NCBI GenBank assembly: GCA_030606485.1
Contig: JAUWGH010000003.1
Coordinates: 330,001 to 362,000, forward strand
Source: Promethearchaeota archaeon
Lineage (GTDB): Archaea > Asgardarchaeota > Lokiarchaeia > Sigyniarchaeales > SOKP01
Length of the DNA: 32,000 bases
Direction: 5' to 3'
In this document: in pieces, positions 1-32,000 of the stretch
How positions within the stretch are numbered: position 1 is the first letter of the stretch
Layout: each line of letters begins with the position of its first letter
The notes under the pieces: generated by a model
What the model was told of the DNA's origin: nothing
The model's input: the letters and a program-made list of their open reading frames with translations, nothing else
The model's database searches: none
Position numbers and translations under genes: made by a program

Positions 1-8
1 CTATTATT

Positions 9-1268
9 ATGCTTATTGGAACACAGAATATTTTTTTCTTCTTTGTCTGCATTGTTACATCGATTCTCAATTTGATTTTTAGTTTTAGTCTGCTTATTAT
101 TGTTTCGGAACGCTTAAGTCGTATTTTGCATAATCCGAACCGCCAATCTAAAAAAGCAAGTTTAGCCAAAATTTTAAGTATGGCTGGTTATTTCATTATC
201 GCTATGGGATCTGGATTCATTCTGTCATGGGGTATCAGTGCTATTGATGACCTTCTTATCATTTTTGCCACATTTGAGCATATAGATATATTAAATTTTA
301 TTTTAAGCTTAATCCCCTATCCATTTGCCCCAGGTTATTTAATATCATTGATTACTGCTCCAGATCAAATACCTATAGGACTATTTTTTACTACTATTAT
401 TGGTTTTACGATGTTTATCCTTATAACATGGGGTACTTATAAGGTTGCGATTCGAAATCTAATAAGTGCAACATCTGCAGAAGTCAAAGGAATTAAAGCT
501 GGAGAACTTTTTATTGTTCCTGAAGAAGAAATCCAAGTTGAGATTAAAACAAAATCTCCTCTTAAGTCATATATCCAAAAAGATCTGATTACAGCATCTC
601 GTGATTTTCAGACATTAATGTTTTTAATTATGCCAATTGTAATTCCAATTTTCATGATTTTTTCGTTCGTGGGCCCAATTGGGAGCGATTTATCATCACA
701 AACGGGTATAATGATAACTTGGTCGATAATATTGATTTTCTCTATAATTGTACCTGCGATGTTAATATCGGGTCTTCTCAATATGGACGAGAGTGGTGCA
801 ACCATACTAGCATCATTACCAGTTATTCCTCGGGATCAAGCGAACGCTAAATTGATATTAATGTCAGTAATTCAATTAATGTCATTTACTATACTTACAG
901 TAGTGCTTACAATAATTACAAATTCGATATTATTATTGGTATTGTTTTTAGCTACAATTCCGATTGTTTGGGTTTTCTTATTTTTAATGTTCGAGATGAA
1001 GATGCGATTATTTGGCAAAATGAAGTATAAATATGTTATTGAAGAGTTGAACAAAGAACATAAAGTAGTAAAGTGGATTTTAATGTTTCTCGTCCAAATC
1101 GGTCTGTATTTTGTGATTTCAATTTTGAGTTTTACTTTATTTAATATATTTGGAATAGAAGGTACAGCACTTGGATTATTTATTATCGGAATGATAGGAT
1201 TTATGAGTTTGGTCTTTGTATTCACCAAAATGTTTCCAAAAATCGAGAAAATAGATTTAAAAAAATAA
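9..1268 (+). CDS. Multi-pass membrane protein, probable ABC-2-type exporter permease (C-terminal part; frame is open to the window edge, so probably 5'-truncated)
   Basis: About 10 hydrophobic helices. A cytoplasmic loop leads to 'KDLITASRDFQTLMFLIMP', and 'ESGATILASLPV' resembles the ABC-2 permease E..L.SLP motif. No stop upstream of ATG 9 within the window. Confidence 0.55.
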   Translation: MLIGTQNIFFFFVCIVTSILNLIFSFSLLIIVSERLSRILHNPNRQSKKASLAKILSMAGYFIIAMGSGFILSWGISAIDDLLIIFATFEHIDILNFILSLIPYPFAPGYLISLITAPDQIPIGLFFTTIIGFTMFILITWGTYKVAIRNLISATSAEVKGIKAGELFIVPEEEIQVEIKTKSPLKSYIQKDLITASRDFQTLMFLIMPIVIPIFMIFSFVGPIGSDLSSQTGIMITWSIILIFSIIVPAMLISGLLNMDESGATILASLPVIPRDQANAKLILMSVIQLMSFTILTVVLTIITNSILLLVLFLATIPIVWVFLFLMFEMKMRLFGKMKYKYVIEELNKEHKVVKWILMFLVQIGLYFVISILSFTLFNIFGIEGTALGLFIIGMIGFMSLVFVFTKMFPKIEKIDLKK

Positions 1269-1388
1269 TAATATAATTTATTCTTGTATCTCTTTTTTTA
1301 TATATTTAATCTGCTAGATTCTTTTAATAGTGATGGAAACATCCACTATTATTGCAAACTGAATTGTTTCTAACTATATTTTATAAAA

Positions 1389-1763
1389 TTAAGCTTTTAA
1401 TTGAATAATCTTTTCAATTTTCGAAATTATTCCATTAATTCCAATATCTTTACTTACTACATCCATTAAATCTAAATCAATCTCATAATTAGAAAGATAG
1501 TTAATTTCTAAGCCGGTTATTAATATAACTGGAATATTTGGGTAATTTTTTTTAACAATATTTAATAATTCAACACCTGACATTTCTGGCATACGAATAT
1601 CACTTGCAATTACTGAAATATCTTGATTTCTATCATCTGCCAATAAATTTAACCCATCTTCTCCTGATTCTGCATAAATGAATTCAATATTAGAAATTTC
1701 CTCAGCATATAATCTAAATAACCGAAGGAAATCTGGATTATCATCAATCACCAATACTTTCAT
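1389..1763 (-). CDS. Stand-alone response regulator receiver domain (CheY/Spo0F-like)
   Basis: VLVIDD acidic pocket, phosphoacceptor Asp in 'ASDIRMPEMSG', Thr in 'ILITG', Lys in 'VVSKD'. No output domain. AAGGT SD-like sequence upstream. Confidence 0.92.
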   Translation of the reverse strand: MKVLVIDDNPDFLRLFRLYAEEISNIEFIYAESGEDGLNLLADDRNQDISVIASDIRMPEMSGVELLNIVKKNYPNIPVILITGLEINYLSNYEIDLDLMDVVSKDIGINGIISKIEKIIQLKA

Positions 1764-1792
1764 AAAAAATACCTTGTTTTCAAAGCAAATTA

Positions 1793-3385
1793 TTATCTAC
1801 GAGTTAAAACCATGTTGGATAATTCTTGTTTAAGATCATTTATTGCTAAAATACTTAATTTTGAAATTTTCTGTGAATCAGTAATTTTCGAATATATTGT
1901 TTTTATCTTATTTTGCAAATTTAAATTTTTGTTTTCTGATATTGTTTTTGCCTTTAGTAAAAATTCGAGAGATTTATTGATATTTCCTTCGATAATTGCG
2001 ATATTGGCTAGAATTAAATATGATTGTGCAAGAACTAGAAAAGAAAATGCGTTTTTTGCATTTTCTATTAATATTAATGTTAATTTTTTCACTTCATCCA
2101 AATTATCATGCTGATTTGAGGGTTCCCAGTTTTTTAAGATAATTTCACAATAATTAATTATAGCAAATGTTTTTTTTTCAAACTCTACATTGGAATCTTC
2201 AAAGATTTCTTTAAAAAGATTTCTGGCGTCTGCAATATCACCATTACTTTTACTATGTTTTAGGTAATATGCCTTTGCAATTTTATAATAATAATCAAGT
2301 TTATTTGATGAATATTTTTGAGGTAAGTTTTCTAGCTCATTTAGATAGGTTCTTATCTTTGAAGTTTTATTAAAATCAATGCAAGATACAATAAGTCCCA
2401 GTAAAGCATCAAAATGAGCGGGTCCTACGTTAAGAAAATCAAAAATTGTAATACTTTTTTGGTAAAATTCAATAGCTTTTTTGAAATTTCCCCTTGCACG
2501 TGATAAATCACCTAGATTGGTAAAATTTCCTGCTATGTCATATTTATTCCCCATTTTTTTATTTATAGAGAGACTTTCTAAAAAAGTTTTTTGAGCTTGT
2601 TCCAATTCTCCTATTAAAAGATAAGTATTACCCAGATTGGTAAGTGATTTTGCTACATTTTGTATATCACCAATTTCAACAGAAATCTGGCGAGCAATCT
2701 TAAAATTTTGAATAGAGATATCATAATCACCGGTTTCGTTTCTTAAAATTCCAAGATTATTTAAAGTTACAGCACTCATTTTTTTATTTTTTAAATTTGT
2801 AAAAATCTCAACAGCTAAACTCAAAAATTCTGATGCCTTAGCAATTTCTCCCTTTTTCCAATAAGCGCCTGCTATAAGGTTTTGAACTATTGCTAAATTA
2901 AACTGCGATTTAATTTTTTTGTATAACGATTGTGCCTGAAATAAATGATCTAATACTTCATCAAAACTCCCTTTAGCTGTAAAATAACGCCCTTTTAATT
3001 GTTCTAACTTGGCGTATTGTGTTATTAATTGATCTTGATTATTTGATAAAGATGTGAGTAATTTCTCAGAAAACTTTAGATCTCTATAAAGTTCATTATA
3101 TTTTCCTAAAAAATATAAAGCTTCACCACGCGTAAGAATTGCATCAAGATAAATTATGGATTCTTGCGAAAATTTATTTTGTTCAATTACCCAATTTATA
3201 ATCTCTAAAGCATATTGATATTCTCCAAGCAAAATATTATGGTTACTTCTAATTATAACAATTTTGAATTGCTCTTTTTTATTATTTTTAAATTTAATAT
3301 CTAATTCATCTAAAAATGATTTCAGTTCTGGGAATTTACCACTCTCTAGTAAATTTACTATTTTTACAAAATCATCTTTTGGCAC
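1793..3385 (-). CDS. Tetratricopeptide repeat protein (NLG-type TPRs), GTG start
   Basis: Repeats AVTLNNLGILRNETGDYDISIQNF, AKSLTNLGNTYLLIGELEQAQKTF and AGNFTNLGDLSRARGNFKKAIEFY at about 40-aa spacing. All-helical protein. Confidence 0.88.
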   Translation of the reverse strand: MPKDDFVKIVNLLESGKFPELKSFLDELDIKFKNNKKEQFKIVIIRSNHNILLGEYQYALEIINWVIEQNKFSQESIIYLDAILTRGEALYFLGKYNELYRDLKFSEKLLTSLSNNQDQLITQYAKLEQLKGRYFTAKGSFDEVLDHLFQAQSLYKKIKSQFNLAIVQNLIAGAYWKKGEIAKASEFLSLAVEIFTNLKNKKMSAVTLNNLGILRNETGDYDISIQNFKIARQISVEIGDIQNVAKSLTNLGNTYLLIGELEQAQKTFLESLSINKKMGNKYDIAGNFTNLGDLSRARGNFKKAIEFYQKSITIFDFLNVGPAHFDALLGLIVSCIDFNKTSKIRTYLNELENLPQKYSSNKLDYYYKIAKAYYLKHSKSNGDIADARNLFKEIFEDSNVEFEKKTFAIINYCEIILKNWEPSNQHDNLDEVKKLTLILIENAKNAFSFLVLAQSYLILANIAIIEGNINKSLEFLLKAKTISENKNLNLQNKIKTIYSKITDSQKISKLSILAINDLKQELSNMVLTRR

Positions 3386-3463
3386 AAAATAATAATAAAA
3401 TTGTTTATTTTAAATTCTTCCGTTGAAGTAGATTTTTGTGATTATCTTAAAAATAATGTTGTG

Positions 3464-4687
3464 TTAAACCCTTTCGATGATGGTGGCTACCCCTTGCCCA
3501 CCACCTACACACGCCGTAGCGAGACCAAGAGTCCCTCCTTCAAGTTGTAATATCCGAGCGAGGGTCCCGACTAGCCGTACACCAGTCATTCCTAGAGGAT
3601 GACCTAATGCAATTGCCCCACCTTTAATATTTATAATCTTATGTGGAATACTAAGCATTTTCCTAGCATATAACGGCACAATCGCGAATGCTTCGTTGAT
3701 TTCCCAAAAGTCAATATCCTCTACCTTTAACCCAGCCCGGGCAAGAACTTTTTTACATGCAGGCACCGGACCTTGTCCCATAACACTGGGATTAACACCA
3801 GCCCATGCCATCGCCTTAATTCTTGCCATAGGTTTAATTCCGAGCTCGTCAGCACGCGACTGTGACATAATGACACAACATCCTGCACCTGTATTCAATG
3901 GAGATGAATTTCCCGGAGTAATCTGAGCATCCTTTTCAATTCCTTCTGAAACAAGACGAAGCTTCTTCATAGTTTCCATATTAGATCCTTCTCGTATTGA
4001 TTGGTCATATTTAATCATTTTTCTAGTACCATCTGAGAGCATCACTTCGATTGGAAGGATTTCTCCGTCAAAGAATCCCTCATCTCGTGCTTTAACGGCC
4101 CTTTCATGAGAAATAAGACTCCAATGATCCATATCCTCCCGTGTTATATCAGGATTCTGTTCCCATAATTTTTGTGCCGTCTGAATCATTGAATATCCGG
4201 TATTTAAATCGTATTTTGCATGGTTTGGAAACATTTTTTCATCGGTTAATTCATAATGCCGGGCAGTTAAATCAGTCCCACGGGGAATTCTTGTCATATG
4301 TTCCATACCAGCAGCAATAACCATTTCTGAGTTTCCTGTTGCGATCTCCATAGCACCGATATGAATACATGTCATACTCGATGCGCATTGTCGATCAATA
4401 CCCATAGCAGCAACCGTTTCAGGTAATTCTGCTAAAAAAACAGTATGCCGCCCACCATAGAGAAAATTTTCTTTTACTTGATTAGCACAACCTGTGATCA
4501 CTTCATCAATTTCTGTGGGATTAAACTTTGCTCTTGCGATTATTTCTTTAATTACTAATGATAGTAATTTATCAGCTGGAATTTTATAAAAAACATCTCG
4601 CTCTGGTTGGTTGGGACGACTTCTAGACATTGGGGTACGTAAATAATCCACAATAACAACTTCTCTTAATTCCGGCATTTTTATCAT
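3464..4687 (-). CDS. Acetyl-CoA C-acyltransferase (thiolase)
   Basis: All catalytic motifs are intact: DRQCASS (Cys), EINEAFA, GGAIALGHPLG (His), ACVGGGQG (Cys). Confidence 0.96.
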   Translation of the reverse strand: MIKMPELREVVIVDYLRTPMSRSRPNQPERDVFYKIPADKLLSLVIKEIIARAKFNPTEIDEVITGCANQVKENFLYGGRHTVFLAELPETVAAMGIDRQCASSMTCIHIGAMEIATGNSEMVIAAGMEHMTRIPRGTDLTARHYELTDEKMFPNHAKYDLNTGYSMIQTAQKLWEQNPDITREDMDHWSLISHERAVKARDEGFFDGEILPIEVMLSDGTRKMIKYDQSIREGSNMETMKKLRLVSEGIEKDAQITPGNSSPLNTGAGCCVIMSQSRADELGIKPMARIKAMAWAGVNPSVMGQGPVPACKKVLARAGLKVEDIDFWEINEAFAIVPLYARKMLSIPHKIINIKGGAIALGHPLGMTGVRLVGTLARILQLEGGTLGLATACVGGGQGVATIIERV

Positions 4688-4697
4688 TTAAAAAATT

Positions 4698-5495
4698 CTA
4701 TTTTCCAATAAAAACGGGTTCCTTTTTTTCGTTTAATGCAAATACACCAATTTTGTAATCTTCTGATTCAGCTGATTTTATTTGCATTTGTCTTTCATTT
4801 TCAAGCTGTTCTTCAAGTGGTGTGCTAAATGCATCAAAAAATAATTTTTTCGTTCTGGCATAGGATAATGTTGGTCCTTTAGCAAATCGTTGTGCCCAGT
4901 TTAGTGAAATCTCTTCCAATTTTTCTGTAGGAACAATTTCATTAATAAATCCAAGTTTTTTCATTTGTTCTGCGGAATAAGTATCTCCAAAAAAAGACAT
5001 TTCTACTGCTTGTTGCCAAGGGATTTGGCGACTTAATAAGATTGTCCCAGCAAATCCAGGAATTAAAGCAAGTTTACAAAAAGATTGTTTAAATCTTGCA
5101 TATTCTGAAGCAATTATAATATCACATGAGAGTGCAAGGTTCATCCCTGCTCCAATAGCCCAACCATTTACGGCTGCTATAACCGGTTTTGGATAAAGGC
5201 GCAAAATTAATGCAATTTTGTAAAGATCTCGTGTTAAATCATCCATTAATTGACCTGGTATTCCATTTTCAATACTTGTCTTAAATTGTTTTATATCTCC
5301 GCCTGCTGAAAAAGCTTTTCCTGAACCAGTAATTATTACACATCTTACATCACTATTATCCCGAAGAGATTCTAAAACATCTAATAATTTTCTCCCCATA
5401 TCCTTATTTAATGGATTGTGATTCTCTGGATCAATGAATTTTATCGTTGCGATATTATCTTTGATTACTAATTTAATTTTTTCTTTTATCATCAA
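4698..5495 (-). CDS. Enoyl-CoA hydratase/isomerase (crotonase) family protein, PaaG-like, lacking canonical catalytic acids
   Basis: AFSAGGDI oxyanion motif, PKPVIAAVNGWAIGAG, C-terminal KKEPVFIGK. GGGAGA SD-like sequence upstream. Confidence 0.93.
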   Translation of the reverse strand: MMIKEKIKLVIKDNIATIKFIDPENHNPLNKDMGRKLLDVLESLRDNSDVRCVIITGSGKAFSAGGDIKQFKTSIENGIPGQLMDDLTRDLYKIALILRLYPKPVIAAVNGWAIGAGMNLALSCDIIIASEYARFKQSFCKLALIPGFAGTILLSRQIPWQQAVEMSFFGDTYSAEQMKKLGFINEIVPTEKLEEISLNWAQRFAKGPTLSYARTKKLFFDAFSTPLEEQLENERQMQIKSAESEDYKIGVFALNEKKEPVFIGK

Positions 5496-5507
5496 TCTCC
5501 CTTTTTT

Positions 5508-6728
5508 TTATTTACCCCACATTCTAATCATTTCTCTTGAAATAAGGTATCTCATAATTTCTGCAGTACCAGCGGATATTTGTCCAACTTTTGCATCTCG
5601 GTAATACCGTTCTAACGGATATTCTTCAGTGTATCCAAGTCCACCAACAATCTGTATGGCTTCTTGAGTAGTTTTAACTGAATCATCTGCAAGTCGGGCT
5701 TTAATTGCAGCTACTGAAGCTCTACAATAATGTCCATCATCAAGCATTCTGGCAATTTGAGTTACTGCCATCCTATTTAGCTCTATAGACATAAACATTT
5801 CACTAAGTTTAAATGAAATCCCCTCAAATGAATAAAGGGGTCTTTTAAATTGCATACGTCTATGTGCGTATTTATATGCCACTTCAAATGCACTTCTTGA
5901 GATGCCGAGATATTGAGACGCAGTAAAAGTGCGTTCCCCATCAAGACCAAAAAGCAATACATCTAATCCCACATTTTCTTTATGAAGCACATTTTCAACT
6001 GACACCTTACAATTATTAAATCTAAGATGTGAATTAGGCATTCCTCTGCGTCCCAGGTGTTTATAATCTTTGATAACTTCAAAACCAGGAGTATCAGTTT
6101 CAAATATAAATGCTGTCATACCTTGATGAGGTTTTACTTTATCATTTGTTATTGCATATAAACAGATATAATCAGCTACACTGCCATTTGTTATGAAACA
6201 TTTCTCTCCATTGAGGATATAATGATCCCCTTCTCTTTTAGCTTTTAATTTCATTCCACCAATTGCATCAGATCCCCCTGTTGGTTCTGTTACACCTATA
6301 GCACCAATTTTTGTGCCATCAGCAATTCCTGAAAGAAATTTCTTCTTTTGCTCTGGAGTTCCAAATTCTATAACAGGACCAGCAAATAAACATGAAGATG
6401 CTCCAAATGTACTTGCTAAAGCATAATTGAAAGCAGTTAATTCTTCACCAAAAATAGTACGATATAAAACCCCTTTACCAAGACCTCCAGCCTCTTCTGG
6501 GATAATTATATTTAAATAAGGCTTCATTTTTCGTAAAATTTCAACTACAAGCTCATAATTTCTCTCCCTATCAATTTTTTCTATAACAGGTTCAACATTT
6601 TCTTTGCACCACTTGCGTACTTCCATCCGGAAATCATTTTCTTCATTGGAATAGTAATGCAATCTTTCAGGCATACAAGAATATCCATACTCTATATTCA
6701 AATCTTCAAAATGAACATGTCCTTCCAT
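5508..6728 (-). CDS. Acyl-CoA dehydrogenase, isovaleryl-CoA-dehydrogenase-type active site
   Basis: GAIGVTEPTGGSD, LNGEKCFITNG, RMQFKRP, GGLGYTEEYPLERYYRDAK. Glu is in 'GLDGER', and 'ISAGTAE' lacks the MCAD-type Glu. Confidence 0.95.
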   Translation of the reverse strand: MEGHVHFEDLNIEYGYSCMPERLHYYSNEENDFRMEVRKWCKENVEPVIEKIDRERNYELVVEILRKMKPYLNIIIPEEAGGLGKGVLYRTIFGEELTAFNYALASTFGASSCLFAGPVIEFGTPEQKKKFLSGIADGTKIGAIGVTEPTGGSDAIGGMKLKAKREGDHYILNGEKCFITNGSVADYICLYAITNDKVKPHQGMTAFIFETDTPGFEVIKDYKHLGRRGMPNSHLRFNNCKVSVENVLHKENVGLDVLLFGLDGERTFTASQYLGISRSAFEVAYKYAHRRMQFKRPLYSFEGISFKLSEMFMSIELNRMAVTQIARMLDDGHYCRASVAAIKARLADDSVKTTQEAIQIVGGLGYTEEYPLERYYRDAKVGQISAGTAEIMRYLISREMIRMWGK

Positions 6729-6890
6729 TTATATCACAATCAAAATAGTTTGAATTATTGTTTTCATATTAATTATTAATGATTATTAATTTGTTTAAAA
6801 GATATTTAAATTGTAATTCTTTGACATTTATCTTACTTTTAAAAATATTTATAGAAAGGATTTAAAGTGTGAAAAAGTTGTATAAAATTT

Positions 6891-8558
6891 TTAAAAGATG
6901 GTTGTCATTTTATAAGTTCCAAAGACTTCTTTTAATATTTTACAAATTTCCCCAGTAGTAGCATAAACTTTTACGGCATCTATCAAGTAAGGCATTAAAT
7001 TCTCATCAGTTTTAGCAACTTCTTTGATTTTAATAAGTTTCTCATGCACAAGATTGTTATCTCTTGACTCTTTTATTTTCTTTAATTTATCAATCTGTTG
7101 TCGTTCAATTTTCGGATCCGATTTTAAAATCTCCAACTTTAAATCTTCTTTATCAATTTGAAATTTATTTACTCCAATTACAATTTGTTCTCCCTTTTCA
7201 ATGGATTGCTGTATTTTATATGCATTTTCTTGGATTTCTTTTTGAATATAACCGTTTTCTATCGCATTAATTGCGCCTCCTTGTTCTTCGATTTTTTTAA
7301 TTATTTTAAATGCCTCCTCTTCCATTTGATTTGTTAGTGATTCCAAATAGTATGATCCGCCAATTGGATCTATTACATTTCCAGCACCAGTTTCATATGC
7401 GATTATTTGTTGAGTTCGTAATGATAAACGTACAGAATCTTCACTTGGAAGACTTAAGGCTTCATCTCTACTACTTGAATGAATTGATTGAGCTCCTCCC
7501 AATACAGAAGCAAGAGTTTGAATGGCAACTCTTATTAAATTTACATCGGGCTGTTGAGCGGTTAATGAGGAACCGATAGTTTGAGCATGAAATCTTAATT
7601 GCATTGATTTTAAATCTTTTGCTTTAAATCTGTTTTTTATTATTTTAGCCCACATTCTTCTTGCAGCCCTAAATTTAGCAATTTCTTCAAAAAGGTCATT
7701 ATAAGTACAAAAAAAGAAAGCTAATCGACTTGCGAATTGATCAATATCCAAACCCCGTTTTAACACCTCTTCTACATACACTATTGCATTTGCTAAAGTA
7801 AAGGCAATCTCCTGAACTGCTGTTGCTCCAGCTTCTCGAATATGATACCCTGAGATGCTTATTGTATTAAAATGTGGGATTTTTTTTGAACAATACTCGA
7901 TCACATCGACGACTAACCTCATAGAGGGGGTGGGTGGGAAGATATAAGTATTTCTAGCAATATATTCTTTTAAAATATCATTTTGTACAGTTCCACGTAA
8001 TTTATCTATAGATACTCCTTGTTTTTCGGCCAATGCGATATACATCGCAAGAATTATAGCAGTAGGAGCATTGATGGTCATAGAGGTGCTAACTTGATCT
8101 AACGGAATATCCTCAAAAAGATCTTCCATATCCTTTAATGAGGAAATTGGCACTCCTGTCTTTCCAACCTCTCCTTGAGCTAAAATATGGTCACTATCGA
8201 ACCCCATCTGGGTACATAAATCAAAAGCGACGCTTAAACCAGTCTGACCATGTTCAAGTAAATATTTATAACGTTGATTCGTTAATTTAGCGTTCTGAAA
8301 GCCACTATACTGACGCATCGTCCACAATCTCCCTCTGTACATTGTTGAGTATGGTCCTCTTGTGAAAGGAAACTCCCCCGGAAAATTAATATCACCATAA
8401 GTAGTATCTTTCAGATCTAAAGGTGTATATATGGGTTTTAATTGAAAATATGAACTATTGTCAATTTTTTCTAAGTCAAATTTCTTAATTTTTTCTTTCC
8501 ATCTTTTTAAATCTTCGGAAAGTCTTTTTTCTTCTTCCTTATCTATCATTAATTTCAA
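6891..8558 (-). CDS. mcmA: Methylmalonyl-CoA mutase, large (substrate-binding) subunit of the split archaeal type
   Basis: PGEFPFTRGPY, WTMRQYSGF, GLSVAFDL, GTVQNDILKEYIARNTY, SISGYHIREAGAT, DPIGGSYYLESLT. Ends without a DxHxxG B12-binding domain. Confidence 0.96.
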   Translation of the reverse strand: MKLMIDKEEEKRLSEDLKRWKEKIKKFDLEKIDNSSYFQLKPIYTPLDLKDTTYGDINFPGEFPFTRGPYSTMYRGRLWTMRQYSGFQNAKLTNQRYKYLLEHGQTGLSVAFDLCTQMGFDSDHILAQGEVGKTGVPISSLKDMEDLFEDIPLDQVSTSMTINAPTAIILAMYIALAEKQGVSIDKLRGTVQNDILKEYIARNTYIFPPTPSMRLVVDVIEYCSKKIPHFNTISISGYHIREAGATAVQEIAFTLANAIVYVEEVLKRGLDIDQFASRLAFFFCTYNDLFEEIAKFRAARRMWAKIIKNRFKAKDLKSMQLRFHAQTIGSSLTAQQPDVNLIRVAIQTLASVLGGAQSIHSSSRDEALSLPSEDSVRLSLRTQQIIAYETGAGNVIDPIGGSYYLESLTNQMEEEAFKIIKKIEEQGGAINAIENGYIQKEIQENAYKIQQSIEKGEQIVIGVNKFQIDKEDLKLEILKSDPKIERQQIDKLKKIKESRDNNLVHEKLIKIKEVAKTDENLMPYLIDAVKVYATTGEICKILKEVFGTYKMTTIF

Positions 8559-8784
8559 CTCAAATAAGCAACCGAATAAAAATAATTATGAAAACAAATT
8601 AAAAATTAGCATTTACATTAGGATAATTTTTTTTGATCTTGTTTAATTTATTCATAATTTGTCAGAAAAATTAAAATTAATTAAAACTAAAACTAAATAA
8701 AATTAAATAAAAATTTTGTCAATTAAAATTAATTCAAATTAAATTTCAAAACAAAAAATACACAAAAAGTTGAATAAATCACAT

Positions 8785-8791
8785 AGGAGGT
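8785..8791 (+). promoter_or_regulatory. Shine-Dalgarno sequence AGGAGGT
   Basis: Lies 7 nt upstream of ATG 8799. Confidence 0.75.
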
Positions 8792-8798
8792 AAAAAAA

Positions 8799-9992
8799 AT
8801 GGAACTTAAATTTACTGAAGAACAAGAAATGTTCAGAGAAAGTGTAAGGGAGTTTTGTCAAAGGAAAATTACACCCGTTGCTCTTGAAATGGAAAAAACC
8901 AGGGAGATATCAATAGAAATCAAAAAAGGAATGGCCGAACTTGGTCTTCTTGGATGTACAGCTTCACCAGAATATGGTGGTTCGGGACTTGATGCAGTGA
9001 GCGCTGGTGTTATAGGAGAAGAGCTGGCAAGAGCAGATCCTACGGGTTCAATACCCGTTTTTTATCTCGTTCAAGCAGCATGGGGTTTTGTTCTCAATAA
9101 ATATGGAACAGAAGAAGCAAAAGAAGAGGTATTTCCAAAAGTTATTGCGGGAGAATATTTTCTTGGAATCGCTACAACTGAAAGTGATGCCGGGTCAGAT
9201 GTAGGAGGAACTAGAACTATGATCAAAAAGGAAGGTGATGGTTATATTGTAAATGGAGAGAAAATGTATATAAGTGGGGTACGCGAAGCTGCAGAAGGTG
9301 GTGGAGGACATCTTACGATTGCGAAGCAGAATCCAGAACTTGGCACTAGAGGTATGACAATGTTTTATTTACCTCTTACGGCTGATGGTATTACCCCAAC
9401 ATATATTGATGATTTAGGCAGAGAGGGTATATCCTGTGGTGGATTTGCAATAGATAATGTAAGAATTCCGAAGTATTATATAATAGGAGAAGAAAACAAG
9501 GGGTTTTACATTGTACACGAGGGGTACGAATTTGCAAGGGGATTAATTGCAGTAATATGCGCAGCAGCAGGTCTAAAATCATTAGAAAACGGTATGAATT
9601 ACATTAAAGAAAGAAAATGTTTTGGTACTGCTATTGGAAAATTTGAGGAAATAAACTTCAGACTAGCAGAACATTATACTAGGCTTAATATGTTAAGAGA
9701 TTTGGCATATAAGTCATTATGGACTATTGACAGAGAACAACAAGGAAAGGGATCCAGATTTGAAACAAGTAAAGCAATTGCTATGGCAAAAATGTTTGCA
9801 TCTGATTGGGCTTGCAATGCTATAAATGATGTAATGCAATGGCAGGGAGCATTTGGCTATTCTAAAGAGTGTCCAGACCAAGCTGCTTGGAGAGCTATAA
9901 GGTCTTTTGCGCTTGCAGAAGGTTCAAAAGAAATGATGAAGATGATCGTAGCTAGAGAGCTACTTGGCAAGGAATTTATTGCCTACAAGTGA
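8799..9992 (+). CDS. Acyl-CoA dehydrogenase
   Basis: IATTESDAGSD, VNGEKMYISG, RKCFGTAI, QWQGAFGYS. Putative catalytic Glu in 'LAEGSKEMMK'. Confidence 0.95.
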   Translation: MELKFTEEQEMFRESVREFCQRKITPVALEMEKTREISIEIKKGMAELGLLGCTASPEYGGSGLDAVSAGVIGEELARADPTGSIPVFYLVQAAWGFVLNKYGTEEAKEEVFPKVIAGEYFLGIATTESDAGSDVGGTRTMIKKEGDGYIVNGEKMYISGVREAAEGGGGHLTIAKQNPELGTRGMTMFYLPLTADGITPTYIDDLGREGISCGGFAIDNVRIPKYYIIGEENKGFYIVHEGYEFARGLIAVICAAAGLKSLENGMNYIKERKCFGTAIGKFEEINFRLAEHYTRLNMLRDLAYKSLWTIDREQQGKGSRFETSKAIAMAKMFASDWACNAINDVMQWQGAFGYSKECPDQAAWRAIRSFALAEGSKEMMKMIVARELLGKEFIAYK

Positions 9993-10068
9993 AAAGAATA
10001 ATCTTTTAAAATTTTTTTTATTATTTTATATTATTATTTTAAGGAAATAAAGATTAAAAAAAAATTTA

Positions 10069-10866
10069 GTGGATATTATTGTGAGATTTATAGTTTGTGT
10101 GAAAGAGGTTCCAGAATCAATAGATGTAAAAATTGATCTTAAAACTAATAAACTTCAGGAAGAAGGCATTTCAACAACTTTAAATCCCTTTGACCAATTC
10201 ATATTGGAGGAGGCTTTAAAGTTGAAGAAAGATGAGGATGAAATCATTGCAATTTCAGTAGGAACACCTCAAACAAAAATGGTTTTAATGAAATGTCTTG
10301 CACTTGGTGCTGATAAAGCTATTTTGCTCAGTGACAATGTCTTTATGGGATCTGATTCTTTTGCTACAGCCTACACTCTTTCTAAAGTAATTAATAAGAT
10401 TGGAGATTTTAATATAATTTTTTGTGGACAACAAACAGTTGATGGTAATACAGCTCAAGTTGGTCCCGAATTAGCCGCTCAGCTCAAAATACCACAAGTC
10501 ACATATGTAGAAAGCGTAGATAAATTTGAAGGACAGAAATTAGTTGTAAAATCCCAAACAGATGAAGGATTTAAAATAGTAGAATCCCAAATCCCTGTGC
10601 TTCTAGCGGGGATTCCTCCATCATCATTTACACCAAGCCTCCCACCTTTACGAAATATAATAGCAGCTCAAAATAAACCATGTATCATATGGAATTTTGA
10701 AGATTTAGGTGGTCCCAAAGATAAATACGGCTCGGCAGGATCGTTAATACAGATTATTAAAGTTTATTATCCTCCACCAAGGAAAAAAGGTATTGTGATC
10801 GTTGAAGAGCCCACAACTGCAGTTGAAAAGCTTATTGAATTATTAAATAAGGATAAGGTGATTTAG
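10069..10866 (+). CDS. etfB: Electron transfer flavoprotein beta subunit (true start possibly GTG 10081, giving MRFIVCVKEVP)
   Basis: VCVKEVP, LNPFD, LALGADKAILLSD, GSDSFATA, CGQQTVDGNTAQVGP. Confidence 0.95.
   Translation: MDIIVRFIVCVKEVPESIDVKIDLKTNKLQEEGISTTLNPFDQFILEEALKLKKDEDEIIAISVGTPQTKMVLMKCLALGADKAILLSDNVFMGSDSFATAYTLSKVINKIGDFNIIFCGQQTVDGNTAQVGPELAAQLKIPQVTYVESVDKFEGQKLVVKSQTDEGFKIVESQIPVLLAGIPPSSFTPSLPPLRNIIAAQNKPCIIWNFEDLGGPKDKYGSAGSLIQIIKVYYPPPRKKGIVIVEEPTTAVEKLIELLNKDKVI
10855..10862 (+). promoter_or_regulatory. Archaeal Shine-Dalgarno AAGGTGAT inside the etfB 3' end, positioned for a start at 10868
   Basis: GGTGAT matches the archaeal anti-SD complement and sits 5 nt before ATA 10868. 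Confidence 0.6.
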
Positions 10867-10867
10867 A

Positions 10868-11884
10868 ATAGAGTCGAAAAAGGATAATTTTTCTAGTTTT
10901 CAAGATGTATGGGTATTTGCCGAGATTAAGAATAATGAAATAAGAGAAATTACTTTAGAATTGCTTGGTAAAGCAAAAGAACTTGCAAATGAGTTAAAGC
11001 AAGATATTTGTGCTGTAATTATTGGAAGCGAAATAAGAAAATTCTGTAATGTACTCTCTACTTTTGGTGCAAATAAAATATTTATTGCTGAAGATGATGC
11101 CCTTAAAGAATATAACACAGAAATATATACTTCCATTCTTACTAGGATAATTCTAAAGCATAAACCAAATATTTTACTATTCCCTGCCACAAAAATTGGA
11201 AGGGATTTAGCACCAAGGGTTGCTTCCACACTAAAATTGGGGCTCGCAGCTGATTGTGTAAAATTAGTTATACAAGATGGTAAATTATTAATGACTCGTC
11301 CGGTGTATGGCGATAATATCTTAGCAGATATTATTTGTCCAAATACTCGACCACAAATGGCAACAATCAGAGCTAAAATGATGAAAAAGGCAGAACCAAA
11401 ACAAAATGAAAGTGCTGAAGTTATTAAAGAACCTGTTAATGTTAATGTTGATTCTTTTAAGACAATAGTAAAAGAAAAGAAAAAGACATCAATACCGGGT
11501 GTAAAATCAATTGATGAAGCTGATATTATTATATCTGGAGGCAGAGGCGTTGGAAGTAAAGAGACATTTAAAATTATCGAGGAATTATCTGATGTATTGA
11601 ATGCTGCTGTAGGAGCAAGTAGGGCTGCAGTTGAAGCTGGCTGGAAACCAAAATCATGTCAAATAGGACAGAGTGGTACAACTGTTTCACCAAAAATATA
11701 CATTGCCTGTGGAATATCGGGAACAACCCAGCATCTAGTAGGAATGAAAGGGAGTGAAGTTATAATAGCAATAAATAAAGACCCCGAAGCACCGATATTT
11801 GAGGTTGCAAATTATGGAATTATCGGAGATTTGAAAGAAATTGTACCGCTATTAACGAAAGCATTAAAAGAAAAAAAAATTTAA
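10868..11884 (+). CDS. etfA: Electron transfer flavoprotein alpha subunit; extended 5' from the ORF-track TTG 10961 to a probable ATA start (338 aa)
   Basis: The frame is open from 10862 and encodes ESKKDNFSSFQDVWVFAEIKNNEIREITLELLGKA, the conserved N-terminal strand. Also GRDLAPRVA, GLAADC, IISGGRGVGS, VGASRAAV, QIGQSG, YIACGISG, AINKDPEAPIF. Confidence 0.93.
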   Translation: MESKKDNFSSFQDVWVFAEIKNNEIREITLELLGKAKELANELKQDICAVIIGSEIRKFCNVLSTFGANKIFIAEDDALKEYNTEIYTSILTRIILKHKPNILLFPATKIGRDLAPRVASTLKLGLAADCVKLVIQDGKLLMTRPVYGDNILADIICPNTRPQMATIRAKMMKKAEPKQNESAEVIKEPVNVNVDSFKTIVKEKKKTSIPGVKSIDEADIIISGGRGVGSKETFKIIEELSDVLNAAVGASRAAVEAGWKPKSCQIGQSGTTVSPKIYIACGISGTTQHLVGMKGSEVIIAINKDPEAPIFEVANYGIIGDLKEIVPLLTKALKEKKI

Positions 11885-11939
11885 AAAAATAGACTTTTTT
11901 TTCCTTATCACTAAGGAAGATAAGAAGCTGTGAAATTAG

Positions 11940-12608
11940 ATGATGGAATTTAATTATTTATTTATTGAACAAAAATTAGGAAATTTTCCACCATTGGAGT
12001 TAAAATCTTCTATTTTAAAAAAATCTGCTGTAATAATTCCAATTAAACCAACGAAATCGAGCTATAATATAATTTTTACTTCTCGTTCTCCAAAATTAAA
12101 ACATCATACAGGAGAAATGAGTTTTCCTGGAGGCACTTTTGATTCTAATCTTGATAATATACTCCAAGATACTGCTTTAAGAGAGATATATGAAGAAATT
12201 GGTATCATTCGTGAAAATTTAAAAATTATTGGAAGACTTGATGATTTACCTACACTTACAGGTTTTATAATTCGCCCTTTTGTAAGCTTAATTAAAAATA
12301 CAAATGAAATAAAATTCAAAATTAATCATGATGAAGTAGCAGAATTAGTTGAAATACCAATTGAATATATTGCTCAAAAAAAACTTTTTTATGAAATCCC
12401 ATTTCCAAAAGATCCTAAAAATTGGAAAATGTTATGTTTTAAATATAGAGATCCTAATACAAATAATATATTTAATATTTGGGGCGCTACAGCACATATG
12501 CTCCAAGAATTTATGAAAAAGTTATATGATATAAAAGTTATTACTCCTGAATATAAAAGACCTACTCTTCCAGAATGCGTAGAATTTTTGCAAAAAAAGA
12601 AATCATAA
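11940..12608 (+). CDS. Nudix hydrolase, CoA pyrophosphatase (NudL/PCD1-like)
   Basis: CoA-ase motif 'FTSRSPKLKHHTGEMSFPGG' before the Nudix box 'TALREIYEEIGI'; C-terminal IWGATA. Confidence 0.9.
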   Translation: MMEFNYLFIEQKLGNFPPLELKSSILKKSAVIIPIKPTKSSYNIIFTSRSPKLKHHTGEMSFPGGTFDSNLDNILQDTALREIYEEIGIIRENLKIIGRLDDLPTLTGFIIRPFVSLIKNTNEIKFKINHDEVAELVEIPIEYIAQKKLFYEIPFPKDPKNWKMLCFKYRDPNTNNIFNIWGATAHMLQEFMKKLYDIKVITPEYKRPTLPECVEFLQKKKS

Positions 12609-12710
12609 AAATTACAAAAAGAAAAATTGAAAAAACATATATAATTAGAAATTTCAAACAATTTTTTTAATTAATTAACGAATTCAATATTGCAGAGTGA
12701 AGTATAGAAA

Positions 12711-13298
12711 ATGTTTGAGAATTCTGAAATTTCAGAAGAATTTAAATTGAAAGATGGTAGGGTTCTACTGATTAAACGATTGTCAATTGAGGATTATGAA
12801 AAAAATAACAATTATGAATTTACCCATAACTGGCTAAATCAAGTAAATAAATATTTATTAGGAGAATTTGAGAAAGAAGATTTACAGCCAAATAAAGAAT
12901 ATTTTTACAACAAATTATCTAATAAAGCGGAGGACTTAATGATAGGGGCAATTTATAATCAGAGGATCATTGCTTCAGCAGGTGTTAGCGTAAATCTGAA
13001 GTTAAAAAAAATAAAGCATGTTGGTAATTGGGGTATATCTATACATCCAGATTTTCAAAATCAAGGATTAGCTACGAAAATATTAATGATCCTTGAAGAG
13101 ATTGCCACAGAAAGGGGGTTAAAGAGACTTGAAGCAGATTTTTTTGAGGGAAATGAAGTTGCAGAACACCTCTATGTTAGAAAATTAGGGTATAAGATTG
13201 AAGGTAGACGAAAATATGCAGCTCTTTTGAAAGATGGAACTTATGTTGATAAAATCATAATGGGTAAAATAATAGATAAATCTTTAGAAAAAAAATAA
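12711..13298 (+). CDS. GNAT family N-acetyltransferase
   Basis: Motif A 'GISIHPDFQNQGLATKIL' and motif B 'NEVAEHLYVRKLGYKIEG'. Confidence 0.9.
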   Translation: MFENSEISEEFKLKDGRVLLIKRLSIEDYEKNNNYEFTHNWLNQVNKYLLGEFEKEDLQPNKEYFYNKLSNKAEDLMIGAIYNQRIIASAGVSVNLKLKKIKHVGNWGISIHPDFQNQGLATKILMILEEIATERGLKRLEADFFEGNEVAEHLYVRKLGYKIEGRRKYAALLKDGTYVDKIIMGKIIDKSLEKK

Positions 13299-13306
13299 AA
13301 AAAATC

Positions 13307-13318
13307 AAAGTATTTATA
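13307..13318 (+). promoter_or_regulatory. Putative BRE/TATA promoter (AAAG TATTTATA) for the FGE-fold gene
   Basis: Purine-rich BRE-like bases directly followed by a TATA consensus, about 65 nt upstream of ATG 13383. Confidence 0.45.
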
Positions 13319-13382
13319 TTAAATTTAATTCAGACTTGATTAACTTTAAATTAAAAATTTTAAATATATTTTCTTTAGATAA

Positions 13383-14153
13383 ATGAAGAAAAATAAGAAG
13401 AAAACAGGTAAAAAATCAAAAGAACCAGAAATAAACCAGCAAAGCTTTGTTTACTCACAAGACACTGCCCAAAGAATGGTTCTCATCCCTGGTGGAGAAT
13501 TTATTATGGGAAAAGATAGTGATCGTGAAGCTGATTTTAGTCCAGCGCATAAAGTACAGGTCGATTCGTTTTATATTGACAAGCATGAAGTAACTAATGC
13601 AGAGTATTATAAGTTTTGCCAAGAAACAGGGCATAATTTACCAGAATTTTGGGAAGTTGAAATATTTCGTTGTGGAAATGATTTTCCGAGTCATCCGGTA
13701 ATTGGTGTAAATTGGTCTGATGCAAAAGAATATGCTGAATGGGCTGGAAAACGATTACCAACTGAAGCTGAATGGGAATATGCTGCTAGAGGAAAACTTA
13801 TTGATAATCATTATCCTACAGGTAACGAATGGACTATTCCATTAAGAAGAAACACACCAGGAGAAGGTTGGGAGAATTTAATTGTAGAAGTTGACAGTTA
13901 TGATTCAAATGCTTATGGATTGTTCAATATGTCAGGAAATATTTGGGAATGGGTTTTGGATATATATAATGAAGAATATTATAATGAAAGTCCTTATAGT
14001 AATCCTAAAGGCCCCAAAAAAGGTACATTGAGGGTTATTCGTGGTGGAAGTTGGCATTCTGGTAAAATGTGTAAAAAAGTATTTTATCGAAAAGGACTTC
14101 CTTCAAATTGGGTCGATTTTGCTGTAGGGTTTCGATGCGCTAAGGATCTTTAA
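13383..14153 (+). CDS. Formylglycine-generating-enzyme (SUMF1/FGE-sulfatase) fold protein, probably not a true FGE
   Basis: IPGGEFIMG, FYIDKHEVTNAEY, HPVIGVNWSDA, RLPTEAEWEYAARG, GLFNMSGNIWEW, RGGSW, GFRCA. The CxxxxC pair is absent. Confidence 0.9.
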   Translation: MKKNKKKTGKKSKEPEINQQSFVYSQDTAQRMVLIPGGEFIMGKDSDREADFSPAHKVQVDSFYIDKHEVTNAEYYKFCQETGHNLPEFWEVEIFRCGNDFPSHPVIGVNWSDAKEYAEWAGKRLPTEAEWEYAARGKLIDNHYPTGNEWTIPLRRNTPGEGWENLIVEVDSYDSNAYGLFNMSGNIWEWVLDIYNEEYYNESPYSNPKGPKKGTLRVIRGGSWHSGKMCKKVFYRKGLPSNWVDFAVGFRCAKDL

Positions 14154-14387
14154 CAATTTAAGTTTAATGCAAATCTGAGATAAGTACGAGTTAAAACCTA
14201 CCAAATTAATAGGAAAAGTAGATAAAAATTTGAATGTCTTTCGAAATTCTTGGCTATGGTAAGAAAAAAATGTTGGAAATCGATTAAAATAGGTCGGGGT
14301 ACATCTTTTCAATGTTTTCTATAGTTTCGGTAAATAAATTATACAAAATAATATTATCATAGACAAGTGTATTTTCAAGAATGTAAT

Positions 14388-16913
14388 CTAAAATCCTGAT
14401 TCTTCTTTCAGTTGTTTAATTTCTGAAATATAATTATCTGCTTTTTCGATCCAACATGTTTTGGTTTCAAGTTCACATATCATCCCAGTTGAAATCTTTT
14501 TTCCTTTTTCAATATATTCAGTTGCTAAATCATATTCACCAAGTTCTTTATAACAATTACCCATTTTGATATATGTCTCATAAGAAAAGTAACCATATGG
14601 TTCAAGCTCTAATGCTTTTTGAAATTCTTTTATAGCTTCTTTAAATTCATTAAACATCATAAATATTTCACCATAAGAATCATGGTAATTTCCATTATTT
14701 GGAACAAGGGATACTAATTTTTTAGCAGCTTCTATAGATTCTTCTTTTTTCTCTAAATATGCTAACCCATAAACTTTACTATTCAGAAATTCGTAATCTT
14801 CAGGGTATAATTCAATTAAACTGTTAAGTATTTTTATTCCTTCATCAAATTCTTTCATTTTATAAAAAATATGTGCTTTTTTCCATAAAAGATCCTTTCT
14901 TTTCTCTGGAAAATCTTTAATACCTTCTTCTAATAAGGCTAATATATCATCGAATCTATTAACTGAAATTAAAATGTGTATTTTGGTGAAAAAGAGACAA
15001 ATATTTTTTGGATTTAGATCAATAGCAAAATCGATTGCATTAAATGCTTCTTCATATCTTTTCAATTCTCGCAAAATAGAACTTTTTAATTGATAAAATA
15101 GGGATATGTTGGATTTATTAGGCTCTAATGAAATAGTCTTATCAATCATATCTAAAGCAATATCCTCGTGTGCTTTTTGTGTATCAAATTTATAAATAAT
15201 ATTATAACCAAGCACTAGTGCTTTTGTTGCATAGGAAATAGGAATATCAGAATAAAGTTCGAGCAATTCATTAGCAACATTTAAAGCCTTCTCAAATTTT
15301 CCAAGAGTCATATAACAAAACGCTAATATAAAAGAAGAAGAAGCATAAATCTCTTTTTGAACAAGATTAATATCTATTTCTTTATTCAACAATTCAATGG
15401 CATCTTTATGTCTATTGGATACACATAAAATTATTGCTTTCAGAAGATAAAGTTCAAAGTTTTTTGGATTCAGTTTAAGATCAGAATCTACAATTTTTAA
15501 ATCTTCATTAAATTCTTTCCTTCTCTCAAATTTTTTTTGTTTTATTAAGTAATCTAGTTTAAATGAAAAATAAGGTTTTAGTGTTTTAAATATCTCCAGG
15601 TTTAAATTATACTTAAATTCACTTGGTTCAATAAAATCATATTGGGAATCAGTAGAATCATAAGTTTGAAATGCATCAGGAATATTTTGCCAAACGATAC
15701 CTTCTAATTTATCTAGTGGATCAATTAATCTTTTTTCAGTTTCGATTTTATAAGCCAAATATTTAATATATTCTGGTAAAAAATCTCTTAATGATTCTTT
15801 CAAATTTTTATTAAATACACTATCACAGATATCATCTAAGATATTGTCTAATAAATGTGTTAAATCTAAAGATGTATTAATGTAAAAAGTTTTTTCATAA
15901 AGCTTATTCAAATAAGTTAATTTTACGATATAATCTTTCACTATGGCTCTTAATACTTTCTCTATTCTCTCATTTACTTGAAAAAAATAAGCTTTACCTT
16001 GCTCATCTTCTAATTTGAAAAATTTTATTGTATAAAAATTTTCTTCTACAATTTTATAAATGTAATAATCAAGAATTGTTTTTTTAATATTATATTTATT
16101 AGAGAATTCCTCAGGTGAAATATATTCAGGATATTGATTCGGATGATTTAGGGAAAGAAAAAGTAAAATTTTGTCAAAATCTTCCTCATTACTTAATGTA
16201 TTTTTAACTTTAGCATAATCTAATTTTAACTTGTTATTTAGAAATCGAAACTTTAATTCATCATCTTCTATTTCATATTTTTCGAAAAATTTTATGGTTT
16301 TTTGTGTAATATCTTCAATTCTTTTGCTTTCTTCTTCCAAAATTGATTGTCGGTCTAGATCATATAATTTCAATATTCTTAAGTATTCCGTCTTACCCTC
16401 TGGAGTAATCTTATATTGCTTATTTTCATTTATTACAAATCCTTTGGTCATTAATAAATTAAGGTTTTTTGATAAAGAAGATTGATTAATTGAAAGAGGT
16501 TCTTCACGAAAATCTGACCATTTACAATAATCATTGTTATTTACCATCCAAAGAATAACATGATCGTAATTCCTTTTACTTATAATTGCTTTTGGAGGAT
16601 AATTTAATTTTCTTTTACCAGATTTTTTTAAATAGACCAACTCACTTAGTCTTTCTTTTCCTGCTGGTGTAATTTGGTAGTAATCTCGCTCAGGTTTTTC
16701 AACAAGACCTTTACTAATAAGATTATTTAACTTACCTGACAGTGTTGACTCACTTATTTCAACTTTAAAATCTGACCATCTACAGAACCTGTTGTTAGAA
16801 AGCATCCATAAAATAATTTGTTCATTATCTCGATTACCAAAAGGAGGACTTAAGACATTCTCAGGTGGATACATTATATTTATATTTTCTGAGTGACTCA
16901 TTATAAAACACAA
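14388..16913 (-). CDS. Putative transcriptional regulator: tandem N-terminal winged-helix domains plus C-terminal TPR array (start TTG 16913, or more likely ATG 16901)
   Basis: Two near-duplicate wHTH units (ILWMxxNNxxCxWSDF...SxLSxxLNxLxxKGxV...YxITPxGK), a third wHTH-like unit at about aa 245-315, and TPRs from about aa 480 (e.g. GNYHDSYGEIFMMFNEFKEAIKEFQKALELEP). Confidence 0.85.
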   Translation of the reverse strand: MCFIMSHSENINIMYPPENVLSPPFGNRDNEQIILWMLSNNRFCRWSDFKVEISESTLSGKLNNLISKGLVEKPERDYYQITPAGKERLSELVYLKKSGKRKLNYPPKAIISKRNYDHVILWMVNNNDYCKWSDFREEPLSINQSSLSKNLNLLMTKGFVINENKQYKITPEGKTEYLRILKLYDLDRQSILEEESKRIEDITQKTIKFFEKYEIEDDELKFRFLNNKLKLDYAKVKNTLSNEEDFDKILLFLSLNHPNQYPEYISPEEFSNKYNIKKTILDYYIYKIVEENFYTIKFFKLEDEQGKAYFFQVNERIEKVLRAIVKDYIVKLTYLNKLYEKTFYINTSLDLTHLLDNILDDICDSVFNKNLKESLRDFLPEYIKYLAYKIETEKRLIDPLDKLEGIVWQNIPDAFQTYDSTDSQYDFIEPSEFKYNLNLEIFKTLKPYFSFKLDYLIKQKKFERRKEFNEDLKIVDSDLKLNPKNFELYLLKAIILCVSNRHKDAIELLNKEIDINLVQKEIYASSSFILAFCYMTLGKFEKALNVANELLELYSDIPISYATKALVLGYNIIYKFDTQKAHEDIALDMIDKTISLEPNKSNISLFYQLKSSILRELKRYEEAFNAIDFAIDLNPKNICLFFTKIHILISVNRFDDILALLEEGIKDFPEKRKDLLWKKAHIFYKMKEFDEGIKILNSLIELYPEDYEFLNSKVYGLAYLEKKEESIEAAKKLVSLVPNNGNYHDSYGEIFMMFNEFKEAIKEFQKALELEPYGYFSYETYIKMGNCYKELGEYDLATEYIEKGKKISTGMICELETKTCWIEKADNYISEIKQLKEESGF

Positions 16914-16963
16914 AAAAAAATATTACTAATAATAAATAGTTCAATCACATTTAAATACTTTGC

Positions 16964-17008
16964 ACTTCACATCGGCTTTTGAACTTCGTGTGAAGTTCGA
17001 CTTCAAAA
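16964..17008. promoter_or_regulatory. Candidate operator in the divergent promoter: ACTTC repeats and inverted repeats
   Basis: GAACTTC-GTGT-GAAGTTC (16981-16998). ACTTCACA (16964-16971) is complementary to TGTGAAGT (16989-16996). ACTTC occurs at 16964, 16983 and 17000. The element lies between TATA-like boxes at 16950-16957 and 17010-17017. Confidence 0.55.
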
Positions 17009-17081
17009 CTTATATATGAATTATTTTCTTAATTTAAATTAATAATAAAAAATTGAAAAAAATTAGAAGTGATAAAAAAAA

Positions 17082-17324
17082 ATGGCCCAAGTATGTGAAA
17101 AAAATGCAGCACTTCTCGATAGTGCTGAAATAGAAATTGTTTTAGAAAAACTCCCTGAATTAAGAAAGCAAATCGAGAAAAAAAAAGTTGAAGATAAACA
17201 AGATAAATTACGATTATTGAAATTATTTAATGAAGCAAAATATAACGCTAAATATCATGAAGAGTTAATCCAAATAAAGGTAGTTAAAAGCCAGATTCAT
17301 TTTAGAAACTCTGGAGTTTTTTAA
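17082..17324 (+). CDS. Small hypothetical helical protein (80 aa)
   Basis: ATG with AGTGAT SD-like element at 17068-17073, TATA-like TTATATAT at 17010-17017, and a T-run after the stop. No family recognised. Confidence 0.65.
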   Translation: MAQVCEKNAALLDSAEIEIVLEKLPELRKQIEKKKVEDKQDKLRLLKLFNEAKYNAKYHEELIQIKVVKSQIHFRNSGVF

Positions 17325-17395
17325 AAAATCTAAATAAATTTTTTTACAATATATATTAAAAAAAAATAAAAAATCACAAAAGAGAGAAAAAAAAA

Positions 17396-17485
17396 ATGAA
17401 AACAAATAGAAGAAATAAAGAAAAACAAATAAAAAATAGAATAAATATTCCTACAGGATATAATCCACAGTATTTTATATATTAA
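17396..17485 (+). CDS. Unannotated small ORF, 29 aa: MKTNRRNKEKQIKNRINIPTGYNPQYFIY
   Basis: ATG 17396 to TAA 17485. ATATATTAAA TATA-like box at about 17351-17360, AGAGAG upstream of the start, and a T9 tract at 17492-17500. Confidence 0.55.
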   Translation: MKTNRRNKEKQIKNRINIPTGYNPQYFIY

Positions 17486-17491
17486 ATAATC

Positions 17492-17508
17492 TTTTTTTTT
17501 ATTTTTAT
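17492..17508 (+). terminator. Oligo-T archaeal terminator-like tract after the 29-aa sORF
   Basis: TTTTTTTTTATTTTTAT begins 6 nt after the stop codon. Confidence 0.45.
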
Positions 17509-17593
17509 TATATTTAATTTTTGGAATTAAGTGCTTCTACTTTAAATTATCATTTTTGTGTTAATTTTTTGCATTATTTAAAATAATTTAGTA

Positions 17594-17992
17594 TTAATGA
17601 TCATGTAAAAAACCATTGGGAAGAGTTTCTCCACATAAACATTGACTTGGATGACTATATACTTCGCAAATTCTTTCAATCAAATCACACGATATAACAT
17701 TTGCTATTTTTCTAGCTTCTTCATGAGCAAATTCTTCGGTAAGATTTAACACATCCATTAAGAAATGGGCAACCAGATGTTCATGCAATTTAAAATGCTG
17801 AGCTTCTTTCTTCCCGGCAGCAACTAACTCAACACTTCTATAAGGTTCCCATCTAACAAACTTTTTTTCAACTAATCGTTTCACTGCACTATTCACAGTG
17901 CTATGTTTAATATTTAAGGCTTTAGAGAGAACACCTACACTTATTGGGCTGTTTATTTTTTCTAAATAATTCAAAATTTTATTTTCAAGCAT
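17594..17992 (-). CDS. DtxR/MntR-family metal-dependent transcriptional regulator with divergent metal ligands
   Basis: wHTH 'LSKALNIKHSTVNSAVKRLVEKKFVRWEPYRSVELVAAGKKEA', dimerisation helix 'FLMDVLNL...AHEEA', and 'HPSQCLCGETLP' equivalent to GHPxxCPHGxPIP. Confidence 0.9.
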   Translation of the reverse strand: MLENKILNYLEKINSPISVGVLSKALNIKHSTVNSAVKRLVEKKFVRWEPYRSVELVAAGKKEAQHFKLHEHLVAHFLMDVLNLTEEFAHEEARKIANVISCDLIERICEVYSHPSQCLCGETLPNGFLHDH

Positions 17993-18040
17993 AGTAGATC
18001 ATGTTTTATTTTTTGTATTTTTCCTTTAAAATAATTAAAT

Positions 18041-18820
18041 TTATATATGCACTTGAAAGACTAATATCATTGTTCCTATTCCGGCCATCATTAAAAGAAA
18101 TTGCCTAAGTGTATGTTTTAATTCTATATTACGATGTTGCAATTCAGGATATAAATCAGCTAAAGCAATGTAAATAAAACTAGCAGCTGAAAATGCCAAG
18201 ATATAAGGAATCGCAGTTCTAACAATATCTAAAATAAAATAACTTATAATAGCTGCAGGAATGGTCGATGAGCCAGATAAAGTATTGTAAAATAATGCTT
18301 TCTTTTTTGAATAATCTTGATCAAGTAGTATTCCAAAATCACCTACTTCCTGAGGAACTTCATGAGCAATAACAGAAAGGCTTACAGCTATACCCATTGC
18401 AAAATTAATTAAGAAACTAGATGCAATAATAATACCATCAATAAGATTGTGGAAAGAATCTCCAATGAGAATAATTGGACCAGGAGCACCATGCACTTCA
18501 CAATTTGTTACATGACAATGACGCCAAATTATTAATTTTTCAAGAACAAAAAAAACAACAACCCCCATTAAAACAGTTGCTAATATAAATGATATATTTT
18601 GATTAACCTGTTCTATTACGGTAATATTTTCGTTAGCATACCCGATAGCATGTGGTATCATTCCTAAAAAAGCTGCTGAAAGTAATGTTCCGGTAGCGTA
18701 TGAAATTAAGCATGGAATAAGTGTATTCTGTACTTTATCATTAAATAGCAATAATGCACCCGCTGATAATACTGCACCAACACTGCCCAATACACTAAAT
18801 AATATAATCCATATTAACAT
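18041..18820 (-). CDS. ZIP family divalent metal transporter
   Basis: TM4 GDSFHNLIDG, TM5 IAHEVPQEVGDFG, loop WRHCH, ASFIYIALADLYPEL. Confidence 0.95.
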   Translation of the reverse strand: MLIWIILFSVLGSVGAVLSAGALLLFNDKVQNTLIPCLISYATGTLLSAAFLGMIPHAIGYANENITVIEQVNQNISFILATVLMGVVVFFVLEKLIIWRHCHVTNCEVHGAPGPIILIGDSFHNLIDGIIIASSFLINFAMGIAVSLSVIAHEVPQEVGDFGILLDQDYSKKKALFYNTLSGSSTIPAAIISYFILDIVRTAIPYILAFSAASFIYIALADLYPELQHRNIELKHTLRQFLLMMAGIGTMILVFQVHI

Positions 18821-18866
18821 TTTTTTATTCTCTTCTATAATTTATTTTAAAAATTTTTAATAAAAA

Positions 18867-18882
18867 TTACGATATGTCGTAA
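18867..18882. promoter_or_regulatory. Palindromic operator 1 (TTACGA-TATG-TCGTAA)
   Basis: 6-bp perfect arms, 47 nt upstream of the ZIP start codon. Confidence 0.7.
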
Positions 18883-18918
18883 ACTAGTATAAATAAAAAA
18901 TAATCAGAAATTTAAACT

Positions 18919-18934
18919 TTACGATAAATCGTAA
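18919..18934. promoter_or_regulatory. Palindromic operator 2 (TTACGAT-AA-ATCGTAA)
   Basis: 7-bp perfect arms, same consensus as operator 1 and 52 bp from it. Abuts the TTTAAA TATA-like box at 18911-18916. Confidence 0.7.
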
Positions 18935-18970
18935 TTATACAATTTTATTAATTACTATCTTTTTTTTTTA

Positions 18971-20668
18971 TTAGACAAAGGAAGATGCTAAATATATTGA
19001 TGTACCGATTATAGTCGCAACAACCATTATTACAATAAATAATAATCTTAAAAGAAAAGTCTTTTTAAGTGGTTTTGATAATACTGCTTTAAAATTAAAC
19101 TTTTCTCGAGATTTTAAAGTTACTGGTATGTAATAATTTATTGTAGAAGTCTTAAATTTTAATTGGTATAATGGAACACATAAATATATAAAAATCAGAA
19201 AGCATACAACGACCATAAAAATTGTACTGATAACAGAATCAAGAATTAAAACTGTTGATGTTGCTAGAGCCCAACTTTGTGTTATTTGTAAAGAAATAAA
19301 GAATAACAATCCCGGGATGGCAGCTACATCAAAAAAATCTAATTTTCTAAATTGCTTAGCAAGTTTTAGTTCAGTGGGTTTGTATGTGCGAATTTTGAAG
19401 AATTTATAACGAAATTTTCTTTGAAATTTTAAAATCTTATCGGAATCATTACATTCTATTAGATCACCATTAATATCACTAAAATCCTGCGAAATTGCTC
19501 TTATAACTAAAATTGAACCGAAAATAATTGCAAACCACCAATAAAGAGTGCCAAATAAAATAAAAAAATTCCACATTACAACAGAAGTAGCAATAAAGAA
19601 AATCCCCAAAATGAGGTTAGTATAAGAACGGTGAGTTGTACTAATTTGATTACTTTTCATAAATTCAGAAATTTCTTCTTTTTTCATGGAACATTCAAAA
19701 ACTTCTGATATATCCTCTGTTATGGGATCTATTTCTTTTAATCTTATTTTAGATTTCTCAGGCTCAAACCACATTTCATATAAATCATCCTTGGTAACAA
19801 TTTCAAAATAATGCTGAGGAGTTAAAACCAAAAAAAACAAGGCAAAACATTCCATAATAGCAGAAAAAATTAATAAGATTCCCTGAATTGGGGTTTCTAA
19901 TCTTGGAATCGCGTACATGTTTATGAGATAAAAACCTTCAATAAATGATAAAACAATAAAAGGCATTAATAGAACCACCCAAATAAGTTTTGGACCTAAG
20001 TGATTGTTTTGATACCGTAATGCTTCAATATCTTTTTTCAGAATTTTTGTAGTCCATGGAGAAGTAGGTCTAAATTCGTGAAAATACAAATTATTTTTTG
20101 AATTTGAAAAGACACCTCTAAAAGAGCTTATCATTACATACAAAAATAGACCGATCCCAAAAAGACTGGGAAAAAGACCAACAGTATAGAAATAAGAAGG
20201 ACCACCTAAAACTATTGCCTGACCGAATGGAGCCGAGTGGTGAGAAAGACCTCCAGTTAAAATGAATAGATCTACGAAACCCATAATAAGCAATAATAAT
20301 GAAGCAATTAATCTACTGAGGGCAAATGAATAAAATCTTATGGATTTTGCTGGTTTCTCATTAACTTCGAAAAACTTATCCAAATAATAAGAAACTATGT
20401 GCGGTTTAGGAATTTTCATTATTGTAATCTTTATACACATAAACAAACCAATCCCAAATAAAATCCACCCAAGAATGAAAGCAACTTCAAAATCAATACC
20501 AACATCTATAAATTCTACAGCATAACTTAAAACAATTATAAAGAAACCAAGAACTAATAAAAATGCTCCTAAGATAAGAATTATTAAAATTAAACGTCTT
20601 GGTTTTTCATATAATTCTTTAATTATATCAATCTCAACTGTTTGGTTTCTTTCTTCCATCTTAACCAT
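18971..20668 (-). CDS. Hypothetical polytopic membrane protein (565 aa) with apparent internal two-fold repeat
   Basis: About 11-12 hydrophobic segments in pairs, separated by short beta-rich soluble stretches. No family recognised. Confidence 0.8.
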   Translation of the reverse strand: MVKMEERNQTVEIDIIKELYEKPRRLILIILILGAFLLVLGFFIIVLSYAVEFIDVGIDFEVAFILGWILFGIGLFMCIKITIMKIPKPHIVSYYLDKFFEVNEKPAKSIRFYSFALSRLIASLLLLIMGFVDLFILTGGLSHHSAPFGQAIVLGGPSYFYTVGLFPSLFGIGLFLYVMISSFRGVFSNSKNNLYFHEFRPTSPWTTKILKKDIEALRYQNNHLGPKLIWVVLLMPFIVLSFIEGFYLINMYAIPRLETPIQGILLIFSAIMECFALFFLVLTPQHYFEIVTKDDLYEMWFEPEKSKIRLKEIDPITEDISEVFECSMKKEEISEFMKSNQISTTHRSYTNLILGIFFIATSVVMWNFFILFGTLYWWFAIIFGSILVIRAISQDFSDINGDLIECNDSDKILKFQRKFRYKFFKIRTYKPTELKLAKQFRKLDFFDVAAIPGLLFFISLQITQSWALATSTVLILDSVISTIFMVVVCFLIFIYLCVPLYQLKFKTSTINYYIPVTLKSREKFNFKAVLSKPLKKTFLLRLLFIVIMVVATIIGTSIYLASSFV

Positions 20669-20700
20669 CTAATATTTTTTTTTAACAATTTTATTTTTTC

Positions 20701-22239
20701 TTAACTTAAAGGTGGTGGAATAATTCCATAAGCGCGACCCATCCAATAAACGCAGTTATATACTCGACCATCTCCTTCAGTTAAACCATTCCCTTGGCGT
20801 CCACCATCTTCTTCAAATGGATTATCTCCCCAGAAATTGCCAGGATCATAATACATCATGTCAACAGTAGCAGGTTGCATCCAGAGCTCATCGGTAAAAT
20901 CAATTTCAAGTGCAATAGGTGCATATAGAAAGCCCAATGGTCCATTTAAAATTTGATTCCATTTTTCTGGTGCTGGATTCTTAGTATGCCATGAGGGGCG
21001 TTCCGTTGCATTAAAGTTTATATATCCTCCCTTTCCCCATTCGATATTATTTTGAAACCGCATTAATTGGTCAAAAATATCATTACGAATTGTTTGATTT
21101 TCATCTCCTGTCCAAACTAGATATATCATATTAAAAAACGCATTACGATGATATCTTATAAGCGGATAAGTGCCTTGAATATATTCATTAATAAAAAATT
21201 GTTTTAAGTTAGGATCTTGCGTAGTCATAATTAGATTGAAGAGGTCCATGTGTCCAAAATTCCATCCATAGTATTCTTCAATTATATTGAAAGTAGAACC
21301 TTCCCCAATGCCATTCATGTACATGTTCTTAGTTGCATAATAGTGCCATAAATCATCATATAGCCCGGGATATGCTATTCTACCCAAATTTAATAATGAT
21401 AAAACCCATTCTCCTGAGCCTAAAGTGGCTTTTAAATCAGTTCCACAAGGGTTTCCATCTCCTCCAATAACCAACCAATTGGTTTTTCTAAATCCCTCTA
21501 TTAATTGAGCGATTAATAATTTAACACGCTCCTGCACCCACGAGTCATCACATAACTGAAGTGCGCGCCCTAAACCAAATAAATAACCACCCATCTCATC
21601 TTTGGAAGTATATAATCTACAACGCCAATTTTCATATTCACCGGAACCATTGAAATGTCTTACATGGGGGCTTAGCATCCAATTAGTAACATGCTCATAT
21701 CCTGGAATATTTTTATGCTCAGGAGCCCAATAGAATCTGGCTGGAATTCCCGGATAATCAGGACCAATTCCACCATTTGGAACAGCGAGCATATAAGAGA
21801 ATCCGGTTAGTAATCCCTTTATTATTCTCAATGCATCTTCCATCATTGCTAAATTGCCTTCATCTTTCGCTGCTTTGTATTTAAAGCAATAAGTAGCTAG
21901 TGACGTTCCGGTTGATAACCCAGCATTATCGGTGGAATGGTAATATGCAGGAGTCGTGTAGTTATAATCTGTAAATGTAATTGTCAAGGACAAATTTGAA
22001 GCCATGTGAAACTGTTCAAATCGAAGATCTAATTTTGCAGACAATTGATCCATTTTGTTAAAATCGGGCTCTATAAAATCAGTCGTATTTAATCCGATAG
22101 TATAAGTAAAGGAGGCTAGGTCATCCAAAATATAAAACACACCACCAGCGTATCCCAAAAAAGAACCAAATGGGAGAAAAAACAACAATACCACAAGTAA
22201 ATTATGTCGTTTTAAATTTTTTCTAGTTCTAATTCTCAT
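20701..22239 (-). CDS. N-terminally anchored/secreted protein, predicted helical-barrel enzyme-like fold, function unknown
   Basis: Basic N-terminus plus a hydrophobic helix (aa about 14-38). Conserved-looking motifs TDNAGLSTG, TSKDEMGG, RNAFFNMIY, NPFEEDGG, YWMGRAYGII. Confidence 0.8.
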   Translation of the reverse strand: MRIRTRKNLKRHNLLVVLLFFLPFGSFLGYAGGVFYILDDLASFTYTIGLNTTDFIEPDFNKMDQLSAKLDLRFEQFHMASNLSLTITFTDYNYTTPAYYHSTDNAGLSTGTSLATYCFKYKAAKDEGNLAMMEDALRIIKGLLTGFSYMLAVPNGGIGPDYPGIPARFYWAPEHKNIPGYEHVTNWMLSPHVRHFNGSGEYENWRCRLYTSKDEMGGYLFGLGRALQLCDDSWVQERVKLLIAQLIEGFRKTNWLVIGGDGNPCGTDLKATLGSGEWVLSLLNLGRIAYPGLYDDLWHYYATKNMYMNGIGEGSTFNIIEEYYGWNFGHMDLFNLIMTTQDPNLKQFFINEYIQGTYPLIRYHRNAFFNMIYLVWTGDENQTIRNDIFDQLMRFQNNIEWGKGGYINFNATERPSWHTKNPAPEKWNQILNGPLGFLYAPIALEIDFTDELWMQPATVDMMYYDPGNFWGDNPFEEDGGRQGNGLTEGDGRVYNCVYWMGRAYGIIPPPLS

Positions 22240-22336
22240 TTTTTATACACAAGATTGCATTAAATAAAAGATTGGATCTATAATTATATAAATTTTAGAT
22301 TTGTTAATTTAGAATAATTATTAAAGAGATGAGATA

Positions 22337-22349
22337 GAAAGTATATATT
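22337..22349 (+). promoter_or_regulatory. Putative BRE/TATA promoter (GAAAG TATATATT) for the 7TM gene
   Basis: Consensus-like archaeal promoter about 75 nt upstream of GTG 22423. Confidence 0.45.
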
Positions 22350-22422
22350 AAAAATATGAAATTTCAAATAATAATTATTTCAAGAATAATATTAAGTTAA
22401 AAATATTTAAGAGATTTTTAGA

Positions 22423-23202
22423 GTGTTTTTTCAAGAGATTAGTCAGCTGGCTCACGTTTCAGGGATAACTGCATTTATATCTATTTTGGTGGCATTTCTT
22501 TTAGCGGGGATAATATTAGGTAAAGCCATTAAAGAAAAATCTCGCATTGTATTTGAATTTTCTTTTTGTGTTGTTTTTACAATATCACCATGGTTCCCCT
22601 CAGGTATGGGTTATTTATATTTTTTGATTACAGGAGTACATCTCCCATATGAGATCTATATAATAATTGGAAATCTTTTCCTTCCTCTCGCGATCATTTT
22701 CTGGCTTGATATATATCTTACTACAGTTAGTCCAAGTAGAAGAAATCCAATATTATGTATATATATTTTTTTCTCAATATTTTTCTGGATATATGCTTTT
22801 TATTTCTTATATTTTTCTCCAACTGCTCCTGTTGAAGAGATGTTAGGAATAATAGATGACCCGACAAATCCATTTGATATTGATTACAAAGGGTTTGTTT
22901 TAGTGTATTTAGCAACTAGTATATTTACATCATGTACAACTGGCTTTCATTTTGCTGCAAAATCTTTAAAAATTGAAGATAAAGAAATTCAATGGAAGGG
23001 GAGATTCTTATTAATCGCATTTTTATGCTTCGGAATAAGTGCCATCGCAGATTCAGTTATTCCAATGACTGAGATCTCATTGGTGATTTTCAGAATAATA
23101 TTAATTTTAGCAAATTTGTTTTTCTATATTGGTTTTATTCTGCCAAAGTGGATAAAAAAGATTATCTTTCATGAGGATAAAACCCAGACCGACGGAATAT
23201 AA
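22423..23202 (+). CDS. Stand-alone seven-transmembrane protein
   Basis: Seven hydrophobic helices and a short amphipathic tail (LPKWIKKII). No cytoplasmic output domain. Confidence 0.8.
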   Translation: MFFQEISQLAHVSGITAFISILVAFLLAGIILGKAIKEKSRIVFEFSFCVVFTISPWFPSGMGYLYFLITGVHLPYEIYIIIGNLFLPLAIIFWLDIYLTTVSPSRRNPILCIYIFFSIFFWIYAFYFLYFSPTAPVEEMLGIIDDPTNPFDIDYKGFVLVYLATSIFTSCTTGFHFAAKSLKIEDKEIQWKGRFLLIAFLCFGISAIADSVIPMTEISLVIFRIILILANLFFYIGFILPKWIKKIIFHEDKTQTDGI

Positions 23203-23300
23203 ATATTAATTGTATTTATCATTTTTTTCTTTATATATTAAATTTCATTAATGAATTTTACATTATGAAATGAAAGAGAATTTTTTAGGTATGATATGAG

Positions 23301-23675
23301 ATGCGACTAAATAAAAAGTTAGTAAAAGAATTTCAGGATTACGATTTTTCCCTAATAAAAGAAAAGAAGTTATTTTTAGTAGGTTCGGCAAGATTTCGTG
23401 ATTATTTCATTAAAATTGAGTCAATCTTACAAATAAAGTACAAAAAATTAGTTTCCATTGCCTCGGTTGATGGGCTCTTGAATAAAGATATGTTTTCAGA
23501 AGATGAATGGGAAATTTTACAAGAAATTGCCTTATCTAAATTAAAAGATCAAGAAGCAATTTTAGTTTTAGATATAAATGGTTATATTGGAGATCATACT
23601 AGACAAGAAATAAAGTTCTTCCAGAATGAAATACATAGACCTATATATTATTTATCACGATTAAGAATTTCTTAA
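23301..23675 (+). CDS. Nucleoside 2-deoxyribosyltransferase-like (DUF4406-like) small protein
   Basis: LFLVGSARF...KLKDQEAILVLDINGYIGDHTRQEI...RPIYYL fits the GS..F / KI..ad.ilv...GYIG..T..E pattern. Confidence 0.6.
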   Translation: MRLNKKLVKEFQDYDFSLIKEKKLFLVGSARFRDYFIKIESILQIKYKKLVSIASVDGLLNKDMFSEDEWEILQEIALSKLKDQEAILVLDINGYIGDHTRQEIKFFQNEIHRPIYYLSRLRIS

Positions 23676-23712
23676 TTTTTAAGAGGAATTTTTAGTAATA
23701 TCTGGATATTAC

Positions 23713-23724
23713 TTTTTTTTTTTT
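23713..23724 (+). terminator. Oligo-T terminator-like tract
   Basis: T12 run 37 nt downstream of the 23675 stop. Confidence 0.4.
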
Positions 23725-23786
23725 AGGAATTTAAATACTTAGAATTAGAATTAGACTAATTCATATATAATAGATTTCTTGGATAT

Positions 23787-24542
23787 TTGATGATTAAGGA
23801 CATTTTTATCATAAAGGATGGAATTCCTTTATTAACTGAGCATTGTCCGGAAGTAGGTGGCATCTTTAGTAATAATGATAATGCACTTTTGATTTCGGGG
23901 TTTTTCTCAGCCTTGGATTCTCTATCCGACCAATTTCAAGATTTTGGAAATATTAGTGAATTAAAATTATCTAATGATATGAAATTATCCTTTATGAGGG
24001 ACCCCAAAATTGATAATTTAATCTATATAGCATCAACAGACACAAAAAGTGATGAGAAATCAGTTAAAAAAATATTAAAAAAGATATCTAATTCATTTTC
24101 AAATAAATATAATGCTAATATGTTAGAAAAATGGAGTGGTAAGCGAGCTGATTTTAAAGATTTTAAAGAAGAATTAGAAAAAATTTATAATCAGGATGAT
24201 AATTTGGAAGAGTCTAATAGTAATCAAGTTATAGAAGAAAAACTGGTTGTTCAGAAAAATCACGAAGAAAATGCTAATGAAGATAAAAATGAACAAGTTA
24301 TTGAAGTAAAAACGCCCCCTAAAAAAAATTCATTTTCAAATGCAAAACCATTATTAAGAATTAATTCTAATTCAAATCCAGAACGGTTTTTATCTGGGGA
24401 AATGGCAATAAAGATATTTAAGGAGATAAATGGAAATAATAATATTGCGTATATTGCTCAAAAATTGCAATATGATGAGGTTGAGGTTTTTAATATATGT
24501 AAAAATTTCACAAAAATGGGGCTAATCGCTTTTTCCATGTAA
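23787..24542 (+). CDS. Longin-like domain protein with acidic linker and C-terminal winged helix (start TTG 23787 or ATG 23790)
   Basis: IFIIKDGIPLL...LLISGFFSALDSL...LIYIASTD...ILKKISNSFSNKY fits an Asgard longin-like pattern. C-terminal IFKEINGNNNIAYIAQKLQYDEVEVFNICKNFTKMGLIAF fits a wHTH pattern. Confidence 0.7.
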   Translation: MMIKDIFIIKDGIPLLTEHCPEVGGIFSNNDNALLISGFFSALDSLSDQFQDFGNISELKLSNDMKLSFMRDPKIDNLIYIASTDTKSDEKSVKKILKKISNSFSNKYNANMLEKWSGKRADFKDFKEELEKIYNQDDNLEESNSNQVIEEKLVVQKNHEENANEDKNEQVIEVKTPPKKNSFSNAKPLLRINSNSNPERFLSGEMAIKIFKEINGNNNIAYIAQKLQYDEVEVFNICKNFTKMGLIAFSM

Positions 24543-24565
24543 TTAAAAAAGAAAAATTTTTAATT

Positions 24566-27500
24566 TTAAATACTACCAGGAATTGGTATAAAATATCTAA
24601 AATCTATTAGATCATATGTATTAGCAACTATTTCTTCCTTCGATTTTTTAGGTAAGGCTGAAATTAAGTAAGTTAATAATTTACTGATAAAAAATGATTT
24701 GTAATCTATTTCTAATGTCTTGGCTAAAGAAATTATGTTTTTCTGAAGGAGATTCAATTTTATTCTATGTGGATTTTTATTTACAATGTGAGGAAAAGAT
24801 AAATTCAATTTTAATACTTGATTAATAAGTTCCATATGATCACTGAAAGGTCTAAGATCACCAGAGAATACTTCTAAATATTTTTCGTATTTTTTCTCAA
24901 ATTCTTCAATAAATTGCGAAACTAATATCTTTAGATTCTCTGAAGGTTCAGATGTTAATGTTAATGCCAATCGAATAAATTTTCCATCTTGAAGAAAAAT
25001 AATGTAATCTTGGTAATCTATTTTAAAACCACCCGTAGATTCTTCCAATTTAGCACCTGGCTTTAATTCATATTTAAATTCCATAATTGCTTGAAGGAAA
25101 CCACTCACTAAAGTACCATCAAATTTAATTTGTCTAAATTCCTTCGTTATTAAAGCAAGGCCACTTAATTTATGGATAACTATTAAATATTCAATGTTTA
25201 GTATATCTGAAAATTTATTAGTTTTTTCGTACCAAATTTGTTTTCTCTTCTTTTTCCTTGAGTAATTTACTAAAATATAAGAGGTAATTATTAATAAAAA
25301 GCCCGCAATAAAAGGAATCAAAAGTAAAAATTCTGAAATAAATTGTTCTGTTGTTGATCTAACATCTATATTCGTTATACTGATACTTGAGTTTCTATTA
25401 TTAATAGTTCCGTCGAAAAGAACTTTTATTTCTATTGAATTAACTTTTCCTATAATATGGTGAACAATAGCATATCCATTATTACCAGTAATTGTGGGAA
25501 TGTTAATAACTAATAAATCTCCATTCTCAGAGATTTCTATTATTTGAAAAATAATTGATTCATTTGCTAATGGATTTTCTCCGGATTTTAAAATCACTTC
25601 AAGTTCAATCAAATCATCCCAAACATAAAAATCCTTAAAATTATTAAGAAATTCTAAGCTACTATTTTCTCTTTTCAATACAGTTATATTTATTGATGTT
25701 TCTACTGGTGTGTAGTCAGAAGCATTCATTTCAATTTTAACTTCATATATTCCTGGATTTAAATTACCAAGATTTAAAGTTCCTTGATACCACCCAAAAT
25801 TTGAGACTACTGGTATAAATTCGTCAGAATATGGAATAAATCCTTCGATTTTCATCTTTACATGAGCATCCAAAATATCTTGCTGACGAAATGTATCTTT
25901 TAATATAACAATTAATTCAAGGTCTTGCTCTTGATATAAAGTTAAATTACGAAAATCTTCTGAAATTTCAATAGTTGAAGGATAAGGATTGATATAAACA
26001 GATCTTTCTTCAAAATAAGTTCTAAATTTGGGTTTTGTTATAGTAATTTTTAGGTTATAAGTTTCATTAATATTAAGGTTAGTGGAATCTAAAAATAGTT
26101 TGAAAATACCTGGTTCAGTGGAAGCGAAACTCAATTTATTTTCTCCCAGATAAGCATTTATTAAAGCTGTTTCAATTGGACCGTAAGCATATGAGAGATT
26201 GAGAATTACACTTTTACTCAGGTCATTTGTATAAACGACGGGAATCGGATCAAGATCAACATTAAAATCTGCTGGTATAAATGTCAGATTATAATTTATA
26301 CTTGATTCATTATAAGTAATATTACTTTCACGAGCTTTGCTAGCTTTTATGGTTAAATTATAATAACCAATATCTAAATAATCTAAAAGAAAAGTGATAT
26401 TGTATCTATTTGGTATTTCTGAAACAATATATGCATAAGAGGGAATTAAATCAGTCCCATTATTAATTATAAATTGTCCATTAGTTAGATTTTCTTTTTG
26501 AGCTTTGCTTTCATCATGGAATCTCACGCATACAAATGGAGTATCTCCATATATAACATTTTGGGGTGAATGTGAAAGAATTGTTAAATTGGTGATATGT
26601 GGTGGGTTATATATTTTGAATGTATCATTTTGATTAACTTCTAAATAACTTCCAATTTTTATCGCATAAAATTCAATAGTTAAATTTTCTAATTCTCTAC
26701 CATCAAATAATATTTCAGTTAATAATGTGATATCATAGTTTCCATCATTATGATCAAAAATATTATAAGCTATATCACTTATGGATTGCCTTCCACCATT
26801 TTCTGCTGAAAAATTTACCCAAATTGAAAAATCAACATCAGAAACACTTTCATTAGTAATAGAATCATTTAAGTAAATATAGTAAGTAGCATAATCTCCT
26901 AAGACAAATGTATTATTTTCTTTATTAGCTCCAGTAATTGTCATATTAAGGGATCTATATTTGATATTTAAAGTTGAATTATACGTATAACTAGAGAAAT
27001 ACATATTTTCTGCTGTAAAGTTAATAAGATAATCTCCAGCGGGTAAATCAGGTTGGGTTGTATCAATTGTTATATTTAATAATCCTGTATTTATTGAATC
27101 GATGTAATAATGCTTATATTCCGATAATGACTTCCAAGTGCCAGAGGTGGAATTTATTTGAACGATTAAATCGTCTAAATCTAATGATTCATTATTATAT
27201 GAATTATTTATAGAAAAGAGATAAGAAGCAAAATTATTTTTATAAACTAAAGAATTAGATTCTAATAATATCATATTCATTTGAGATAAGGTTACATTAA
27301 ATACTAATGTTTCAATTCCTGCCATAGTGCCATTATTAGAATGAATTTGTAATCTAATTTGTGTATTATTTTCTTTCGCACCAGTATCCTGATCAGGGCG
27401 CCATATAGGAAAGAAAAAATTACTTTCAGTAATATTATCTTCAAGTATTACATCTAATACAGAAGTATATATATACATTGAAGTAGCACCATTGGAGTTA

Positions 27501-28945
27501 TTAAATTGAACAGAAACATTTATATAATCCGTTATATTAGCAAAATTCATAATATTAATCCATGTTTGATTATTATTACTTGATTGGATTTGAGTGCTTA
27601 AAATTGCATTAGTTTGATTAAAGGTACATCTCCAGTTATTGTTTGAGATATTAAGAAGATCAATAAAATTTGGATTAACAATAACTTCAGTATCGCTAAA
27701 TAACACACTTTCATTATAGGTGCAATTATACCTCCAGAATTTAGGTTTATAAAAACGTGCAGTATTATTTCGAGAATCGCTTGGAAAATGATTCATAAAT
27801 AAAGTTGAATTCCATAAGATGTCTTTTCCAACTGTCGCATTAAAAGTAGAAGAAGATTTTGTGTTATATTTAAAATTTCCTAGAAAAGATACATTATATT
27901 TTACCTCATTAAACCATAATGAAGATATTGGAATGTGAAATTGATTATTTTCATTTGGAAAAAAGGCTTGATTATGATAAATTCCAGAAATATTAACTGG
28001 TGTGCCAAATACGGTTAAATTTATTTGATCTGGCGTTGGTGTGTTGGTTAATGGAGCTAAATTTACTTTAAGTAAGCCATTTTTTCCAGTTTGTTCAATC
28101 CATGAATCACTTAAGGGAAATCTTTTATAAAAAATATTTTCATATTGATCATTTGGTTCCTCGAAAGCATAGAAAATAAAACCCCGTTTATCCATAAATC
28201 CACCATAAGCAATATCAATTACATGAAATACAGCAAAAAATGTATTATTAACAGTTTTTGATATATTCAAAATTATATTAGTATAATTTGCTTGATACCA
28301 TTTAGCTGGTTGATAATATACTTCATTTTCTAAATCAAAAGTGAAATTATCATAAGCATCATCTAAAGTCTCATTTGGAACTATTTTACTGTTTTCATCA
28401 ATAGTAGCATTATAAATCCTAATGGTAAATATGGATTGGCCTGATGGTACACCAATTTCTCCCGGATATTGAATAAGCATTGAGATATTTCTAACATAAC
28501 ATGAATTTGGAATTTCAAATGATGAGGAATAATAATCGTCAGTATCATTAAATTCATCAGCATCACCACTTCTTATTTCAAAGGGAATATATTTTTCAGT
28601 AGTATATAGACTTGTAAAATTTAACTCAAAATTTGTCATATTCCAACCAAGAACGGAATTATTGTATGTAATACCACTATCTTCAGTAGTTTGATTTATA
28701 AAAGTGAAATTTCTAGAGGAATAGAGAGAGACATTTTGAGAAAGACCCACATCGATAAAAGAACCTTGGCCAATCTCGGCAGAATTTTTAAGTTTCTGAC
28801 CATAGGAATCTTCATATATAATTTCATTATTATCTGATTTTAAATCATTTCCAAATAGAGTAAGATCTGAAATAACTATTTGAAAAACTGATATAGTAAC
28901 AATTAAACAGCCTAAAAATATTATCCACTTATTATTTTTCCTCAA
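24566..28945 (-). CDS. Large cell-surface receptor-like glycoprotein: N-terminal signal/anchor, about 1170-aa beta-rich ectodomain, one TM, cytoplasmic longin-like domain and helical/wHTH tail (TTG start)
   Basis: Hydrophobic aa 7-25. Many N-x-S/T sequons. TM 'FLLLIPFIAGFLLIITSYILV' followed by RKKKRK. Then YLIVIHKLSGLALI...TLVSGFLQAIMEF...RLALTL...LVSQFIEEFEKKY. Confidence 0.85.
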   Translation of the reverse strand: MRKNNKWIIFLGCLIVTISVFQIVISDLTLFGNDLKSDNNEIIYEDSYGQKLKNSAEIGQGSFIDVGLSQNVSLYSSRNFTFINQTTEDSGITYNNSVLGWNMTNFELNFTSLYTTEKYIPFEIRSGDADEFNDTDDYYSSSFEIPNSCYVRNISMLIQYPGEIGVPSGQSIFTIRIYNATIDENSKIVPNETLDDAYDNFTFDLENEVYYQPAKWYQANYTNIILNISKTVNNTFFAVFHVIDIAYGGFMDKRGFIFYAFEEPNDQYENIFYKRFPLSDSWIEQTGKNGLLKVNLAPLTNTPTPDQINLTVFGTPVNISGIYHNQAFFPNENNQFHIPISSLWFNEVKYNVSFLGNFKYNTKSSSTFNATVGKDILWNSTLFMNHFPSDSRNNTARFYKPKFWRYNCTYNESVLFSDTEVIVNPNFIDLLNISNNNWRCTFNQTNAILSTQIQSSNNNQTWINIMNFANITDYINVSVQFNNSNGATSMYIYTSVLDVILEDNITESNFFFPIWRPDQDTGAKENNTQIRLQIHSNNGTMAGIETLVFNVTLSQMNMILLESNSLVYKNNFASYLFSINNSYNNESLDLDDLIVQINSTSGTWKSLSEYKHYYIDSINTGLLNITIDTTQPDLPAGDYLINFTAENMYFSSYTYNSTLNIKYRSLNMTITGANKENNTFVLGDYATYYIYLNDSITNESVSDVDFSIWVNFSAENGGRQSISDIAYNIFDHNDGNYDITLLTEILFDGRELENLTIEFYAIKIGSYLEVNQNDTFKIYNPPHITNLTILSHSPQNVIYGDTPFVCVRFHDESKAQKENLTNGQFIINNGTDLIPSYAYIVSEIPNRYNITFLLDYLDIGYYNLTIKASKARESNITYNESSINYNLTFIPADFNVDLDPIPVVYTNDLSKSVILNLSYAYGPIETALINAYLGENKLSFASTEPGIFKLFLDSTNLNINETYNLKITITKPKFRTYFEERSVYINPYPSTIEISEDFRNLTLYQEQDLELIVILKDTFRQQDILDAHVKMKIEGFIPYSDEFIPVVSNFGWYQGTLNLGNLNPGIYEVKIEMNASDYTPVETSINITVLKRENSSLEFLNNFKDFYVWDDLIELEVILKSGENPLANESIIFQIIEISENGDLLVINIPTITGNNGYAIVHHIIGKVNSIEIKVLFDGTINNRNSSISITNIDVRSTTEQFISEFLLLIPFIAGFLLIITSYILVNYSRKKKRKQIWYEKTNKFSDILNIEYLIVIHKLSGLALITKEFRQIKFDGTLVSGFLQAIMEFKYELKPGAKLEESTGGFKIDYQDYIIFLQDGKFIRLALTLTSEPSENLKILVSQFIEEFEKKYEKYLEVFSGDLRPFSDHMELINQVLKLNLSFPHIVNKNPHRIKLNLLQKNIISLAKTLEIDYKSFFISKLLTYLISALPKKSKEEIVANTYDLIDFRYFIPIPGSI

Positions 28946-29159
28946 AAATACTCAACCATTTAAAATTGAAAATTTAAACCTTAAGAGTTACTTGTGAGAA
29001 TAATAAAAAATATGGATTATAAATCTTCTTTTTTTTTTACAAAATAATTAAAAAATGGAATAATGGATTTGATCTCATTGTACATCTAGTTTTATTGGAA
29101 ATCTTATTAAAAAGTTACCTTAAATTGAAAAATTTTAATTTTTTTTTCAGATTTTAAAA

Positions 29160-29199
29160 GGCAATAGGTGATAATTTAATCACCTATTTTAATTCTGCC
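29160..29199. terminator. Strong hairpin downstream of the 98-aa gene; intrinsic-terminator-like or a palindromic operator
   Basis: AATAGGTGAT-AATTTA-ATCACCTATT (29163-29188, 10-bp arms) plus outer GGCA/TGCC. Followed by TTTT on the minus strand. Confidence 0.5.
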
Positions 29200-29225
29200 A
29201 CAAGTTTGAATTGAAATAGAATTTA

Positions 29226-29522
29226 TCATTTTTTTTTCTTTTTCGCTTTCATATCTTTTTCTTTTGCAAGAATAGCCTCTTCCATAGACTCATTAAGTTC
29301 TTTTGATTTTCCTTCAAATCTAAATTTTCCAAAAATCTTACTTTCCTCTCTCTGCCCAGATGTTGAGATTTTTTCAAATGTTAAAGTAATATCATTCTCG
29401 TTTTTAAGGGCATAATTAACGAAGTTTATAAATCCTATATGTTTACTTGGAGCAATATTAAACTTTATTGATGAATCTTTTCCTTTCTTGTTTTTTACTT
29501 TTAAAACTAGCCTTAACTTCAA
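29226..29522 (-). CDS. Small Lys-rich hypothetical protein (98 aa, TTG start)
   Basis: Occupies otherwise empty space and has alternating beta-strand-like patterns and a KAKKKKK tail. No family recognised. Confidence 0.7.
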   Translation of the reverse strand: MKLRLVLKVKNKKGKDSSIKFNIAPSKHIGFINFVNYALKNENDITLTFEKISTSGQREESKIFGKFRFEGKSKELNESMEEAILAKEKDMKAKKKKK

Positions 29523-29851
29523 GATTTATTAACCTACTTAAGAGGAAATTTATATTTATTTATATTTCTACAATTAATAATTATATTAAAAATTAATAGA
29601 TATTAAAAAATACCGATATTAAAAATTTGGACAATTAAAAATAGATTCAGAATCATTTCAGATTGTATGTTTTTAAAAATTAAAAAAAAAATTAATTACT
29701 TATATTAATTATTCGATAAAAATATAGAAAAGGAAATAAAAAAAGTAGGATCGTAAAAGCTTTATTTCTAAAAATACTTTAAGTACTCAAAGATTATTAA
29801 AGATTATTTTGATTTATTGTTAAAGATCATTATTTATAGAGTATAAGAACC

Positions 29852-30508
29852 ATGAATAAAAATTCCGGAAATAAAAAATTAAAAGTAGAAGATGAATGGG
29901 AAGGCTATGATTATATAGCTAATTTGACATATAAAATAGAGAATGTTGTTGGGACGGTAGTTACAGATATTATCGAACCAGTTGATTTGAATCTAATTGC
30001 AGCCCATGATGAAAGTGTTCAATACAATCCTGAAAGATTTCCAGGGTTAGTTATGAGAATTGAAAAGCCACGTGGCACCGCCTTAATATTTTCTACAGGA
30101 AAAATGGTTATTACAGGTCTTAGAGCAGCATCTGAAGCAGACAAAGTTGTTCAAAAAATTATCAAGAATATAAAAAAAGTGGGAATAGAAATGAAAAATC
30201 CTGTTATAACCGTTCAAAATATTGTAGCAAGTGGGGATCTCCATACAAACATAGATTTAAATATGGCTACTGTCGTAATGGACGATGCAATGTATGAGCC
30301 TGAGGTTTTCCCCGGATTGATTTATAGAATGCAAGATCCAAAAACAGTATTTCTTGTTTTTTCAACTGGAAGAATTGTCTGTACTGGGGCAAAAACCAAA
30401 CAAACAGTTCGAGAAGCAGTTCTCAAATTAAACAAGTATGTTCGAGAGATAGGAATTGCCAAGAAGAATTTAGAACCATATAATTATGGTGAATTTGATT
30501 TTCTCTAA
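29852..30508 (+). CDS. tbp: TATA-box-binding protein
   Basis: Two direct repeats: IENVVGT / VQNIVAS, YNPERFPGLVMR / YEPEVFPGLIYR, IFSTGKMVITG / VFSTGRIVCTG. Confidence 0.98.
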   Translation: MNKNSGNKKLKVEDEWEGYDYIANLTYKIENVVGTVVTDIIEPVDLNLIAAHDESVQYNPERFPGLVMRIEKPRGTALIFSTGKMVITGLRAASEADKVVQKIIKNIKKVGIEMKNPVITVQNIVASGDLHTNIDLNMATVVMDDAMYEPEVFPGLIYRMQDPKTVFLVFSTGRIVCTGAKTKQTVREAVLKLNKYVREIGIAKKNLEPYNYGEFDFL

Positions 30509-30511
30509 CTA

Positions 30512-30539
30512 TTTTTATTTTTTTTTAAGTTTTTTTTTT
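30512..30539 (+). terminator. T-rich terminator-like tract after tbp
   Basis: Consecutive T5/T9/T10 runs begin 3 nt after the stop. Confidence 0.5.
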
Positions 30540-30644
30540 AATACTTTGAGATTTATTATAAAATAATATATTACATTGAGTAAAATATTTAATAGAGATT
30601 GACAATAATATTAGTTGAATTTATTATTAAAACTGATTAGAAAC

Positions 30645-31439
30645 ATGTCTTCAAAACTTTTCTCATACTTATTGAAAAATAATCAATGGATAAAGTCTGA
30701 TGCGATTTCCATTGATGATGTCACAGTTTTAGTGGATACTACGAGAGATATCATCTGGTATTTAGAAGAAAAGAAAGCAACAGCAAGAAAAAAATTTGAA
30801 GCTAGAGGGCTTTTAGGAGAATTAAAGAAAAAGTATGAACCATACAAATTTAAGAAAATAGATCATAGAGCCCCCATTGATGTTTTAGAAAAAATAGAGG
30901 AATTGAAGAAAAGCACTTCACATCTAAGTATGAAATTTAGAGGTAAAGAGATTCAAGAATTTTCAAAATACTTGTATTTTTTAAATATTGTTGCTGGAGT
31001 ATTACAAGTAATTTGCATGATAATCATCACATGGGCACTTTCTTGGCCCCAGGTTTATGATTCACAATCTTATTTGAATTATATTATAAATTCTAATCAC
31101 TTTTACTTTTATATAGAATTAGATTCACTATTACTCTTTTTCTCCTTGATAATTTTTATATTTACATCATTTTTTGGAATAATAATTTTAAGAAGAAAAA
31201 TATTCACTACGAGTTCAATATTTTTAGCAGTAATAATATTTTTATCATTAATATATATTAGAATTGGACCTACATTATTATATTTTCAAGCCACCTCACC
31301 TTTTCCTAATATTTTAATAAGAGTAGATGCTTTCTTATTTTTCATTATTGGAGTAGATATAATTTTATTTGTATCTATTGTGGGCTCAATTATCCCAGGA
31401 ACTTATTGGTTAATAAAGAAGAATATTAAAAAAATTTAG
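30645..31439 (+). CDS. Gelsolin-like N-terminal domain fused to a four-TM membrane domain (ORF track starts at TTG 30615; ATG 30645 preferred)
   Basis: DDVTVLVDTTRDIIWYLEEKKATARKKFEARGLLGELKKKY resembles the gelsolin-repeat core (D.v.lvD...iw.w.G..a....k..a). Four hydrophobic helices follow. Confidence 0.6.
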   Translation: MSSKLFSYLLKNNQWIKSDAISIDDVTVLVDTTRDIIWYLEEKKATARKKFEARGLLGELKKKYEPYKFKKIDHRAPIDVLEKIEELKKSTSHLSMKFRGKEIQEFSKYLYFLNIVAGVLQVICMIIITWALSWPQVYDSQSYLNYIINSNHFYFYIELDSLLLFFSLIIFIFTSFFGIIILRRKIFTTSSIFLAVIIFLSLIYIRIGPTLLYFQATSPFPNILIRVDAFLFFIIGVDIILFVSIVGSIIPGTYWLIKKNIKKI

Positions 31440-31472
31440 GATTTCATTTAAGTTATTTTTAAATGTAAAATA

Positions 31473-32000
31473 ATGCCATCAAAATTTCGATTACGCTACA
31501 TTTTTAGACCGCTAATTAATAAGTTAGCAAAAATATTAGGAAGAATTGGTCTTACTCCGAATTATGCAACTGCAATTATGCTCATTTTATCTTTTTTTTG
31601 TTTTATTTTTCTTACTGTTTTGAAAATTGAATGGCTATTTGGGATTTTTGTTTTTTTAGTAGGTATATTCGATGGAATAGATGGCGCAATTGCAAGACTT
31701 TTGAAAAAGGAATCAAAATTTGGAGGATTTTTGGATTCAATTGCTGATAGATTCTCTGAAATTATAATTTTCTTAGCAATTTTACTCTATTTTGGGAACC
31801 AAAAATTTTGGAATTTGATTGAAATTAATTTTATTATTTACATTTCATTGGGAGCCTCCCTTCTTATTAGCTATGCTCGAACACGAGCACAAAATATTTC
31901 TTCAGGAGATTTTGATATTGGATTAATGGGACGATCTGAAAGATTATTTTTTATCTCAATATCTTCTATTTTAGGGTGGCTTTGGGAGTGCCTTCCCATA
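31473..32000 (+). CDS. CDP-alcohol phosphatidyltransferase, probably archaetidylinositol phosphate synthase-like (3'-truncated; not in ORF track)
   Basis: Manual translation MPSKFRLRYIFRPLINKLAKILGRIGLTPN...FDGIDGAIARLLKKESKFGGFLDSIADRFSE...SYARTRA contains the D-x2-D-G-x2-A-R...G-x3-D-x3-D signature. Confidence 0.93.
   Translation, partial: MPSKFRLRYIFRPLINKLAKILGRIGLTPNYATAIMLILSFFCFIFLTVLKIEWLFGIFVFLVGIFDGIDGAIARLLKKESKFGGFLDSIADRFSEIIIFLAILLYFGNQKFWNLIEINFIIYISLGASLLISYARTRAQNISSGDFDIGLMGRSERLFFISISSILGWLWECLPI

Follow-up and report, generated by a model that had tools for sequence, protein, structure and literature searches.

Here we describe a locus of a Promethearchaeota archaeon (Lokiarchaeia, Sigyniarchaeales) in which the gene for a large putative transcriptional regulator is transcribed away from two small genes, with a shared promoter region between them. 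The window, i.e. the whole stretch of DNA that was analysed, comprises 32,000 nt of contig JAUWGH010000003.1 (positions 330,001 to 362,000; assembly GCA_030606485.1), and all coordinates below are counted from its first letter.

Architecture of the regulator

The regulator gene (14388..16901, reverse strand) encodes 837 aa plus a stop codon. The initial annotation had described an 841-aa protein with winged helix-turn-helix (wHTH) and TPR domains, corresponding to the listed open reading frame (14388..16913, reverse strand) that opens at a TTG at 16913; Pfam and the AF2 model bear the protein out, but its relatives begin at an ATG at 16901, and the start was set accordingly. A database search returned more than 1174 homologues, those with a named source coming from Promethearchaeota, Lokiarchaeota and other Asgard groups. 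Pfam gives weak matches to wHTH models (HTH_45, HTH_34 and PadR) at about aa 30–100 and 115–180, and strong matches to TPR models at aa 470–810 (TPR_2, 5e-22; TPR_19, 9e-18; TPR_8; TPR_1). The AF2 model has a mean pLDDT of 84.5, rising above 90 across the TPR array.

Two winged helices of the MarR/PadR type, recognizable by both structure and sequence, make up the N-terminal portion: WH1 (aa 26–89; 16635..16826, reverse strand), of MarR/PadR/BldR type, identified from AF2, structural alignment and sequence matches to PadR, and WH2 (aa 112–180; 16362..16568, reverse strand), an internal duplicate of WH1 identified from AF2, structural alignment and a motif common to both. Aligned with BldR, MarR and PadR (VIA-align), they give Z-scores of 9–10.2 and rmsd values of 1.6–3.2 over 66–80 residues, and PadR is also matched at the sequence level. 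The common motif, W[ML]xxNNxxCxWSDF, had been proposed as a marker for collecting paralogues; this genome, however, holds no paralogue that carries it, and the two copies of the motif sit within this one protein, one in WH1 and one in WH2. A third WH-like unit (aa 214–308) and a helical bundle (aa 312–412; together 15666..16262, reverse strand) form, in the AF2 model, a family-specific middle domain in which N252-H253-P254 is invariant. The C-terminal array (aa 461–834; 14400..15521, reverse strand) consists of about 10 canonical, tandem 34-residue TPR repeats wound into a superhelix (Pfam, AF2, Foldseek), for which OGT, TTC7 and APC3-type TPRs give the best Foldseek matches (E 1e-11 to 1e-8); the model as a whole retrieves only generic TPR proteins. 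The regulator is thus a tandem MarR/PadR-type wHTH protein with a third WH-like and helical middle portion and a canonical TPR superhelix.

Two small genes and a shared promoter

The first of the small genes, sORF-A (17082..17324, forward strand; 80 aa), is conserved across genera and divergent from the regulator. An HMM built from homologues in other genera, searched against the genome's 17,102 small ORFs, has the window ORF as its sole match (E 8e-16), so the divergent 80-aa ORF of the initial annotation can be upheld as a conserved gene. Its relatives fall into 83 database clusters, every one of them named hypothetical; neither it nor its smaller companion gives a credible Pfam or NCBIfam match, and a protein atlas search with sORF-A found only sub-threshold matches (0.89) to unnamed viral clusters. 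The protein has a conserved N-terminal M-x-Q-V-x-E-K motif, the most constant part of the alignment, then a variable, charged middle and a conserved C-terminal helix and tail (NAKYHEEL..I..VK..I.FRN.GVF). In a set of 79-aa variants (L017, L031 and L042) the N-terminal motif is kept while a transmembrane helix replaces the KYHEEL tail. Structure prediction leaves sORF-A poorly defined, with at least one run giving a pLDDT under 50, and a prediction of its complex with the full regulator, scored 0.00 with a partner of uncertain fold, speaks neither for nor against binding.

Downstream lies sORF-B (17396..17485, forward strand), a gene of 29 aa with a basic N-terminus and a C-terminus reading PTGYNPQYFIY, which is gene-called in relatives and is overlooked or unnamed in standard annotation. 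This hidden ORF, too, had been noted earlier, and its conservation is now apparent: each of two 24–25-aa peptides from other genera places it first among the genome's 17,102 ORFs. Within the genome the motif at its C-terminus, NPx[YF]xx[YF], is limited to 2 of 11,201 small ORFs; among the 791 small ORFs of loci outside the genus it is present in 6, all of which adjoin regulators. Shine-Dalgarno-like motifs precede 15 of 17 sORF-B homologues against a background of 8% (p 4e-15), oligo-T tracts follow many of them, and several contain DIIII. The type of peptide follows the clade of the regulator, and tails differ between the paralogues of a single genome. A broad HMM from 16 sORF-B-like peptides picked by eye misses the window peptide (rank 247, E 44); the wider family is therefore heterogeneous, and for this reason homology of sORF-B is taken from single-peptide searches and the C-terminal motif only. 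Judged by their sequences, the two small ORFs are genuine and conserved genes. Within the genus their dN/dS is about 0.6–1.5, compared with 0.07–0.17 for the regulator, which could reflect weak constraint rather than pherotype diversification. In agreement with an earlier caveat, neither product has a signal peptide, and transmembrane segments are likewise absent from both.

The DNA between the divergent genes carries signals for both directions. A predicted promoter of the regulator contains a BRE/TATA-like box, AAAGTATTTAAA (16950..16961, reverse strand), of which the AAAG-TTTAAA form recurs in paralogue loci, and a predicted TATA-like box for the sORF-A transcript, TTATATAT (17010..17017, forward strand), occupies the homologous position in paralogue loci. 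A Shine-Dalgarno-like sequence, GAAGTGAT (17066..17073, forward strand), stands 8 nt ahead of the sORF-A start, and a T9 tract resembling an archaeal terminator (17492..17500, forward strand) begins 6 nt past the sORF-B stop. Between the two TATA-like boxes lies an operator-like element (16964..17004) with the pentamer ACTTC at 16964, 16983 and 17000 and GAAGT at 16992, arranged as the palindromes GAAGT-N3-ACTTC and ACTTC-N4-GAAGT. The repeat and palindrome structure claimed for the shared promoter is real, with repeats matching at 8/8 (ACTTCACA/TGTGAAGT) and 7/7 positions (GAACTTC/GAAGTTC). At least two such pentamers occur upstream of 32 of 45 paralogues, as against about 3% of random windows, and in its own genome the pentamer cluster is unique: a regulon search found only 3 + 3 palindrome sites, the others lying inside genes or without context. 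Among close relatives the intergenic DNA is 94–97% identical, while dS of the regulator is 0.16–0.18. The conserved GAAGT/ACTTC cluster is a candidate operator within the regulator's own promoter region.

Distribution and possible function of the module

Among the genomes sampled, the module belongs chiefly to a single family of Loki-type Asgard archaea. In the sampled GTDB genomes, strong matches to the regulator are confined to this family (20 of 25 genomes), with 1–7 paralogues per genome; the paralogues occur only in related genera, and across loci of other genera the N-terminal part is about 49–62% identical. Convincing matches to sORF-A (E 3e-5 or better) are confined to genera that possess the regulator; about 16 of 24 hits lie divergently, about 160–200 nt upstream of a regulator gene. 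In the tree of the regulator the pairing recurs in five or more well-supported clades, and the arrangement has survived many gene duplications within the family. sORF-A mostly accompanies regulators with long TPR arrays (classes of about 840 and 990 aa) and is absent from the TPR-less class. The survey of paralogues proposed in the initial annotation found that most members of the long classes have a divergent small ORF with a conserved C-terminus, often with a second small ORF of 22–29 aa. A few copies of sORF-A also occur without an adjoining regulator (L058, L059), and in one locus (L056) an sORF-A/B pair stands beside a gene for an LRR protein, the regulator being absent. Some paralogues face a gene for a Rab-like GTPase, for a 130-aa membrane protein or for a histidine-kinase-like protein, and TPR-less paralogues adjoin a ubiquitin-like gene; such neighbours may thus be genes that the regulator controls instead of sources of its ligand. 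A search of sequencing runs found matching DNA in cold-seep and marine-sediment metagenomes, with no RNA runs among them.

Several other identities were considered and rejected: a cluster for RiPP precursors (the neighbourhood has no conserved maturase, and an FGE-sulfatase-like gene at 13383–14153 is absent from the loci of the closest relatives), a toxin–antitoxin pair or type I toxin (no transmembrane segment, no PADLOC match) and leader-peptide attenuation (neither sORF precedes a structural gene). PADLOC assigned the locus to no defence system, giving generic winged-helix matches only.

We suggest, with a probability of roughly 40%, that the module is a self-contained unit of transcription control with feedback by its small-gene products, resembling Rgg/SHP. 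The tandem winged helices would bind the GAAGT/ACTTC palindromes, and since these lie between two back-to-back promoters the regulator would control its own expression together with that of sORF-A and sORF-B, which would form a small operon. The TPR superhelix would serve as the input domain, its most likely input being the small-gene products, which it may contact through their conserved aromatic C-terminal tails. The result would be a feedback circuit working like Rgg/SHP or other RRNPP pairs, with the peptide acting either inside the cell or after export. Peptide gating of the regulator is a plausible possibility. The genome encodes one OppA-like binding protein and M50 proteases, which are near-ubiquitous and uninformative on peptide export or import.

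A competing interpretation, somewhat less probable in our estimate, is that the small genes are regulated cargo rather than signal, each paralogue controlling whatever gene lies across its bidirectional promoter while the TPR array responds to a different protein or peptide. One regulator family with one type of pentamer operator faces very different divergent genes, the few palindrome sites genome-wide suggest purely local control, and sORF-A and sORF-B occur without an adjoining regulator; with paralogues having such unlike neighbours, 'neighbour as target' fits as well as 'neighbour as ligand'. It accounts less readily for the persistence of the sORF-A pairing in at least five well-supported clades, the restriction of convincing sORF-A matches to genera with the regulator, the association of sORF-A with the long TPR classes, and conserved aromatic C-terminal tails, the type of feature that TPR grooves read. 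Improbable, to our mind, is a division of labour in which sORF-A binds the regulator through M-x-Q-V-x-E-K, as a partner or anti-regulator that acts by partner-switching or sequestration, and sORF-B is a separate micro-protein. The constancy of that motif would be expected here, as would its retention in the variants ending in a transmembrane helix, which, together with the non-transmembrane variant L034, form a well-supported clade of their own with four members; the uncertain predicted fold of sORF-A and a dN/dS near 1 within the genus speak against it.

That the regulator is instead a multi-winged-helix/TPR scaffold, akin to RPC62/TFIIIC or other eukaryote-like machinery, with the sORFs as subunits, strikes us as very improbable. 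Foldseek, queried with the N-terminal 460 aa, does give RPC62 (E 1e-3) and TFIIIC tauB as best matches, and paralogues adjoin eukaryote-signature genes (Rab-like GTPase and Ubl/E1/E2); yet the TM-scores are only 0.13–0.18, the first two winged helices align with DNA-binding regulators of the MarR/PadR type (Z 9–10), strong matches among the genomes sampled come from one family with 1–7 variable paralogues, and the promoter of the gene itself carries conserved palindromic DNA. Just as improbable, if not slightly more so, is the proposition that one or both sORFs are chance frames in an AT-rich spacer whose DNA or RNA signals are what is conserved. AT-rich DNA does yield frames rich in K, I, N and Y, the spacer itself is highly conserved among close relatives, dN/dS is about 1, and the broad sORF-B HMM misses the window peptide; but protein-level homology extends to loci where the N-terminal part of the regulator is only about half to three-fifths identical, Shine-Dalgarno motifs and terminator-like tracts flank the frames, and the conserved motif uses G and P codons (GYNP).

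Feedback by the small-gene products, our preferred reading, has a bolder extension, which we regard as unlikely: the locus may represent the first archaeal peptide signalling, with sORF-B and/or sORF-A as pro-peptides whose released C-terminal tails are read by the cognate TPR array, and with 2–7 paralogous receptor–peptide pairs per genome forming orthogonal channels, convergent with RRNPP and also wired to Rab-like GTPase and ubiquitin-like modules. A full-text search for Asgard or archaeal RRNPP systems found no description of an archaeal peptide-gated transcription factor or pheromone system, and the regulator/micro-protein module is new and uncharacterized. For the archaea most closely related to eukaryotes it supplies a concrete, testable candidate, comprising a regulator, a 45-bp candidate operator and two micro-proteins, the latter representing two new conserved families of about 75 and about 25 aa in a part of archaeal proteomes that has hardly been explored. 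Even if the sORFs are only cargo, a regulator family of this kind is new: it is specific to one lineage, and some of its paralogues lie beside genes for Rab-like GTPases or ubiquitin-like proteins, through which it may give a handle on the control of Asgard 'eukaryotic signature' genes.

Comparison with known systems

MarR/PadR/HxlR-type regulators are homodimers of about 100–180 aa, with one wHTH per chain and small-molecule ligands. The present protein shares with them (BldR of Sulfolobus, PDB 3f3x; PadR) the winged-helix fold and a palindromic candidate operator in its own promoter, but joins two tandem wHTH domains to a 230-aa middle portion and a 370-aa TPR array within a single chain. 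Binding of C-terminal tails is common among TPR grooves, as in Hop–EEVD, PEX5–PTS1 and APC3–IR tail; the canonical superhelix and candidate partners ending in conserved aromatic tails recall these proteins, none of which, however, is fused to a DNA-binding domain. RPC62/C82, a subunit of RNA polymerase III, resembles the N-terminal part in having several winged helices in a row with helical connectors, but it lacks TPRs and is universal in eukaryotes, whereas the present family is mainly that of one sampled Asgard family; at a TM-score of 0.16 the match of the N-terminal part was not read as a sign of common descent, and the structural resemblance is probably generic.

The initial annotation had proposed a peptide-gated regulator of RRNPP-like layout. 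The layout stands, in that a C-terminal TPR domain follows a DNA-binding-type domain, as RRNPP(A) receptors require, and the adjacent small genes are conserved and co-inherited; with PlcR/PapR, NprR/NprX, Rap/Phr, PrgX and AimR/AimP the locus shares a TPR sensor, an adjacent pro-peptide-like gene with a conserved C-terminus, and paralogous pairs. Homology to RRNPP, a distant kinship perhaps aside, finds no support. No XRE-type Pfam model is found in the regulator, unlike the N-terminal XRE/Cro HTH of RRNPP(A) receptors (absent in Rap), and there is neither an RRNPP-specific Pfam model nor an RRNPP structure among the best 50 Foldseek rows. RRNPP(A) receptors are described for Bacillota, their conjugative elements and phages (PMC12700828), and the homologues found here are from Asgard archaea rather than from the Bacillota, plasmid, ICE and phage range. 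The regulator is not an RRNPP member, since it departs from that group in the kind of HTH, in size, in the kind of TPR and in taxon.

Rgg/SHP provides a close parallel in layout. Rgg regulators have shp ORFs of 22–23 aa on the opposite strand beside the regulator gene (PMC3150281), and the locus shares with Rgg/SHP and ComR/ComS a cytoplasmic, DNA-binding-type regulator with a C-terminal TPR-type domain and a small adjoining ORF on the opposite strand (22–29 aa). Like SHP, the small peptide has a basic N-terminus, a hydrophobic stretch and no Sec signal peptide, with DIIII present in several sORF-B homologues as well, and as with Rgg/SHP several paralogous regulator–peptide pairs may occur per genome. 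The differences are that Rgg has an XRE-type HTH, a length of about 280 aa and a degenerate, compact TPR domain, as opposed to two MarR/PadR-type wHTH domains with a third WH, 837 aa and a canonical superhelix of about 10 repeats, and that a second, 80-aa partner gene and an archaeal host are peculiar to the present system. The module would be at most a convergent analogue of RRNPP.

The regulator and its family

The minus-strand reading frame at 14388..16913, which encodes the 841-aa protein of the initial annotation, is real, and the start position in close relatives places its initiation codon at the ATG at 16901, giving a product of 837 aa (14388..16901). The N-terminal winged-helix units and C-terminal TPR array ascribed to it in the initial annotation were borne out by Pfam, which gave weak winged-helix models (HTH_45, HTH_34, PadR, HxlR) at ~aa 30–100 and 115–180 and strong TPR models at aa 470–810, and by an AlphaFold2 model (59 homologues as input; mean pLDDT 84.5). 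This model comprises two winged helices (WH1, aa 26–89; WH2, aa 112–180), a long helix followed by a third winged-helix-like unit (aa 214–308), a helical bundle (aa 312–412), a disordered linker, and ~10 canonical TPRs (aa 461–834). WH2 is an internal duplicate of WH1, with the motif W[ML]xxNNxxCxWSDF common to both. In VIA-align the two group with MarR/PadR/BldR-type DNA-binding regulators (Z 9–10), and PadR proteins were matched in a profile search of PDB sequences. Structure comparison likened the TPR part to OGT, TTC7 and APC3-type superhelices; the N-terminal 460 aa taken whole matched only RPC62 (TM 0.16), which we read as a generic multi-winged-helix likeness.

More than 1,174 relatives of the N-terminal 460 aa were found at E <= 1e-3 in a collection of 5.8 billion proteins; the best 120 are 54–97% identical, and the named ones carry Asgard group labels. 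When 1.84 billion cluster representatives were searched exhaustively, only 187 clusters came back, and thus the family is narrow. Strong matches within a 151-genome sample of the phylum were confined to a single GTDB family (20 of 25 genomes), with one partial match (E 4e-30) in a second. Genomes carry one to seven copies, the source genome one, in four length classes (~420–460 aa without TPRs, ~640, ~840 and ~990 aa).

Small genes and the shared promoter

Two small ORFs diverge from the regulator, of 80 aa (sORF-A, 17082–17324, +) and 29 aa (sORF-B, 17396–17485, +). Cross-genus homologues, profile searches and synteny show that the former is a genuine gene associated with the regulator. By tblastn, its homologues adjoin many regulator paralogues in other genera, ~160–200 nt upstream and divergent. 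The check suggested in the initial annotation, whether each paralogue has such a divergent ORF with a conserved C-terminus, came out positive for most long-class paralogues; other paralogues face other genes. An HMM built from other genera only, searched against all 17,102 ORFs of 20–130 aa in the genome, matched sORF-A alone (E 8e-16; runner-up E 1.1). In its alignment both ends are conserved, the N-terminus as M-x-Q-V-x-E-K and the C-terminus as a helix plus a tail ending in an aromatic residue, around a middle that is charged and variable. The 83 clusters in a public collection are all ‘hypothetical’ and without a Pfam domain, the named ones all from Loki-type Asgard archaea. In the 31 genomes searched from this family, every convincing match (E <= 3e-5) falls in a genus that also has the regulator, and ~16 of 24 matches adjoin one. 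In a maximum-likelihood tree of regulator N-terminal parts the pairing occurs in at least five well-supported clades, and has therefore outlived repeated duplication. A few copies stand without an adjacent regulator; at one locus from another genome (L056, 1046–2747) the sORF-A/B pair adjoins a divergent leucine-rich-repeat protein gene, with no regulator there. A leucine-rich-repeat gene is found at L028 as well, downstream of both sORF-A and a zinc-ribbon ORF (shared N-terminus ...EFRG.QIP.TEA..L..IEQKL...). Three loci (L017, L031, L042) encode 79-aa variants in which the N-terminus is kept (M-M-Q-V-I/V-V-E-K) and a transmembrane helix replaces the KYHEEL tail; their regulators form a well-supported clade of four with that of L034, which has a non-transmembrane sORF-A-like variant.

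The 29-aa ORF also proved to be conserved. Searched against the 17,102 ORFs, either of the syntenic 24–25-aa peptides from L027 and L024, loci of two other genera, puts sORF-B at the top; the E-values are weak (0.13 and 4.3), but it is very improbable that two independent queries would share this top match by chance. Of 11,201 small ORFs in the genome, only two, sORF-B among them, have the C-terminal motif NPx[YF]xx[YF] that the other genera define. A Shine–Dalgarno-like motif precedes 15 of 17 such peptides, against a background rate of 8% in small ORFs (p 4e-15), and an oligo-T tract follows many of the genes. Peptide type tracks regulator clade (...DII[IV]I[QH]NPAY..Y in one, ...GYNP.[YF]..Y in others), and paralogues within one genome have differing tails. 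A broad HMM of all sORF-B-like peptides chosen by eye did not recover sORF-B; the peptides of this wider set are a mixed group whose likeness is in part one of composition, since AT-rich codons yield K, I, N and Y. Within the genus, dN/dS is ~0.6–1.5 for both small genes (few changes) and 0.07–0.17 for the regulator N-terminal part; the former values fit fast-evolving pro-peptides and weak constraint equally.

The repeat/palindrome element noted in the shared promoter takes the form of four GAAGT/ACTTC pentamers in overlapping palindromes, between outward-facing TATA-like boxes at 16950–16961 (regulator side) and 17010–17017 (sORF-A side). GAAGT-N3-ACTTC, GAAGT-N4-ACTTC and ACTTC-N4-GAAGT each occur three times in the genome, and this promoter is the sole cluster of such palindromes. 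The arrangement is repeated upstream of paralogues (e.g. GAAGTtcgaACTTC; variant form GAACT/AGTTC), with two or more pentamers in 32 of 45 paralogue upstream regions versus ~3% of random low-GC windows. Spacer identity in close relatives is 94–97%, and regulator synonymous divergence 0.16–0.18. The cluster looks as the operator of a tandem or dimeric winged-helix protein should, and the regulator is its putative binding partner.

Genomic surroundings

Between a GNAT gene and the regulator gene 3' end lies an FGE-sulfatase/SUMF1-like gene (13383–14153, +; Pfam 1.8e-58), missing from the locus of a 91%-identical relative (L004), where the GNAT gene abuts the regulator; it looks like a recent insertion. 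Directly beside sORF-B, a short-form DtxR/MntR-like repressor (132 aa) and a ZIP metal transporter (17594–18820, −) form a conserved pair, kept in L002, L003 and L005 and, as far as can be seen, unrelated to the module.

What other paralogues face, across a promoter of the same kind, is a Rab-like GTPase gene (~640-aa class), a gene for a membrane protein of 130 aa or one resembling histidine kinases. The GTPase arrangement, seen with ~640-aa and some longer paralogues (L019–L022, L035, L039, L043, L044, L057), involves 180–188-aa Rab/Ras-like proteins (...GDGxVGKTSL...WDIAGQ...) and pentamer-bearing promoters, sometimes with sORF-A- or sORF-B-like micro-genes in the cluster. TPR-less paralogues (418–431 aa; L063–L066, e.g. 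L065:1531–3177) are followed by an 84-aa ubiquitin-like gene whose product ends in Gly-Gly, which at L065 also adjoins ThiF/E1-like and E2-like genes; this suggests a link to the Asgard ubiquitin-type system. Further conserved micro-genes follow sORF-A/B at L008, L009 and L028 (32–46 aa) and at L018 and L027 (68–69 aa), making these loci small islands of Shine–Dalgarno-led micro-ORFs; the types include a zinc-ribbon-like peptide with four cysteines (C-M-K-C-G-K ... C-K-K-C) and, at L018 and L029, a 22–27-aa MKKGP[IV]CYVYYA peptide.

A candidate sensor module and its known counterparts

The best-supported reading is a module of local transcription control, probably autoregulated, with the TPR array as sensor. 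C-terminal tails are typical reading matter of TPR grooves. Most plausibly the ligand would be a product of the small genes, because these are strictly co-inherited with the regulator, sORF-A goes with the long TPR classes, and the aromatic C-terminal tails are conserved; we give this reading a probability of roughly 0.4. Its main rival, that the small genes are cargo only and the array senses something else, we regard as possible if doubtful. Still less likely is a partner-switch or sequestration role for sORF-A through its N-terminal motif, although the variants that retain this motif yet end in a transmembrane helix speak for it.

The resemblance to RRNPP systems, the Firmicute HTH–TPR peptide receptors, proposed in the initial annotation stands for layout. 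The nearest known system in this respect is Rgg/SHP, in which 22–23-aa ORFs lie on the opposite strand beside the regulator and encode peptides with a basic N-terminus and hydrophobic core and without a Sec signal (PMC3150281). Full-text literature searches found no paper linking Asgard archaea with RRNPP-type systems; the described range of RRNPPA is Bacillota together with the mobile elements of these bacteria (PMC12700828). The Asgard module differs from the superfamily in HTH type, size, kind of TPR and taxon, is not counted as a member, and is best called a candidate convergent analogue of RRNPP.

Follow-up and report, generated by a model that had tools for sequence, protein, structure and literature searches.

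A probable 29-codon gene beside a winged-helix/TPR regulator in a Promethearchaeota genome, and the family of aromatic-tailed micro-peptides that shares its setting

Results

The locus and the signals of the 29-codon ORF

The window analysed here, a 32,000 nt stretch (25–30 % GC) of a Promethearchaeota genome, carries a large regulator gene on the reverse strand and, divergent from it, a unit of small genes on the forward strand. The regulator gene (14388..16913, reverse strand) encodes a wHTH-wHTH-(wHTH)-TPR protein of 837 aa from the ATG at 16901, or of 841 aa from a TTG at 16913. The first gene of the small-gene unit (17082..17324, forward strand) encodes an 80-aa protein without a Pfam match, and beyond it lies the 29-codon small-protein gene (17396..17485, forward strand), whose product ends in the conserved tail GYNPQYFIY. 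Both direct reading and the ORF listing place the start of this peptide ORF at ATG 17396, which is 482 nt from the start of the regulator, and its TAA stop codon at 17483–17485. The peptide element is present as a single copy in the 3.75 Mb genome, which encodes one regulator and one peptide gene.

A Shine–Dalgarno (SD)-like GAGAG (17382..17386, forward strand) is located 9 nt 5′ of the peptide ATG. Sites of this kind precede at least 64 % of the long ORFs in this genome, where SD-led initiation is the rule. Downstream, 6 nt after the stop codon, begins a T9-A-T5 tract (17492..17506, forward strand, with the T9 at 17492–17500) that is predicted to be an oligo-T terminator of the archaeal type, and a T7 tract 3′ of the 80-aa ORF (17339..17345, forward strand) may represent a partial terminator between the two small genes. 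The TATA-like box ATATATTAAA (17351..17360, forward strand), a putative promoter element 36–45 nt before the peptide ATG, is kept within the genus and is not significant in DNA of 25 % GC; a scan with a sigma-70 model, which is irrelevant here, found no excess of promoter-like sites.

A previous sequence-only reading of this DNA had reported the start and stop codons, the TATA-like box, the T9 run and a peptide tail with aromatics at four of its final eight residues, all of which direct reading bears out. It had also tied the C/G-rich bases of the spacer to the C-terminus of the peptide, and indeed C and G are confined to the last dozen codons of the ORF. The N-terminal two-thirds of the peptide carry a net charge of about +6; this basic ‘leader’ arises because any A-rich stretch translates to such residues. 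No signal peptide or hydrophobic segment was seen in the peptide on direct reading. The same reading took the gene to be hidden from standard gene callers, a label that is partly right: the exact 29-aa product already sits in a large public-derived protein collection, within a 90 % cluster of six 29-aa variants. Searches of Pfam, NCBIfam and PADLOC gave no match for the peptide or the 80-aa protein.

An ATG ORF of at least 29 aa appears in 16 % of shuffles of the 269 nt spacer; therefore, the ORF by itself is not significant. An SD-like site combined with a T tract of seven or more residues no further than 20 nt from the stop codon accompanies 13 of the 2,468 intergenic ATG ORFs of 20–40 aa in the window genome, the peptide ORF included.

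Variation of the locus within the genus

The syntenic region is found in three other species of the genus, at 91–93 % identity. The frame is open in all four species and its sole indel is an in-frame 3 nt deletion in one of them; frame-disrupting variation in relatives, which the sequence-only reading had singled out as telling against a gene, was thus seen in none of the four. Five further 29-aa variants occur in public assemblies. ORFs on the opposite strand are broken in sister species by indels of 8 and 6 nt. The SD-like site reads GAGGG in the three sister species, and GAGAG in the window genome only.

Constraint on the window copy is visible in the tail only. The pooled pN/pS of the peptide within the genus is 1.11, with 21 nonsynonymous and 0 synonymous differences in the N-terminal 18 codons and a ratio of ~0.3 in the last 11, where GYNPQYF is invariant and carries one synonymous change. 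The flanking non-coding DNA is as conserved as the ORF, and the survival of the ORF through 11 substitutions has a probability of ~0.2, a figure to be multiplied by that for an in-frame indel. We regard the comparison within the genus as weak evidence for coding. It also bears on the bipartite structure of leader and core that had been read into the peptide: the aromatic tail is conserved, whereas the leader-plus-core reading is weak for the window copy because its N-terminal part is of low complexity and neutral within the genus.

Across the same four species the 80-aa gene has a pN/pS of 1.43, compared with 0.40 for the regulator gene, which indicates that the small partner is changing rapidly or diversifying. 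Members of the 80-aa gene family are conserved in 59 of 121 genomes of the archaeal family to which the window genome belongs. AF2 models the 80-aa protein as one long helix (pLDDT 75), which is uninformative, and an ESM Atlas look-up of the protein returned only sub-threshold viral ‘hypothetical’ clusters. In many relatives the 80-aa gene and the peptide gene are ~28 nt apart, with no T tract between them. The idea that the peptide and the C-terminus of the 80-aa protein are paralogous was dropped (hhalign E 0.054, probability 1 %).

A family of micro-peptides beyond the genus

A BLASTN alignment to a second genus covered the 80-aa gene and, following it, an ORF of 23 codons whose ATG has a GAGGT eight bases ahead of it and whose stop codon is trailed by a T7 tract. 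Searches seeded from this ORF found more than 60 distinct ORFs of 19–29 codons, nearly all of which have GAGGT, GGTG or GTGAT 7–10 nt before the ATG and an oligo-T tract (T5–T10) 2–12 nt past the stop codon. Their products share a basic N-terminus and an aromatic tail that reaches the stop codon, usually with an (L/I)IIII(K/R/T/Q)N core in between.

In the three subgroups large enough for the test, pN/pS was 0.23 in the proposed frame against 1.30 and 0.94 in the other frames, 0.39 against 0.87 and 0.63, and 0.32 against 0.82 and 0.63. Purifying selection confined to the proposed frame indicates that the peptide family is translated. Synonymous bias, which had been suggested as a check on the 29-codon gene, is therefore found in these three subgroups of the wider family, but not within the genus, where pN/pS is ~1.1. 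These peptides of 19–29 residues constitute a previously undescribed family and, as judged from the genomes searched, it is confined to one family of Promethearchaeia (Loki-type Asgard). One family ORF is truncated at codon 10 by a 1 nt insertion (L063/L095, in genome G061), with the downstream frame and stop codon conserved, which reflects either a homopolymer assembly error or a pseudogene.

Relationship of the window ORF to the family

The window peptide has the length, SD position and post-stop oligo-T tract of the family, as well as the family tail (G/D/S)-Y-(N/H)-x-x-(Y/F)-(I/F)-x-(Y/H) ending at the stop codon. It lacks the hydrophobic (L/I)IIII(K/R/T/Q)N core and has IKNRINI in its place. 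Shuffle-controlled local alignments of the window peptide with five syntenic peptides gave p values of 0.001–0.01. Twenty-eight peptides from named genomes in other genera, selected by position and nothing else, served as Smith–Waterman queries against the full set of 29,734 small ORFs in the window genome. The window ORF ranked first of the 29,734 for L194, a module peptide of another genus, and ranked 6, 7, 11 and 18 for four more module peptides. The agreement lies in the tail: GYNPQYFIY in the window, GYNPNFIIY in L194 and GYNPNYISY in L128, with GYNP-x-aromatic-x-I-Y common to the window peptide and L194.

A profile built from the peptides outside the genus misses the window ORF, which ranks 3,636 among the 29,734 small ORFs. 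This low rank is attributable to the missing LIIII core of the window copy, since that core dominates the profile, and to the HMMER composition correction. Membership is instead argued from position and tail, which agree with the syntenic peptides.

The aromatic C-terminal motif of the window peptide thus recurs elsewhere, in syntenic peptides of other genera, and the cross-genus tail match joins the SD-like site and the T9 tract in supporting the earlier view of a genuine small gene, and the gene has translation and termination signals of its own. We are confident that the window ORF is a genuine gene whose aromatic C-terminus is conserved, and equally confident that it is part of a regulator/small-gene module. 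The window copy is a reduced version, with no LIIII core, a weaker SD and the transporter described below lost from the genome.

The regulator and the divergent promoter

The N-terminal part of the regulator matches the Pfam families HTH_45, HTH_34, PadR and TrmB, all of the winged-helix type only, and the protein also matches TPR families. In its predicted structure (pLDDT 85), three winged-helix units of helix-strand-strand form and a helical middle region precede a TPR superhelix of paired helices at residues 465–836 (pLDDT ~90). The best PDB matches listed by sequence and fold include consensus TPR proteins, OGT, TTC7B, APC/C subunits, Tom70/71 and PEX5, and the nearest are TPRs that bind peptides and tails, such as Tom71, OGT and APC/C subunits. 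None of Rap, Rgg, NprR, PlcR, PrgX or AimR was among the 63 PDB sequence matches or the listed Foldseek matches. The TPRs of the regulator are canonical, and the protein is not an RRNPPA homologue.

The regulator family is strongly expanded, with more than 400 copies spread over 106 of the 135 genomes in the archaeal family and up to ten per genome. In a sample across the phylum it was found in 56 of the 68 genomes of this family, as opposed to 1 of 232 others.

The divergent promoter between the regulator and the 80-aa gene contains the inverted repeat ACTTCACA-N17-TGTGAAGT (16964..16996), a candidate operator. The pair TTCACA-N-TGTGAA occurs only twice in the window genome, and a related TTCACTTCGG...GTGAA element is located 45–57 nt from the regulator start at several loci of another genus.

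Layout of the module and its variants

The recurrent layout consists of a regulator gene divergent from a gene of 70–90 aa, followed by a peptide gene with its SD and oligo-T tract. Regulator homologues with 53–63 % identity were found divergent from peptide genes that had been detected independently. Among the 68 named loci with enough flanking sequence, 40 have a 70–90-aa gene 170–300 nt from the regulator start, and in 27 of these 40 a small ORF of 15–35 codons with SD and poly-T follows directly. Small ORFs with both signals number 40 on the divergent strand versus 2 on the other strand. A recognisable peptide gene is missing from about half of the regulator loci.

At 12 loci, including that of the sister species G003, the peptide gene is followed on the same strand by an MFS_1/MFS_3 transporter gene of 425–480 aa. 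These loci belong to the subtype whose peptide tails end like that of the window (the orthologous subtype). In G003 the transporter gene (L012:74-1351, 425 aa) starts 194 nt after the peptide gene and precedes a convergent DtxR gene; G001 and G002 lack it at the corresponding position, and three of the four species in the genus are without it. The window genome has no transporter homologue, and the module is therefore reduced there. Genes for radical SAM, YcaO, lanthipeptide, cyclase or protease functions were not conserved beside the peptide gene at any of ~120 loci, and the genes for an FGE-sulfatase and a GNAT protein in the window do not belong to the module at other loci.

Several variants of the layout were observed. 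At seven loci (L136, L137, L141, L144, L150, L152 and L155) the peptide gene is followed by a gene for a zinc-ribbon-like CxxC-CxxC mini-protein of 31–32 aa, with its own SD and terminator, ~700–800 nt from the start of a 990-aa type of regulator; this mini-protein is absent from the window. Members of 23 aa, often as tandem pairs, precede a bactofilin-like gene (weak PF04519) at L064, L068, L086, L110, L113–L117, L120 and L123, loci that also carry an acidic apolipoprotein-like helical protein and have no wHTH-TPR gene within 1.5 kb. As some peptides are without a nearby regulator and some regulators without a peptide, the pairing is not obligatory. A 27-aa product at L135:2907-2987 joins the N-terminus of the 70-aa partner (MVQVLEK) to the core and tail of the peptide, as if the two small genes had been fused by a deletion. 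Regulator variants of 640–660 aa (L165, L168, L170 and L171) are accompanied by an 80-aa protein with an MMQV.VEK start and a C-terminal transmembrane helix, and no micro-peptide gene was seen at these four loci. Downstream of the small-gene unit, at a distance of a few hundred bases, L162, L174, L178, L036, L048 and L054 carry genes for Rab/Ras-like small GTPases. Lastly, the peptide gene faces a convergent gene for a Peptidase_M50 (site-2 protease) at L082:1831-2541, and at L062:2201-3130 a gene for a leucine-rich-repeat protein takes the place of the TPR regulator.

Discussion

The explanation that best covers the locus as a whole, and that we would accept about as readily as doubt, is that of a module micro-gene whose peptide works with the adjoining regulator. 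The peptide is most likely a partner or ligand of that regulator. The narrower proposal that it is the direct ligand of the TPR part is tentative, and we place it somewhat short of an even chance; what is left after this proposal and the alternatives weighed below falls to another role for the peptide, for example with the 80-aa protein. We propose a model where the peptide would act together with its neighbouring regulator, its invariant aromatic tail, with a free carboxyl end, docking on the concave side of the TPR superhelix. Docking would alter the action of the winged helices on the palindrome of the shared promoter, and the regulator would thereby sense the level of its own small product.

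Several other explanations have to be weighed against this model. The frequency of such ORFs among shuffled spacers (16 %) and the equal conservation of flanking non-coding DNA within the genus are in keeping with a chance ORF in a non-coding spacer, or with a small RNA or 3′ UTR element. The first rank that the window ORF takes for a syntenic peptide from another genus argues against both, as do the 8 and 6 nt indels that break the opposite-strand ORFs in sister species; no Rfam family was matched, and the RNA fold is no better than that of shuffles (z −1.35). We consider a chance ORF or RNA element highly improbable. Decay of the genus copy, in contrast, would leave the family itself real: the copy would have drifted after transporter loss and would no longer be functional. 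A pN/pS of ~1.1 with exclusively nonsynonymous changes in the N-terminal part is what a relic might show, and low-complexity A-rich codons in place of the LIIII core, the weakening of the SD from GAGGG to GAGAG in the window genome only and the missing MFS gene in three of four species point the same way. However, the ORF is intact in the four species and in the five further 29-aa variants, with its sole indel in frame, and the GYNPQYF tail is invariant despite a synonymous change. Furthermore, G003 has kept the transporter and yet has the same peptide type, and the bona fide 80-aa gene has an even higher ratio (1.43), so that rapid evolution may be usual for such partners. On balance, we find a decaying relic unlikely.

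The neighbourhood of the peptide gene raises the question of export. The conserved regulator and the MFS_3 neighbours would, by analogy, fit a logic of receptor, peptide and exporter, in which the peptide or its C-terminal part is secreted as a pheromone, re-imported and sensed by the TPR regulator. Beside the receptor-like regulator that adjoins the peptide gene, this reading can draw on the gene for an MFS_3 ‘transmembrane secretion effector’ directly after the peptide at the 12 loci of the orthologous subtype, on the Peptidase_M50 gene that converges on the peptide gene at one locus, and on the presence of up to 10 divergent paralogous modules per genome, as in the Rap-Phr or Paenibacillus systems (PMC7425212, PMC9765709). 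However, the window peptide has no signal peptide or hydrophobic segment, a transporter homologue is absent from the window genome, and the MFS protein could simply be a regulated efflux pump. We judge a secreted pheromone quite unlikely, and attach the same low expectation to the wider corollary that Asgard archaea independently invented peptide-based cell-to-cell signalling, with dozens of receptor–peptide pairs per lineage. The transporter could also be read as the target of a cis-acting leader peptide: translating the short ORF would govern whether the oligo-T tract is read through into the gene beyond it (MFS or bactofilin-like), and the product itself would have no role. Bacterial leader peptides precede MFS or resistance genes, and in the present family nearly all members have their stop codon 2–12 nt ahead of the T tract, often with a same-strand gene downstream, which is suggestive of this arrangement. 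We nevertheless regard a leader peptide as very unlikely, given the purifying selection along the entire peptide, the 190–450 nt that separate the peptide gene from the next gene and the convergent orientation of the next gene in the window; to our knowledge, ribosome-mediated attenuation is not established in archaea. The RiPP-like precursor that the sequence-only reading had put forward has in its favour a short peptide with a conserved Pro/Gly/aromatic C-terminus. It is unsupported here because no modification enzyme is conserved nearby at any of the ~120 loci inspected, and the Cys, Ser or Thr pattern of known classes is absent; we rate it extremely improbable.

The model of a peptide working with its adjoining regulator concerns a strongly expanded, family-wide module in the archaeal group closest to eukaryotes, which unites eukaryote-type TPRs, DNA-binding domains and micro-proteins that standard annotation tends to skip. 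The literature covered by our full-text search describes no archaeal peptide-sensing transcription switch. If the peptides are ligands, the module represents a simple, testable regulator–ligand pair; export of the peptides would make it the first peptide pheromone system of archaea. The window, in which the regulator, the 80-aa gene and the peptide gene each occur once, holds the simplest version of the module for testing.

Comparison with known systems

Bacterial leader peptides, which control resistance or transporter genes downstream of them, resemble the present genes in that a tiny ORF with an SD comes immediately before a terminator, with an MFS gene beyond it in full modules. They differ from the family, in which purifying selection acts over the whole length and a long gap precedes the next gene, and from the window, which has no downstream gene on the same strand.

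A different likeness is offered by Tom70/Tom71, Hop (EEVD) and PEX5 (PTS1), TPR receptors of short C-terminal peptides with a free carboxylate. Tom70/71 and PEX5 are among the best matches to the TPR part of the regulator in both sequence and fold, and in the peptide family the stop codon has a fixed place directly behind the conserved aromatic tail. However, these proteins are chaperone or import adaptors rather than DNA-binding proteins, and their ligands are the tails of large proteins.

The receptors of the RRNPPA systems of Bacillota carry 5–9 TPR or TPR-like repeats that form a superhelix (PMC9765709). As in the Rgg/SHP and ComR/ComS members of this group (PMC9765709), the cytoplasmic regulator described here joins a DNA-binding domain to a TPR superhelix and is encoded beside a very short peptide gene; likewise, the C-terminus is the conserved part of the peptide, there are many diverged paralogous pairs per genome, and many receptors are without a peptide gene of their own. 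The two differ in that RRNPPA receptors have an N-terminal HTH of the XRE type or a three-helix bundle, whereas the window regulator has two to three winged-helix units and canonical 34-residue TPRs, with no homology between them. The window module is archaeal, is confined to one family and includes an extra partner gene of 70–90 aa. An RRNPPA propeptide is exported and matured, with its C-terminal part as the signal, and the mature peptide re-enters the cell to bind the TPR pocket; the window peptide has no export signal. Among known systems, the RRNPPA group is the nearest by logic, not by descent.

Follow-up and report, generated by a model that had tools for sequence, protein, structure and literature searches.

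A single gelsolin-like domain on a four-helix membrane bundle in Lokiarchaeales, a candidate link between Lokiactin and the cell membrane

The protrusions of Lokiarchaea are filled with Lokiactin, and a locus in which a gelsolin-like domain precedes four membrane helices raises the question whether such a protein could link actin to the membrane. The Asgard actin regulators found in the literature, namely profilins and the gelsolins ProGel, 1DGelX and 2DGel, are soluble only, whereas the protein analysed here, termed GelTM, is a membrane-integral candidate for this link. The three gelsolin architectures, all of them soluble, were described by Akil et al. 2020 (PMC7444086), extended 2DGels were added by Akil et al. 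2022 (PMC9433394), and actin binding was shown experimentally for ProGel and other Asgard gelsolins (PMC7444086, PMC9433394). The statement of an earlier note on this DNA that the characterised Asgard gelsolins are soluble holds in the literature (PMC7444086, PMC9433394, and a 2025 preprint on L. ossiferum). Full-text searches of publications on Asgard gelsolins for the terms transmembrane, anchored and tether as well as for locus tags revealed no description of a membrane-integral gelsolin, and in the literature searched the GelTM fusion is not previously described.

In this study, we analysed a window, i.e. the whole stretch of 32,000 nucleotides, of a Promethearchaeota (Asgard) genome of 3.75 Mb in 13 contigs. 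The window is AT-rich with a GC content of 22–39%. The GelTM gene begins with an ATG at 30645 and ends with a stop codon at 31437–31439; the coordinates given for it in the earlier note (264 codons, ATG to stop) were correct, and the peptide quoted there represents residues 4–64. An in-frame TTG upstream, at 30615, would be an alternative start but is not used by the relatives, and the start site M-S-S-[KN]-L-F is common to all of them in the alignment. The gene is real far beyond chance, as full-length matches were found throughout its family and order. The features of the locus are listed in Table 1.

Table 1. Features of the GelTM locus and the second GelTM gene of the same genome. Positions are those of the window unless a contig is named; residues are those of the encoded GelTM protein.
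Feature	Position	Strand	Evidence
Conserved 98-aa lysine-rich ORF, divergent from GelTM	29226..29522	-	tblastn/phmmer synteny, alignment A6, model
TATA-binding protein (TBP) gene, neighbour within the genus only	29852..30508	+	PF00352 E 2.7e-54, synteny
GelTM gene, clade A, 264 aa: gelsolin-homology (GH) domain, stalk and four-TM bundle	30645..31439	+	ORF, homologs, model pLDDT 88.9
GH domain, residues 4-85; D25 invariant, VLVD31, IIW38-Y-L-E-E42, helix 47-63, P77	30654..30899	+	profile, Foldseek, VIA
Helical stalk, cytoplasmic, residues 78-108, continuous with TM1	30876..30968	+	DSSP helix 78-133, pLDDT profile
TM1, residues 109-133, conserved L-N motif	30969..31043	+	hydropathy, model, conservation
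Outer loop 1 with beta-hairpin, residues 134-150, family mean 0.4 K+R	31044..31094	+	model, charge count
TM2, residues 151-181	31095..31187	+	hydropathy, model
Short cytoplasmic loop L-R-R-K, residues 182-185, positive-inside	31188..31199	+	charge count
TM3, residues 186-211	31200..31277	+	hydropathy, model
Outer loop 2 with beta-hairpin, residues 212-227; I-R-x-D starts here	31278..31325	+	model, conservation
TM4, residues 228-256, and lysine-rich cytoplasmic tail, residues 257-264	31326..31436	+	hydropathy, model
CDP-alcohol phosphatidyltransferase gene, runs off the window; complete 210-aa gene at L011:2329-2961	31473..32000	+	PF01066, NF040950
Clade-B GelTM paralog, 252 aa, canonical Y-L-W-Q-G	L012:1501-2259 = G000:C6:249537-250292	+	profile/tree

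As a single sequence, GelTM matched neither a Pfam family (including Gelsolin) nor an NCBIfam family, and phmmer against the PDB gave no significant match; matches to LytTR (E 0.04) and Ku80 (E 1.7) were noise. When 27 relatives were scanned singly, Pfam Gelsolin was the family most often matched, weakly and in five of them (best E 0.0033). Since the window protein alone has no Pfam match, the assignment to the Gelsolin family rests on the profile and not on a curated Pfam threshold. This profile (alignment A3) comprises 29 N-terminal domains of the GelTM family. Searched against the PDB, it matched villin with E 3.7e-16 summed over repeats, gelsolins with many matches around 1e-8 (one at 2.5e-8), and the Thorarchaeota ProGel chain 7c2f_B with E 4.1e-7 for one domain; Thor 2DGel3 and Loki 2DGel were matched as well. 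The sequence block D-x-[FV]-[IV]-L-D...I-[YW]-x-W-x-G...A is common to the GelTM family profile and gelsolin, villin and adseverin.

An AF2 model built on 27 sequences (mean pLDDT 88.9) shows strands in residues 5–41, the long helix 47–63, a strand 68–71 and a helix from 78, that is, the mixed beta-sheet with one long helix and a short C-terminal helix of the GH fold, and bears out the N-terminal domain of about 85 residues proposed before. The Foldseek comparison recommended in the earlier note came out in favour of a gelsolin fold. The best match was the ProGel/rabbit-actin complex 7c2f_B (E 8.8e-5, TM 0.67 by target), and the next ranks were all taken by gelsolin, villin, adseverin and Asgard 2DGels. 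The probability was 1.00 for ProGel, gelsolin, villin and adseverin, and Sec23/24 entries were absent among the top 50. Alignment with VIA superimposed GelTM and ProGel with Z 10.4 and an rmsd of 2.5 Å over 82 of the 88 ProGel residues at 18% identity, and a shape search of the ESM Atlas led to gelsolin clusters. On the grounds of profile and model, homology of the N-terminal domain to a gelsolin repeat can be regarded as established. If the resemblance were due to chance or convergence, GelTM would be a plain uncharacterised membrane protein, in keeping with the failure of the single sequence to match Pfam, NCBIfam or, by phmmer, the PDB. This is extremely improbable and effectively refuted by the profile, Foldseek and VIA results, as the profile matched many independent gelsolin-family chains and both fold and shape searches arrived at the same family.

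The signature motifs of gelsolins are degenerate in the window copy. Where gelsolins have I-x-x-W-x-G, it reads I-I-W38-Y-L-E41-E42; the W-x-G ('DWG') signature is absent, with no Gly and with the Trp two positions early, and the L-E-E reported at this position before is correct for this copy (L40-E41-E42). The Glu42 variant is present in more than 12 independent assemblies of this species and is thus a real variant and not a sequencing error. Gly42 is retained in the GelTM of nearly all other species, and the canonical Y-L-W-Q-G is kept by a second clade of the family, clade B (see below). Regarding calcium, the type II site of gelsolins is formed by a conserved Asp before strand B and a Glu at the start of the long helix, which we take to be D187/E209 and D670/E692 in human gelsolin. 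In the GelTM family, D25 is invariant and aligns with the type II Asp, but the position of the Glu is occupied by K49 in the window protein and is variable and mostly non-acidic across the family, so that the Asp is present and the Glu missing. As this partner Glu is not conserved, regulation by calcium via the canonical gelsolin site appears unlikely from the sequence. In the type I site, Ca2+ is coordinated jointly by Glu167 of actin and by an Asp located where the long helix ends C-terminally; the equivalent of this Asp in GelTM is Leu57 by eye, at a place where the alignments give no reliable cover. As far as calcium is concerned, the sequence of the GH domain looks more like ProGel and cofilin than like the calcium-switched 2DGels.

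Eukaryotic gelsolin, villin and adseverin share the repeat fold and the D...W-x-G block with GelTM, but have 3–6 repeats, are soluble or peripherally membrane-associated, and are calcium-activated; to our knowledge, none of them is an integral membrane protein. ProGel, the best structural match, likewise has a single GH domain of about 85–90 residues. It differs in being soluble with about 92 aa, whereas GelTM adds the stalk and the four-TM bundle, and the window GelTM differs further by the Glu in place of the W-x-G glycine and the shifted Trp. ProGel binds actin (PMC7444086), whereas GelTM is known here from sequence and model. The 1DGelX and 2DGel proteins of Thor-, Loki- and Heimdallarchaeota (7c2g, 7c2h, 7whg) share GH domain and phylum with GelTM, and in 1DGelX one GH domain is also followed by a C-terminal extension, which alters the function of 1DGelX (PMC7444086); however, these proteins are soluble throughout, and a coiled coil is predicted for domain X. 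The 2DGels keep the type I and type II calcium signatures and a WH2-like motif (PMC9433394), whereas GelTM has K49 and no second domain. The genome analysed here also encodes at least six soluble GH proteins (a 2DGel with zinc ribbon, two 1DGelX-like proteins and others), Lokiactin (445 bits to PF00022) and three actin-related proteins. In another genome (G279), at L085:9855-11126 (plus strand) and three other places, several ORFs of 424–594 aa start with a GelTM-like GH domain (profile positions ~6–101) and continue differently, representing further uncharacterised GH architectures of a sister family.

Hydropathy revealed four membrane segments in GelTM, and in the AF2 model the helices 78–133 (unbroken), 150–182, 185–211 and 227–263 form a four-helix bundle. 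Both parts of the architecture proposed in the earlier note, the gelsolin-like domain and the four TM helices fused to it, are therefore borne out by family profile, AF2 fold and hydropathy. The 'short linker' between them has to be revised, as in the model a helical stalk about 30 residues long runs into TM1 without interruption. This stalk is charged, and its low pLDDT (54) near residues 90–100 makes a hinge probable in the model. Throughout the family, K+R cluster in loop 2 and the C-terminal tail, with few of them in loops 1 and 3. According to the positive-inside rule, this bias places the GH domain and both termini in the cytoplasm, as had been assumed for the GH domain before.

On the far side of the modelled bundle, two beta-hairpins (136–149 and 214–226) are predicted. 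Two polar motifs of the bundle are conserved, L-N in TM1 and I-R-x-D ahead of TM4 (I225 and R226 in outer loop 2, D228 as first residue of TM4), and they hint at a role of the bundle beyond passive anchoring. One possibility is that GelTM acts as a transmembrane signal transducer, in which the outward hairpins would sense an external cue or the surface of a partner cell and the stalk would relay the signal to the GH domain, leading to local actin remodelling or recruitment of another protein. The two outer hairpins are ordered, predicted with high confidence and contain conserved residues such as those of I-R-x-D, and the continuous TM1-stalk helix with its low-confidence hinge does join bundle and GH domain. 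Nevertheless, such a function is improbable, because each outer loop is just some 16 residues long, searches of Pfam and NCBIfam pointed to no known sensor family, and the TM bundle resembles generic four-helix bundles only. In the latter search, performed with VIA-align for a specific relative of the bundle, many of the matches were designed proteins and the Z values were as expected for helical bundles; a feature-based search of the Atlas returned only the family's own cluster. Comparison of the two TM-hairpin-TM halves by hhalign gave a weak in-register alignment (P 6e-4, probability only 11–27%), and an internal duplication of this unit is suggestive from the sequence, but not shown.

The GelTM family comprised 13 clusters in a word-indexed search and 24 representatives in an exhaustive phmmer search. 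With the full-length profile, GelTM was found in 127 of 134 genomes in the family to which the window belongs, and no genome searched in the order's three remaining families lacked it (1/1, 14/14 and 4/4). Outside the order, only weak matches with E ~1e-6 were obtained. The profile of the TM part alone matched 112/134, 1/1 and 13/14 genomes in three families of the order, none of the four genomes in the fourth family and none of the seven in the rest of the class, and gave three weak matches elsewhere. In these profile searches the fusion is thus confined to Lokiarchaeales and appears as an innovation of one order, which includes Ca. Lokiarchaeum ossiferum, Promethearchaeum syntrophicum and Ca. 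Harpocratesius repetitus. In a maximum-likelihood tree of 51 members, one branch (support 100/98) parts clade A from clade B, and the same branch separates GelTM genes linked to a lipid gene (see below) from unlinked ones. Judged from the sequences, the clades are two old paralogs, and the genome analysed here carries both.

In this genome, the clade-B gene shares a contig with the Lokiactin gene, at a distance of about 19.5 kb; in a congener, about 16.7 kb separate the two, and this proximity was seen within the genus only. Clade-B members exist in both cultured model strains, L. ossiferum (UYP46179.1, NEF87_002464, annotated as 'hypothetical protein') and P. syntrophicum MK-D1 (DSAG12_00505, annotated as 'hypothetical'), which makes an actin-membrane linkage directly testable. 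DSAG12_00505 is transcribed in cultured MK-D1 with an RPKM of 157 (Imachi et al. 2020, PMC7015854 Supp. Table 3) and was not flagged as a eukaryotic signature protein (PMC7015854). In the Lokiactin co-immunoprecipitation of L. ossiferum (2025 preprint), in which membrane proteins are probably under-represented according to its authors, UYP46179.1 is absent from the five GH proteins listed. In both L. ossiferum (L081:8443-9345) and MK-D1 (DSAG12_00506) the clade-B gene adjoins a TFIIB gene, and clade A adjoins the TBP gene in the window, which is probably a coincidence.

The earlier note had located the gene between tbp and a lipid-synthesis gene, which is correct (PF00352 upstream, E 2.7e-54; PF01066 downstream, E 7.4e-17), and had taken this to suggest a core locus, which is not: the TBP gene is a neighbour within the genus only, and the lipid gene is the third-best of three paralogs. 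In RNA runs, one metatranscriptome contig and one probable DNA contig cover the TBP gene only. The lipid gene, a CDP-alcohol phosphatidyltransferase (CDP-OH_P_transf E 3.3e-16), follows clade-A GelTM on the same strand at all 26 clade-A loci in the window's family. Among named families, it is closest to the archaetidylinositol phosphate synthase NF040950 (131 bits, E 4.6e-38), with which it shares the CDP-alcohol phosphatidyltransferase fold; the score lies below the equivalog cut-off of 180 bits, and two paralogs in the genome score higher (170 and 157 bits). Therefore, its substrate is uncertain, and its third rank points to a specialised partner and not a housekeeping core enzyme. The third conserved member of the locus, the 98-aa ORF, was without relatives in sequence searches of Pfam, NCBIfam and the PDB, and Foldseek gave nothing at E <= 0.001 for its model (pLDDT 82), which shows a beta-beta-alpha-beta-beta arrangement with a C-terminal helix. 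In some relatives, this ORF is duplicated in tandem. Clade-A GelTM, lipid gene and 98-aa ORF lie within 2 kb in four arrangements across three families: in addition to the window's family, a second family (one genome) and a third (two genomes) have the trio in three other orders and orientations. Since the trio was kept through these rearrangements, functional linkage is favoured over inherited synteny.

This neighbourhood is the basis of the main rival to an actin tether. In this alternative, the GH domain would not bind actin, and clade-A GelTM would be a membrane subunit or regulator of the archaetidylinositol-phosphate-synthase-like neighbour, perhaps together with the 98-aa protein, with the basic GH domain as a module for interaction with lipid headgroups or proteins. 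Gelsolin-like domains of Sec23/24 do serve protein-protein contacts. The persistence of the trio within 2 kb, the gap of only 33 nt between the GelTM stop and the lipid gene start, the conserved polar residues in the TM bundle, the basic N-terminal region (24 K+R versus 17 D+E) and the degenerate calcium and W-x-G signatures all agree with such a role. However, clade-B proteins are built in the same way although neither the lipid gene nor the 98-aa ORF adjoins their genes, so that the lipid gene does not account for the fusion as such; moreover, the nearest matches in structure were without exception gelsolins that bind actin, with Sec23/24 missing from the top 50. We consider this alternative unlikely on balance.

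The most economical reading of a cytoplasmic actin-regulator domain fixed in the membrane of cells with Lokiactin-filled protrusions is actin-membrane coupling. GelTM would then be an integral membrane protein whose single cytoplasmic GH domain most likely binds Lokiactin, a reading to which we assign about even chances and whose tether function is plausible but unproven. In its favour are the gelsolin homology and fold, the experimental actin binding of ProGel and other Asgard gelsolins, the cytoplasmic placement of the GH domain, the Lokiactin of the genome and the conservation of the gene; against it speak the missing Pfam Gelsolin match of the window protein, its degenerate W-x-G motif, the lack of the type II Glu, the polar motifs of the bundle and the absence of UYP46179.1 from the co-immunoprecipitation list. 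A single GH domain of the one-domain type of ProGel and cofilin, carried by the helical stalk that continues into the four-helix bundle, would be held within about 4–5 nm of the inner face of the membrane. It may bind Lokiactin as monomer, at the filament side or at the filament end, and in this way connect actin with the cell membrane. A single domain resembling ProGel points to binding of monomers or of the filament side and not to severing triggered by calcium, and regulation would probably proceed without the canonical gelsolin calcium site.

The conserved association of clade A with the inositol-lipid-synthase-like enzyme points to local control by lipids or to a complex formed by both proteins. 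Eukaryotic gelsolin is regulated by PI(4,5)P2, and phosphoinositides also control cofilin and profilin. Actin regulation at the membrane under phosphoinositide control is established for gelsolin and a possible analogy for GelTM: clade A may be controlled by, or act with, an inositol phospholipid provided by the co-located enzyme. Actin binding, lipid regulation and co-transcription are properties of GelTM that we only infer. Tentatively, we propose GelTM as the first integral-membrane actin-binding protein of archaea, a linker specific to Lokiarchaeales that would connect Lokiactin filaments or their ends to the plasma membrane of protrusions, with clade A coupled to a dedicated inositol-phospholipid synthase. 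If true, GelTM would be a prokaryotic counterpart of phosphoinositide-regulated actin-membrane coupling that predates eukaryotes, and the conserved neighbourhood raises the idea that this coupling and inositol lipids were already linked in archaea.

Some further observations were made around the locus and in the rest of the window. About 190 nt downstream of the lipid gene and shortly past the 3' end of the window, a Ras-family small GTPase is encoded (L011:3148-3687, plus strand, PF00071 E 3.2e-44); this position is kept in the three closest genomes, and a relative whose GelTM is 52% identical has a homolog of the GTPase gene on the opposite side of the locus. In a Promethearchaeia MAG with a 52% identical GelTM, the phosphatidyltransferase frame (L046:6391-7707, plus strand, 439 aa from stop to stop) runs into PhoU_div/DUF47, which could reflect either a gene fusion or two genes lying end to end. 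Four consecutive ORFs (565, 512, 259 and 124 aa) at 18971–23675 of the window had no Pfam match at E <= 0.001. A 1459-aa ORF on the minus strand (24566–28945) has a long ectodomain rich in N-x-S/T sites, a single TM segment at about residue 1190 and a C-terminal part of about 230 aa in the cytoplasm; it gave a weak, sub-threshold match to Pfam TMEM154 (E 0.005) and none in NCBIfam, and by its sequence it is probably a large glycosylated surface protein. Finally, a fatty-acid/branched-acid oxidation cluster at 3464–11884 comprises genes for thiolase, enoyl-CoA hydratase, two acyl-CoA dehydrogenases, the large subunit of methylmalonyl-CoA mutase, and ETF beta and alpha.
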